Part shown: one piece after another, positions 1 through 64,000 of the stretch
How the letters are laid out: every line of letters starts with the position of its first letter
How positions within the stretch are numbered: the first letter of the stretch is position 1
Assembly (NCBI GenBank): GCA_965637545.1
Contig: OZ281497.1
Coordinates: 22,382,001 to 22,446,000, forward strand
Source of the DNA: Phallusia mammillata
Lineage: Eukaryota
Length of the DNA: 64,000 bases
Direction of reading: 5' to 3'
Notes under the pieces: generated by a model
The model's input: the letters and a program-made list of their open reading frames with translations, nothing else
What the model was told of the DNA's origin: nothing
Database searches by the model: none
Translations under genes and position numbers: made by a program

Positions 1-1924
1 TACGCACTCTCTTGGTTGGTTTTGTTCTTTGTCTGGATCTTGATTGGTATTGAGGTCCATAATATCCATACATCTTTTTTCCACATAATCGACCACTGCC
101 AACAAAAAAACAACAACATCTTAGCGTTAATTTGCTAACGAAACTTGACAGATTCCCACACGTGCTACCAAGTTACTAACCCGTTTTAGCTGTCCAGCGG
201 TTGTTTGAATCCAAATGCCAACATGATTTCATGATTTGATGCAAAATGCCAAATATACATTTCTGCTCTTTTGTTGACAATTGTTGTTTGACTACATCAA
301 GTTCTTTTTGAGGTCTTTTCCGTTTAGTTTTAAAACAAACAAAATTTCCTGGGGAACGTCATTATCTGCGAATGGGGTTATCTGTGATGATCTCATAAAC
401 AACAATGACAAAGCTGTGTTTGAAATAAACAGGTATTAATTTTTATACATTACATGTAAGAACCTCATAACTTACCTGTACATATCACCAAGTACAGTGA
501 TGTTTTCCGTTTCTGGAGCTGCATACAATATCGTGCATTGACTGTTGGAAGGAACTTCAGATGTGCTTGTACTAAGACCAGTTGCATGAATAATATTGGC
601 AGTACCAAAATCAGCTAGTTTTACTACTAACTCTCGGGTAACAATTATGTTGTCTGGTTTGACATCTCCATGACGAATTCCATGTCCTGGTTGGTAGCTG
701 TGCAAATACTTCAAAGCCAAAGCGAGCTGGTAAACCACCCTCATGCGATTATCCCAAGACATTTCATCGTCGCGCAAGCATTGTTTTAGAGTCTTTCCAT
801 CTACGTATTCCATTATAATGGCCACATTGGTTCCCCATGTTGTCCAGGCAAACACTTCAACTATGTTTTTATGTTTGACACGAACCATCGAGTTTATCTC
901 GGTCAGAAAGCTACAAAAACAATACGTTATAAACAGGTGTACATGAAGCATTAAAAAATTGAGATCCAATAGCAATACACGATTACCTGAAGATGAATAA
1001 AAATCAACTTAGTACAATAATCCCTACAGTTATAATCGGCTCAGGCTTTTTTTTGTTCAGGTTCGGACTTTAATTTTACATATAGCTATAATGGGCTTTT
1101 TCGGGCCTGACGACACTTAGTTTTATCAACTTTCAGGCCCAACCCTGGTTTAAAAATCAACGGATTAGAGCTGAGTTTCGAGATTTTACTCTCGGGCTCA
1201 GGCCCCAATTTCGAGCGCACTAAGAACTATAGCAACAAAATTATGTTTAAATACTCATTTAAATTGGACTCGAGATCGTCTCCTCCAAAACATATGCTGT
1301 AACATTTCGCAGTCACAACTTGATTGGATCCTTTGGTTAGGCGTTTGCGAATCACACCGTATTTTCCTTTTCCGATCAAATAGTCTTGGTTGCAAGTGGT
1401 CACAAAGTCACTTGCTTCAAAAAGTTTTGCTCTTTATGAAATGCCGGTTATACTCTCCTGTAGCAACACAAAAGTTATGATTTAGACCAGTGGTCCGTAA
1501 CCGTCGGGCCGAGGAGTTCGCTACCGGGCCGTATACTTTTCAGGTAAAATGCTTTAAAACATTTTGCCCTATTAAGGCATTTTCATTGCTGAACATTTGT
1601 AGTTTTTTTGAAGGCCGTCCGCGATAAAATTTGAGTTTAAAAAATCGTCCACAGTACAAAAACGGTTGCCGACCCCTGATTTAGACAATATAGTAACATT
1701 AGAAGTTATATAAAACCAACACAGGAAGTGCCGTATATTTGACACAACAGGTTGCTCCCATCTAAATAGGAGAATAGACCTTTTTTGTTGGCCGACATTT
1801 TGAACGTGACGTAAAACACTGTAGGCTATAGGTGGCTAATGTTTGCTTTTATTCCAAAAGGCCCTTACTTAAACTGAGACTTCAAACGTATTGAAATAAT
1901 AGTGTGACTTACTTCCATTTCCAT
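1..1924 (-). pseudogene. KinB0: RIPK-like non-RD Ser/Thr kinase pseudogene (exons 1913-1924, 1255-1457, 476-910, 181-413, <1-95; continues beyond window start)
   Basis: Kinase motifs GKGKYG, VTAK, HGDVKPDN, DFG, YAAPE, DMYS in GT-AG exons with the same phases as KinB1. TAA at 1434-1436 aligns with CAA of KinB1. Two frameshifts in the 181-413 exon (~382 and ~318) with TAA at 362-364. Confidence 0.85.
1488..1678. mobile_element. hAT-type MITE in KinB0 intron
   Basis: Imperfect TIRs CAGTGGTCCGTAACC / GGTTGCCGACCCCTG and a perfect 8-bp TSD ATTTAGAC (1480-1487, 1679-1686). Confidence 0.9.
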
Positions 1925-2827
1925 GGTATTCTTGCAAAATATACCAGTGGAAAAGCAAATTTCTAAATATTAAAAAACAATTAACTGAAACACTGTTGTC
2001 TATATTCCACTTTCCACTACCAAAAAATGCAATATTTCAAAATTAATACAGGTGGCCCAAACTTAGCTAATATAAGATAATCTTTTAAAAGTACTTTATT
2101 TTTTCGAGTATTTGAATCATTTATGTCCCAAACGTAAACACTTTTTGCCCAAATGGGTAATGCGCGCCATCCAGGTCTCGTTTTTCCCCCCTTCTCTCTT
2201 TCCCCTCTCTTTTTACCCCCTTTTCCCCAGCGGGACGAGAATAACGTTCCCCAGCTTTTGAAACATGGCGCCATTATTCGTTGATTAAATGAGACTCACG
2301 GTGTTTATTCATCCATGACTTTTTCACGGTTGAAAGTAAATTGTGTAATATCCAATTTCGTTGTTCACGTATAAGATCAAGAACATTCTGAAGCTTATAT
2401 ATTTTTTTAATGTTTTCAACGGTACGTTTTCTTAAAAGAAATGATTTTGTTGAAATGTTTCTATAGAAATAGACAAAAGCCTCGCTTCTTTTTTTGCAAC
2501 AACAATAGATCAAAACAATTTCCCGGTAATCCGGCTTTGTGCCATGACGCAACTTTGAAATACAATGCTCAACTTTGCAGGATAGTTACGAGATTATACA
2601 AGTGTATGATGTTCAAACGCTTTACGGCACGTTTACCACGTTTTAATTAAACTATACTGCGCGGTGGCACCTTACATATTTCCAAGGGAATCTCCGTTTT
2701 GATACACAAGGATGCATATTTTATTACAAATAATTATACAAAACAAAAACAATTTGCAACGAAGGTTGCTATTTGTCGTTGTTGGTCGTTAACGCTTTCA
2801 ACGTGAAACCAACAACGCACATAAAAG

Positions 2828-4375
2828 TCAAACTAAGATCCGCTTGTAAGGGCGGAAAAACTTATCCAATCCTACGCGATTAGAAGCCTGACTGGGTTCA
2901 GGAACCTCAAATGTGGCTGCCTCATTGATTTCCATTTTGTCATCTGATTCTTGCAAAATGATGCGTTGAACTTCTTCCTTAACTGTGAAAGAGAATACAA
3001 TATTTCATATTAACTTAAATTTCTCACTAAAAAAAATCTTGAAGTAAAAGCTCACATATATATGGTGTTTGAAACGATACGTCTACTGTGATTGAATAAC
3101 AAATACCAGATTATTGGGAAACATACACCCTTAATAATCTTTGGACGATTGCTTGAATTTTGCGACCAACAGGATACAACCAATGGTTTCATCAGATCAT
3201 CATCATTAATATGAGACACATCTGGTCGTCGTCCATCTTTGATAGCGCGAATTATTGCCAAATTGTCCATTCCAAGAAAGTCATCACTTGCTAACCTTTC
3301 CGTTACAATTTCATATGCTACGACGGCAAAACTACAAAAGATTTAAAGAAGCATACAGATTTTGTAACATATTAATTATTGATTTCGATAAGGCAGGTTC
3401 TTTAAACTGTTATGTTTTGTTGGTAGTGGCAAAAACTGTTTGGTTTGAAAAACTATTTGCAGTTTAGTATCAGCTCACCTGTATACATCCCTTGCCTGGT
3501 CATCATATCCTTCCCCATTCAGAATTTCAGGCGCAGAGTACAGAAGAGTGTGAACTGTAGATATATCCAGCGTCAAGCTTGACGACTGGCATCCAGACGC
3601 TGCTCTAACATTGGCGGCACCAAAGTCAGCAAGCTTCAAGACAAATTGTGGTGTGATTAAAATATTACTTGCTTTTATATCACCGTGAGTAAATTTCTTT
3701 TGGGAATCGAATGTGTGCAAGTAGCTAATAGCTTCTGATAGTTGATGTATCAACTTCAAGCTAATACTTTTTGAAAATTGAATTTGTTTGTCTTCGATCA
3801 AATTTGTCAAAGTTTTTCCACCGACGTACTCAAGAATAAGTCCAACGTTGCTGTTCCGTGTAGTAACAGCCCATACCTCCACGATGTTGTTGTGGTTTAT
3901 CCTTGCTAATACATGTGCTTCGGTCTTAAACCTTTAACAATACGAAACAGAAACATAAACAGTCCGGAATAAAATAAACCGTTGTTGTGTTTTACATTTT
4001 AGTACATTTATGTTGGATTTTTGACATAATTTTGGTAAGTATAAAATCTGCAATAAAGTTTTACTTACGAATTCCGGCAGAAAATCATATCTTCGGGGGT
4101 GCCAGTCAGTTCAGTACACTTAACAGCAACTTCTCCCAACCTGTCGTGATAACAGCGACGCACAGCACCAAAACTTCCAGACCCAATGTAATCAACTTCG
4201 TTAAAACTGGTTTTTAAATCGTTTGCCACCAAGTCCGGCAATTCATGAGGCAACTCGCTCATCTGTAAATCAACAAAATTTATCTGTTTGCATTATATTG
4301 GATTTTAAATAGGCTAGAGTAAATTATTCTCACCAAGCACTTTTCCATTTCCACTTGGGTTTGCGCTGACGCCAT
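2828..4375 (-). CDS. KinA1: intact RIPK/IRAK-like non-RD kinase, 348 aa (exons 4334-4375, 4069-4262, 3479-3931, 3129-3331, 2828-2982)
   Basis: MASAQTQVEMEKCL|MSELPHEL...; GSGSFG, VAVK, alphaC E (FKTE), HGDIKASN, DFG, YSAPE, DVYS, CW...NRP. All introns GT-AG, phases 0/2/2/1, total 1047 nt in frame. Confidence 0.88.
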
Positions 4376-4961
4376 TTTCACTGTCGCATTTTTGTGACGC
4401 TTGGTCTGGCCTTTGTCTACTGCGTAACCTGAAGCCGAAGTGTTTTTGCAACTATTGAAGTGCGATACAGTACATTGGAAATAAAAACTTCGTTACAAGT
4501 AACTGTATTTTTGCCGAGTCTTGTATGTTTAAAAATTGAAATTGCGTTTGTATCAATATTATTGTATCACTGGGCATAATTGTAAAATGAGGATTTAAAT
4601 TCTTGTGTGTTTAAAACCCTACAGGTGTGGAACTTGTGTTTCGAGGGCTACGCTTTAGTGGTCACGTATGTAACGTTGACTTGTTACCTGTAGAACTGGC
4701 AAATCTTAAATTAAACTGTTTCATATTGCAGTGTGAATATTTCTGTACCTACGGTACGTGAACGACTTGGTAATGAGTTATATAAATCTATATTTTTAAA
4801 TGTTTAATTAAATCTAAGATACAAAAGTTTGATTTTTGCAGGCCTTATTTGTACAAAGATTGTTGTTTTTCTTTTGAATGTTTTTTAACTTCAGTTTCAA
4901 CTCTGCTCGAATTGAATGATCAAAGTTTGTTGGACTGTAACGCCAAATTGATGTAAAAGCT
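4376..4961. promoter_or_regulatory. Putative shared bidirectional promoter/5'UTR between divergent KinA1 and KinB1
   Basis: 586 bp between opposite-strand start codons. Homologous blocks (e.g. TCTTGTGTGTTTAAAACCCTACAGGTG) are retained at 14288-14900. Confidence 0.55.
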
Positions 4962-6994
4962 ATGCAAACTGGTGTAAGTTTACAAACTTCGCCTATTTTT
5001 TATTTTTTTGTGTGAAATGTGTGTATGGCAACCGAAATGAATTAAACAAATAAGAAAAGATACTTAATATGTTACCTATGCAAGCTTTTAACTGTTGACA
5101 TAACTGTGCTTATAAATAAGATGTTGTATAGTAAAGATGTTTGCCGGTTAGGATTCGACACCAAAAACGATAGTACTAATTAATTCAACGCTTTTCCAAC
5201 CGGAGTAGGCTATACATTGTTTCATAAATATATTTAGCGTGGACCGCAAATTGCTTGAGAAAATCGTGTGGGGATCGTTATGACACAACATACAAAATTT
5301 TGAGAACAACTGTACCAAAAAAAATCTTGCTAATCTCGAGTACAGATTCTCGAACGTTTTTCAATGGGACCCAAGTATTTTAAAATCTAATTTTATGAAT
5401 GTTTTCGGCTCATAGATATACAGTTCTATTTCTAACAGAAATAGGCGTGCCAAAACAATTTTCAGGTTACCCAGGTTAGGGTCGCGATTAATACTTTGAG
5501 AAACACTGGTCCAGAGGACTGTATCTACTATGTGTTGCATGTTGTAATTGAATGGCTGTTCATGTTGTAAAATTGATTTAGGCTGATTTGCCGGGAGTCT
5601 CGCAAAGAGTACCCAAGATTTCAGCTGATGAGTTAGTTACCAGTCGGAATTCAAATGATTTTCTCGGTAAAGGTGGTTATGCTTGTGTGCGAAGGTGTAA
5701 GTACAACAACGATGTTGTAGCTGCAAAGTGCTACAGCCTAACATTTAGCGGCGATGAATTACAATCCAAAACTAATGGGTAAGGTGCCATTCTCTACATG
5801 TAAATGACCTGTTTGTCGTAATCAACGAATGTGTTCCGTAATTCAGGTTTCTGACAGAAGTAAACGCCTTGGCCCGAATAAACCACAAACATATTGTGAA
5901 AGTACATGGATATGCCATTTGGAAAACGTACAACGTGGCAATTGTCATGGAGTATGTGCAGGGAAGAAGTCTAAAATCCTATTTGCACCATAACCCGAAT
6001 ATGGAAATACCTTGGCCGTTTCGGTTAAAGATTGCTTTCCAACTTTCTTTAGCTTTGCAGTATTTGCACAATTATGAACCAGGACATGCGCTTCGTCATG
6101 GAGATGTGAAACCAGAGAACATAATCATCACCAAAAAATGTGTGCTAAAATTGACCGATTTTGGGGCGGCACAGATCATTCGAGCCACTGGTCTTGACGC
6201 AAGCACATCCGAAGTTCCCACCACTGGCCAGTCAACATTATTGTATGCTCCCCCGGAAGTTGAAAACCTAAATGTACTAGGCGACATGTACAGGTATGGT
6301 AACGCTGCTGTGTGCAACTTGTTTAATTTATCATAAAATTGTGTTACATCTTGACGTTGCAGTTTTGCCATCGTGGTTTTTGAGATCATTACAAGAACCA
6401 CGCCATTTTCGGAGTATAGTTTTTCTATTTTGTTGCATTTAAAACAAAGCGGAAAAAAGCCCCTGAAAGGACTTGATATAGTCAGTTTAGTGTTAGAATC
6501 ACAACCTATCTACAACAGTCTGAAACATATCATGGAAAAATGCTGGGATAATAATCCAGAAAACCGTTGGAGTGCTTCGAAAGGTAACTAACTCGAAGAC
6601 TAAAACAATCAACTGTCAAAATCATAATTGTGGTTGTGGTTTCAGTTGTTGATTATTTGGAAACAAGTTTCAAAAACAATCCTGAGAGCGGAGCCAACGG
6701 TGACCTTTTTGAGATTAATGATGAAATAAACAACCAAAACGTTGAAATGTCGCAGTTCAACGCTCCGTTCCTAGAATGTGCCACACCCCCAATTGAAGCA
6801 GGTAATCGAAGAACCCCTGAATTAAATATTTTATAGGGTGCTTTGTAAACTAAGTGATTCGTCTAAATTGTTGCAAAAGATGTAAAAAATGCATTTCTGT
6901 AGTGGCTATAACAGATTTTTTTCCATTTTTAACAGTTACCCACACCGTGAATAACATTACCTTCTACGCCAATACGGTTAACATCAATACCTGA
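4962..6994 (+). CDS. KinB1: intact RIPK-like non-RD kinase, 363 aa, with N/T/I/V-rich C-terminal tail (exons 4962-4973, 5582-5778, 5847-6293, 6363-6583, 6646-6801, 6936-6994)
   Basis: MQTG|ADLPGVSQ...; GKGGYA, VAAK, FLTE, HGDVKPEN, DFG, YAPPE, DMYS, KCW...ENRW. GT-AG introns, total 1092 nt in frame. The 12-nt first exon is supported by the analogous MEME|gtaagt exon of KinB0. Confidence 0.82.
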
Positions 6995-7102
6995 TGGTAA
7001 GTATATGAAAGCATTCAAAGTCTTTTCCTTTTTTAGTTGGTAAAAAGTAATTTGTAAAATCTCTTTAAAAATTAAAAAAAATAACTTGATCTCTTACAAA
7101 AG

Positions 7103-7283
7103 GCACGGGGTTAATGATCGACTTCTCGATGAATACAAAAGCTTGTATGTCGCAAAGGCACCAATATTAGACATCCGAAAATACAATTTGTTATTCTCTC
7201 GATCAAGTAAATCGATGGGTATAGCATGGAAAATGTCAAGCAGGTCGCAACGTCACCGACGCAGTAGAATAAATTGGATTTGA
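7103..7283 (+). other. Exon downstream of KinB1 stop, open in the KinB1 frame (3'UTR exon or relic coding exon)
   Basis: Donor TG|gtaagt at 6997 lies 2 nt after TGA, and acceptor tacaaaag lies at 7101-7102. The phase matches and the frame stays open to TGA at 7281-7283. Confidence 0.5.
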
Positions 7284-7827
7284 ACAGTATCACAGGTGCA
7301 ACCGACACACACGAAATATATAGGAATCATCAACGCATTTTTACTGTTGGTAGTGTCATACACTGTAATTTACCCCTCTTAGTGGTGCATACATTTACCC
7401 GCATATATTTGAAACAGCGAAAACTCCGTTATTAAACTATTTTCGCGAATCGGTGATGACAAGGTTTGCGTTTGTTAAAACAGCTTTTGTCTTTCTGTTT
7501 CCATTTCTTGTCTCATCGTATTTCCGTTTTGTTATCATACGACGTTACCATTTCGATTTCTTCTCGTGCTATTATAGTATACAGCTAGTGATTTTTGATA
7601 CTTGACGACCTATCGTCTACAATAAGTTTGAACCTTCTCTATAAGTTTATAACAGATTTATAATCGTAATAGTGCCTTGTACTTAATACGTATGCCATGT
7701 ATTTAAAAATATAGTTGTGCCCTTCTAAACGATTCACAGAGTTTTCATAGGTTGCTTTTATATTGCATTTTTATGTATTTTAAGGAACCAGCATTTTATA
7801 TATTGTGCTAGTGTAGTTGCTTTGTAC

Positions 7828-8231
7828 TGGTGATGCACCGAACCCGCCTCAACGGTTCGGGACGAAATCGAATACTCGACCACAAGGCCAAATAACTTCG
7901 GCTGAATAAGGCCGAAATAAGGCCGAAAAATCCCTTTTTGATCGATGTTTTTAACTGAACCTTGTGTAGCTGATGCAAGTGAACTGGTTTTAAGGCACTC
8001 CAAAATATTTTCACAATGCGTAACCTTTACCAAAGTTTTAATATTTAGCAGATAACTCGGCTCGTAATTTTTAGATGCAGCAATTACTTAATGTATGATG
8101 TTTCATTATGGTGATATTGTAAGTTGAGGCACTAATTTCATACAATTACATTTTCAGGCCGATAAAAGTTCTGGCCGAAACCGAAACAAAGAAAATGGCA
8201 TACTCGGCCGATAAACTTCGGTGTATCACCA
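7828..8231. mobile_element. hAT-type MITE
   Basis: TIRs TGGTGATGCACCGAA / TTCGGTGTATCACCA, 8-bp TSD CTTTGTAC/GTTTGTAC (7/8), internal GGCCGAAA repeats. Confidence 0.8.
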
Positions 8232-9891
8232 GTTTGTACAAATTTAATCTCAAGGAAATGCTACAGAAATCGAAGCAGTCGCAAAACGGTTTTGAGGTCA
8301 TGTCTATTTGCTGTTGTGTAGGTCCTCCTACTAGGTACTTAGACTGTGTATACGCGAAAACATCGGGGCCAAGAAAAAATTGAATATCACCAAATTGATA
8401 GGCCCAATTAAAGTATCAACTTACTTCGTTGAACAAAAACTAACAGTGAAAGTAGATTTGAACTGGACACAGGTTTATCTATACTGTGGTGTATGTACAT
8501 CATCGTTTAAATTTCCGCCTGTTCTGGTTACCATGACTTTTTGTTTTATCCAACTCGATTCTACAGCCTTCAAACTACAACAAAGTTTTGTCTTTGTATG
8601 TTGGTGCTCGGGAAGCTAAAACACACTGTCTTGTGTCTTTTAAAAATTGTAATTATAGTGATATTTGTTAAATAAATCCACCCTAGTCTCGAATCACTTC
8701 ATGATATCAAATGGAATTATGAATTGCCTGCGGGTTTGTCGCAAGGGTTTACTGGTATAATACTTAAAATAATATAGTTATTTTGATGTCGTATACGACG
8801 TTAGTCATAAGTTCATTGACGTTTTGTAGGCTGTAACGCATAATGAGTTTTTTCCACTCTCATAAACAAAAAATGGCTTACCACGTTTTGACGTAACGTG
8901 TACAAGCTAACCAAAAGATTCGAGACCGAAGTACATCACTTATAACTATCGTTCACAGGCTTGACACAAACATATAACTGCTTAGATGAGAACTTGTTAC
9001 GTGGCATAGTAAATTACCTCATCAAAAAGCACTAAAACCCAGCCGAAAAGCATTATTTTACGTCATAAATTCGGATATTGTCAAAAAATTTACCCATGTA
9101 ACAGTTAAAATGGTAGGCCTAAGTTAAAATCAGCACACATCTTATTTTCACTTTGGTTCGGATAATAAATTTAGCAATTATGTTTAAAGGAATATTTTTT
9201 TTTCGAGTTTCATGTTGCCAAATTTCCTACGGCTAAGCATAGTATGTGAGTATGATAAGTAGTTTGTCCTATTATTTTGGTGACTGATTACACACTGTAG
9301 GTGTTAGTTACTGTATCGTGTTACGTTGTGGATGGCTCAAAACAGAGTCAGGTAAACTTTGGATTTGAGATGGTCACACCGAACAGGGAATATAAAACAA
9401 TTGTAAAAGAATATAAAGTAGCAAGAACGTTAGCGACCTCCTAAGTTAGCGACCTCCGTTTTTAACTACAATGCGAACGCTCCGTATACCACGAGGACCA
9501 GGCTCAGAACTGCCTCAAATTTGACACAAAAATGGCAGTCCCAAAGTCACGTAATCTTGATGGCCAATTGCAATGTGCAAGCGCGACACGTCGACGTCCA
9601 AATCATTGGTGCGAGACAGCATTTGATTAGGCACGCAAATGTAGCGGTACATAAAAACGTGTCATTACAAAAAGTAAAATGCAAATACAAACAAATATAA
9701 AGGTAAATATAGACAAAAGTGTGAGTAATAACAACGGTAAATCTTAAGTGAAAACAAGTCACATATAAGCAAAGATTGCGGAAAATCAATAGAAAAACAC
9801 CCGTGAAAATAAAGCAAGAGACTTTTAAAAACATTAACTACTACAAGTGCATAAAAAGACATAAGAACAAACCATAGTGTGTGGTGTTCAT

Positions 9892-10057
9892 TAAAGTCCA
9901 AAGTTGCTGTTCCATTTAGTAACAGCGCGTACCTCCACAATTTTGTCATGGTTTAGCCTTGCTCATACATGTGCTTCGGCCTTGAATCTTTAACATTACG
10001 AAACAGAAACATAGATAGTCCGGAGTAAAATAGAGCATTGTGTTTTACACTTTAGTA
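9892..10057 (-). pseudogene. KinA fragment (start of exon 3 plus preceding intron)
   Basis: FKAEAHV*ARLNHDKIVEVRAVTKWNSNFGL* with TGA at 9963-9965. Intron matches 3932-4005. Homology ends at a MITE terminus (CAGGGGTCTCCAAC at 10058). Confidence 0.85.
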
Positions 10058-10125
10058 CAGGGGTCTCCAACACGTGGCCTCGGGCCACATGTGGCCCGCC
10101 AGGCAATTTTCTGTGGCCCGCGGCG
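10058..10125 (+). mobile_element. hAT-type MITE left end (partial)
   Basis: CAGGGGTCTCCAACACGTGGCC... with GGCCCGC repeats. No matching right end found. Confidence 0.55.
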
Positions 10126-10689
10126 TAATCAGCAAATGAAAAAATAAATAAGTATCTTGTAAAATTTAAAGGATGTGTTTGTTTTACTCACTCTTCAAGT
10201 ATTTCACAATTCAAAATCATATATCAAGTCAAAAATACCATATTTAACCTTTGCGATCACTGATCTCTATAAACCCTGAATTGCGCTACTGGCCGTCACG
10301 GTTGAAGCACATTGAAGCGTAATGGCGGCTGAAAAGTAAGCCCCAAAAATGCATTGCAGGCAATGGAAAAATGACGATAATTTTTATTTTAGGCATCTGT
10401 ATAACGATTTTTGCAGATATGATTGGTAGATTAATAGGACGCATGTATTCCAGTGTGTAATAACCTATAAATATGCGTAGATTGACTGTGATGTGTATTA
10501 GTGTAGGTGTACTGGATATACGTTATTAAGTTAGTGTTGAAATAAATCATTACTAAGTGAAATGTTTTATTGTGCAATATAAGTGGTTTTCGTGCTTTTT
10601 TAAGTATTTTAGACATGAATGCAACAAGATGGCTACTTCCTTCACAAAAGATGATGTAATTCTTTGTGTGACATTACATTGTGCTAATC

Positions 10690-12350
10690 CGAACTGCTGT
10701 TTTTGACTGTTATCAAACTTCAGGAAATTCTGACTAACGTGTGGAATAACGTTTTAGGCCTAATTAAAATCACAAAAAAAAAAATTCCTATTATGTCTAT
10801 TTGAGCATCTTACCGATATCAGTTTTGAAAGAAATGATGAAAAAGTTTAACTGTCGAGGTTTAACGCCCCGTTCCAAGATTGTCCCAAACCAAAAACCAA
10901 AGAATTAGGTAACCAAAATTTTCAAAATAAAGCACACTTGAAACGCCTAAATATTTGCTTCAAGTTTACAATCTTTGATGCTTTTAAATATTTTAATTAT
11001 TAGCACTAACAGCAGTATCTCTCTATTTGGCAATTATAAAAGTTGTTTTAAAAAATATATATTTTTAGTAACGCCAGTAGAAAAAAATATGTTTTAAAAC
11101 GTTTTCAGCGGTGTTTTTTGAAAGTAATTCGACTATAACAAACTTTTCTTTGTTTAATAGTGCCCCATCGGAATAATTTTATTGACATGAGTCATAATTC
11201 ACTAGCTCCCATACGTCGTATACCACGATTTTATGGTAAGTACATCTAAACATTACAGTTTTAATTTGGGTAAAGAACAGTGTGTAAAATAGTTAAAAAA
11301 ATAAATTTCAAAAAATAATTGCATTCCCCTGAATAAGGTATGGAATCCCTTAAGTTCCCAGGGAGTATAAGGGGTCTTCCGTCGCAAAAGCGCCGTTATA
11401 CAAAACCACTGGCGACCGGATTTGAAACCAGGAAGTACGATATATCATACTTGTGGTGAAGGAAATCGGTTGAGAGGTTTTATAGATGGTAATCAAGGCA
11501 CTTCCTTCACTGCTCAAATAGACAAAATCAATACATATGGTATGGTAGTCCCTACAGAGATAATCGAAATGCCCCTGGCTCTTTAAAGCATTTTTCCGAT
11601 TGGCTATATGTAACTGGTATCAATTCTTCGAAATTCTCTCACATGTAATGATACCAGGTTGTCTTTGCACTTCAAAATATCCGCAACTTTTGTCACAGAA
11701 ATAGGTTTGTTCCAATCATTGCCTTGGTAGGTGTAAACGTTAATAGGTGAAATGACGCATGAATATTCCTTCAAATGTGTGCGTATGTCTTTTCACTCTT
11801 TACCAAATGTAGTAAATGCCGTGGCAAACTAATTTGGCCCTAAAAACGTTAGATATGTAACCCAAATAAGGGAATCAAACAAGCACGAACTTTAAAGCCT
11901 GATGAAAAGCAAAATGAACTAAAATTAAAACACAGCGAATCCTGTTATTTCACCGTGTTAATAACCAGGTATGCCAACATTGGCATTTGTATATAGTTTT
12001 TTCCCTTTCGTTTCAACACTTTCTCATTGTTTCGTATCGTTACTGTTTGACGTCCCTACTGGCAAACTGTACCGTTTTCTGCACTTGCTATTGTGATGAT
12101 GACGACTGCTGTGGTTTGTTATATATGTATATGTGTGCAAACTTTTAGCAGCTTTTCAGTAGTAATCGTATGTACTTGATCTTTGCGTACTGAATTTAAA
12201 GACTTAGTTGAATTCAAAGATCGCCCTTTTTGCCATTCACAGAGTCAGTTTGTGAATAGAATGTTTTTACCGCAATAGCACGCTTGAATAAACGACTGAG
12301 ATTGTTTTTGCTTTGTGCCTGTTGACCATTTGACATTTTACCTCTGTTGC
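10690..12350 (-). pseudogene. Degenerate gene-like block of unassigned family (paralog of ~26820-28480; partial inverted copy ~21530-22518)
   Basis: Segments bounded by splice-like signals shared between paralogs (e.g. ...FW[F/S]GTILER[G/S]VKP..FKT[D/S][I/V]|gtaag). Coding-like stretch seen as ORF 22108-22491. Many stops and frameshifts. Confidence 0.35.
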
Positions 12351-12782
12351 ATCACAACGGGATTCAAATGTCACAATGCATTTTGGTTTGTCGCTTAAGA
12401 AGAACTTTTTCAAACAGGTTTTATGCTATATTAAAACGCCAAAATTTTTAAAACCACTCGTTCGTTTCAAATCGCAATTTATCAATTCCTTGTGCGCGAA
12501 TTAAGACAGTGTCGCGGATCCCCGGTTAAAAACCATTGCTGTACTCGTCAGGTTTACTGGCTTACGCGAGTATATACAGTTGGAATACCACAGCATGTAT
12601 ATCACGTTTGAATTAAACTATATTAGGCGGTGGCACCACAAATATTGTCAATGAACGCTCGGTGTCAATACATGAAGATGCCTATTTCATCACAAATAGT
12701 CATACAAAGCAATTTTTGGTAAAACGATTTACTGTTGTTTGTCTACGCTTTTAAAGCAGAACCAACAATATATACATGAAAA

Positions 12783-14287
12783 TCAACTTTTAATTATTTC
12801 GAAAGGGCGAAAAAACTGATCCAATCCTACACGATTCGAGGCATGACTGGGTTCAGGAATCTCAAACGTGGCTGCCTCATTGGTTTCCGTTTCGTCAGCA
12901 AATTCATCGTTAATGATGCGTCGAACTTCTTCTTCCACTGTAAAAGACAGAACACATTAATGATGACTACAAGAAAATAAAACGTGTACACTTGGAGTTT
13001 GAATGGAAATCTTAAGCCTAACTATAATTTAATGACAAACACTAGATTCTTTGGGAAATACCGTTTTTAATCTTGGGACGATTGCTCGGACTCTGCGACC
13101 AGCAGGATACAACTATTGATTTCATCGGATCGTTTGCATCAAAACGCCCCGCATCTGGTCGTTGTTCATCTTTAATCGCACTGATTAATGCCAAACTGTT
13201 CATTCCAAGAAAATCATCACTTGCTAACCTTTCCGTTACAATTTCATATGTCACCACGGCAAAACTGCAATATATTAAAAACGGCTGTTCATTTTTTGTA
13301 ATCATTTGCTCGCTTTGAAAATACAGCTTTTTAAAACAGTTTCATGTGTTTGTAAGCACACTAAAAAACTGCTGTGTGTTTTGTAAAAATATAGCTCACC
13401 TGTACACATCCCTTGCGTGGTCATTATATCCGTCCCCATTTAGAATTTCAGGCGCAGAGTACAGAAGAGTGTGAACTGTGGATATATCCAGCGTCAAGCT
13501 TGACGACTGGCATCCAGTTGCTGCTCTAACATTGGCGGCACCAAAGTCAGCAAGCTTCAAGACAAATTGTGGTGTGATTAAAATATTACTTGCTTTAATA
13601 TCACCGTGAGTAAATTTCTTTTGGGAGTCGAAGGTGTGCAAGTAGCTAATAGCTGCAGACAGTTGGTGTATCAACTTCAAGCCAGTGCTTCTTGAAAATT
13701 GAATTTGTTTGTCTTTCATCAAATTTGCCAAGGTTTTTCCACCGACGTACTCAAGAATAAGTCCAACGTTGCTGTTCCATGTAGTAACAGCACATACCTC
13801 CACGATGTTTGGGTGGTTTATCCTTGCTAATACATGTGCTTCGGTCTTAAACCTTTGCGGAAACATAAACTGTCCGGAAATAGAATAAACCGTAGTTGTG
13901 TTTTACATTTTAGTGCAATGTTTTCATGTTGGATTTTTGATATAATTTTGGTGAGTATAGAATCTACAATAAAGTGTTCACTTACGACTTCCAGCTACAA
14001 ATCATATCTTCGGGGGTGCCAGTCAGTTCAGTACACTTAACAGCAACTTCTCCCAACCTGTCGTGATAACAGCGACGCACAGCACCAAAACTTCCAGACC
14101 CAATGTAATCCACTTCGCTAAAACTGGTTTTTAAATCGTTAGCTGGCAACTCCGACAATTCATGAGGCAACTCTCTCATCTGTAAAGCAACAAAACTTAT
14201 CTGTTTGCACTATATTGGATTTTAGATAGAGTAAATTATTCTCACCAAGCACTTTTTCATTTCCACTTGGGTTTGCGCTGACGCCAT
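12783..14287 (-). CDS. KinA2: intact RIPK/IRAK-like non-RD kinase, 348 aa (exons 14246-14287, 13986-14179, 13400-13852, 13062-13264, 12783-12937)
   Basis: Same exon sizes and motifs as KinA1, GT-AG introns, no stops. Confidence 0.88.
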
Positions 14288-14900
14288 TTTCACTGTCGCA
14301 ATTTCGTGACGCTTTGTCTGGCCTTTTGTCTGCAAAGTAACGTGAAACCGATGTGAGATTGTAACTATTGCGTAAGTTTGATACAGTGCACTAGAAATAT
14401 AAACTTTGTTACAGGTAACTCTATTTCTGCCGAGTCTTTCATATTTACAAGATAAAATTGTCTTTGTATAAATTTTATTCTATTACACAACATGACTGGA
14501 AAATAAGGTTTGTAACTTGGCTTTTAACTCTTGTGTGTTTAAAACCCTACAGGTGCGGAACTTAGTTTTAGTTTCTAGGGTTACGAATTAGTGGCCGCTG
14601 TGTGTAGGCTATCGTTGATTTATTACCTGCCGACAAGAAAACTTCATTTAAATTGATAAATGGGGTAATAATTGCGTATAATTATGTAGCTACAGTTGTG
14701 TATTGTTTTGACTTAACAATTTGCATTTATTTTTCAAATGTTTAATTTAGCCCAGCCGCTTCAAAAGATTGAAGAAATATTTGTACAAAGTTGTTGTTTT
14801 CCATTTGACTATTTTTCAAGCGTCAACTGTGCACCAAGCGAAAGATAAAAGATTTGATAAAAGATTGCTGAATCGGAAACGATAAATTAATGTGCAAGTA
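14288..14900. promoter_or_regulatory. Second copy of putative bidirectional promoter (KinA2/KinB2)
   Basis: Homologous to 4376-4961 and lies between divergent genes. Confidence 0.5.
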
Positions 14901-16355
14901 ATACAAAGTGATGTAAGTTTACGCAAAATTTTTAGACGTGCAGTCACTTTTTTCCGCTTTTTAAATTAAAGAAAACCGTACATTGTAAGTAAAAAATTCT
15001 TAATTTCGTTGTGTGTACATGCACATAACTGTATAATATTATTGGAAATACTTGTGTTCAAAAAATTATTGTACTTCACTTCATTTCGATTAAAATTTGA
15101 CATAAAAACAATGAAAATAAAGAAGCTTTGTCTCAATCTAAAGCTATTTCAGGGTAATTTTTTGAATACTTATGTTTTGGGGTGGTTTTAGGCTGATTTA
15201 CCGGAAGTCTCGCAAAGAGTACCTAAGATTTCAGCCGATGCATTGTTTACCAGTCGGAATGCAGATGACTTTTTAGGTAAAGGAGGTTATGCTTCTGTGC
15301 GAAGGTGCAAGTACAACAACGATGTTGTGGCTGCAAAGTGCTACAGCCTGACCTTTAGCGGCGATGAGTTACAATCTAAAACTAGTGGGTAAGCTGACAT
15401 TAAAGTCTTGTTTGCATGACCTGTTTTTCCTAATTTGGCGACCTATATGTGTTTTGTAATTCAGGTTTCTGACAGAAGTAAACTCCTTGGCCCGAATCAA
15501 CTACAAACATATTGTAAAAGTTCTTGGATACGCGATTTGGAAAATGTGCAACGTGGCAATCATCGTGGAGTACGTGCAGGGGGAAAATCTAAAATCCTAT
15601 TTGCACCAAAATCCCAAACAGGAAATACCTTGGCCGATTCGGTTGAAAATTGCTTACAAACTTTCCTTAGCTTTAAAGTATTTGCACAACTATGAGCCAG
15701 GACATGCCCTTCGACATGGAGATGTCAAACCAGAAAACATAATCATCACTTCAGAATGTGTTCTTAAATTAACCGACTTTGGGGCGGCACAGATCATTCG
15801 ATCTACTGGTCTTGACACAAGCACATCCGAAGTTCCAGCGACTAGGCAGTCATTATTACGTTATGCACCTCCCGAAGTTGAAAACTTAAATGTGCTTGGC
15901 GACATGTACAGGTATTGGAACTCGTATTTGTGTAATGTTGCTGTGTGAAATATTTTGTTATAGTTTTGTTGTAATCTTAACGTTGCAGCCTTGCAATGGT
16001 TGTTTACGAGGTCATTACCAGGATCACACCATTTTCGGAGTACGATGTTGCCGATCCAGTCTTGTTTACTTTAAAACAATGTGGAAAAAAACCAACCATG
16101 GAACTTGATAATGTCGGATCCACTTTGATGTCAGAATTGAAAACTATCTACGACGGTCTGAGGCACATCATGGAAAAATTCTCTCCTATCGGTGATCTAA
16201 TGGTGTGCCATGTTGCCTTTGCACTTCGAAATGACTCGCAACTTTTGTCACAGGTTTGTTCCAATCATTTGCCTAGATGTAAACGAACAGGTGAAATGAC
16301 ACATAAATATACTTTAAAATACAGTAAACGCCCCAGAAAATTATTTTGGCCTTGA
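14901..16355 (+). pseudogene. KinB2: start-lost, 3'-truncated chimeric KinB copy (exons 14901-14912, 15192-15388, 15465-15911, 15989-16355)
   Basis: The ATG position reads ATA. Kinase homology stops after ...HIMEK (16178), losing the CW..R of subdomain XI, and the frame runs 58 codons into an unrelated block also found at 27692. Confidence 0.8.
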
Positions 16356-16998
16356 AAACGTTAGATTTGTACCCACTGCGCAAATCCAGCTGCATTCTGC
16401 GTATTGGCTCGTAAACAGTGCTTTATATTAATCAATCTATAGAGAATTAGCAAAGAACTAAAAATTGCAATATATTACAAAGCATATTGAGTAGTGTGCA
16501 GGTATAAAAATGTCCCTGGTTGCTGTGTTCAAGCACAAACTTAAAAAGCTTGATGAAAATCGAAATGACCTGAGAGCAAAAAAAAAAAAAAAACAGCGAA
16601 ACCCTTTTATTCCATCGTTTTAATAACCACTTATTATTTTAATAACCACTGCTTTTGTATAGTTTTTTTTTGCCCTCTCGTTTCCACACTTTTTATCACC
16701 ATTGTTCCATATCGTTACTCTTTGACGTGTCATATGTGTATATGTGTGCAAGTTTTTGTCAGCTTTTTGGTAGTATTCTTATGTAGCCTACTTGATCTTT
16801 GCGTCATGAATTCAAAGCCTTAGTTTCGCTCATTTAACCATTCACAGAGTCAGTTTGTTAATAGCTTGTTTTTACCGCTATAGCACGCTTAAATAAACAA
16901 CTGAGAATTAAAAAAGCATTTTGATTTTTGCCTGTTAAATCCATTCCGCAGCAAACAAAACCGTATTTGAGAGAAAAACTATTCTGAGTAATCTATAG

Positions 16999-17105
16999 CA
17001 ATGTTTTTCAAACTTTTTTGAGCCACGAAACACTTTATGCATGAAAATAATTTTGCGGAACACCAAACAAAATTTTGATGCAATCAAACAGGGGTGGGGA
17101 ACCTA
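16999..17105 (+). mobile_element. Two adjacent hAT/MITE left ends at the palindrome centre
   Basis: CAATGTTTTTCAAAC at 16999, directly after hAT-like target ATCTATAG, and CAGGGGTGGGGAACC at 17089. Both coincide with homology breakpoints. Confidence 0.55.
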
Positions 17106-18369
17106 CGGATTAAAAACTACTTCGGCCGACCCTAACGAAAACAGAAAAAACGATCTGTGACAAAAAAGACGTGCCAGTCGCTTAGACCGCCATCTTGAAA
17201 AAAATTTAATACTTCAGGTGTAACTTTTACAGCAAACTACAACATAGACCTACCATACGCTTCACTGATCATGAGACAAAGGGTGGTCGCGTGTGTTTTG
17301 CGTATCAAATGTGGTTATAAATAAGTTAGTATGATCGTTCGACTAACTTGTTTATCCTTGTGCCAAGGCGAGGCCAGCCTAATGATTTTATTTAGCTGGA
17401 AGTGGACATATATTTACGTATCTGATCAATAATTTTAATTTAAAGGCTTTGCACCCGATGTTTTTAAGTTCACATAAAACAGAAATGACATGGAAACCAC
17501 TTTACTACTATACATTGTTAATCACATTTGAAAAAACTAACATTTCTGTGAAATCTTTATGCATGACGTCTATAACTATATGCAAGAGAATGCCTTTATG
17601 TCACGAAACGCAATACCTTACTTAAAACATTCCCTAAATCACCCAAATTAACTATCACCGGCAATATACAGGAAGCTTGCTTATTGTCAATACGTACAGG
17701 GTGCGAAAGTTAATACTGTAGAATAAACTTCATACTCATCTGTACAATAACTGGAACAGTGATTTTGCATTCCTGAGAGAACACAATTCTCGACGTTATA
17801 TACTGACGTTTGCATATTGAATTACACGACCTATAGATTACTTAGAATAGTTTTTCTCACAAATACGGTTTTGTTTGCTGCGGAATGGATTTAACAGGCA
17901 AAAATCAAAATGCTTTTTTAATTCTCAGTTGTTTATTTAAGCGTGCTATAGCGGTAAAAACAAGCTATTAACAAACTGACTCTGTTAATAGTTAAATGAG
18001 CGAAACTAAGTCTTTGAATTCATGACGCAAAGATCAAGTAGGCTACATAAGAATACTACCAAAAAGCTGATAAAAACTTGCACATATATACACATATGAC
18101 AGGCCACATCTGTCATCATCATTACAATAGCAACTGAAGAAAACGGCTCAGATTGCCAGTAGGGACGTCAAAGAGTAACGATATGGAACAATGGTGAGAA
18201 AAAGTGTGGAAACGAGAGAGCAAAAAAAACTATACAAAAGCAGTGGTTATTAAAATAATAAGTGGTTATTAAAACGATGGAATAAAAGGGTTTCGCTGTT
18301 TGTTTGTTTTTTGCTCTCAGGTCATTTCGATTTTCATCAAGCTTTTTAAGTTTGTGCTTGAACACAGCA

Positions 18370-18569
18370 NNNNNNNNNNNNNNNNNNNNNNNNNNNNNNN
18401 NNNNNNNNNNNNNNNNNNNNNNNNNNNNNNNNNNNNNNNNNNNNNNNNNNNNNNNNNNNNNNNNNNNNNNNNNNNNNNNNNNNNNNNNNNNNNNNNNNNN
18501 NNNNNNNNNNNNNNNNNNNNNNNNNNNNNNNNNNNNNNNNNNNNNNNNNNNNNNNNNNNNNNNNNNNNN
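18370..18569. other. Assembly gap (200 N)
   Basis: Run of exactly 200 N. Palindrome symmetry predicts ~804 bp (15717-16520). Confidence 0.98.
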
Positions 18570-19385
18570 TGTCGAAGGGCATGTCCTGGCTCATAGTTGT
18601 GCAAATACTTTAAAGCTAAGGAAAGTTGGTAAGCAATTTTCAACCGAATCGGCCAAGGTATTTCCTGTTTGGGATTTTGGTGCAAATAGGATTTTAGATT
18701 TTCCCCCTGCACGTACTCCACGATGATTGCCACGTTGCACATTTTCCAAATCGCGTATCCAAGAACTTTTACAATATGTTTGTAGTTGATTCGGGCCAAG
18801 GAGTTTACTTCTGTCAGAAACCTGAATTACAAAACACATATAGGTCGCCAAATTAGGAAAAACAGGTCATGCAAACAAGACTTTAATGTCAGCTTACCCA
18901 CTAGTTTTAGATTGTAACTCATCGCCGCTAAAGGTCAGGCTGTAGCACTTTGCAGCCACAACATCGTTGTTGTACTTGCACCTTCGCACAGAAGCATAAC
19001 CTCCTTTACCTAAAAAGTCATCTGCATTCCGACTGGTAAACAATGCATCGGCTGAAATCTTAGGTACTCTTTGCGAGACTTCCGGTAAATCAGCCTAAAA
19101 CCACCCCAAAACATAAGTATTCAAAAAATTACCCTGAAATAGCTTTAGATTTAGACAAAGCTTCTTTATTTTCATTGTTTTTATGTCAAATTTTAATCGA
19201 AATGAAGTGAAGTACAATAATTTTTTGAACACAAGTGTTTCCAATAATATTATACAGTTATGTGCATGTACACGCAACGAAATTAAGAATTTTTTACTTA
19301 CAATGTACGGTTTTCTTTAATTTAAAAAGCGGAAAAAAGTGACTACACGTCTAAAAATTTTGCGTAAACTTACATCACTTTGAAT
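18570..19385 (-). pseudogene. KinB2' inverted copy (5' exons 19374-19385, 18898-19094, 18821 into gap)
   Basis: Reverse complement of 14901-15716. The start-codon position reads ATT. Confidence 0.8.
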
Positions 19386-19998
19386 TACTTGCACATTAAT
19401 TTATCGTTTCCGATTCAGCAATCTTTTATCAAATCTTTTATCTTTCGCTTGGTGCACAGTTGACGCTTGAAAAATAGTCAAATGGAAAACAACAACTTTG
19501 TACAAATATTTCTTCAATCTTTTGAAGCGGCTTGGCTAAATTAAACATTTGAAAAATAAATGCAAATTGTTAAGTCAAAACAATACACAACTGTAGCTAC
19601 ATAATTATACGCAATTATTACCCCATTTATCAATTTAAATGAAGTTTTCTTGTCGGCAGGTAATAAATCAACGATAGCCTACACACAGCGGCCACTAATT
19701 CGTAACCCTAGAAACTAAAACTAAGTTCCGCACCTGTAGGGTTTTAAACACACAAGAGTTAAAAGCCAAGTTACAAACCTTATTTTCCAGTCATGTTGTG
19801 TAATAGAATAAAATTTATACAAAGACAATTTTATCTTGTAAATATGAAAGACTCGGCAGAAATAGAGTTACCTGTAACAAAGTTTATATTTCTAGTGCAC
19901 TGTATCAAACTTACGCAATAGTTACAATCTCACATCGGTTTCACGTTACTTTGCAGACAAAAGGCCAGACAAAGCGTCACGAAACTGCGACAGTGAAA

Positions 19999-21099
19999 AT
20001 GGCGTCAGCGCAAACCCAAGTGGAAATGGAAAGGCGCCGAAGCACATGTATTAACAAGGATAAACCACCCAAACATCGTGGAGGTATGTGCTGTTACTAC
20101 ATGGAACAGCAACGTTGGACTTATTCTTGAGTACGTCGGTGGAAAAACCTTGGCAAATTTGATCAAAGACAAACAAATTCAATTTTCAAGAAGCACTGGC
20201 TTGAAGTTGATACACCAACTGTCTGCAGCTATTAGCTACTTGCACACCTTCGACTCCCAAAAGAAATTTACTCACGGTGATATTAAAGCAAGTAATATTT
20301 TAATCACACCACAATTTGTCTTGAAGCTTGCTGACTTTGGTGCCGCCAATGTTAGAGCAGCAACTGGATGCCAGTCGTCAAGCTTGACGCTGGATATATC
20401 CACAGTTCACACTCTTCTCTACTCTGCGCCTGAAATTCTAAATGGGGACGGATATAATGACCACGCAAGGGATGTGTACAGGTGAGCTATATTTTTACAA
20501 AACACACAGCAGTTTTTTAGTGTGCTTACAAACACATGAAACTGTTTTAAAAAGCTGTATTTTCAAAGCGAGCAAATGATTACAAAAAATGAACAGTCGT
20601 TTTTAATATATTGCAGTTTTGCCGTGGTGACATATGAAATTGTAACGGAAAGGTTAGCAAGTGATGATTTTCTTGGAATGAACAGTTTGGCATTAATCAG
20701 TGCGATTAAAGATGAACAACGACCAGATGCGGGGCGTTTTGATGCAAACGATCCGATGAAATCAATAGTTGTATCCTGCTGGTCGCAGAATCCGAGCAAT
20801 CGTCCCAAGATTAAAAACGGTATTTCCCACAGAATCTAGTGTTTGTCATTAAATTATAGTTAGGCTTAAGATTTCCATTCAAACTCCAAGTGTACACGCT
20901 TTCATTTTCTTGTAGTCATCATAAATGTGTTCTGTCTTTTACAGCGGAAGAAGAAGTTCGGCGCATCATTAACGATGAATTTGGTGACGAAACGGAAACC
21001 AATGAGGCAGCCACGTTTGAGATTCCTGAACCCAGTCATGCCTCGAATCGTGTAGGATTGGATCAGTTTTTTCGCCCTTTCGAAATGATTAAAAGTTGA
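19999..21099 (+). pseudogene. KinA3: KinA2 copy with ~0.4 kb deletion removing exon 2 (Gly-loop, VAVK)
   Basis: Junction GGAAATGGAAAG-GCG-CCGAAGCAC at ~20033-20037 joins exon 1 to exon 3 out of frame (TGA 20128-20130). Downstream exons 20617-20819 and 20945-21099 are intact. Confidence 0.88.
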
Positions 21100-22518
21100 T
21101 TTTCATGTATATATTGTTGGTTCTGCTTTAAAAGCGTAGACAAACAACAGTAAATCGTTTTACTAAAAAATGCTTTGTATGACTATTTTTGATGAAATAA
21201 CCATCTTTATGCATTGACACCGAGCGTTCATTGACAATATTTGTGGTGCCACCGCCTAATATAGTTTAATTCAAACGTGATATACATGCTGTGGTATTCC
21301 AACTGTATATACTCGCGTAAGGCAGTAAACCTTACGAGTAGAGCAATGGTTTTTAACCGTGGATCCGCGACACTGTCTTAATTCGCGCACAAGGAATTGA
21401 TAAATTGCGATTTGAAACGAACGAGTGGTTTTAAAAATTTTGGCGTTTTAATATAGCATAAAACCTGTTTGAAAAAGTTCTTCTTAAGCGACAAACCAAA
21501 ATGTATTGTGACATTTGAATCCCGTTGTGATGCAACAGAGGTAAAATGTCAACTGGTCAACAGGCACAAAGCAAAAACAATTTCAGTCGTTTATTCAAGC
21601 GTGCTATAGCGGTAAAAACATTCTATTCACAAACTGACTCTGTGAATGGCAAAAAGGGCGATCTTTGAATTCAACTAAGTCTTTGAATTCAGTACGCAAA
21701 GATCAAGTACATACGATTACTACTGAAAAGCTGCTAAAAGTTTGCACACATATACACATATAACAAACCACAGCAGTCGTCATCATCACAATAGCAAGTG
21801 CAGAAAACGGTACAGTTTGCCAGTAGGGACGTCAAACAGTAACGATACGAAACAATGAGAAAGTGTTGAAACGAAAGGGCAAAAACTATATACAAATGCC
21901 AATGTTGGCATACCTGGTTATTAACACGGTGAAATAACAGGATTCGCTGTGTTTTAATTTTAGTTCATTTTGCTTTTCATCAGGCTTTAAAGTTCGTGCT
22001 TGTTTGATTCCCTTATTTGGGTTACATATCTAACGTTTTTAGGGCCAAATTAGTTTGCCACGGCATTTACTACATTTGGTAAAGAGTGAAAAGACATACG
22101 CACACATTTGAAGGAATATTCATGCGTCATTTCACCTATTAACGTTTACACCTACCAAGGCAATGATTGGAACAAACCTATTTCTGTGACAAAAGTTGCG
22201 GATATTTTGAAGTGCAAAGACAACCTGGTATCATTACATGTGAGAGAATTTGCTTTGAAGAGCCAAGGCCATTTCGGTTATCTCTATAGGGACTACCATA
22301 CCATATGTATTGATTTTGTCTATTTGAGCAGTGAAGAAAGTGCCTTGATTACCATCTATAAAACCTCTCAACCGATTTCCTTCATCACAAGTATGATATA
22401 TCGTACTTCCTGGTTTCAAATCCGGTCGCCAGTGGTTTTGTATAACGGCGCTTTTGCGACGGAAGACCACCTGTACTCCCTGGGAACTTAAGGGATTCCA
22501 TACTTTGTTTAGGGGAAT

Positions 22519-23402
22519 ACAGAAGTAAACTCCTTGGCCCGAATCAACTACAAACATTTTGTAAAAGTTCTTGGATACGCGATTTGGAAAATGTGCAACG
22601 TGGCAATCATCGTGGAGTACGTGCAGGGGGAAAATCTAAAATCCTATTTGCACCAAAATCCCAAACAGGAAATACCTTGGCCGATTCGGTTGAAAATTGC
22701 TTACCAACTTTCCTTAGCTTTAAAGTATTTGCACAACTATGAGCCAGGACATACCCTTCGACATGGAGATGTCAAACCAGAAAACATAATCATCACTTCA
22801 GAATGTGTCCTTAAATTAACCGACTTTGGGGCGGCACAGATCATTCGATCTACTGGTCTTGACACAAGCACATCCGAAGTTCCAGCGACTAGGCAGTCAT
22901 CATTACGTTATGCACCTCCCGAAGTTGAAAACTTAAATGTGCTTGGCGACATGTACAGGTATTGGAACTCGTATTTGTGTAATGTTGCTGTGTGAAATAT
23001 TTTGTTATAGTTTTGTTGTAATCTTAACGTTGCAGCCTTGCAATGGTTGTTTACGAGGTCATTACCAGGATCACACCATTTTCGGAGTACGATGTTGCCG
23101 ATCCAGTCTTGTTTACTTTAAAACAATGTGGAAAAAAACCAACCATGGAACTTGATAATGTCGGATCCACTTTGATGTCAGAATTGAAAACTATCTACGA
23201 CGGTCTGAGGCACATCATGGAAAAATTCTCTCCTATCGGTGATCTAATGGTGTGCCATGTTGCCTTTGCACTTCGAAATGACTCGCAACTTTTGTCACAG
23301 GTTTGTTCCAATCATTTGCCTAGATGTAAACGAACAGGTGAAATGACACATAAATATACTTTAAAATACAGTAAACGCCCCAGAAAATTATTTTGGCCTT
23401 GA
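22519..23402 (+). pseudogene. KinB3: 5'- and 3'-truncated KinB fragment (direct copy of 15472-16355)
   Basis: Begins abruptly at ACAGAAGTAAAC inside exon 3 and has the same chimeric 3' junction at 23225/23226. Confidence 0.88.
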
Positions 23403-25980
23403 AAACGTTAGATTTGTACCCACTGCGCAAATCCAGCTGCATTCTGCGTATTGGCTCGTAAACAGTGCTTTATATTAATCAATCTATAGAGAATTAGCAA
23501 AGAACTAAAAATTGCAATATATTACAAAGCATATTGAGTAGTGTGCAGGTATAAAAATGTCCCTAGTTGCTGTGTTCAAGCACAAACTTAAAAAGCTTGA
23601 TGAAAATCGAAATGACCTGAGAGCAAAAAACAAACAAACAGCGAAACCCTTTTATTCCATCGTTTTAATAACCACTTATTATTTTAATAACCACTGCTTT
23701 TGTATAGTTTTTTTTTGCTCTCTCGTTTCCACACTTTTTCTCACCATTGTTCCATATCGTTACTCTTTGACGTCCCTACTGGCAATCTGAGCCGTTTTCT
23801 TCAGTTGCTATTGTAATGATGATGACAGATGTGGCCTGTCATATGTGTATATATGTGCAAGTTTTTATCAGCTTTTTGGTAGTATTCTTATGTAGCCTAC
23901 TTGATCTTTGCGTCATGAATTCAAAGACTTAGTTTCGCTCATTTAACCATTCACAGAGTCAGTTTGTTAATAGCTTGTTTTTACCGCTATAGCACGCTTA
24001 AATAAACAACTGAGAATTAAAAAAGCATTTTGATTTTTGCCTGTTAAATCCATTCCGCAGCAAACAAAACCGTATTTGTGAGAAAAACTATTCTAAGTAA
24101 TCTAAAGGTCGTGTAATTCAATATGCAAACGTCAGTATATAACGTCGAGAATTGTATTCTCTCAGGAATGCAAAATCACTGTTCCAGTTATTGTACAGAT
24201 GAGTATGAAGTTTATTCTACAGTATTAACTTTCGCACCCTGTACGTATTGACAATAAGCAAGCTTCCTGTATATTGCCGGTGATAGTTAATTTGGGTGAT
24301 TTAGGGAATGTTTTAAGTAAGGTATTGCGTTTCGTGACATAAAGGCATTCTCTTGCGTAAAGTTATAGACGTCATGTATAAAGATTCCACAGAAATGTTA
24401 GTTTTTTTTAAATGTGATTAACAATGTATAGTAGTAAAGTGGTTTCCATGTCATTTCTGTTTTATGCGAACTTAAAAACATCGGGTGCAAAGCCTTTAAA
24501 TTAAAATTATTGATCAGATACGTAAATATATGTCCACTCCCAGCTAAATAAAATCATTAAGCTGGCCTCGCCTTGGCACAAGGGTAAACAAGTTAGTCGA
24601 ACGATCACACTAACTTATTTATAGCCACATTTGATATGCAAAACACACGCGACCACCTTTTGTCTCATGATCAGTGAAGCGTATGGTAGGTCTATGTTGT
24701 AGTAGGCTGTAAAAGTTACACCTGAAGTATTAATTTTTTTTCGAGATGGCGGTCTAAGCGACTGGCACGTCTTTTTTTGTCACAGATCGTTTTTTCTGTT
24801 TTCGTTAGGGTCGGCCGAAGTAGTTTTTAATCCGATATCATTAAAAAAAGTACCGCTGTCTGCCCGAGACCATGTGCTTTAGTGACTACATATGAAAATG
24901 TTTGCGTTAAAAAATTGCACCAACGTTTAAGAATGCAAGGTGTGTTGTTTGCAGCCAATATTAGGTGTTGCTCTGCGGGTCTGCATTAACGATTCCAAAG
25001 CCGTGTTTAATCTTCATTTGCAAACCACTGCAACAGCATAAACGTGATCCAAAAACATCTCAGCTTTAGCGGCAATTACTTTACAAAGCAAAATGGGCTT
25101 TAATTGAAACGTGGATCACTTTTATTTTATAGCACGGCGTAACAATCAGTTAATTTCTCGTTATTAAAAATGCTATTAAAGCAAACAGCAAAGGTCCCAA
25201 CCAGACAAGGAGTGTCAAATGACTTTTTACAAAATCATGTGGCAGAAACTGCAGACAGAGGCACGTTTTACTTCTGTACAAAATGCATCGATAGGCCTAT
25301 TTGCCCCGATACCGTCAAAGTATCGGACGAGCACAGATACCGTCATGGTATATCGATAAACAGTACAACCCTAGCCAACCCTAGTGTTGATCACACGTAC
25401 ATACATTAATTTAATTTCAGTTTAATTGTTGTTTGGGCCACAGTGCGTTTACTCGTTGTAGGGTGCAGACAATTTAGGTACAGTATTTGCAGAAGTTCAG
25501 CACTTGGTCGCAGCCAATGTTTCTCTATCGTGTTGCAGCTCCCTAACCATTAAGTAATTAAATATTTGTACCAAAACTGTTGGCAATTGTTGTGAGTTTA
25601 TAACTTTAAATTGTTGCAATGTCTCCGTCCCATTTTATCATCGAATTGCTTTGTTGCCTATAATATAATGTACTTGACGATCAAACCAAATCAAAAGGCG
25701 ACCTACCTTCCATTTGAGAAGCACTGGTCTAAATCAACATGGTAACGTGACATAATATTAACTGCGTTCAATGTCAAGCAAGCGTAACAGTGGAACCGGC
25801 AAAAATAGACGTTCGTTTAATTTTCAGAAAGCGTAAAATTAAGGAGTGTTTTCTGGCTTCCTCAATCAGCTACAATAGATTAATTGGATGTGTCTTTTTT
25901 CGTGTTATCGACAAGCGCAGATAGAATAAACTAATTATTCCACAGCGGAACAAACCTTTGAAAAGGTCAGGTCGTATAAA
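23226..25980 (+). repeat. Segmental duplication block X, copy (direct repeat of 27692-30435; partial copies 16179-16998 + and 17106-18369 -)
   Basis: Colinear near-identity from TTCTCTCCTATCGGTGATC to AAAAGGTCAGGTCGTATAA with a few ~100-bp indels. Confidence 0.9.
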
Positions 25981-26208
25981 ATTTGCCTTGTATTTTTAGA
26001 CCTTTAAGTAGTTTTCGAAATACCTTGGTCGTTTGTAATGTTCATATTTTGTCACCAATTGGTGTTCTTCCACTAGTTGATACAATAGAGCTTGTTTACA
26101 TGCCTGTCCCGTTGTTGCTTGTTATGACAGAAAACTTGTTATGACAGTTTTGATCGATTTTTAGACTGTAAGCAGATATACTATATCAGATTTTTTCCGC
26201 AACAAATT

Positions 26209-26426
26209 ATGGCATGGAAGACTCGAAACTAAACAAAAAAAGTAACAAGGTAAAGTTAAACCGTTTTGCTTTTAAAATTTCCCTGCTTAAAACCAGCAGA
26301 AGTGACACCTACAAACACTTTTGTTTTGCAATAAAACTCCTCTTATATCACTTTTTTCAGAACACAGACTTTTGTTAAACTCGATGATAAATGTGAGCAG
26401 TTTAATATCATTGCTTGGCTGCGCAG
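26209..26426 (+). pseudogene. 5' fragment (exons 1-2) of a K2-type BTB-Kelch gene
   Basis: MAWKTRN*TKKVTR|gtaaag and a 66-nt exon TQTFVKLDDKCEQFNIIAWLRR|gtacga, homologous to K2 exons 1-2 and the following intron. In-frame TAA at 26230-26232. Confidence 0.75.
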
Positions 26427-27691
26427 GTACGACTTGTTTCTTTGTTTTCTTTTACAATAACACATAGACATGGCATGGCTGTATTTTTTCATGTGGAAAA
26501 AATACGATTTTTTAAAAGATCGCTTAAATTTTGGACCAAACTTTTAGCCGGGTTATGTTTGGTCCGAATGTTGATTTGAAGGTTTAATAAAAAGGGTCTA
26601 ATCTGGAATTTAATCTGCGTCAGGGAGAAATGTTAAAATGTACTCAAAAGTCAGAAATTTAAGAAAAAATATAGATATACAATGAAATTAATGTACTAAC
26701 GGAGAAAGTTTCTAGTAGTTAGCTACAACCGCGTCTATACCATGAAACGTAAAGAGGTAAACTGGCTGGACTGCTCCACAGGGTGACTACTGCGGCGTAA
26801 AGCTGATAAAATAACTAAGTTTATTTAGTAATACAATGGATGTTTTACAGTTGTTGAATATTTGGAAACAAATTTTATAAGCCAGCTTATGAGCGAAGTC
26901 AGCGGAGATCTATTTGAGCATCTTACCGACGCTGGTCTTGAAAGAAATGACGAAAAAGTTAAACTGTCCAGGTTTAACGCTCCGTTCCAAGATTGTCCCA
27001 GACCAAAAATCAAAGAAGGTATCCAAAATTTCTGAAAAAGGGCATACTTGAACCGGCTTAAATATTTGCTTCAAGTTTACAATCTTACCTATTATGCTTT
27101 CAAATATTTTAATTATTAGCACAAATAGCAGTATCTCTCTATTTGGCAATTATAAAAATTCTTTGAAAAAAAATACTTTTAGTAACGCCAGTTAGGAACA
27201 AAATAATTTTTAAAACGTTTACAGCGGTGATTTTGAAAGTATTTCGACTACAATAAACTTGCCTTTGTTTAATAGTGATCCATTGGAATGACATGCGTCA
27301 TATGTCAGCATTCCATGGTAAGTAGATCTAAAGATTACACTATTGTTTTGGTTAAAGAACAGTGTGTAAAATAGTTTAAAAAATGAATTCCAAAAAATAA
27401 TTGTATTCCTCTCAAAACGATCACTGAACTTGACTACAGAGGCTGTTTCCTGGCTTACATCGTTGGATGTTCGCGGCGTGCAACAAACCAGGAAGAACGA
27501 TACATCAAACTTTAACTTTAAGAAAATTGGAGAGTCTTCATAGATGACAATCAAGGCACTTTCATCAATGGCTTCATAGACAAAATCAGTACCTATGATA
27601 TGGTAGCCACTATACCGACATATCCGAAATATCCTGGGCTCTTCAACACATTTTTCCGAATAGCACTGTTTGTAGTATCACAAGTATGTAA

Positions 27692-30435
27692 TTCTCTCCT
27701 ATCGGTGATCTAATGGTGTTCCATGTTGCCTTTGCACTTCGAAATGACTCGCAACTTTTGTCACAGGTTTGTTCTAATCATTTGCCTAGGTGTAAACGAA
27801 CAGGTGAAATGACACATAAATATACTTTAAAATACAGTAAACGCCCCAGAAAATTATTTTGGCCTTGAAAACGTTAGATTTGTACCCACTGCGCAAATCC
27901 AGCTGCATTCTGCGTGTTGGCTCATAAACAGTGCTTTAAATTAATCAATCTATAGGGAATTAGCAAAGAACTAAAAATTGCAATATATTACAAAGCATAT
28001 TGAGTAGTGTCGAGGTATAAAAATGTCCCTGGTTGCTGTGTTCAAGCACAAACTTAAAAGCTTGATGAAAACCGAAATGACCTGAGAGCAAAAAACAACA
28101 ACAGCGAAACCCTTTTATTCCATCGTTTTAATAACCACTTATTATTTTAATAACCACTGCTTCTGTATAGTTTTTTTTGCTCTCTCGTTTCCACACTTTT
28201 TCTCACCATTGTTCCATATCGTTACTCTTTGACGTCCCTACTGGCAATCTGAGCCGTTTTCTTCAGTTGCTATTGTAATGATGATGACAGATGTGGCCTG
28301 TCATATGTGTATATATGTGCAAGTTTTTATCAGCTTTTTGGTAGTATTCTTATGTAGCCTACTTGATCTTTGCGTCATGAATTCAAAGACTTAGTTTCGC
28401 TCATTTAACTATTAACAGAGTCAGTTTGTTAATAGCTTGTTTTTACCGCTATAGCACGCTTAAATAAACAACTGAGAATTAAAAAAGCATTTTGATTTTT
28501 GCCTGTTAAATCCATTCCGCAGCAAACAAAACCGTATTTGTGAGAAAAACTATTCTAAGTAATCTATAGGTCGTGTAATTCAATATGCAAACGTCAGTAT
28601 ATAACGTCGAGAATTGTATTCTCTCAGGAATGCAAAATCACTGTTCCAGTTGTTGTACAGATGAGTATGAAGTTTATTCTACAGTATTAACTTTCGCACC
28701 CTGTACGTATTGACAATAAACAAGCTTCCTGTATATTGCCGGTGATAGTTAATTTGGGTGATTTAGGGAATGTTTTAAGTAAGGTATTGCGTTTCGTGAC
28801 ATAAAGGCATTCTCTTGCATAAAGTTATAGACGTCATGCATAAAGATTCCACAGAAATGTTAGTTTTTTTAAATGTGATTAACAATGTATTGTAGTAAAG
28901 TGGTTTCCATGTCATTTCTGTTTTATGTGAACTTAAAAACATCGGGTGCAAAGCCTTTAAATTAAAATTATTGATCAGATACGTAAATATATGTCCACTT
29001 CCAGCTAAATAAAATCATTAAGCTGGCCTCGCCTTGGCACAAGGGTAAACAAGTTAGTCGAACGATCATACTAACTTATTTATAACCACATTTGATACGC
29101 AAAACACACGCGACCACCCTTTGTCTCATGATCAGTGAAGCGTATGGTAGGTCTATGTTGTAGTTTGCTGTAAAAGTTACAACTGAAGTATTAAATTTTT
29201 TTCGAGATGGCGGTCTAAGCGACTGGCACGTCTTTTTTTGTCACAGATCGTTTTTTCTGTTTTCGTTAGGGTCGGCCGAAGTAGTTTTTAATCCGATATC
29301 ATTACAAAAAGTACCGCTATCTGACCGATACCATGTGCTTTAGTGACTACATATAAAAATGTTTGCGTTAAAAAATTGGACCAACGTTTAAGAATGCAAG
29401 GTGTGTTGTTTGCAGCCAATTTTGAGTGCTGCTCTGCGGGTCTGCATTAACGATTCCATAGCCGTGTTTAATCTTCATTTGCAGACCACTGCAACGACAT
29501 AAACGTGATCCAAAAACATCTCAGTTTTCGCGGCAATTACTTTACAAAGCAAAATGGGCTTTATTTGAAACGTGGATCACTTTTATTTTACAGCACGGCG
29601 TAACAATCAGTTAAATTCTCGTTATTAAAAATGCTGATAAAGCGAACAGCAAAGGTCCCAACCCGATACCGCCAAAGTATGGGACGAGCACAGATACCGT
29701 CAGGGTATACCGATGAACAGTACAATCGGGCCAACCCTAGTGTTGATCACACGTACATATATTAATTTAATTTCAGTTTAATTGTTATTTGGGCCACCGT
29801 GCGTTTACCCGTTGTAGAGTGCAGACAATTTACGTACAGTATTTGCAGAAGTTTAGCAATTGGTCGCAGCCAGTGTATCTCTATCGTGTTGCGGCTCCCT
29901 AACTACTAAGTAATTAAATATTTGTACCAAAACTGTTGGCAATTGTTGTGAGTTTTATAACTTTAATTGTTGCAATATCTCAGTCCCATTTTATCTCGAA
30001 TTGCCTTGTTGCCTATAACATAATGTACTTTTTGACGATCAAACCAAATCAAAAGGAGACCTACCTAACATTTGAGAAACACTGGTCTAAATCAAGATGG
30101 TAACGTGACATATTATTAACTGCGTTCAATGTCGAGCAAGCGTTACAGAGGACCAGCAAAAATAGACGATCTTTTAATTTTCAGAAGGCGTAAAATTAAG
30201 GAGTGTTTTCTGACTTCCTCAATCAGCTACAATGGATTAGTTGGATGTGTCTTTTCGTGTTATTGACAAGCGCAACTAAGGTGCGTATTTTACTTTTCCA
30301 TACATGCTCTAAGCATTTCTAGTTTGCACTGTTGTTACGTACAATATTATCCGAGTTCTAAGTTAAAATTTGATCAGATAGAATAAACCATTTGTTTCAC
30401 AGCGGAAGAAACCTTTGAAAAGGTCAGGTCGTATA
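27692..30435 (+). repeat. Segmental duplication block X, copy ending at a 20-bp tandem duplication (30438-30476)
   Basis: Matches 23226-25980 and is followed by TTCGGCATGGTCTTATTGC x2. Confidence 0.9.
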
Positions 30436-30567
30436 ATTTCGGCATGGTCTTATTGCATTCGGCATGGTCTTATTGCTGTTATCACTAGGGTAAAATTGAG
30501 GGGTTTTTTGGTGTAAAAGGCACAACATTAAAATAATTTACAATACACTATAGTGTAATACCTATAG

Positions 30568-30879
30568 CAGGGGTTCCCAACCTGTGGTACGCGTACCACC
30601 TGTGGTACAATATGGTTTTTAAGGTGGTACGCAAGTAGCTTCTGTTTTTTTTTTACAAAAACCTGGATTCACAACTCGTTTACAAAAAAATCCCAAGCCT
30701 ATTCTTATTGTTACGTAATTGTTCCTGTTGTTTCGTCATGTCAACTGTCTTAGTAGGCCAATATTACTCTTCTGAATAAAATATGATTCCATCAAATTAG
30801 TTGTTCTGCAAAAAGTGGTACGCGTGGCAGTACAGAGCGTCCAAGTGGTACGGGATCGTAAAAAGATTGGGAACCCCTG
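30568..30879. mobile_element. hAT-type MITE
   Basis: TIRs CAGGGGTTCCCAA / TTGGGAACCCCTG, perfect 8-bp TSD ACCTATAG, internal GTGGTAC repeats. Confidence 0.92.
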
Positions 30880-31299
30880 ACCTATAGGTATTGACCCTGA
30901 AGTTCCACAATTATGTATTCTTTCATTTTTTACAACACTAAGCATACAAAACCATATTTCGTACTTTTAATATTTAAAATCAAACGATTTGAGAACTTAT
31001 GAATCCAAATTATAGCCTATAAGTACAATAAAATACTCAGTAATACTCTACGTTTGATTTTACAAACGATAAAACATGCGCATAAATATAAACTCATAAT
31101 CCAGTAATGGTACTGCAACACTAACAACGGTGCCACAAACCAACCACAAACAAAGAAAAAGTCTGCGTCTGCAGTTAGGTGTCAGGGAAAAGCATCATGT
31201 TGAAGGAAATCGGTCTTCAAAACATTGCCATGCGCAAGAAACTGGCTAAAAAACTCAAGCCCTTCGCCGGTTCGTTTTCGAATCCCACCGCAGGCTAGA

Positions 31300-34200
31300 T
31301 CGTTGCAGGCAATGCTTTGATGCCGGGAAATATTTGAGACCGGCTTGATACGATATTACAACTGTTCACATGTGAGCGTGCATTGTCGTTGATTTGCATG
31401 GACGCTTGCGCTTAAGCGGTCGGTCCAAGCAATTAATAAATGTTCATTTCAGCTCATTTAGTAAATGTTGGTGTTTATTTCTAAAACATATCTAATTTTA
31501 GGAACTCGTGAGCAAAAGTTTGGAAGCAGCAAATGCTTTGGTTTCATACACTCGCCGCTATGTCCCTGTTTACGGCTTGGTTGGTATATGTCTTATTTCT
31601 TGCTTCCACAATCTACAATTTCACACAAATCAGTCCTAACGTTCCACGCTAACAATCTTGTTTTAAGGCAAAAATTCAAAATCTATTGCTTTGGAACAGT
31701 AAGGTTCGTTTGACTTTCAGATTGGGATTTTAATTGTATATGGATGATGGGTTGTAAATCGAAGGACGTGTATTGTTGTCATGTCGATTTTATGAAATTT
31801 AATCGAAGAACCTATGTTTCGCTAGGAGAAAATATGTATTCCGACGTGGTCCGTATCTGAGGCAAGTTTCTTTTTTCTCTGTGTTTTTTTCTGGATACAA
31901 ATTTGAATCTGGTCCAGTCCAAACAACATTATGCAAAATTGATCAAAATGAAATAAAACATTTTTGTGCCCTCTACTCGTTTTTATTGGACAAAAACGTT
32001 TTAAAAAGTCGCTGTGATGCAGAGGAATATAATGTTGTGGTAACAACTGGCACCATCAATTATCATAGTACATTTATTGAAAGATACGTCAAATCAAAAG
32101 TCCCGACTGGCTTGTTAAAATGTGTCAATTGTATCAATGCACCTTACGTTTGCGTCCGTAGGTAGAGAAATATGATCAACAACCAAACGAGACAAAGAAT
32201 TTTAGCTTGGGAATTTCTGAGTGGAAAGTTTATCACATTGGTGGATATATTGGCAAAGAGATTGAAACAGTAGATGAAGTGTGGTCTTTTAACAAAAGCT
32301 GTGAGGAATGGAACGTTGAAAGACCGATGATCGAAAAACGTCAAAAAGCGGCTGTGGCTTGTGTTGATGGTGAGTTTAAATGTCATGTGTAAACACAAAA
32401 AATCGTATAAAAAGGCGGATGTGACACGCTGATTTTATGGTGCAGTCAACGGCTGATTTGAGTTTATTTTGTCGGGTTAAACAAATCGCAGCAGCACAAT
32501 TGTGCTAAAATATCCCCCTAACCGCAAACATCTGCGCAACGTTAAGACGTTATGAAGCGCGACTAAAGTAGAGGGCGTTTGACAAAAGTACATATTAAGT
32601 TACAGAAAAAGCTTACAAACTAAACAAACACTTTCTTTAAACAACTCATAATTGATGTGAAAAACGTTAATAAATTTTTAAAAAATATATAAAGCACCCT
32701 ATGGATTGACGCGTCATTGGCAGGGGTACTGGATAACATTTCACATAGGCCCAACTTGTTTGCATCCTAGTCGGTGTTCAGCTGCCTGCTGAAGGAACTG
32801 CAACGTATCATCTGCTCTTGCAACTACCAGCACACCAGCAAGCGACTTAGTTAATTCACACAAAACCTCGCGTGTAATATTGGAAAATGAGCTTGTCACA
32901 GGCAAGTGAAACTTCACTAAAATTTTAGGACAAACACCTAAAAACTACAACGGATACTTGCATGTATCATAAAATTTATAGATGCATACATTTTACACGG
33001 GTAACAATTTAATCCACTAAAGTGCTATATATGCATGGATTGCATGCAAACCTGAAACTAGTAGTAGCGATGGAGTTACGGTACATTAATCTACGTAAGG
33101 GATTGGAACTTCGGCTGTAATGCTTGCCTACATGACAGCTGCTTGTTTTACGACTTAAACTTGTCTAACTTCTCAACTAGATGTTCTGTACGTTGCTGGA
33201 GGAATTGGGTTCAACAAAAAGCGGTTAAAATGCATGGAGAAGTATGAGAACAACCGTTGGGAAAAACTTGCTTCAATGAGCTCCTTCCGAAAAAACTTCG
33301 TCCTTGTACCTTGCGAAGGTTTGAATTAAAATATACAAACTCAACCAGTTACAACCACTCCCATTCTTTTCCAAAACAGGTAGGCTATTATCTTTGCATT
33401 CGGTGGATAGGGAAACGCAATGCTTGGGTGGAATCCATAGAGGTTTACTCAATGAACTACAACTACTGGTCAACAGTATCTGAAAAATGCCCAAATCTAC
33501 CTAACATGGAAATGACAGTGGTCCAAGACGATAAGGTTTACATAGGTTAGTACAGTGTTTCTTAAACTATGTTCAACGGTACATTAGCACGCGGCGAGAG
33601 ATTTACGAGCATGCCACGAAAGATTTAAAAATTATACTGCAAACATTCTCTGGTGTTTTAGGACGTTTAACTGCAAGCGTGTACGACAACGTTATAAGCT
33701 CATCTATTTCTTATTTCTTATCAAAAGCAATTCCTTCCACCACATTATATAGTTGTAAATTAAATTTACTTTCACAACTTTCATGTACAGTTGGCCAGCA
33801 GTGTACCACAAAAAAATTAAGGTGATTAATGCGTGCAGAGGTAAAACGTTTGAGAACAACTATGGTACTTTATTAGTAACTTACAAAAAGATTCAAATTA
33901 AAACACGCTCAATACATCGCATTTTTACGTAACATTTTTGATTAAATTAGGATGAATTTCTTTTTAAAGGGCATGTTCTTATTTTCATCAAGAAATAAAT
34001 GTCCTCGAAGAACATAAAAAAATGCCGAAATGTCCTCCTTTAGCTCTATCCTGTTTTTGCTGATAACATATATGTGACAGTTGTGAAAACAGAAAAAAAT
34101 ACACCGAAAGCTTAAACTTTTTGGACATAAACATGAGTGTCAAACGAAACAACTTTGTGCCAAACAATCTAACACTAAGTTAAACGAAAAGAAAACATAA

Positions 34201-34552
34201 ATTTGTCGTCGAAATCATATTCTTTTGAGTCCAAAATGTATAAAAAAATTGTTTGTACCAATGCGTCATCCGGTTTGATGACAGAATATGTTAGGTCACC
34301 AAAACACACTAGCGTGGACTACGAAAAGCTTGATCTGCTAAAGGACTAAATGTTGGTTACACGTACAGTAAATAAACAAATGACCAACGCCATACAAGTG
34401 TCAACATTCAACTTGGCAACAAGTGGGAATCTGAAATCACACCAACAATGCTTTCGATCCAACGATGCGCTGCGTTTGTTCTTAGCAACGCGAATTTCAG
34501 CGTTTGCGTTTTGGATCAAAGATTTTCAGGTGTGTACGAAATTAAATTTTAA
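31300..34552 (+). pseudogene. K1: 3' half (BACK end + Kelch exons) of a K2-type BTB-Kelch pseudogene
   Basis: Exons paralogous to K2 (ELVSKSLEAANALVSY; VYHIGGYIG; DVLYVAGGIG; ...EVYSMNYNYWSTVSEKCP). Stops TGA 31858-31860 and TAG 33408-33410, plus frameshifts. Confidence 0.85.
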
Positions 34553-35945
34553 TATTGTTTGAGTATCTTCTCAAACAACAACCAAACACACTTTCCATAC
34601 ATCTAATCACAACTCTCCATAAAATACTTTTTAGTAATGTACCGAAACATCACAAAGTTTCTTTTACAAAGTAAATTGTCCCATTGACAAACGCGTCTAT
34701 TGTATGTGTTCTTTGACAGCGTGTTTTAGAAACACTTCTTCTGAAGATGAAGAGGACAGCGATTATGATTGCATAATATGGGAAGATTAAAAAATCGACT
34801 CTTTTAGCTTTAAAGCTTGCCGACCGCTGCACTTATGTTATATATCATGATGAATATCAGTTTAAATATTTGTTGTACAAACATTGTGAGGTGGTGCATT
34901 ACTAATACCTAATTTTGTCGTTTATAAACCACATTTACAATGCGGTCTTTAAACATTGAATATGGGGCCAAACGTTTTTATGTTTGGTAAACAAAAGTGT
35001 TCTAAATTTAGTGCATAAAATATGGTAACAGACGACTGCTTTTAACGAATGCAAGGCTGCTCCCGGAAATAAATTTAGTTTATTATGTCAATCGCCTCAG
35101 AGTATTCGGCAAAACTTTTGCCCTACTTTGGGACGTTTTGGATAAAGGACAAATTCATTAGCATCAAGGACAAATTCATTAGCTGCTCGCTTTGCGTTAA
35201 CTTATAATTTATCTTGCAGATTTTTGTAAAAAGTGAAAAGATGCAAAAAGCAAATGAAAGTATACGTGTATTTATTTGATTTCTTACGCCTATATGTATT
35301 CGTGTAAATGTATATTTGAAAGCACAAAATACAGTTTTCACCTGTCAAAATCTGTCGATGCACATGTTCCTAATAAACTATGAACAGTATGGACAGCGAC
35401 GTTTAGATTGTAAGTTGGCACAAAACAGGGGACCGAATCTGAAGTACAAAACCCAAATCGAATTTACACGAATAATGCCATTAACAAGAAATGTGGCCGG
35501 TTGTTATGCCTGCCCAAATCAAGGTCACTTCATTTAAACTTATGCCAACCCAGCCAGAGAATTTTGGCCTAACTTACAACTCTAGATTGAAAAGCGATTT
35601 ACGCCCGAGCACCGAACAAAACATTTCAATTGTTTTTCCAGCGGATTTTAACAAATATTGCTTAAAAATATTTGTACAAAATGCTAAAAAAAAATTTATT
35701 GCTATTTACATGCGTCTTCACAACTAAAAGCTTTAGAGACATAAAAAATGATACAGACTGCTTTTTAAAAAGGGGTTTGAATTTTAAAGGCAAAGAATAT
35801 CTAGTTAAAAATAAAAAATAAAAGTAACGTTGATACCAATAACGTGTTTACAAACAATAAGTGCTGTACATAGAAATTTGACTTGTTGTATGCGGTTGAT
35901 GATACTTATGTTTTTGTGAAACAAACCATATCCTAAAATAGATTT

Positions 35946-38900
35946 TCATCTACCAAAAAGTCCTGAACCGAAACTTGCAGCTGAACCAAATGTATTAGCG
36001 GGCAGTGGCGGTCCCATGGTACACGAACCAAAATCAGGAAAGCCTAGAGTAAGACTGGCGCATCGTTCCACAATTCCAGTTTCTGCATTCATTCCAGTCA
36101 CCCACTGTCGTCGTGCCAAGTCAAAAGTGGCAACTTGGATGGTATCGTCTCCGTGAACTACATAGTTAATAAACGTTTTTTAGCAAAAGGCAAATTTTGT
36201 GCAAGTCGTAATCAAATTGTTGTAGTTGCTAAGTTTTTGCAGCTGACAACATAAAGTGGATTCTATTTGTTGAATCCAAACATAAAAAAGTCTTGCAGCT
36301 GGTATTATTGTTATATTGTTGCAATATTAATTGGAAGAAAAAGACTTGGCAATACACTAAAAAACTGAAATAGTGCAAACATTAGGTGAAAAGTTTTTGT
36401 GATTCCCCCTTTCCTTGATTTTTTGAACATACGTTTTCTTCGCACATTAGTTAATCTATAACCCTGACTTAATGACACTTTATAAGCTTGATAGTTTATG
36501 CGTTTGCAAACAACGCACTTTTGAAAGATTCGTTGCACAAACAGTGGTTTAAAGTTAGTGAGCAAAGTGATTTGAACTAGGTATTAACAGTGTTTGTAGG
36601 ACAACATTTGTACTGTAACTTACCGATGTACGCCCTGTTTTGACGAACCAAATACATTTTGACGTTTAAAATATCCGGACCTGATAGGGTTAATGTTTCC
36701 CAGGTGTTTGACTTAATCGTGTAAACTTCTATCGGAACTGAAGGTAGTACACTAAGTCCAGGTTGCTGTCTTCTTTTATTTTTGCTTGTCGGCTTTGTGT
36801 TTCTTTTGCAACCGATGGCAAACAAATATCCTGTTTTGTTGTCAGCGGAACGAAATATATAAGAAATATTTTAACGAACTGCAACATTTCTATAAGTTTT
36901 AAGTTATTGGTTGGTCTTAAAATTTGACAATGTAAATTGATTGCATACAACTAGTGATATTAGTACACGCATAAGTCGCAGGTTTTTTTTCAAGCTTCGC
37001 AGGCTTGCGGAATATAACTTACAAAAAATCAGCGAATATACGGACATATAGCCTAATATTTATAAATGCTTACGATTGGAATAAGTAAGTATGTTTATTT
37101 CGGACGAAACATTCGAACAAAAAAAAAATTAAAAATAGAAAGTGCGGGGTAGCGAAAGACTCTGTGGTCACCGTGTCGCCCACCCCTTATAAGATTAAGA
37201 TGTGTATTTGTTTTGAAAGGTTTCACACCGTAGATTCATGGATTTAAGACCTTGAAGCAGGCAACGGAAACAAATTTGCTTCAGTATTTATATTTGTAAT
37301 TCAACTTTAAAAGCGAAAAGTTCAGTATTTATATTTGTAATTCAATTTTAAACGTGAAAAATAAACTAGCCTACCGTCATATGGTACAAGTGCAAAACAT
37401 GATCTGTCATATTTCATGGAGGAATGTTGTGTGGTTCGTTGTCCGCTAAAATCTTTCTTGTAACTTTCCAGCTTACAGTTAAACGTTCCACTAGCCACAT
37501 ATAAAGTATCTGCGTGGTATAATCTTAAATTTAATAAACATACACTTGAAGATTTTGCTTTGTTGGAAAAAACTTACCACCAACAAACGCAACTGCTCCT
37601 TCTGAATACCTAGTCGTCAACCGGACTTCATCCTGCCAATTTGCATCACGAAGGGACCATGCCTTATCATAATCAATTGCATACAATTTTTCAAAACCAT
37701 AAATTAATGGTAAGCTTCGTTTTGAAATATTATAGTCTGCCGTCTCAAAAATAAACACAAAAAATCTCGCACAAATGCAAACAAAAGTGCAAGACTTGTC
37801 AGGGAAAATTTTATGTTTGAATTACCTTTATTTTCACCCACTTAGGAACAAAAATACTGTGGTTGTCAAATGCTTTTGGTTTTAATGCAGACATGTCGCA
37901 ACTATACACATCACCCGATTGACACATCACATACATTGTGTCCAAAGCTAACTCTGCAGAATATTTACAGTGAATATTTTAGTGAATGGAATGGTTTTAC
38001 TAAAACGGCAAAAAATGTGTGTAAAAAACAGGTTTTATGTAAAAAATTTACATTCAGGTTATGATGAAAAGAGCAGTAACAACCAAGATGTAATGCAAGT
38101 TCTGCTTGACATTAAAATAAACACAATAATGTCAAATCTGTTGAACCATTTTTTATTTATTTTTTTCAACTTGTGCAGTTGATGACTTTCATTTAGTTAA
38201 ACCCGATCAGCTGGTTTGAGCAATACCGCCCAAGTTCTTGCTCAAGGAAACAATAGCAACCAAAATAAGATTAGAACCCATAACTTTGTGAACATCATGC
38301 GCCAACCACTCGACCATCTTGGCGAGGATGTTGTAACAACGCAAAAACACCAACAATAAAATAAATAAAACGAACACACTGACCAGTTTGAGCATTTGGA
38401 ACAAACTGTCGCATGTAAGGTATCACTGCCTTTGCAGCTGCAAAGTTTTGGCTTACAAGGTTCTGAAATATAAAACAAAAATTCAGCCAAATCGTTGAAA
38501 AAATGGAAATTGCAATTCCCTGCAGTGGCGTAGGCAGACGAAAATTTTGAGAGGGGCCAAATAGGTTGCTGTCTAAAACAACTTTTTTGCTAATGCTCGG
38601 CGTAAGGCGTGCTTATGGCAAACACGTGACTTGCCAAACTTTGACGGTACTGCCAAACGCTTAATAGATTTATTCCATGTTCACATAAACATAAGAAGCA
38701 TGGACTTCAGCTTACAACTTGGTGACAACAGTCATTTTTGATAATTTATATATTCCTTTGATAGTTGAAAGACGAAACCGCAATGATGAGGGCCAAAACT
38801 ACACTAAATTAAAGTTTCTCAATATACAACTTTAAAAATTTGGGAGGGACCATGGCCCCTTTGGCTTTAAAACAGTCTACATATTTGGATGTTTTATAAT

Positions 38901-41734
38901 GATGGTTCTATTTATTTTAGAATTTAGATTTCAGAGTAATTTGAAAGATAAAAGTGTGCAATTGCAAATAGTAAACACATTCATGAAAAGTATAATCACT
39001 GCTTTTTTCTAATAAATCCAGCAGCTGTGTAAACTCTAAAGATTTAACATTAGTCTGGTGGTACTGCAGACCATTTATTCTGGTTGTACTACAAAACATT
39101 GAAATATTTATATTTTCCAAAAAAGTTAAGATACATCATAATAACCCTACCTTCATATTTATCAAAAGCACCCAAGTTGATTGGGAAAGTGATTTTGGTT
39201 CAATCATGTCATAAAACATTTCAAACTTTTCCATTCTTTTGTCCATGTCATGTTTGATCCACAAAAGTGCACATTTCATTAACTGATCATCAGACACTTT
39301 TCCCTGATTGAATAGCATGTTTAATTAAAGGATTTGTATACTTATGTAGCAATCATAAACTATCATTTTAAATGTATTTCCACGTATGCCTTCAGAAAAG
39401 GTATGCTTGGCAGAATGAGATAGAGAACCTTGATTAATTTTATAAAATCCTCCATGTAAAGTTGGTCAATGTTGCGAAATTGGTTACTGTTAATGATAAA
39501 AAACACATGAGCACAAATTTGTTGCTCCGCATGTTGTATTAAAATTTGTTTTTTAAACTTTATTCCAGCAATCCATATATCAATACAGTTGTTATGTGAT
39601 ATCATTTCCACAATGCAATTTTCAATCTCATCACTGAACTCTGCAATCAAAGAACAGAAGATTTAGTACTGCACTACACTGTTTAGGTAGATTGCTTATC
39701 TTAATTAACAAAAATGTTTAGTTAAATATTTTGCCAACAACTAGAAGGGTGGCTTAGCACATTTTGCCTTTGCACATACACTATAACCTATTTTGAAATG
39801 TTGATATATTCTCTATACTTAATTGGAAATGGGTCCTATATTCTTCATCGTCTTTTATAACCTTAGTTGTTTCAGCAGGAGGAAGCTTTTGGGTCCCACT
39901 CTACAAACTGTCCAAACTTTATACAATTCCAACACTGTTTGAAAAACTTGTCCATTTTAGGGGCTGGTGGTGTACATGTTAAAAATATAGGGTGAAAACT
40001 TAAATTGGTACCTAAAAATGACATCATCTACTACCTGTCTGAATTGCATTCAATTTCGACTTAGTTTACAAATTTTACCTATTTTAGGGGTCAATGGGGT
40101 ATATGGTGGGGCTACAAGGTAAAACACAACAATCGACACCTATAAATGACAAATTCTACATGCTGTCCAAATTTCATTTTTTTCCGACATTGTTTAAAAA
40201 AGTCGCCCATTTTAGGGGGTTAGTGGGGCAACTGGCGGGGTTCAAGAAAGGGGACCCATAATTAGTGTTTTTAGTAAGCATAATAATTATGTTACCTTTC
40301 ATACAAAAGTAATCAGTGACAGCCAACAAGTCATTCAACATATCTTGATTAACCCAGATTTTTTTGGTGTAAATAAAATCAAATACCAATGCCATACTTT
40401 CATCATCAATTTCACTTATGTGACAAGTTGATTGATGTTTTTCTTTCATCTGCATAATAAGCGTAAACGAGCCACAAGCAAAAATTTTTTAACCTATATT
40501 TAAAGTGACTACAGTAAAATAATCATTGTGCTGCAAAAACATGCTGATTGTTGACCAACATAGGTAAGCAATTCACTATTAAATTTTACAGGCAAAAAAA
40601 AGCACAACAGAAAAATGAACAATTGTGATAATAATGTTACATCTAAAAATTTGGCCAACCTCTGTTGTAAAAAGTTTGTTGAAATACTCAAATTGCACAG
40701 CAACAATTGATTTATGAACATGAAACTGCCTTGTTCCTGTTGAGATTGTGACATCACAATACTTTTGCGATCCAAAGCGATCACTATTAATCACAAAAGT
40801 CACCATTTAACATATAGCCTACATTTTTAGAAGGATTTGTCAAAAAAATTGAAAGTTGTACATCACACTTGTATACTCAAATTCCGACCAAGAAACCAAA
40901 AACAAACTTTTTTACAACGTCAACCAGAAAATTAAAGATTACCTGTTTAGTTGGTGTCGAACAAATTTGTCCAATGCACTTTGATCAGTGTCGTCAACAA
41001 CTGCTAATCAAAGAGATAAATTTGCACAATTGCATTTTCCAAACAACATAATTAAACATTTAAAAAGGGCACAACATACACCATATAGAAAATAGTATTT
41101 TCTGTGTTTTGCTGAACATATTAGTTACTATGTGTAACCTTTTTCAAAGCCTTCAGGGAGAATTATTTCTGGGTCTTCCACCACCCTTCCTTCATAAATA
41201 TTGTTAATAAAATCTTTAATTCTTTGAAATTTGTTGCTATCTTCAATTTCCACAATTCCAAAATCTACAGCAACCTGTTAATAAGTTTCAGTAAAAAAAA
41301 ACAGATTTTAAACAGTATGAAAATAACAATAAAATATAACTTTTGTTTTATAATTACAAATTTTTCAATAAAAGCAATAACATATTACCTTGGAAAACAA
41401 ATCATCAAAAAAGCTAAATGTTGTCCCAAACAGACATCTGTGAAGAACAATTTTTTCATGGTCATGAGTGATTGTAAGATCACAAAATTTTTGTTCATCA
41501 TTTCTATCCCTGTATAACAAGCATTTTTTTACTTTTGTAAAATCATGAAAACCAAGGCAGTTATGCACCTTTGCAACAGATTTGTAAGACTGAACTCAGG
41601 AGCATCACTTCTTGCATCCAGCAAAACTTGTGTTCTGGAATGGTGCAAAGATATTGTTTTAACATAAAAATGATACAAATATGTTGTATAAGTTACCTTG
41701 TTAGTTTTCGTCTTTTTGCTGAAACCTCAGACAT
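35946..41734 (-). CDS. K3: intact truncated-BTB/BTB/BACK/Kelch protein, 663 aa, putative CUL3 adaptor (exons 41697-41734, 41569-41634, 41389-41509, 41139-41274, 40943-41003, 40660-40783, 40296-40449, 39429-39640, 39151-39303, 38384-38462, 37826-37953, 37578-37743, 37375-37509, 36624-36830, 35946-36157)
   Basis: 15 GT-AG exons with consistent phases sum to 1992 nt without stops. BTB motifs FCDLTI..LHRCLF and YCDVTI..VHKSIVAVQFEYFNKLF..FIYT, BACK NCIDIW / CALLWIKHD, Kelch-like LYVASG, YLFAIG, EVYTIKSNTW. Confidence 0.8.
38150..38325 (-). mobile_element. tRNA-derived SINE in K3 intron (decayed copy ~58150-58305 in the homologous K4 intron)
   Basis: A-box-like GGTCGAGTGGTTGG, B-box-like GGTTCTAATC, conserved SINE core-like TTTCCTTGAGCAAGAACTT, A-rich tail. 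Confidence 0.7.
39830..40262. mobile_element. Probable non-autonomous insertion in K3 intron 7
   Basis: Three CCATTTTAGGGG-type repeats and GGGTCCC/GGGACCC ends. The homologous K4 intron is ~0.5 kb shorter. Confidence 0.4.
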
Positions 41735-42584
41735 AGTAAATACTATTTCTACTCTACAGCTAGTAAGTGTTTTTTATTTATTTTAGTGTAAAAAATGAAA
41801 CCACAGGAAGTAAATGCTACTGTTTAAAAAAACATATGATGAGTCAAAAAATCAATACTGAATAGTATTTTATTTACAAAATGATGAGCAGATGATAAAA
41901 AGACAAATGTCCTGACAAAACAACCTCTATTCTGCAACTCAGGTACTATTTTCTCCCATTTTTAAAATTTTAGAAATGTTTTTTTAAACCATGTAAATAT
42001 TACTTGCATTCATTTTCTTGACATTTTAATGTCCACAAGACAAATAAGTCTCCAATTCATTGTGTGTTACTAAGACAAAAGAGTTTAGCATTGCCTAAAA
42101 TCCTGATTGATGTACTGTGTGAGTAATTCAAATTAGAGGAACCTTTATGTCTTGCGCTTATTTTCTGCAGACATGTTAGATTCATGAAGAAGAATATCAT
42201 ATTTTGCAACCATTCAGGCTATGGCACTAATTTTTAATCAGAGAAACAATTATGTCAGGTGCAAGTGTGTCATTCCATCATGAATAATAGCATAAATTAT
42301 TGCCCACAGGTTTGATTGATGACAAAGAATATCATATTTTACAACCGTTTAGGCTGGTGAATGGTTTTTCTTTAACCTACATAAACAAAGCCATTGGTAG
42401 ATGCCTGTGTAAAGTCTAAGATTTCAGCATTTAAGTCATGCAGGACAAACCTAACCAATTCTATTCCCTCTACACCCTACTTTCCGACTTTCTTTGAAAA
42501 AATAACGAAATATGACAAGTTGAGAATTAAAAAGTGTACGTATTTGATGTTAAGTAAACACCATAGAGAAAGCACTTTTGATAA

Positions 42585-42634
42585 GGGGTAATCCCCGTGT
42601 TGTGTGGGTCATCATGATACCACGGTAATTCCCC
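42585..42634. promoter_or_regulatory. Pair of near-consensus NF-kB-like sites upstream of K3
   Basis: GGGGTAATCCCC and GGTAATTCCCC, positionally homologous to the perfect pair upstream of K4. Confidence 0.4.
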
Positions 42635-43112
42635 TATAAAATCATTGAAATATTTTGATTTCTATGACTTTTTTTTAAAATGTCACTGCCTTTAAATCTG
42701 GTGGATATTAGCTGCAACTTTTTGTGAAAAGGTTCTGTTACAAAAAGTCTAGTGACAGTAACCAGTAATGCTAACCGGTTCGCTGATCCCATAAAATTTC
42801 GTGAGATGGTTCTATAGAACCGATGCGAACCGGCTGAATCGCATCACTGAATAGGACCCGAGTCTTCAATATTTTTTGTTTTTAACTTTTGAGAAATTGT
42901 TTACACAACAACTATTTGTAGAGGTTATCTCCTACCGATTCTTCGAAAATCTTTATATAGTACGGCCGTATCTAAACGTAGAATTTGAAGAAAAAAAATT
43001 CAGCAGTTAAATGATTCAAAAGTTCTTAAATGTACCCAGTCATATAGCGGCAATTTCAATGCATTTGCACAGAAAAAGTGGTTCTTTTTTAGTTAGATAT
43101 AGTAGGTTGCAA

Positions 43113-43563
43113 CAGTGGTTCCCAACCTTTTTTTGTCGCGACCCAAATACTTACCAAAATTTTGTTTTGTGGCTTCTCGCGACCCATCGATATGTATTCT
43201 TACTATTTGGGTTGTGTTTTTGTTCAGGAAAGTTTTTCGAAAATTACTACGCTAGTTTGAAAAATTAAAAACATCAAACAAAAATTATTCGTTTTACGCC
43301 AACTGTAGTGTTGGCTCAAAGCATTATGAGCCAGACAACGCTTAACAGTGATCTCACACAAACATTATGACGTCACAAACAGAATAATTCACTATCACGC
43401 CAAATAGCCATGAAATTGTCATTGGGAAACAATTTATAGCCTTGGGAAATAACAAAATAATGCGACGAAACGTAGATACTCTAATTGTCACAAAAACTAG
43501 CGAGCCAACAGAATTTACAGGCGACCCAACTTTGGATCGCGACCCATAGGTTGGGAAACACTG
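43113..43563. mobile_element. hAT-type MITE
   Basis: TIRs CAGTGGTTCCCAACC / GGTTGGGAAACACTG, flanks GGTTGCAA/GGCTACAA (6/8), subterminal CGCGACCC repeats. Confidence 0.8.
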
Positions 43564-43903
43564 GGCTACAACACGAACTAGACAAGATAGTCTCTGATAT
43601 GATTAACGATGAATGTAGCATAGACTTAATAAACTTGAAATATTAAATTTTCCATTTCTAAGATTTTCAATTTCTAAGACATAATCTAATTTTCAGTAGT
43701 TTTAAAAATTTGATTCTTATATTTTTGACATTTTTTTGTACATTTTGCGCCCTATACTTAAAATCTCCTTGATTTTTGACGCGTTAAGAAAATTTGTGAA
43801 TAGTCCCTGTAGTCTAAAGGAAGAGGATACTAATCACAATTAGTACCATTAATGAAAAAAAGTCCGCTTATGAAAATTTGAGACCTCGGAGTTGCGTCCG
43901 TTG

Positions 43904-44088
43904 GTAGAATGTGATAATCTCCAACCGCATAAAACAAAGAATTTAACCTTGGGCCTTTCAGATAAATTGGTCCATCACATTGGCAAAGAGACTGAAACAG
44001 TTGATGAAGTAAGGCTTCAAGACAGTTAGATAGAAGAAACGACACAGATTGAAAATCGTGAAAATGCGGCTGATACCTTGTGTTAATG
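43904..44088 (+). pseudogene. Orphan Kelch exon (K1/K2 type) with dead splice sites
   Basis: VECDNLQPHKTKNLTLGLSDKLVHHIGKETETVDEV... matches the K1 32161 and K2 46426 exons. Internal TAG. Acceptor reads TTG and donor reads CT. Confidence 0.75.
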
Positions 44089-44855
44089 CTGAGTTCGCTG
44101 ATTTTGTATGAAATGATATAGGGCCTGTTGTCCTGAGACGGATGTGCTGATTTCATATAAAATATGACTTGTGGCAGTAATGCTTGCCTTCGCCACAACT
44201 GCCTGTTTTACGACTTTACATTTTCCTTATAACCTTATATATATGCATATATGCTCCCCACCTACGTACAAACTTTACTAACTTTCGGGCGTAAAAGTGG
44301 CTTTATTATTTTATTTTTTTAATCGGGTTTAGGCCTAGGCCTTTTTATAACTGTTTTTCAAACATCATCTTACAAACTGTTTGTGGTTATGTCTATCGAC
44401 ATATTATTAAGCATGTGAAAACTGTATTTTGTGCGTTTCATAAATATATATTTACACACAAAAAAAATACGAACACGAGGAATCACCCAAACACAAATTT
44501 ACTTTAGAACCGCAAGAAGTTGGCTGTCGTGTGAAATTTGTACACTATTCCAATGCATTTAAATTCTCAAACTCCCTAAAAAAATTATATTGCAAATATT
44601 ATCCTAATAAACAAAACAGCAATACATTTATTTATATGTGACTGTTTATTTACAGTAAGTTGACACTAATTTCTAGGGTTATGGAATTTAAATCTTTCGC
44701 TTTCCTCCATTGACACAGGAGTGGATTATAAAACGGTGGTTTATCATCTTTGCAATAAGGACAACAAACCAGAGAAATCTAGTGAAATTAGAACTGGTGT
44801 AATCAAATGGCGGAATATACAATACGTCTCTAAACCAAATATGAAATACAAGTTC

Positions 44856-47800
44856 TTAAATGCCTGCAAATTTTTGATCCAAAACGCAAACGCTGAAATT
44901 CGCATAGCTGAGAACAAATGCAGCGCATCGTTGAATCATAAGCATTGTTGGTGTGATTTCTGATTCCCACTTTTGTTTTACCAAATTAAATGTTGACACT
45001 TCTATGGTGCTTGTCATTGATTTATTCACTGCACAAATAACCAAGAGTATATTGTAATCTTTCTTTGTTTGTGTAAAGTATGCCAGTGCTTGTATAATTA
45101 AATGAAAGGTTACTTTGGGTCAATTCAACTCACAATGTTATCTTAATTCGCCTTGCATTATTTAGTGTGTTTATTTTTTAATTTTCATTTTTATGCACTG
45201 AGTTACTGACCTATGTAAACCTTATCGTCTTGGACCACTGTCATTTTAATGTCAGGCAGATTCGGACATTTTTCAGATATTGTTGACCAGTAGTTGCAGT
45301 ATGTTGAATAAACTTCTATAGATTGTACCCAAGAATTGCCTTTTCCCTCTCCACCAATTGCAAACAGACCACCTGTTTTGGGAAGAATGGGTGATAGTGC
45401 AACTGGTTGGAGTTTATGGTTTTATTCAAACCTCGTTTGTTCGGAAGGAGCTCATTGAAGCAAGTTTTTCCCAACGATTGTTCTCATACTTCTCCATGCA
45501 TTTTAACCGCTTTCCGTTGAACCCAATCCCGCCAGCAACGTACAGAACATCTAGTTGAGGAGTTAGACAAGTTTAAGTCGTAAAACAAGCAGTAGTAGCG
45601 AAGACAAGCATAGATCCACTATTAGTTGATAACCGTACAGTGATTGCCTTTAATGTAGCCTTATTTATTATTTCTTCGAACAGATTTAGACGCATAAATC
45701 GTTCATTGTATAAATACCATTGTTTGTTAATGTATACTGTATTTAGCTGTGGAATTTAAATATAATAGTTTATATCATCGGTTCTCAACCGTTTTTATTA
45801 TCGGGGCGAAGGAAGTTTTCCAGTGTGTAAGAGCAGCAAAAACCACGAATTAAAAAAAGAACGCATGTGAACAGCATACAACAAGAATCTGAATAGTTTC
45901 TTTTTTAATATCTCTTCTGTGCAGAGAGCTTTCTGATTCTGACTTATGAGACACAATACAACAAACATTTACCTTTGGACGTAATTTTTCTCGGTTAATA
46001 GATTGATTGTGTTGAAAAATGGTATTGTTTAAATATGCAGCACTGTGAACTTTTATAAATGATAAATTTCGAAGCATTTTTGGTATATAATATATATATA
46101 TGAGCATTTCACATCCGTTAAATGAGCATTTCACATCCGTTAAACAGCTACATGACAATCCATCCTTTTGAAACAAATCAGTGATTTTGCTTTAACACTA
46201 AACCATTAAACTTACCATTGAAACAAGCTACAGCCGCATTTTGGCGTTTTTCAATCATTGGTATTTCTTCTTCCCAACTGTTTATGGCGTCGTCAAACGA
46301 CCACACTTCATTTGTAGTTTCAATCAATCTTCCTATATAACCGCCAATGTGATAAACACGCCCGTTAGAAAATCCCAAGCTAAAGTTCTTCGTTTTATTA
46401 GGTTGGAGATCATAACATTCTACCTGCGGGCGCAAGAGCATAAAATCGGTAAACTTTCAAAATGTTAAAACATAAAACATAGTGTTTGCTTTGTACTTAT
46501 AGTCATGTTGCCTACAAGAGTACAAAGCTGACTGCAAGTCTAATTGAGTCCAACTCGACCAGCTTCAGATTCGTATTTGGAACAAATTAGCAATGAAATA
46601 AAACTTGGCTCACATACAATCCACGTGGGAATATGGAACATAGTTTCTTTTACTGTGTTTTCTTTCATAAAACCGACATCACAACGATACACGTCTTTCG
46701 ACCTACATCACATCATCCATATATAACTAAACTTCCAATCTGAAAGGTAAACAAAACAACTGTTGCAAGTTAATTGATTTTGCAATAACAGCAAGTTTTT
46801 AAGCATAGAAAGTTAGGACTTGATTTGTGTACAGTCTGTGGACTGTAAAAGCAAGAAATATATAATAACCAGGTCGTGTAAAGGGAACGTAGCGGCAAGT
46901 GTATGAAACCAAAGCATTTGCAGCTTCCAAGCTTTTGCTCACGATTTCCTACAATATGATATGTTTTACCAATAACCACCAACATTTACCTATTGAGCTA
47001 TGATGAACGTTTATTGATTGCTCCACCGGTTGAAAAGCGTTTATGCAGATCAACGATCGCTGAACGCTTACACGCATCAAAGCGGTCTCAAGAATTTCCA
47101 TTTAGCAAAGCATTGGAAGGTCCAGCCTGTGGTGGGATTCAAACCCGAACCAGTAAAGGCCGAGATATGTTTTATCAAGTGTCTTCCGCATGGGAGCAGT
47201 TGGGAAATGTATGACGTTTTTGATATACCTGCCGTGCTACAATTAAACTTAATATAGTGCCTTTTAAACTAAAACTCTTCAATTTTAGCAAGCTCTGCAA
47301 CACTGTAGGGACCACATCCAAAACAGCGATAAAACTTTATGTCACGTGCAAGAAATTGTAGCTCGCGTAACATAGAAAAAGTAGCTCGCGTAACATAGAA
47401 ATTAGTGATGAAACCACAGGGCACATTATCGTTTATCGAATATTAAACACATAAACTTCCATCAGCTCACCTTTTCATTTAACAGCAATTGCCAAGACGA
47501 TTTTGTGAGAGAATGCGGCTCTACAAAACCATAAGGTGCACCAAATTTCTCAGTCCGTCGTTCCACGTCGCAATTTATCCATAAAATTGCGTTTTTTATG
47601 AAATCGTCACTAGCTATTTGACCCTAAAAAATACTTTGCAGTACGTGTTATGATACAAAATCAAGTTTGGGTTTAAAGAAAGTATAAAAATGATTTTAGA
47701 CCTTTATAAGTTGCATAAAATCAATGATATGCACGGGGTCCATGTGAAGAAACTCATCACTGGCGAGAACTGAAGATGAATGTTTTTGAATGTGGTTCTC

Positions 47801-49692
47801 GGCTGTTTTGGTAAGACCTTCTGCGTTGTATTTTTTGCCCGTGTACCACAGTTTAATGCAGTTATCTCCAGATACCAAATCGCACAGCGTGGATGCAATA
47901 ATTTTGCCAAAGACTGCAAAAAGTAATAAAGTTTCACTTGGAAAATACTGTTTCACTTGGATACAAATTAAAAAATAACAAAATGTGTTACCTTCCATAC
48001 AAAAATAGTCAGCGGCAGCTAACAAATCAAGAAACTGGTCATCTTTTACCCACACCTCTTTGTTGTAAATAAATTCTAAAATCATGGACATAATGTCATT
48101 GTCAATAGCTGTCACGTGAAAGGTCGATTCGTATTTTTCCTTCATCTACAAAAAAGTGAACTGAGGAACCAATACGAGTCGGTGTTTTAATACATTGTCT
48201 GCAGTGTTAGGTAACATTTTTACAACGTTCTTTAAGGTTGCGCAGTGGACACACCAATGGTGAACTGCTGTGTTGAAATTTTGGTCATATAAACGAATTT
48301 AGTTTGCGCGTAGTTGTCTGAACAAATGTACCATAGGTATGGCATGTCACATTTTTGTTATTTTAAAATGTTTTTTATACATTTTTGTAGTCATAATACC
48401 TCTGTTGTAAACAACTTTGCGAAATAAGGTGCTTGTACAGCTACGACTGGCTTGTGAATAAAGAATTCCCTCGTCCCGGTTGTAATTGTGACATCACAAT
48501 GCCTATGAGGCCCCAATCTGTCGCTAAAAAGGAAATAAAGGAGAATCGAGTTCATTTTGTTTCCCAGACCAAAAAGTTACTTTACTGTCATTTCCAATAC
48601 AGTAAGGCTTCTTACTTGTTGAGTCGATCACGAATAAATTCCTCTAACGTTTGTTCGGTTGTAATGTCTTCAAAAATTTGTAATAAATATGTGGGTATTT
48701 ATTTATGAAAAAGAAATCATTTCAACACCTACCTTTTCCAGCAGTTTTAGTAAAGTCGGATTGAAATTCTTCCCTCACAAATCCACAATAAATGGTTTGG
48801 GAGAACTCTTTTATTTTTTCAAATTCATTGCGATCTTTTAAGGTGACTGTTGTGTCTTCTATGGAAAGCTAGAAATAAAACTGTAGTCATTTTTCGGCAA
48901 TTGTCTAAACAACAATAGTCTGCTTAGTTTTGTTCAAATAAAGTTGTAGAATTACTTGGGCTAATGCTGAAATAATAGAAAATAGTGAACGTATTTATAT
49001 TTGCTCATGAAAGCTATTTTAGTTACTGATCACATGTTTAAAACACACTTTGGCAAAGGTTCTTTTGAAATTTTCGGACACTGCCTCCAACAAGCACTTA
49101 TGCACGACAACACTATTGTCTTCGTGGATAATGGTAAGGTCACAGAATTCATGGTTTTCGTCACGGTCTCTGCAAGTATAAATTAAAATGTGTAATAACT
49201 GTGTCACTATGCCATATCATAACTACGCTGCAAGTCGGCCTTTATAACGACAAACCCAGGAATTGCGGTTTAAACCAGGTTTGTAAGCGGGCACAAAATT
49301 GGTTTCTGAACCCGAAAATACAACTCCGAAACCCGGCCAAAAACAGCCTTAAATATCTAAACCCGACCATGACAGCCGTTGTTAAACGTTTATATCCCAA
49401 TCGTATTTTTTTCCACACCAATATATATCACATTTCAAATGCCCTGTCTATGTGCTATGATAAAAGTAAACAAAAGTCGTACCTGCGCAGCAAAGGAATA
49501 AGATCAAACTCGTCACATTTATCGTCCGGTTTAACAAGAGTCTGTATTCTGAAAAACGTGGTATTAGGGAGGTTTTTAGCAAAAAAAAGTGTGTTACGTC
49601 CGAAACATTAAGCAGAATGTTTTTGGAAGCAGAACGGTTCAACAATACCTTGTTACTTTTTTTGGTGACTTTTCTAATCCTCCACACCACAT
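44856..49692 (-). pseudogene. K2: full-length truncated-BTB/BTB/BACK/Kelch paralog, pseudogenised
   Basis: Exon series from MWCGGLEKSPKKVTR through two BTB starts (FCDLTII..VHKCLL; HCDVTI..IHKPVV) to ...LDQKFAGI*. In-frame TGA 46708-46710, a frameshifted BACK exon (~46990-47120), and a deletion altering the phase at the 45432 donor. Confidence 0.8.
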
Positions 49693-50346
49693 TTCGCACC
49701 GAACTAAACGATGGTTTACTATATGTTTAAAAACTGAATACTGTCTAAAAAGCATGATCAAAACACAAATTTCGGTTATAACACACCATAACATATAGGA
49801 AAACAGACATAAGAACAATCATCTACAGCAGAGGTCGGCAACCACCGGACCGCGAGGTGTCTGTTAGCGGGGCGCACTTTTTGGGTTAAATGCTTTAAAA
49901 CATTTCGCGCTTGACTGCAACCCATCTTCCCAAAATTTGGAACATTTGGGATTTTTGAAACATTTGGGATTTTAGGGATTCCTATTGATTCATTTGTCCC
50001 GTGCTCGCTCGACCGTGACCGACACTTGCGCGAAAATCAAACTCTAGGTACCTGTGTCAATGAACAGGTTTTTATGCGTTTTTTGGCTTTTCAAAGCCGG
50101 ATCAGTTGTGTTTTTAAGTAAACTGTTTATTTCAAACTGCCAATGCTCAAGAAAGCCTTGATTTTGCCGAGAATACTGCAGACGGGAAACTTTACACTGA
50201 GTTTTGTCCCAAGTTGCAGCAGGTGTCGGTAATTAGCGCCAAACGGCAATAATCACTTCTTCCTGGCCCCTGCTGATGCTTAAGTTGTCAATCAGGAAGG
50301 ACTTCATTATGTCACTATCGACACTGCACCAAAAAGGTATGGGGTG

Positions 50347-50527
50347 TAGTGTACAATTGTACGTACATAGGTTAATGACGTCACAAAATCATGAAATTAC
50401 GTCACAACATAGTTTAGGTCATATGATGACGTCATGCAAAATTTTGCGTATCTATGACGTCATTAACCCTGTTTTTAACAACATCAAAAAAATTGACGTC
50501 ACTCATGCGCCCCCTCACAAACCACTG
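50347..50527. repeat. Left arm of ~180-bp inverted repeat containing four TGACGTCA (CRE) octamers
   Basis: Reverse complement of 52935-53115. CREs at 50376, 50427, 50455 and 50494. Confidence 0.9.
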
Positions 50528-52934
50528 TTGCAATAAGGTCGAAATAAACTACCGAACAAAAGTTAGGTACAACACCAAATTACAAATTAGTGTTGATAAA
50601 CCAACAAGAGAACTAGCATTAGACTAAATTGATAAAAAATGATATTATAAGTTGCAATTAGTGTGAAATAATACTTAATTCCACAAATGCTCACAATAAT
50701 TAACATTACAATAAACAATATTGACCGAAAAACAACCAAAAATAATTACGAATCATAATATTTCTGTGGAGCGAGGAATTATGACGATCTTGGGTTCCTT
50801 ATTTAATGTATTAACACAACAGGGAATTACCAACACAACAACAAAAGAAAAAGTAAATGATATGAGGGAATGTTTGAGAGCCTAAATCTCGGCTTTGCGA
50901 CGAGCTAGCTACAAGCGGGAGCCATCGCAAGAAACCTTAGGGCCCCTACCGTCGATTGATGCACCCCCGGTAGATATGTCACCGGAGGGCGCTGCACAGT
51001 GCCCCCTCTCCCAAAGGACCTTTTTTAAAAATGGTAATTGTGACGTCACAAAGTCATTTTTTGGAATTCGAAGTCGGCAAAGACGGTAAAAAATAGATAC
51101 AAGCCTCAAGAAGGCTGATGAGCAATTTCAAGTCGATCGCTTGATTACTTTTCTCTCAGCAGACAATTTAGTTGAGGCATGTCGACTTTGTGTAGAGTCC
51201 GCACGGTTTGGGCTTACGTATTTTTGAGCAGCTTCACAATTTTTTGTTGGTTTTGGCAAAAGGCAAATTTACAAGTCACATGCGAAAACAGGGGCGAATG
51301 ACTGGTAAAAACGTGTAGTATTCAGCGAAAAAACGGTCACTTCATAAGTTCGGGGCTGTGATCCTGTATGGTAAGGGATTTCAAAATCAGCAGACGAGTG
51401 CGATCGTAAGATGACGCCAATACATCTTGGATTGTCCTTGAAAATTATCGTGTTTTGTGTAAGTAACATACATAACATAATTTCGTTTGGAGTGTCACAA
51501 ACATCACAGTTCATTTTAATAATTGATTAGCAATGCAGTTAAAAAGACATTAAATAGTCGTTGTTTATTTGGTCGTAGAAATTGTTGGATAGTATTGAAT
51601 CTGATTTACCGCACATCATACTCGTAATGCACCTAACTCGATATGTGATGACGACGATGTACAGCACATTCTTTTCTATCGGTATCCACAAGGTGCTGCT
51701 TCCTTTTTTCGCGTTTCCTGTCTATCTTTTATGTTTTGCTACGTAACTATTTTTTGCAACAAGCAAGTTAAGTGATAAAAAACAAAACGCTGTTGGTACG
51801 ACACAAAGTATTTCTCCTAACACTATGAGTTACACAGTAGCACAATTTGACGATGAAATGGCCTGCATGAATTAATAGATCTTCTAAATATTGCTTTCTT
51901 TTATAAATAAACCTTCAAAGATGGCTGATTTTGCGTTCGATGCTAGCTTAGGGCCGAAAAGGCCGATATGCCACAAACAAATTAGCTGCTTTGTGAAAAT
52001 TACCTCAGTAATGTATTTTGGTTTTTTTGTTGTCTTTTTTGAAGCTTTAATACAGGCGTGTGCAACTCGAAAGCACCGCCGTGCCAATCTAGGTTTTAAA
52101 ATATGCACGCGCGCCAACGTTTGGTAGGCCTACTTTTTTCAAACCATGTCTTAAACGTCTTAACGGTAGAAAAAATATGTTGTCAAACGCGAGTAATGAG
52201 TATAACGTTTTTATGATACTCCAGAAACCTGTTATAACATACCAATTTAATACGACAGCATTAAGCCCCGGAATTATCCAGAATTGGACAGTTTCAAGCG
52301 GCTAAAGGTGGACGCATGAAGTCTAAAAACGACCAATTTATTTAATGGATTTGTGTAACCTTGATACTGATCATCTTTACTGAAGTTAGAATAAAGGCCA
52401 AAAAGAATCAATAGAAAAATATTAAATGCGGGACAAATCCTAATGTTTACCATCTGAATGTCCAAAAATTGCGTGCAATTTAAAATGCTGTGCGTGCCAC
52501 TTTTGGCACGCGTACCACGTGTTGGACACCCCTCCTTTAATATATACGCATGTTAATAAAACTTTCCGGCCTAAACGGGCTTCCCCAAAAACGATTCGGG
52601 TTCGGCCGAGTTTCGTGCTGCTACTTTCGGGTCTTGCTCCAGTTTCAGACCCATTTGCAACTCTTTCTCTGTTGACAAGTTGACAAATTTTCCGTGAGGT
52701 ATTTGAGAGAAAAAAACGATTGAGTCATCATCATCCTAATGAACATGTCTTTGTTTGATAACTTTTTTTGTATTTTCACATTTTCGTATTTATAGTGCAG
52801 CATTTTTGGGTATTTTAAGTATCCTTTGCTTTCAAAAACACTCAGATGTGAGCAGTAATGTATAAAACTTGTTTAAGTTCAATTTGTTACTGTACCTTAA
52901 ATTTGTTTTCCATTTTATTTCCCCCTTTTCACCA

Positions 52935-53115
52935 CAGTGGTTTGTAAGGGGGCGCATGAGTGACGTCAAGTTTTTTAGTGCGGTTAAAAACAGGGTTAAT
53001 GACGTCATAGATACGCAAAATTTTGCATGACGTCATCATATGACCTAAACTATGTTGTGACGTAATTTCATGATTTTGTGACGTCATTAACCTATGTACG
53101 TACAATTGTACACTA
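52935..53115. repeat. Right arm of CRE-rich inverted repeat; inner end begins with MITE-like CAGTGGTTTGTAAGGGGGCG
   Basis: Matches 50347-50527 in reverse orientation. Confidence 0.9.
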
Positions 53116-53671
53116 GACCCAGTAGAACTATAGGTTGTTTTTACAAGCTCTGTTCGGCCAGTAAAGGTTTTTCCAGTTAATTTGATTACTTAGATATTGT
53201 TACGGAATGTATTTGAACATGAACTATTACTCGCCAATATGAATAATCATTGGGTCAGTTATTTTAGAGACATTTTAAAGCTAGGCTCTACAGAGATATG
53301 GATATATATATATCCATAGACAAGTATATCTTGGTTTTATGCTCAGTATTTGTATGACTTGTTTACCCAGTCAAGTATTTGCTGTTTAATTTAGGTCGCT
53401 AGCTGTTGTTTTACAATATGTTGTAACAATAATGTGTATGGGGATGGAGAAGAAGCTAACATAGTCAGTTGTTTTGGAAACACCCATAAACTAGGTCACA
53501 GTGTGAGATTGTGAGAGTTAGTTTATCAGTTGTTTTGGGGACATTTTAAACTATGCTTTGCACTGTAACATACCTACGCTAAGTTGTAATAATTTTTGTA
53601 ATGATTCTTAATTAATTCACTATATAATTGAGAACATTTTTGAAATCTAACATTAAATGTGCCCAATTCAG

Positions 53672-54546
53672 GTCATACTGCCAAGATTGGAATGAAAGGC
53701 TGCAGGAACACGACAAGATGTGCTACAAGCTTGACTCAACAGTCTGCACATGACTTAAAATAGACAAAGATCATTTCTGAATTTAAAAAATGTGCAAGAC
53801 ATGGCAATATCACAGACAGGAATGTGTTGCAATTTGGTGAAGTGCAGTTGTGGCTATCATCAGCACTCAGCAGGTATGCTTTTTGTTTTTTAAAGTTGGC
53901 AGTTGTTTAAACCTTTCTTTCTAGATATAGCTACTGCTACCGGCTAGTAATAGATAGTGCAGAAGTGTCTATTAAAAGCTGTTGCAAACAAGCATGAATG
54001 AATGCTTTTAATGTAGCTTAGATTTTAAAACTGTAACTACTCAAAGTGTTGCTACTGTCCCTGTAGAGGTGCCAGCAGAGCCAACCAGCACCTGGTTACC
54101 CTCAATTGATGTGTCTGGAAGTTTGAATTTGAACCCATGTACTGTGTTATTCCAAGTTTTTTGTTTTCTTTACATACATACTAATGACATATATTTTTAC
54201 AGATCGGACCATGACAGGGTCGTTATGGCCATGAGTCGCGCCAAAACGACCGGCTACAACCCCATAACAATCCAGCACCTGCTGACCGAACTGCACAGCT
54301 CATATACAACTGCTTCCAGTTAACGAAGCGACAGTTGTTTAGTGGCAAGGAAGGTTATACTGTCAAGGCACCTACCAGCAACGCGCAGAAAAGCGTGCTA
54401 AGGCGCCCAAGCAGCGTCGTCAAGTTCAGGTTGAACACCTGGCGAACGGGACCCTATTTAGGGCCATCTATAATTGTTTTAAATCGTTATGCGCTATATT
54501 TTATGCACTGTGTTCTTGTATTGGTTGTCGCATATTATTTGTATGA
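53672..54546 (+). pseudogene. Decayed multi-exon gene, possibly RBR (IBR/RING2) E3 ligase-like
   Basis: GT-AG-bounded blocks (53672-53873, ~54067-54139, 54203-). Across a frameshift it reads FKKCARHGNITDR/GMCCNLVKCSCGY and ends in a hydrophobic Cys-rich stretch. Several stops. Confidence 0.3.
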
Positions 54547-55271
54547 AGTGCAATTTTTGGGTGCTTATCAAATGATTGCAGTTTGCTTTTGTGAACAATA
54601 TACAGTGACAGATTTGCAAATACGTTTTGTGATTGGTAACAGGGAACTGTTAATGAGACAAAGTTGCCGTGGCCGCGAGCAAGCCAAATTAAAAAAAAAA
54701 ACTTGTTGTGTTCGTTGTGGGCTAAAAGCGGGTCGACGTACGTGACAAAAATAACAGACAACTTAAGTTATTGTCACATATAAATGCAGAAGGAAATTGT
54801 CACGCCAGTGGGATAGCAAATGTGCAGAGAAAGGGGTCCAGCCGTAGGTCAACAAATAGAATCAAAAACCGAATTTAAATTAGTTTAAATTTAAATTTCA
54901 GCATGTCAGCTTTTCAATTTTAAACTAGTTATCAGCATTTATGAGTAAACCTGCAAAGCGGAGAAGTTATTAGCACAACTCTGCAAGATATCCACCCCGA
55001 ATGCTTAAAACTTCCTGTTCCGGCCTTAACGGCGCTTTTGCCCCCTTTTCGGCTACGTCTTGCCCCCTTTAGGTAGAAGATTGCGTCCCAGCTTTTTTGC
55101 TACTTCTTCGCTGGTCATATTCAAAACTAACTTTTTTGTAACATTTTCTTGACACCCAAACTGAGCAAACCAAATACACAAGCACAATATACATTTTTTA
55201 AAACAAATCGTAGCAGCACAATTTTCTTTTGACAGTGTTTTTTAGTAACACTTCCTCTGAAGATGATACCG

Positions 55272-55302
<31 letters not shown>
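55272..55302 (+). repeat. 31-nt poly(A) run at an indel junction in the K4 3' flank
   Basis: Flanks match 34690-34750 and ~35420 onward, and ~0.67 kb present near K3 is absent here. Confidence 0.8.
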
Positions 55303-55303
<1 letters not shown>

Positions 55304-58300
55304 AGGGGACGGACCGAATCCGAAAGTACAAAACCCTCATCGGATTTTAAATAAACAAAGCCATCGCCAATTTAAGAACTGAAATGTGGCCGAGTGTTAT
55401 GCCAGCCAGAATCAAGGCCACTTGATGTAAACTTATGCCAATCCAGCCAGAGAATTTTGGTCCAACTTACGACGCTAGTTTGAAGAGCGATTGATGTCCG
55501 AGCACAGAACAAAACATTTTGACTGTTTTCCAGAGGATAGTTACAACTAATGCCTAATTTTTTGTAAAAAATGCTAAATAAATGTTGTTGCTATTTACAT
55601 GCGTTTTCACAACGAAAACTTTAGCGACACGAAGGCAAAGAATATCTAGCAAAAGAAAAGAACATTTTAAAATCCAACGTTAATACAAATAACGTCTGTT
55701 TAGAAGCAATCAAGTGCTGTACATAGCAATTAGACTTGTTGTATGTGGCTGATGATGTTTATGTTTTTGTAAAACAAATCATATCCTAAAATATATTTTC
55801 GTTTTTATTTACTAAAAAGTCCTGAACCGAAACCTAATGGAGCGGTACCTATGTACTAACGGGCGGTGGCGGTCCCATGGTACACGAACCAAAATCTGGA
55901 AACCCTAGAGTGAGACTGGCGCATCGTTCCACAATTCCAGTTTCTGCATTCATTCCAGACACCCACTGTCGTCGTGCCAAATCGAAAGTTGCAACTTGGA
56001 TGGTATCGTTCCCGTAAACTAAACAGCAAGCAATTAATGTATTTTTACGAAAGACTTAAAAACTGGGACACTACCGAAAATTGGACAGTTAATAAACACG
56101 TTTTCACCAAACAACAAAATTTTAGTGCGGAAAAAAAGGTTTTGGTAAGTGTAAGTCCTGGTTACATCGTTATGTTGGAAGGTTTGTGAGGCCGACAACA
56201 TAAAGTTGATTCTATTTGTTGGAGCCAAACAAAAAAATAATTTAAAGACACGTGAAGCCCTCTATAGATGGCCTAAGCGCGGAACACTTTGTTCTCGTAT
56301 GTGGCTTATCCTTAGCGATTGTTACAGCTGATATTTTTGTTGTATTGTTGCAATATCTTTGTGATGCACCCTTTTCTTATATTACTAAGCATATTTGCTT
56401 TTTTGCCTAATAGTTATTTTAGGCCTGACAAATGGCACTTTACAAGCTTTATAGTCGATGCGTTTTGCAAAAATGAACTTTCAAAAGACTGGTTGCACAA
56501 GGAGTAGGTTAAAGTTAGCGACCAAAGTGATGATTTAAACCAGGCATTACTGTGTTTGTTGAACAACCTTCTTTCTGTAACTTACCAATGTAGGCCCTGG
56601 TTTGATGAACCAAATACATTTTGACGTTGAAAATATCCGGACCTGGTAGGGCTAACGTTTCCCAAGTGTTTGACTCTATTGTGTAAACCTCTATCGGCGT
56701 TGGAGGTGGTACATTAAGTACAGGTTGTTGTCTCTTTCTATGTTTGTTTGTCGGCTCTGTGTTTCTTTTGCCACCGATGGCAAACAAATAACCTGTTTTG
56801 TTGCCAGCGGAACAAAACATATAAGAAATATTTCAACGAATTGCGACATTTCAACAAGTTTTAGGTTTTGTGATTTGCAAACAACTAGTAATATTAGTAT
56901 ACGGAAAAGTCGCAGGGTTGTGTAATATGCAAAAAATATCAACGAATATACGAACACATAATATGTAGGCTATAAATGAAAAATTTAAGTTAAAATAAAG
57001 ATGTGTATTTGTTTCAAATGGTTTCACAAATTTGTTAAGAAACGGCAATAATTTTGCTTGAGCCTTCGTTTTTGAGAATTGCTATTAAGATTAAAACCTA
57101 TGTAGGCTACCCTATATAAAACTAAAGATGGCATGTTTAATTTAAGCGTTGTTTCGATATTGTTCGATCAAATGCAATTCGATTTTAATAGTGAAAAGTA
57201 TGAATTAGCCTACCGTCATATGGTACAAGGGCAAAACATGATCGGCCAAATTTCATCGAGGTATGTTTTGTGGTTCGTTGTCCGCTAAAATCTTTCTTGT
57301 AACTTTCCAGCTTGCAGTTAAACGTTCCACCAGCCACATATAAAGTATCTGCATGGTACAACATAAATTTAACAAACATAGAATTAAAGATGTTGCTATT
57401 GAAAAGTAGCTATTTGCACAAGATATTCCGTCACCGTTAAAAAATTACCAATTCTACCATGTGTGTTTACCAATAAACCCAAGGGTGTTTTATCGAAAAC
57501 AACAACAACAACAACAACTTACCACCAACAAATGCAACAGCTGCTTCCGAACTTTGATGAGTTAACCGAACTTCATCTTGCCATTTTGCATTAGTTAGGG
57601 ACAACACCACAAAATCACCAAATGCATATAATTTTTGAAAACCATAAATTAAAGGAGATCTTTGATTTTAAACGAAGGACTCTGCAGTCTGAAAAATAAA
57701 CACAAAAATCAGATGGTCCTGCAAATATGCAAAAAATAAATTAAGTGCACTAAACACTTGCCGGAAAAAAGGTCTGTTAAAATTACCTTTATTTTCATCC
57801 ACTTTGGAACAAAAATACTATTGTTGTCAGATGCCTTTGACTTCAATCCAGACATGTCACAACTGTACACATCACCCCGTTGACACAGCACATACATTGT
57901 ACCTAAAGCTAACTCTGTAGAATATTCACACATTCATTTGAATGTTTTTGGTAAAATTTAATGTGTCAAAACATATGTCAAAACCCGGTTCTGTGTAAAA
58001 AAATAACATTTCAGAGGAAATTAGTTTCAACTAATAATGTACAAAAAGTCTAGGTTATGATGGAAAGAGCAATAATGACTAAGATGTAATGCAAGTTCTA
58101 GTTAAAATAGGGCCTAAAATGAACAAGAAAATGTCAAGTCCTGTGAATCATTTTTTATTTCATTTTGTTCAAAAATTTTGTCAATTTAGTTTGACCAATT
58201 GCAACCACTAGGTTGGAATAATACCACTCAAGTTCTTGGAAGCACAAGCGACGGAGATAGGATTAGAAGGCACTCTAGTGAACACTTAACCATGGTCACC

Positions 58301-58984
58301 TTGGCGAGAATATTGCAACAACAACACAAGATCAACTTCAAAATAAATGAACTAAACATACTGACCAGTTTCAGCATTTGGAACAAATTTTCGCATGTAA
58401 GGTATCACTGCCTTTGCTGCTGCAAAGTTTTGGCTTACAAGTTTCTGTAATAAAAAAAAAAACATTTCAGCCCAATAGTTGACGAAATGTGGCTTAACCA
58501 TATTGCAATTATGTGTCTTAATTTTCAAAACAGTCCAAATATTTAGCAGTCCTTTTCCTGCTGGTTCCACTTGCTTTAGAATTTGGATTTCATAGTAATA
58601 TGCAAGCTGTGTGCAATTGTACATATTAAACACATTCATGAAAAGTGTAATCACTTTTTGTCTAATAAATCATGCAGCTGTGTAAACTCTAAAGTTTTAG
58701 CATTAGTCTGGTGGTACTGTAGACCTTTAGTGTTGCTGTACTGCAAAAGATCGAACGTTTTTTATTTTACAAAAAAGTTAAGGTACATTATAATTACCAT
58801 ACCTTCATATTTATTAAAAGCACCCAAGTTGATTGGGAAAGTGATTTTGGTTCAATCATGTCATAAAACATTTCAAACTTCTCCATTCTTTTGTCCATGT
58901 CATGTTTGATCCACAAAAGTGCACACTTCATATATTGATCATCCGACACCTTTTCCTGATTACAGCAACATGTTTAGTCTAGAG

Positions 58985-59158
58985 CAGGGGTTCTTAACCA
59001 GGGGTGCATGCACCTCGAGAACTGTTTTAAGGGGGTGTGGGATGCTGAATAATTAAGGTTGGTTAGGTCTATTCTATTTAAATAAAAAAACCAGGGGGTG
59101 CAAAAATTGGTTGGTGATTTGAAAGGAGTGCAGTAAGGAAAAAGGTTAAGAACCACTG
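58985..59158. mobile_element. hAT-type MITE, K4-specific intronic insertion
   Basis: TIRs CAGGGGTTCTTAACC / GGTTAAGAACCACTG, TSD GTCTAGAG/GTGTAGAG. Absent from the homologous K3 intron. Confidence 0.9.
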
Positions 59159-59844
59159 GTGTAGAGGATTTATATAATTATGCCAAAATTATAATATATC
59201 ATTTCAAATGTATTGTTACTCATGACAGTTCTCCAGAAAAGGTCGTAGAATGAAAAACAAATAACAATAACCTTGATTAATTTCATAAAATCCTTCATGT
59301 AATGTTGGTCAATGTTGCGAAATTCGTTACTGTCAGCAACAAAAAGCACATGTGCACAGATTGTTCGCTCAGATTGTTGCATTAACTTTTCTTTTTTAAA
59401 CTTTTTTCCAGTAATCCACATTGTAACACGGTTTTCAAATGATACCAATCCCACAAGGGAATTTTCAATCTCATTACTGAATGCTGCAATCCAATTACAT
59501 TAGATTTAGCACTGGACTACAATGTTTAGGTGAAATAAATTACTAAAACATTGTTTTTAATTTCTTCAATAAAATAATATAGAAAATTGTGTTTTTTTTA
59601 GGCATAATAGTTATGTTACCTTCCATACGAAAGTAATCACCAACAGCTAACAAATCACTCAGCATATCTTGATTAACCCACATTTTTTGGGTGTAAACAT
59701 AATCCAAAACCAATGCCAGAATTTCATCATCAATTTCACCAATGTGACATGTTGATTGATGTTTTTCTTTCATCTGCATAGTAAGCATAAACTTGCCCAA
59801 AGCAAAACAAAAACTTTTTTTACTACAGTCTCAAGTGCCTACAC

Positions 59845-60049
59845 CAGTGGTCCACAAACTTTCTTTTGTTGCGACGCCCCTGGAAAAGTTTTCTGTACTT
59901 GCGAAGCACCAGCAAATAAAAGTTAATGAAAAAACTTATTATCAAAGTTGTGTTTATTAATACAACAACAAAAGCCATGAATCTGCGACGCCCTTGGAAA
60001 ATTGAAACGCCGAACCAGGGCATCGCTGTGCACATTTTGAGAACTACTG
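59845..60049. mobile_element. hAT-type MITE in K4 intron
   Basis: CAGTGGTCCACAAA ... TTTGAGAACTACTG, TSD GCCTACAC/GGCTACAC. Confidence 0.8.
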
Positions 60050-60797
60050 GGCTACACTAAAGTAATACGTTCTGCTCCAGAAATTAGAAGGTTGTTGACA
60101 AACAGTGGTACATTCAAACAGTGATACAATTTTAAATATTAGAAGCAAAAAATAAAACTTAAAAATTGTACAAAGTAATGAACAACTGCGATAATAATGT
60201 TACATATGACAGTACCAACCTCTGTTGTAAAAAGTTTGTTGAAATACTCAAATTGTACAGCAACAATCGATTTATGAACATGAAACTGCCTTGTTCCTGT
60301 TGAGATTGTGACATCACAAAACTTTTGCGATCCAAAGCGATCACTATTAATCACAAAAGTCATCATTTAACATGTAGCCTACATTTTTACAAAGGATTTG
60401 TCAAAAAAATGAAAGTTGTACATCACAGTTCAGAAGATTGAAGATTACCTGTTAAGCTGGTGTCGAACAAAATTGTCCAATGCACTTTGATCAGTATCAC
60501 CAACAACTACTAATCAAAGAGATAAAATTTGTACAATAATTGATTTTTTCAAACAACATAATTAAACATTTAAAAAGGGCACAACATACACCATACATAA
60601 AATAGTTTTTTTTATTTTTTGCTGTACAGTTTTCTATTTTTTGTTGTATGTATTACTATGTGTAACCTTTTTCAAAGCCTTCAGGGAGAATTATTTCTTG
60701 GTCTTCCGACACCCTTTCTTCATAAATATTCTCAATTACCTCTTTAATTCTTTGAAATTTATAGCGATCTTTGATTTCTAGAATTCCAAATTCTACA

Positions 60798-60950
60798 GCA
60801 ACCTATTAATAAGTTTCATTAAAAACATCCAGTGATTTTAAACAATATAAAAGTCGCAATAAAATATTTCTATGGCAACCTATTAATAAGTTTCAGTAAA
60901 AAAAATTACAGTAATTTTAAACAGTATAAAAGTCCCAATAAAATATAAAT
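60798..60950. repeat. 77-bp tandem duplication covering the K4 exon-4 splice acceptor
   Basis: GCAACCTATTAATAAGTTTCA recurs at 60798 and 60875. Confidence 0.85.
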
Positions 60951-61796
60951 TTTGTTTTATGACTTCATATTTTTGAAACAGATTATCCACAAAACAATAA
61001 TATGTACATACTACCTTGGAAAATAAATCATTAAAAAAGCTCAATGTTGCCCCAAAGAGACATCTGTGAAGAATAACTTTTTCATGGTCATGAGTGATTG
61101 TAAGATCACAAAATTTTTGTGCATCATCTCTATCCCTGTATAACGAACAGTTTTGTTACTTTTTAAAATGATGAATACCAAGGCAATTATACACCTTCTT
61201 AACAGACTTATAAGACTGAACTCAGGAGAACCTTTTTTTGCATCCAGCAAAACTTGTGTTCAGGAATGGTGCAAAAATAAGCTTCAACATGATAAGAAAA
61301 AATGATAATAAGTTGTATAAGTTACCTTGTTAGTTTTCGTCTTTTTGCTGAAACCTCAGACATAGTTAATACTTTTCCTACACTACAGCTAGTAAATGCT
61401 TTCGCTTAAATTATTATCCTAACGTTTACAGCTAGTAAATAATCGCTTAAACTATTATCCAAACGTTTGATCCATCATATAGAATATCATTTTTACAACC
61501 ATTCAGGTTGATGCATGGCTTTACCACAACCTATAAGAATAAAACCGCTGGTAGACTGTCCGTGTAAAGTCCCAGATTTCAACATTTTAAGTTGTTTATA
61601 ATCAGGTGCAGGCAAATCAGACCAGATACAATTAACAGAAAATATTTACTGTACTTTACCCAGTTTGTTCCATCAAGTGCTATGTTTTCCTTATGTATTT
61701 ACATCTGACTTTTTTTGATAAACTAACGAACGAAGATGACTAATAACTGTAAGTATTTGATGGAAAGTTGGAAAACAGAGAAAGTGCGTTTGATGC

Positions 61797-61846
61797 GGGG
61801 GAATCCCCGTATTTTGTGGACATTAAAATACTGGGGAAATCCCCCC
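61797..61846. promoter_or_regulatory. Two consensus NF-kB sites upstream of K4
   Basis: GGGAATCCCC (61799-61808) and GGGAAATCCC (61834-61843) both fit GGGRNWYYCC and lie ~440-480 bp 5' of the ATG. Confidence 0.5.
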
Positions 61847-63062
61847 TTGAAATTATCAAAATGTTTGATTTCTATGACTGTTTTTTTTACTTTGGAAATA
61901 AACTACGGTTGTAATACTTGCCTACGCTACAACTGCTTGTTTTACGACTTTAAATTTTCTTCTTAAAATGAAAAAGCAAATTATTGTCACGGTTTCTTTG
62001 GGTCTGTATACATTTAAATGTGTAAATACAAATGTTATTCATAGCAAGCACAAAACAGAGTTTTCAAACACAAAAATGGCATGGATTTTAGAGAATTGTT
62101 GGGTTTGTCTTTGGGGAGGCAAACAATCAAGTAAGCACTACATTGTACTGTTAACATGAGGAAATAGTGGGATGCGGATGGACAAATAGGAAAAGCATGA
62201 AGTTAAACTTTTTCTATGCTCTTTTAACATAATTGTCGCGTCAAGTAATGAAGCTCAGAAAACAAATACTTTATACTCTTCGGGTGTTCAATATTTAGCT
62301 TTAACAGGGCCTGCGCAAAAACAGCTTACTACTAATTGACGAAAAATGCTCAAAAACTTTAATCACGGAAACGTAATTCATGCATGAAGCAAGCAGAGAT
62401 GTTTAAATCGAGTCACCGCAATCGTAAACCTTTGGATTGGACCTCTTTGACATGATGTTCAAGCACAACAGTAATCACTGGACAGGTCTTGCTTAAATCG
62501 TAAACAATAAAAGGCAAAACACTATTTACAACTCAAATTTCATCACATTAGAATGGTTATTTCAGACCTGAGGGCATGTAAATATAAAATCAGTTATACC
62601 CTTCAGGGGAGAGGGTCAAACATATGAAGGACACTTCTGAATTAGGCAGTGAAGACATATACAGTGTGTGGCACTCGGCTCAGTACCCATTTGAAATCAG
62701 TATGCAAATTCTCTTGTTTTATCAACAGTGGTTGCAATTCGTTTCACGGCAATTGGTCTATAAACTATTTATGTCACTGTTATAAAAATATTTTAGTGTA
62801 GTGGTTCCCATCTCGTTTCAGGCCATGCTACCCCCGTTAAATTTACAGTACGTCGTGGACCAATCCTTTTTTAAGTTTTTGAATAAAGTAAACACAAACA
62901 ACAAGTAGTTGAGCTAAATATACAGTGCACTTTAAAACCGATTTTCAAGAAGTGACCAAAATTTAGCAACAGCTATAACAAGTTGACCTTCTTTCAGTCA
63001 TGAGCGCCTTCACGTAAGTTCGAGAGAGGGGAACTCAGGCACTATGGTCAGTAGGTTTAGGT

Positions 63063-63542
63063 CAGGGGTCGCCAACCCGCGACTCTAGAGTCACATGCAG
63101 CTCGTTGATCCTTTTAATGTGGCTCGTTTTTTAAAAATACCTAAAGTTTGTAACATATGATTACGAAATCTGTGACGATTATGCTAACTACAAAACGTTT
63201 AATGTCGTAAAACAAACGTTTTTGCAGTAGCATTTTATTTTTCATTACGGCTTTTTGGCTCCCAGTGTTTCATTTACTATGTGAAACTTGACCCAATGTA
63301 ACATATGTTAATGGCGAGTTTAAGGGTTTCATGTAAAAGCAAAATCGTTTTTTAAATGAAATAAAATATTCTCCTGAGACGGATGTGACACGCTGATTTT
63401 AATCTGCAGTCAATTGAAAAACATTGACGTACGGCTGTAAAACTTCGTCAAAACTGCTTGTTTTACAACCTAAACTTGTCTTCTTAAAATGATTAGTAAA
63501 TAACTCTGAGGCTCTTTCATAGGTAAAGGTTGGCGACTCCTG
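63063..63542. mobile_element. hAT-type MITE inserted in the last coding exon of K5
   Basis: TIRs CAGGGGTCGCCAAC / GTTGGCGACTCCTG, perfect 8-bp TSD GTTTAGGT (63055-63062, 63543-63550). Confidence 0.93.
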
Positions 63543-63704
63543 GTTTAGGTAGTGGCTGTCCCATGGTACAAGATGCAAAATCAGGAAACCCAAGAGTGAG
63601 ACTGGCGCATCGCTCCACAATTCCAGTTTCTGCATTCACCCCAGAAACCCACCGTCGTCGTGCCAAGTCAAAAGTTGCAACTTGGATGGTATCGTTCCCG
63701 TAAA
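63517..63704 (-). CDS. K5: last exon of a further K3-type BTB-Kelch gene (rest lies beyond window end)
   Basis: ag|VYGNDTIQVATFDLARRRWVSGVNAETGIVERCASLTLGFPDFASCTMGQPLPK-PGVANLYL*. Adjacent intron matches K4. Confidence 0.75.
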
Positions 63705-64000
63705 CTAAACAGCAGGCAATGAATGTGTTTGTAATGAAGATTTAAAAACTGGAACACCACCAATATTGGGCTATTTTTTAGTGTTGCCCCCTTTCCTTTA
63801 TACCAGTAGTGGTTTTAACTTTTCTTCAGGCGTCCCATTGTAGCAACCCATACAACTGACGACCCCCTTACAAAAACTTCCAGCGCTTATTTTCATAATA
63901 ACTTTATTGAAGTTTTTAGACGAAAATTAAGGTCTGAGCTTGCTAGTTTATTTGGTTTTCTTAACCACTGACAATTTTACTTTTTTTCATGTTCCTTTAT

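Follow-up and report, generated by a model that had tools for sequence, protein, structure and literature searches.

A head-to-head pair of RIPK-like non-RD kinase genes in a duplicated block of the ascidian Phallusia mammillata

Within a 64,000-nucleotide stretch of Phallusia mammillata DNA (contig OZ281497.1, positions 22,382,001 to 22,446,000; hereafter the window), two kinase genes, KinA1 and KinB1, point away from each other across a short interval. A sequence-only reading of this locus had suggested that they may be a co-regulated, obligate kinase pair. The question raised by the locus is whether the two genes depend on each other in this sense, or whether they are neighbours that were copied along with one another.

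Gene models and kinase features

The models of KinA1 and KinB1 were built by hand with GT-AG splice sites and then translated. KinA1 (2828..4375, minus strand) is an intact A-type kinase gene, whose five exons (4375-4334 (MASAQTQVEMEKCL), 4262-4069, 3931-3479, 3331-3129 and 2982-2828, the last with the stop codon) encode a protein of 348 aa. A spliced contig of a paralog (run X7) and the N-terminal sequence of the paralog P0008 both back the junction between its exons 0 and 1. KinB1 (4962..6994, plus strand), a B-type gene of five or six exons, encodes about 355 aa with a complete kinase domain. Its exons lie at 4962-4973 (MQTG), 5582-5778, 5847-6293, 6363-6583 and 6646-6801, and at the 3' end the frame either reads on to a stop at 6836 or continues in an optional exon (6936-6994), which has no counterpart in the other copies within the window. 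The four-codon first exon fits the N-terminus of the paralog P0004 (MEME then VDVSGVSQR, with an inferred P0004 junction). There is no ATG in exon 1, upstream of which lie an in-frame TAG and an acceptor site.

The start codons of both genes are located on small first exons, at 4375 (minus) for KinA1 and at 4962 (plus) for KinB1, i.e. on opposite strands and less than 1 kb apart. The spacing of 586 bp (4376..4961) given by the sequence-only reading was reproduced by the hand-built models. The 5'UTRs presumably lie in this interval, together with a shared or divergent promoter, and simply from their closeness the two genes may share a divergent one.

In the A type the kinase is followed by a short tail that ends with the conserved motif RVGLDxF..P (C-terminus of KinA1: ...NRVGLDKFFRPYKRILV), and in the B type by an acidic tail, which in KinB1 ends in ...PPIEA followed by either GNRRTPELNIL or VTHTVNNITFYANTVNINT. 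The KinA1 tail also shows a PxQxS motif of the TRAF type, which was dropped from consideration because neither KinA2 nor P0008 conserves it. The two types, which are 35-40% identical, appear to be old paralogs because they share intron phases (2, 2, 1), while the backbone of the phylogenetic tree does not date their split.

The Pfam Pkinase profile matches both proteins, and exon 2 alone scores 101 bits in KinA1 and 82 bits in KinB1. Membership of the eukaryotic protein kinase superfamily (PF00069/PF07714) was judged by this match together with the Gly loop, VAIK Lys, alphaC Glu, HxD...N, DFG, APE and the subdomain XI Arg, all of which were read in KinA1, KinA2 and KinB1. The motifs are GSGSFG, VAVK, alphaC Glu, HGDIKASN, DFG and APE in KinA1, and GKGGYA, VAAK, Glu, HGDVKPEN, DFG and PPE in KinB1. 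As the VAIK Lys, the HxD Asp and the DFG Asp are kept in KinA1, KinA2 and KinB1, none of the three is a pseudokinase. HGD replaces HRD in KinA1-3, KinB1-4 and KinC, which makes them non-RD kinases, and in 17 ascidian relatives the His and Asp are invariant with HGD as the consensus. The catalytic residues and the HGD motif had been described correctly before, and so had the lack of an interaction domain in KinA, where Pfam shows nothing outside the kinase.

No RHIM, death domain or CARD was found by Pfam in KinA1 or KinB1. With the RHIM core tetrad taken as (I/V)-Q-(I/V/L)-G within a beta-arch motif, neither tail contains one, and the optional KinB1 exon has no Q-x-G tetrad. The two proteins are accordingly neither RHIM proteins nor RIPK1 proper, which combines a kinase with a RHIM and a death domain.

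Family placement was based on a ranking of PDB scores, which differ by small margins. A profile of the ascidian family scored highest against the TKL-type kinase domains of vertebrate RIPK1 (160.8 bits) and RIPK2 (160.5), only 7-11 bits ahead of RIPK4 (153.4), IRAK4 (149.4) and CTR1 (149.4). With single sequences, the A type matched TAK1, RIPK1 and RIPK2 best and the B type RLK, TAK1, RIPK2 and IRAK4. The earlier label "RIPK-like" holds insofar as RIPK1/RIPK2 head the family-profile ranking and the paralogs are named "RIPK1-like", although the lead is small. RIPK1 (HKD) and RIPK2 (HHD) resemble the ascidian family in having no Arg before the catalytic Asp. Based on the intact motifs and dN/dS values of 0.18-0.45 (see below), catalytic activity as Ser/Thr kinases is probable for KinA1, KinA2 and KinB1; judged solely by the RIPK resemblance and the non-RD motif, a role in innate-immune-type signalling is also probable for them.

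Copies of the block and their divergence

Self-BLAST matched 2848-4661 and 5577-6416 with 12803-14594 and 15187-16042 at about 82% (copy 2), and an inverted copy 3 (18570-22251), which abuts an N gap (18370-18569), with copy 2 at 98.6-99.4%. The block was copied as a unit, in agreement with the view that the pair had been duplicated as one cassette. The recurrences listed earlier at 12783-16355 and, inverted, at 18570-21099 are indeed sequence copies, but not intact pairs: only copy 1 holds an intact A/B pair.

In copy 2, KinA2 (12783..14287, minus strand) is an intact A-type paralog of 348 aa, with an open frame and canonical splice sites (exons 14287-14246, 14179-13986, 13852-13400, 13264-13062 and 12937-12783). 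Its B-type neighbour KinB2 (14901..16355, plus strand) is disabled, with ATA in place of the exon-0 ATG (14901-14912). Exons 15192-15388 and 15465-15911 of KinB2 are open; in exon 3 (from 15989), a junction with a repeated segment interrupts the gene at 16177, after IMEK, so that subdomain XI is missing. We considered whether the tail of KinB2 is fused in frame to a C-terminal piece of P0004 and rejected this, as the similarity covers 12 aa with E = 1.8 and the break falls at a repeat junction that recurs at 27690 with a different left-hand context.

None of the remaining genes is intact as assembled. Of KinB3 (18570..19094, minus strand), exon 1 and the initial 83 codons of exon 2 are present, the remainder falling within the assembly gap. 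KinA3 (19999..21099, plus strand) is a pseudogene: a 409-bp deletion has removed exon 1, with the Gly loop and the catalytic Lys, and fused exon 0 (ATG 19999) out of frame to exon 2 (from 20037), while exons 2'-4 (20037-20481, 20617-20819 and 20945-21099) are otherwise open. KinB4 (22519..23402, plus strand), 99% identical to KinB2, is 5'-truncated, starting inside exon 2, and its exon 3 is truncated as in KinB2, with subdomain XI absent. KinC (188..1463, minus strand), a B-like kinase pseudogene in tandem behind KinA1, carries an in-frame TAA at 1436-1434, and its exon 3 has frameshifts and a double stop (about 364).

For KinA1 versus KinA2 we obtained a dN/dS of 0.45, and for exons 1-2 of KinB1 versus KinB2 a dS of 0.45 and a dN/dS of 0.18; with these values (omega 0.45 for A1/A2 and 0.18 for B1/B2) the genes of both types are under purifying selection. 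The divergence between copies 1 and 2 is uneven and shows that about 1 kb of KinA underwent gene conversion. The tract (3500..4450), which spans KinA exons 0-2 and includes introns 0 and 1, is 89-97% identical between the copies, and dS between KinA1 and KinA2 is 0.12 within it versus 0.44 in exons 3-4, with a dN/dS of about 0.43 in both. Beyond position 4450 the interval between the genes is 75-80% identical in copies 1 and 2, compared with 70-79% for introns. The shared intergenic DNA is conserved no better than introns.

Relatives and comparable systems

The closest database proteins are two Phallusia mammillata paralogs, both named "receptor-interacting serine/threonine-protein kinase 1-like", which are not the same genes as KinA1 and KinB1. 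CAB3265604.1 (P0008, 350 aa) matches KinA1 with 66% identity across 330 aa and shares its short first exon and C-terminal RVGLDxF..P motif. CAB3265597.1 (P0004, 550 aa) matches KinB1 with 53% identity across the kinase domain and acidic tail, but has an extra C-terminal region of about 200 aa, without a Pfam match, that is absent from KinB1. P0004-like C-terminal exons were sought downstream of KinB1 (7000-12800) and none was found; given the absence of this roughly 200-aa domain, KinB1 itself could be a decaying truncation. In the tree, P0008 groups with the A type and P0004 with the B type, one annotated Phallusia paralog per clade and each clade with 100% support, which bears out the earlier distinction of two kinase types. 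The tree contained no A-type or B-type orthologue from Ciona or Clavelina.

All named matches above 195 domain bits in the protein search were ascidian (Phallusia, Ciona, Clavelina), and the C-terminal domains of these relatives vary (Kelch, Macro, Ras/Roc). Word-index protein searches returned one weak match for KinA1 exon 2 and nearly only self-matches for P0008 (E <= 1e-20, strict) and P0004 (E <= 1e-6). Conserved pairing in related genomes, proposed earlier as a check, was not seen: at none of seven loci of relatives (Ciona, Clavelina and two further assemblies) was there an opposite-strand kinase within 10 kb, nor was an A-type or B-type orthologue found there. The dual-kinase proteins P0006, P0015 and P0019 were also considered, as Rosetta-stone fusions of A and B, and were rejected, since their domains fall among the remaining ascidian members and in neither the A nor the B clade; the two kinase domains of P0006 are recent mutual duplicates in the tree.

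Several known systems resemble the locus in part. RIPK1 and RIPK2, the best solved matches, differ from KinA1 and KinB1, which have no RHIM, death domain or CARD. The B type has IRAK1 and IRAK4 (Pelle family) among its better matches. In the IRAK4/IRAK1 relay two paralogous TKL kinases act in sequence, IRAK1 being an HGD non-RD kinase, and the IRAKs assemble via death domains on MyD88; KinA and KinB, in contrast, have no death domain, and there is no sign of A acting on B. The plant head-to-head NLR pairs (RGA4/RGA5, RRS1/RPS4) are alike in that two related immune-type genes diverge from a short shared interval. However, they belong to another protein class, and their sensor/executor pairing is conserved and genetically required, whereas that of KinA and KinB is neither conserved at the examined loci of relatives nor intact in the duplicates. 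Tandem and dual-kinase proteins (plant tandem kinase resistance proteins; P0006 at locus L003 of a tunicate-like assembly) also carry two adjacent kinase domains of the same family, but there the domains are very recent duplicates, fused or in tandem on the same strand, whereas KinA1 and KinB1 lie on opposite strands and represent two apparently old types.

Tunicates are the closest living relatives of vertebrates. True RIPK1 (kinase, RHIM and death domain) has been reported absent from tunicates (PMC12119088). Ascidians possess instead numerous fast-evolving RIPK-like non-RD kinases, of which some consist of the kinase alone and others carry a fused Kelch, Macro or Ras/Roc domain. We found no paper describing this expansion in our literature search, and it is the interesting part of the locus for the evolution of innate immune signalling. 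Gene models with the short first exons and a map of the intact copies, as given here, are needed for any expression or biochemical test.

Dependent pair or turnover array

We consider it likely that the locus is one unit of a rapid-turnover tandem/inverted array of ascidian-specific, kinase-only, non-RD RIPK-like (TKL) genes. In keeping with such a birth-and-death array, the sequence shows that a block with both genes was duplicated (about dS 0.45), that gene conversion later homogenised some 1 kb of KinA (dS 0.12), that copy 2 was very recently re-copied in inverted orientation and that single members then decayed independently, with separate lesions in KinB2, KinA3, KinB4 and KinC. Part of this array might be an artefact, copy 3 (18570-22518) and KinB4 being an uncollapsed haplotype or a fold-back assembly chimera by the N gap and not real paralogs. 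The 98.6-99.4% identity of the palindrome arms (11323-16998 / 22518-17831) and the 200-N gap inside the right arm speak for such an origin, but copy 3 has its own 409-bp deletion and point differences, which fit a paralog and an allele equally; we regard the artefact as possible, if on the doubtful side, and copies 1 and 2, differing by about 18%, would be unaffected by it. It is unlikely, in our view, that KinA1 and KinB1 have themselves recently died as members of the array and fallen silent, their frames being open only for want of time. Most neighbouring copies are indeed broken, KinB1 lacks the C-terminal domain of P0004, and no KinA1 or KinB1 transcript contig was found in the RNA-like runs of the species (four compared in detail), where the sole related transcript was one spliced A-type paralog contig in run X7. 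These runs, which we take to be mostly embryonic samples, are however Logan contigs, which drop rare transcripts, and their RNA labels are guessed. Moreover, five or six exons per gene with intact frames, canonical splice sites and all catalytic motifs, as well as a dN/dS of 0.18-0.45 over dS 0.12-0.45, argue against recent death.

A co-regulated, mutually dependent pair with one bidirectional promoter, forming an undescribed immune or cell-death module in which, for instance, a priming kinase would act on an effector kinase in the manner of IRAK4 on IRAK1 or RIPK1 on RIPK3, seems to us decidedly improbable. It would account for the head-to-head starts, for the purifying selection on each of two distinct types and for the duplication of the block as a unit. 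Segmental duplication of any neighbouring genes, however, gives the same co-duplication, and the fates of the two genes were uncoupled after duplication, because KinA2 is intact and constrained next to the disabled KinB2. The pairing is kept neither in the copies (B is disabled in copy 2 and A broken in copy 3) nor at the seven loci of relatives; the intergenic DNA shows intron-level identity, a RHIM, death domain, CARD or any other pairing domain is absent from both proteins, P0006 does not combine an A with a B domain, and none of the RNA-like runs searched holds KinA1 or KinB1. The obligate pair of the sequence-only reading is neither supported nor refuted by these data, which give no sign of mutual dependence; unless the two genes prove to be co-expressed and mutually dependent, their head-to-head arrangement is what segmental duplication ordinarily produces. 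An elaboration of the pair idea, which we hold to be very improbable, is that A and B form a dedicated two-kinase signalling unit specific to Phlebobranch ascidians, co-transcribed from the 0.6-kb divergent promoter and assembled via their short, conserved tails without a death domain or RHIM, with the array as a reservoir of decaying spares. The tails proposed for such an assembly are RVGLDxF..P in A and SxFxAPFxEC in B.

Gene structure of the divergent kinases KinA1 and KinB1

The head-to-head arrangement described by the sequence-only reading is real and was accurately located, with KinA1 on the minus strand and KinB1 on the plus strand. The window is eukaryotic in character (GC 36%) and its genes are spliced, and both models were hand-built from three-frame translations and GT-AG sites. 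KinA1 encodes 348 aa in exons 4375-4334, 4262-4069, 3931-3479, 3331-3129 and 2982-2828, the first coding exon (exon 0) being 42 nt long (MASAQTQVEMEKCL, donor GTGAGA). KinB1 comprises exons 4962-4973, 5582-5778, 5847-6293, 6363-6583 and 6646-6801, and ends either at a stop at 6836 by read-on or by splicing to 6936-6994. The 4-codon exon 4962-4973 (MQTG, donor GTAAGT) is required because the first large exon (5582-5778) lacks an ATG and lies behind a TAG in the same frame and a splice acceptor. With start codons at 4375 and 4962, the models agree with the 586 bp separation reported earlier.

These predicted short first exons have outside support from one contig and two annotated Phallusia mammillata "RIPK1-like" paralogs. 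One 488-nt contig, taken from X7, an RNA-like run, aligns to KinA1 exon 1 at ~87% and departs from the genome precisely at the splice acceptor that precedes the ATG of exon 1 (4262), beyond which it carries exon-0-homologous sequence (...QPEVMERYL|M). The paralogs CAB3265604.1 (P0008, 350 aa) and CAB3265597.1 (P0004, 550 aa) begin with MSVKMVSVQPGVMERCL followed by MSQLPHDL and with MEME followed by VDVSGVSQR, respectively, their first-exon junctions being placed by reference to KinA1 and KinB1. The optional KinB1 exon 6936-6994 (VTHTVNNITFYANTVNINT) contains no RHIM tetrad (I/V-Q-I/V-G), and none of the other B-type copies in the window has an equivalent exon.

Kinase class and relatives

Pfam Pkinase matches both KinA1 and KinB1. 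The Gly loop, catalytic Lys, alphaC Glu, HGD..K..N, DFG, A/PPE and subdomain XI Arg are all retained in KinA1, KinA2 and KinB1, and all three are predicted from these motifs to be catalytically active and non-RD; across the ascidian family as a whole, the consensus is likewise HGD. When a profile of 17 kinase domains from the near family was compared with solved structures, RIPK1 scored 160.8 bits, RIPK2 160.5, RIPK4 153, and IRAK4 and CTR1 149, with a single JAK chain above RIPK1. Single-sequence searches matched the A type to TAK1, RIPK1 and RIPK2, and the B type to RLK, TAK1, RIPK2 and IRAK4. The earlier non-RD RIPK-like classification is reasonable, and "RIPK-like TKL" is a fair label, albeit by a narrow margin. 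The accessory modules of RIPK1 and RIPK2 (RHIM, death domain, CARD) are absent from KinA and KinB. True RIPK1 was reported absent from tunicates in a 2025 survey (PMC12119088); a literature search turned up no description of a RIPK-like expansion in ascidians.

The near family was delimited by an exhaustive profile search followed by per-domain rescoring, which gave a sharp group above 195 domain bits; leaving ENA and JGI entries aside, all its named members are ascidian (Phallusia, Ciona, Clavelina). Their C-terminal domains vary and include Kelch, Macro and Ras/Roc. The database proteins closest to KinA1 and KinB1 are two, both from Phallusia mammillata. In the maximum-likelihood tree of kinase domains, (P0008,(KinA1,KinA2)) and (P0004,(KinB1,KinB2)) each have 100% support and long stems over an unresolved backbone, and no Ciona or Clavelina orthologue falls in either clade among the tree representatives. 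KinA and KinB have intron phases 2, 2, 1 in common at only 35-40% identity. In Clavelina and Ciona relatives (L006 and L007, respectively) the exon 1 and exon 2 blocks of the kinase domain break at about the same residues as in KinA and KinB, and the relatives from ENA assemblies are intronless.

The A-type tail ends with (N/D)RVGLD(K/Q/R)F(F/L)xP(Y/F), kept in KinA1, KinA2 and P0008 (2831-2900, 12786-12850 and residues 330-350, respectively) in a last exon that otherwise diverges fast; this motif could be a docking peptide. B-type tails have SxFxAPFxEC in common. P0004, the nearest B-type paralog, carries a further C-terminal region of ~200 aa (residues 350-550) with no Pfam match, an uncharacterised domain on a RIPK-like kinase, and no relatives of this region were found among the 150 hits or in the window.

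State and history of the copies

Self-BLAST and exon mapping confirmed that the block recurs. The sequence of the pair is indeed found again at copies 2 and 3, but only copy 1 holds an intact A/B pair. In copy 2 (12783-16355), KinA2 is fully intact, whereas KinB2 has its exon-0 ATG changed to ATA and exon 3 cut after IMEK at 16177, so that subdomain XI is missing. In KinA3, the loss of 409 bp has joined exon 0 to exon 2 in the wrong frame and taken away the exon with the Gly loop and Lys; the other exons are still open. KinB3 ends in an N gap. Behind KinA1 in the array lies a third, tandem kinase, the B-like pseudogene KinC (188-1463, minus), which is interrupted by a TAA (1436-1434) and, near 364, by a double stop and frameshifts. 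There are also an orphan KinA exon 2 relic (9894-10002, minus, 109 nt, 86% identity) and B-type exon-4 pieces (…LSRFNAPFQDCP…) at about 10800-10900 and 26841-27020 (both plus), one with a stop.

Copies 1 and 2 are ~82% identical, unevenly so. KinA exons 0-2 with introns 0-1 (about 3500-4450) show 89-97% identity and dS 0.12, versus 70-85% and dS 0.44-0.45 for KinB and for KinA exons 3-4 with their introns. The C-lobe exons (3129-3331 vs 13062-13264; 2828-2982 vs 12783-12937) are more diverged at synonymous sites too (dS 0.44 vs 0.12), and so are their flanking introns (70-73% vs 90-94% identity), with dN/dS at about 0.43 in either half of KinA. The pattern is that of a gene-conversion tract over an older duplication, not of selection on the C-lobe (alphaG-alphaH), and the divergence boundary marks the edge of that tract. 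For KinB1 and KinB2, dN/dS over exons 1-2 is 0.18.

A palindrome with arms at 11323-16998 and 22518-17831 (98.6-99.4% identity) has copy 3 as its right arm, which contains a 200-N gap, and self-BLAST revealed a further partial direct copy, KinB4, from 22519, beginning within exon 2. These ~99% copies may be either real paralogs or haplotype or fold-back artefacts. The segment that begins at 16177 in KinB2 recurs at 23224 in KinB4 and, with different sequence ahead of it, at 27690. This ~0.8-2 kb segment occurs in three to four copies, 96-98% identical (16177-16998, 23224-24104, 27690-28569; inverted 17831-18369), starts exactly at the exon 3 cut of KinB2 and KinB4, and marks duplication/rearrangement breakpoints of the array. 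The segment showed no transposon ORF.

Obligate pair or birth-and-death array

The sequence-only reading had proposed that KinA and KinB form an obligate, co-regulated pair. KinA1 and KinB1 are close together, divergent and of distinct types, and both types are under purifying selection. On the other hand, their co-duplication is a trivial outcome of block duplication, KinA2 was kept intact next to a disabled KinB2, and neither kinase has a pairing domain. Beyond 4450, the KinA-KinB interval is 75-80% identical between copies 1 and 2, which is the intron level, and nothing in it suggests a shared regulatory element under special constraint. Conservation of the pairing was looked for at seven loci of relatives (two Ciona, one Clavelina, four from two ENA assemblies), and none has a kinase on the opposite strand within 10 kb; one carries four kinase domains on a single strand. 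The dual-kinase proteins of relatives were rejected as A+B fusions, as their domains are recent self-duplicates in the tree. The pair is also absent from RNA-like runs of Phallusia mammillata, a weak point because these were contigs only, with guessed RNA labels. The proposal is therefore not supported, and we regard a functional pair as quite improbable. The locus is best explained as an array evolving by birth and death within a RIPK-like kinase family specific to ascidians.

A tunicate-like assembly (ENA ERZ25067576 contig, L003, 7649-12151) carries two adjoining intronless ORFs of 780 and 716 aa, dual-kinase proteins with two domains each, so that four kinase domains of this family stand in a row on one strand. 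In the right half of the window, BTB/Kelch-like gene segments of ~6 kb are tandemly duplicated at 76-93% identity (35430-41773 vs 55311-61402; also 47696-48145, minus). Ciona and Clavelina have some kinases of the KinA/KinB family that carry a fused Kelch propeller (P0104, P0113).

What the first reader, a model, noticed from the sequence alone, without database searches (positions are those of the whole stretch)
40296..41734. Kelch-like family with two tandem BTB starts (truncated BTB + full BTB + BACK + Kelch)
Seen: K3, K4 and K2 each encode two BTB N-terminal signatures. In K3 the first is LLQRDRNDEQKFCDLTITHDHEKIVLHRCLFGTTFSFFDDLF...DFINNIYEG, which stops after the IY-G motif. The second is LDKFVRHQLNSDRFGSQKYCDVTISTGTRQFHVHKSIV...DFIYT...DYF. 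The exons starting at DR(N/F) are 121 and 124 nt with identical phases, implying internal exon duplication. Established: canonical KLHL proteins have one BTB that mediates dimerisation and CUL3 binding. Inference: the half-BTB could form an intramolecular pseudo-dimer or alter CUL3 assembly, an architecture I do not recognise among KLHL proteins.
Basis: partly seen in the sequence, partly recalled or inferred. Interest (0 to 1): 0.7.

Follow-up and report, generated by a model that had tools for sequence, protein, structure and literature searches.

The report
Sea-squirt Kelch genes with extra half-BTB
A sea-squirt-specific cluster of twelve BTB-Kelch (ubiquitin-ligase adaptor) genes really does carry an extra, expressed and conserved partial BTB domain in front of the normal one, made by duplicating exons; this is an unusual but not unique variant of a well-known protein family.

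Summary
K3 is a 15-exon, 663-aa BTB-BACK-Kelch gene on the minus strand (35946-41734). Spliced RNA contigs support its exon junctions.

- **Two modules.** Exons 2-4 encode a first BTB-like module covering Pfam BTB positions about 6-78 of 110. Exons 5-8 start the complete BTB.
- **Shared exon plan.** Exons 3/6 and 4/7 have the same intron positions and phases. The exon 3 and exon 6 profiles are homologous (hhalign 97.7%).
- **Family size.** The module occurs exactly 12 times in the genome, all in one 120-kb tandem array. Exon lengths are fixed.
- **Selection.** dN/dS is about 0.33 for the half-BTB against 0.17 for the full BTB.
- **One origin.** A single duplication predates the array.
- **Independent support.** A public Phallusia mammillata protein (A0A6F9DG24) is the spliced product of paralogue K11 and contains both modules.
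- **CUL3.** The half-BTB lacks the phi-x-E loop, helices A4-A5 and an adjacent 3-box. It is therefore unlikely to bind CUL3.
- **Mechanism.** A cis pseudo-dimer with BTB2 is plausible but untested here. It is supported only by analogy: an AlphaFold model of a metagenomic half-BTB+BTB protein matches tethered BTB dimers 4U2M/4U2N.
- **Precedent.** BTB-BTB-BACK-Kelch proteins are already annotated in amphioxus and a hemichordate, but no paper describing them turned up in four full-text searches.

Verdict: a new variant of a known kind, of moderate interest.

The parts
41697..41734 (-). K3 exon 1 (coding part; ATG at 41734). Encodes MSEVSAKRRKLTR. The 5' UTR reaches at least 41820.
   Evidence: Joint 41634/41697 and a contig reaching 41820; translation.
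41569..41634 (-). K3 exon 2: N-terminal extension (beta1/alpha1-like) of the first, partial BTB.
   Evidence: RNA joints. A conserved TQ(T/V)L..A..DS..F.LI.LL(Q/R) motif in paralogues.
41389..41509 (-). K3 exon 3 (121 nt): half-BTB part a (B1-B2-A1-A2; FCDLTI...HRCLFGT...FF..LFS).
   Evidence: Pfam BTB positions 6-42/110, E=0.006. hhalign against exon-6 profile 97.7%, E=2.5e-12. RNA joints.
41139..41274 (-). K3 exon 4 (136 nt): half-BTB part b (B3-A3 up to IYEG, then a 17-residue tail). No phi-x-E loop and no A4/A5.
   Evidence: RNA joints. 45 codons + 1 base in all 12 paralogues. In K11, Pfam BTB positions 33-78 span this exon. No significant match on its own.
40943..41003 (-). K3 exon 5 (61 nt; alternative acceptor at 41000): linker plus the beta1/alpha1 N-terminal extension of the full BTB.
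   Evidence: Joints 41003/41139, 41000/41139 and 40783/40943. The equivalent K11 residues align to the N-terminal extension of the PATZ1 BTB.
40660..40783 (-). K3 exon 6 (124 nt): full BTB, N-terminal part.
   Evidence: Pfam BTB positions 7-42, E=1.3e-8; RNA joints.
40296..40449 (-). K3 exon 7 (154 nt): full BTB, phi-x-E (M-K-E) loop through A4.
   Evidence: Pfam BTB positions 46-96, E=4e-7. E3 and K4 are invariant and M1 and K2 are in at least 90% of the 12 paralogues. RNA joints.
35946..39640 (-). K3 exons 8-15 (39429-39640, 39151-39303, 38384-38462, 37826-37953, 37578-37743, 37374-37509, 36624-36829, 35946-36157): BTB end, BACK and Kelch propeller.
   Evidence: RNA joints, except that the exon 8/9 junction (39429/39303) was placed from consensus splice sites and the exon 15 acceptor at 36157 was chosen by frame, 5 nt from the contig joint. 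Open 663-aa frame. Homology to P0010 BACK/Kelch.
48733..49169 (-). K2 half-BTB exons (E3 49049-49169; E4 48733-48868). The full-BTB exons follow at 48400-48523 and 47992-48145.
   Evidence: tblastn. Pfam BTB on E3: 26.0 bits, above the 20.5 cutoff. Splice sites.
60667..61135 (-). K4 half-BTB exons (E3 61015-61135; E4 60667-60802). The full-BTB exons follow at 60220-60343 and 59620-59773.
   Evidence: blastn collinearity with K3; tblastn; Pfam.

Best explanation
K3, K2 and K4 belong to a 12-gene tandem array of BTB-BACK-Kelch genes in Phallusia mammillata or a very close relative. No relative of the module was found in other species in the protein collections searched. Before the array expanded, one tandem duplication copied the exons for the N-terminal extension and the first two thirds of the BTB fold (beta1/alpha1, B1-B3, A1-A3). 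This put a partial BTB in front of the complete BTB. Both modules are spliced into one mRNA and translated in one frame. The partial BTB is kept by purifying selection but evolves about twice as fast as the full BTB. It has lost the phi-x-E loop and helices A4-A5, and it has no 3-box next to it. Only the second BTB, which keeps an invariant M-K-E motif, should therefore recruit CUL3. The partial BTB keeps the elements that make BTB dimer interfaces. The most likely working model (inferred, not shown) is that it pairs with the full BTB of the same chain as a pseudo-dimer. That would give a single-chain adaptor with one CUL3 site and one Kelch propeller, instead of the usual two-fold symmetric CRL3 adaptor.
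For: Shown:
- Gene model and co-splicing of exons 1-8, with an open 663-aa frame.
- The UniProt protein A0A6F9DG24 (P0010) is the spliced K11 product with E3(part)-E4-E5-E6-E7 in order, 96-100% identical per exon.
- Twelve copies with fixed exon sizes and phases. The E4 module occurs exactly 12 times in the genome, all in this array.
- E3 and E6 profiles are homologous: 97.7%, E=2.5e-12.
- E3 sequences and E6 sequences each form one clade, with support 96/97 and 96/96.
- Median dN/dS is 0.33 for the half-BTB and 0.17 for the full BTB.
- Pfam BTB coverage of the first module is positions 6-42 and 33-78 of 110.
- M-K-E at the start of E7: E3 and K4 are invariant and M1 and K2 are in at least 90% of paralogues. 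E4 starts with V/I-A/S-V/I-G and the loop is about 5 residues shorter.
- The CUL3-contact regions of KLHL3 are alpha3/alpha3.1 with phi-x-E, beta4, alpha5 and the 3-box, and E85A abolishes binding (PMC3616122).

By analogy:
- The AlphaFold model of the metagenomic half-BTB+BTB protein P0014:1-235 has pTM 0.80.
- Its best PDB matches are the tethered tandem-BTB dimers 4U2M and 4U2N, at TM 0.64-0.73 over about 240 columns. Single-BTB matches reach at most 0.50.
Against: - No structure prediction of the complete K-family N-terminus was possible. The only referenceable family protein (P0010) starts inside exon 3, and its first 65 residues fold with pLDDT 47-66.
- Exon 4 alone shows no significant similarity to exon 7 or to PDB BTB chains, so homology of that part rests on collinearity and one weak Pfam match.
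- The pseudo-dimer model comes from an unrelated protein whose two copies are a very recent duplicate, and from a 9-row alignment.
- K3 vs K4 half-BTB dN/dS is 0.87, so constraint is weak in the youngest pair.
- K10 carries a stop codon in exon 5.
Confidence: 0.55

Rival explanations
1. The partial BTB works in trans. It pairs with the partial or full BTB of another chain, either the same protein or another of the 12 paralogues. This would build hetero-oligomers or chains of adaptors, as multi-interface BTB proteins such as SPOP or LZTR1 do, and not a closed cis pseudo-dimer.
For: The dimer-interface elements (beta1/alpha1 extension, A1, strand after A3) are retained in exons 2-4. Twelve co-located paralogues whose half-BTB evolves faster (dN about 2x) would fit partner-specificity diversification. 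Proteins with two BTB domains that use both for assembly are known (S. pombe Btb3p, PMC1257465; LZTR1).
Against: The analogous half-BTB+BTB protein is predicted to close on itself. The 30-residue tether between modules is compatible with cis pairing. There are no data on oligomeric state.
Confidence: 0.25
2. The partial BTB is a tolerated leftover of an exon duplication. It acts only as an N-terminal spacer with no specific interaction.
For: Exon 4 has diverged to 22-33% identity among the more distant paralogues. dN/dS is twice that of the full BTB and is 0.87 in K3/K4. AlphaFold gives low confidence for the part present in P0010.
Against: Exon lengths of 121 and 136 nt and all splice sites are kept in 12 paralogues. 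Eight residues of exon 3 are invariant, including the fold-core FCDLT, H and F. Median dN/dS of 0.33 is well below 1. No paralogue has lost the module.
Confidence: 0.12
3. The two BTB starts are alternative (mutually exclusive or alternative-first) exons and are not present in one protein.
For: Tandemly duplicated exons are often used in a mutually exclusive way (general knowledge). No single contig spans exon 1 to exon 8.
Against: Every consecutive junction E1-E2-E3-E4-E5-E6-E7-E8 is seen in spliced contigs. No skipping joint is listed among the 15 shown of 16. P0010 contains both modules in one ORF. The phases only give an open frame when all exons are included.
Confidence: 0.03

Closest known systems
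Canonical BTB-BACK-Kelch (KLHL/KBTBD) CRL3 substrate adaptors, e.g. KLHL3, KLHL11, KEAP1
   Same: The second module plus BACK plus Kelch is the standard architecture. Pfam BTB scores 75 bits and Kelch_1 and Kelch_6 are above threshold in K11. The phi-x-E motif is present. The best PDB sequence matches are BTB domains.
   Different: An extra N-terminal partial BTB (about 85 residues of fold plus its own extension) precedes the functional BTB. The Kelch region is divergent.
Predicted BTB-BTB-BACK-Kelch proteins of other invertebrate deuterostomes: Branchiostoma 'KLHL9/26' (C3ZMQ2, XP_035694896) and Ptychodera flava XP_070561541
   Same: Two BTB modules sit in tandem before BACK-Kelch. The first module lacks a phi-x-E motif and the second keeps M-R-E.
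   Different: Their first BTB is full length (Pfam positions 1-105 and 3-100 of 110). There is no specific sequence relationship to the Phallusia module: only P0010 carries an E4-like segment among 102 hits. These are therefore independent origins.
Metagenomic/Logan proteins P0014 and P0092 (truncated BTB + BTB + BACK + Kelch)
   Same: The first BTB stops just after the (I/L)Y(T)G motif, at Pfam positions 1-75 and 3-73 of 110, as in K3.
   Different: They are intronless ORFs of unknown organisms. The P0014 duplication is very recent (visibly near-identical copies). Their linkers are shorter.
Engineered tethered BTB heterodimers, PDB 4U2M (Miz1-BCL6) and 4U2N (Miz1-NAC1)
   Same: One chain carries two BTB modules that fold back into a BTB dimer. 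This is the best structural match for the analogous half-BTB+BTB model.
   Different: They are artificial fusions of two complete BTB-ZF domains with no BACK-Kelch. Relevance to K3 is by analogy only.
Natural multi-BTB proteins: LZTR1 (Kelch-BTB-BACK-BTB-BACK), RhoBTB1-3, IBTK, ABTB1/2, S. pombe Btb3p
   Same: They have more than one BTB per chain and take part in CUL3 ligases.
   Different: Domain order and partner domains differ, and both BTBs are complete. None is BTB(partial)-BTB-BACK-Kelch.

Membership tests
BTB-BACK-Kelch (KLHL-type) proteins | BTB/POZ domain above the Pfam gathering score | tested here: met
   P0010 (K11) PF00651 scores 75.3 bits against a 20.5 cutoff. K3 exon 6 scores 35.4 bits and exon 7 scores 30.6 bits.
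BTB-BACK-Kelch (KLHL-type) proteins | BACK domain after the BTB | tested here: inconclusive
   P0010 PF07707 scores 20.2 bits against a 20.9 cutoff, at residues 192-283 and profile positions 1-94/103. The position is right and the score is marginal.
BTB-BACK-Kelch (KLHL-type) proteins | C-terminal Kelch repeats | tested here: met
   P0010 Kelch_6 scores 29.7 (cutoff 25.3) and Kelch_1 scores 23.1 (cutoff 20.1). K3 exons 11-15 are homologous to that region.
BTB-BACK-Kelch (KLHL-type) proteins | phi-x-E CUL3-contact motif in the alpha3/beta4 loop | tested here: met
   M-K-E at the start of exon 7: E3 and K4 are invariant and M1 and K2 are in at least 90% of the 12 paralogues. The motif definition comes from PMC3616122.
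BTB-BACK-Kelch (KLHL-type) proteins | Binds CUL3 and homodimerises through a single BTB | not testable with these tools
   This needs binding and oligomeric-state experiments. A second, partial BTB is present, so the 'single BTB' part does not hold.
BTB/POZ domain (first module, exons 2-4) | Profile match above the gathering score | tested here: inconclusive
   Exon 3 alone scores 26.0 bits in K2 (above 20.5), 17.2 in K3 and 18.8 in K4 (below). P0010:1-85 scores 17.5 bits. The joined module could not be submitted.
BTB/POZ domain (first module, exons 2-4) | Homology to a bona fide BTB N-terminal half | tested here: met
   hhalign of exon-3 against exon-6 profiles gives 97.7%, E=2.5e-12, over 39 ungapped columns. 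Intron positions and phases are identical.
BTB/POZ domain (first module, exons 2-4) | Complete core fold including helices A4 and A5 | tested here: not met
   Pfam coverage ends at about position 78 of 110. Only 17 residues follow IYEG before the extension of the next BTB.
LZTR1 / RhoBTB type multi-BTB proteins | Characteristic domain order (Kelch-BTB-BACK-BTB-BACK, or GTPase-BTB-BTB) | tested here: not met
   The order here is partial BTB - BTB - BACK - Kelch.

The most novel reading that the evidence does not exclude
The partial BTB is a natural built-in 'dummy partner'. It caps the dimer face of the real BTB in cis and so converts a normally two-fold symmetric CRL3 adaptor into an obligate single-CUL3, single-propeller unit. 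The same solution (a first BTB without phi-x-E in front of a CUL3-competent BTB) would then have arisen independently in ascidians, amphioxus, hemichordates and unknown microbial eukaryotes or viruses.
Probability: 0.3. Interest if true: 0.65.

Novelty: new variant of a known kind. Interest (0 to 1): 0.45.

Why it matters
CRL3 ligases are thought to need BTB-mediated dimerisation for activity (abstract of PMC11074293, listed; the paper itself was not read). A naturally occurring adaptor family carries a conserved, CUL3-blind partial BTB tethered to the functional BTB. It would be a ready-made test of what dimer symmetry contributes, and a natural counterpart of the engineered tethered BTB dimers. 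It is also a clean, datable example of domain-architecture change: one tandem exon duplication followed by a 12-fold gene expansion. If the module proves to be only a spacer, the finding is an ordinary lineage-specific oddity.

Tried and rejected
- **Exon 4 vs exon 7 profiles.** The comparison is not significant. Only 7 collinear columns around IY.G align.
- **Exon-4 profile against PDB sequences.** No BTB hit.
- **Exon 4 and exon 5 alone against Pfam.** Nothing.
- **Word-indexed protein search with P0010:1-180.** It returned only P0010 itself, so no full-length family member with a complete N-terminus was available.
- **AlphaFold of P0010:1-190.** The first 65 residues were low-confidence because the protein starts inside exon 3, so it says nothing about the half-BTB.
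- **MAFFT alignment of exon-4 fragments to P0010.** MAFFT placed them on BTB2. That alignment (A5) was discarded as a folding input.
- **Literature searches.** Four full-text searches were run; the three aimed at this architecture found only LZTR1, RhoBTB, IBTK and ABTB-type proteins.
- **Mutually exclusive exons.** Considered and rejected on the junction chain.
- **Exon 5 as the missing A5 helix of the first BTB.** Considered and rejected, because it aligns to the N-terminal extension of BTB domains.
- **The joined 663-aa model.** It was joined only inside a local script to check frame and length.
Full report
**What is there**

The window is G000:C4:22382001-22446000 of a 240-Mb sea-squirt genome. 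The stretch 40296-41734 is the 5' part of a minus-strand gene, K3.

Contigs from four public runs of the same organism skip every predicted intron with GT..AG ends on the minus strand. They must therefore come from spliced RNA. They give these exons:

| Exon | Coordinates | Note |
|---|---|---|
| E1 | 41697-41734 | coding part |
| E2 | 41569-41634 | |
| E3 | 41389-41509 | 121 nt |
| E4 | 41139-41274 | 136 nt |
| E5 | 40943-41003 | second acceptor at 41000 |
| E6 | 40660-40783 | 124 nt |
| E7 | 40296-40449 | 154 nt |
| E8-E15 | down to 35946 | eight further exons |

Two boundaries are not read directly from a listed joint. The exon 8/9 junction (39429/39303) was placed from consensus splice sites. 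The exon 15 acceptor at 36157 was chosen by frame, 5 nt from the contig joint.

I joined the exons only inside a local script, to check frame and length. Everything else was done exon by exon by reference, or on a database protein.

**Two BTB starts**

- Exon 6 and exon 7 match Pfam BTB at profile positions 7-42 (E=1.3e-8) and 46-96 (E=4e-7).
- Exon 3 matches positions 6-42 more weakly: E=0.006 in K3, 0.002 in K4, and 1e-5 (26 bits, above the 20.5-bit cutoff) in K2.
- Exon 4 gives nothing alone.
- In the database protein P0010, residues 5-48 match BTB positions 33-78 (E=0.005). Those residues are the end of exon 3 plus most of exon 4.
- The first module therefore covers about positions 6-78 of 110. 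It ends 17 residues after the IYEG motif and has no A4 or A5 helices.
- Exon 5 aligns to the beta1/alpha1 N-terminal extension of long-form BTB domains such as PATZ1. It belongs to the second BTB.
- Exon 2 encodes a comparable extension for the first module.

**Origin by exon duplication**

- Exons 3 and 6 both start with one base completing a codon and end in phase 0 (40 and 41 codons).
- Exons 4 and 7 both start in phase 0 and end with one extra base (45 and 51 codons).
- Splice sites are conserved in every copy.
- Profiles of exon 3 and exon 6 are homologous over 39 ungapped columns (hhalign 97.7%, E=2.5e-12).
- In a tree, the 12 exon-3 sequences form one clade and the 12 exon-6 sequences form another (support 96/97 and 96/96). 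K3, K4 and K5 group together in both clades, as do K2 and K12.
- This points to one duplication before the family expanded, with no later exon shuffling.

**A family, not a one-off**

- A search of the whole genome with exon 3, followed by fetching 100 kb downstream, showed 12 paralogues (K2-K13) in about 120 kb. Eleven are on the minus strand and one is inverted. All have E3, E4, E6 and E7.
- The exon-4 profile finds exactly 12 places in the genome, all in this array.
- Median pairwise dN/dS is 0.33 for E3+E4 and 0.17 for E6+E7. Median dN is 0.46 against 0.23.
- The half-BTB is therefore under purifying selection but is about twofold less constrained. The youngest pair, K3/K4, gives 0.87.
- Eight positions of exon 3 are invariant: F8, C9, D10, L11, T12, H23, C25 and F34.

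**Independent confirmation and species**

A profile of exon 3 was searched against 1.84 billion representative proteins and gave 102 hits. Only one, P0010, also contains an exon-4-like segment.

P0010 is UniProt A0A6F9DG24, 'Kelch-like protein 20' of Phallusia mammillata. It is 96-100% identical, exon by exon, to paralogue K11. It begins at an internal Met of exon 3 and then runs E4-E5-E6-E7-BACK-Kelch in one ORF.

The genome is therefore P. mammillata or a very close relative, and both modules are in one product. No protein of any other species in that collection carries the exon-4 module.

**Comparison with what is known**

The same search turned up other Kelch proteins with two BTB matches:

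| Protein | Source | First BTB (Pfam positions) | Second BTB |
|---|---|---|---|
| P0054 / C3ZMQ2 ('KLHL9/26') | Branchiostoma, 7 sequences from several Branchiostoma species and hybrids in the cluster | full (1-105/110) | residues 151-253, then BACK and Kelch |
| P0094 (XP_070561541) | Ptychodera flava | full (3-100) | present |
| P0014 | metagenomic ORF | truncated (1-75) | full |
| P0092 | Logan ORF | truncated (3-73) | full |

In the alignment of these proteins the first BTB lacks the phi-x-E motif and the second keeps M-R-E. The exception is the very recent duplicate P0014.

The general layout is therefore already present in sequence databases and has arisen more than once. Four full-text searches were run; none turned up a paper describing it. 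The searches aimed at multi-BTB architectures returned only LZTR1, RhoBTB, IBTK, ABTB and BTB-ankyrin proteins.

**How it probably works**

In KLHL3 the CUL3 interface has four parts: (i) alpha3/alpha3.1 with phi-x-E (M83-S84-E85; E85A abolishes binding), (ii) beta4, (iii) alpha5 with its loop, and (iv) the 3-box (PMC3616122).

- The full BTB of the K family keeps M-K-E at the start of exon 7: E3 and K4 are invariant and M1 and K2 are in at least 90% of the 12 paralogues.
- In the half-BTB that loop is about 5 residues shorter and reads V/I-A/S-V/I-G.
- Regions iii and iv are absent from the half-BTB.
- Inference: only BTB2 recruits CUL3.

From established BTB structures (my knowledge, not tested here), the retained elements are those that build the BTB dimer interface. 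They are beta1/alpha1, B1-B3, A1-A3 and a short strand after A3.

I could not fold the complete K-family N-terminus, because no reference exists for it. The P0010:1-190 model is confident only from residue 68 onward.

As a proxy I folded the metagenomic half-BTB+BTB protein P0014:1-235 (pLDDT 81, pTM 0.80). Its best PDB matches are the engineered single-chain BTB dimers 4U2M and 4U2N, with TM 0.64-0.73 over both modules. Single BTB domains reach at most 0.50.

This makes a cis pseudo-dimer the leading model. I give it about 0.3-0.4 on its own. Trans pairing among paralogues comes next, and a neutral spacer is third.

**Verdict**

The truncated BTB, its origin by exon duplication and its co-transcription are all supported. 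The claim of an unrecognised architecture is only partly right. It is absent from vertebrate KLHLs and from the literature searched. However, double-BTB Kelch proteins, including truncated-first-BTB forms, already sit in databases for other lineages. The functional idea remains an inference.

Noticed in passing
L006:8868-8870 (G000:C4 about 22504868-22504870; paralogue K10, exon 5): There is an in-frame TGA inside exon 5 (…DEYIRE*LNR), between the half-BTB and the full BTB. K10 is either a young pseudogene or encodes a stand-alone half-BTB protein of about 140 aa.
   Followed up: partly
L005:1120-1224 and about L005:955-984 (paralogue K8, between exons 5 and 6): These are remnants of a further exon-6/exon-7 duplication: an exon-6-like ORF (HKHCDVTIATALRTL…MFTTE followed by GT) and a 10-residue exon-7-like stub. 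Tandem exon duplication therefore recurred at this locus.
   Followed up: partly
L007:1278-1588 (array 125278-125588, between K10 and K11): An isolated exon-6/exon-7-like fragment with an internal stop. It is probably a gene fragment or pseudogene.
   Followed up: no
window 41000-41003: Two acceptors 3 nt apart (NAGNAG-type) are used for K3 exon 5 in the RNA contigs. They give isoforms that differ by one residue in the linker.
   Followed up: no
window 36733-36737: The RNA contigs carry a 6-nt in-frame insertion relative to the genome in K3 exon 14, along with several nearby substitutions. This is likely allelic or strain variation in the Kelch region.
   Followed up: no
window 41697-41734 (also K4 near 61325-61363): Exon 1 of K3, K4 and K5 encodes MSEVSAKRRK(L/V)TR. 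This basic patch looks like a nuclear-localisation signal.
   Followed up: no
window 33180-33544 (+ strand): Kelch-repeat-like fragments lie on the opposite strand just upstream of the array, with no BTB exons detected. They may be a partial gene.
   Followed up: no
L012:3001-5097 and 6680-8097: Two adjacent intronless double-BTB Kelch ORFs (P0033 and a 738-aa neighbour) sit on a 710-kb ENA contig of unknown organism. This is another tandem family with a divergent first BTB.
   Followed up: no
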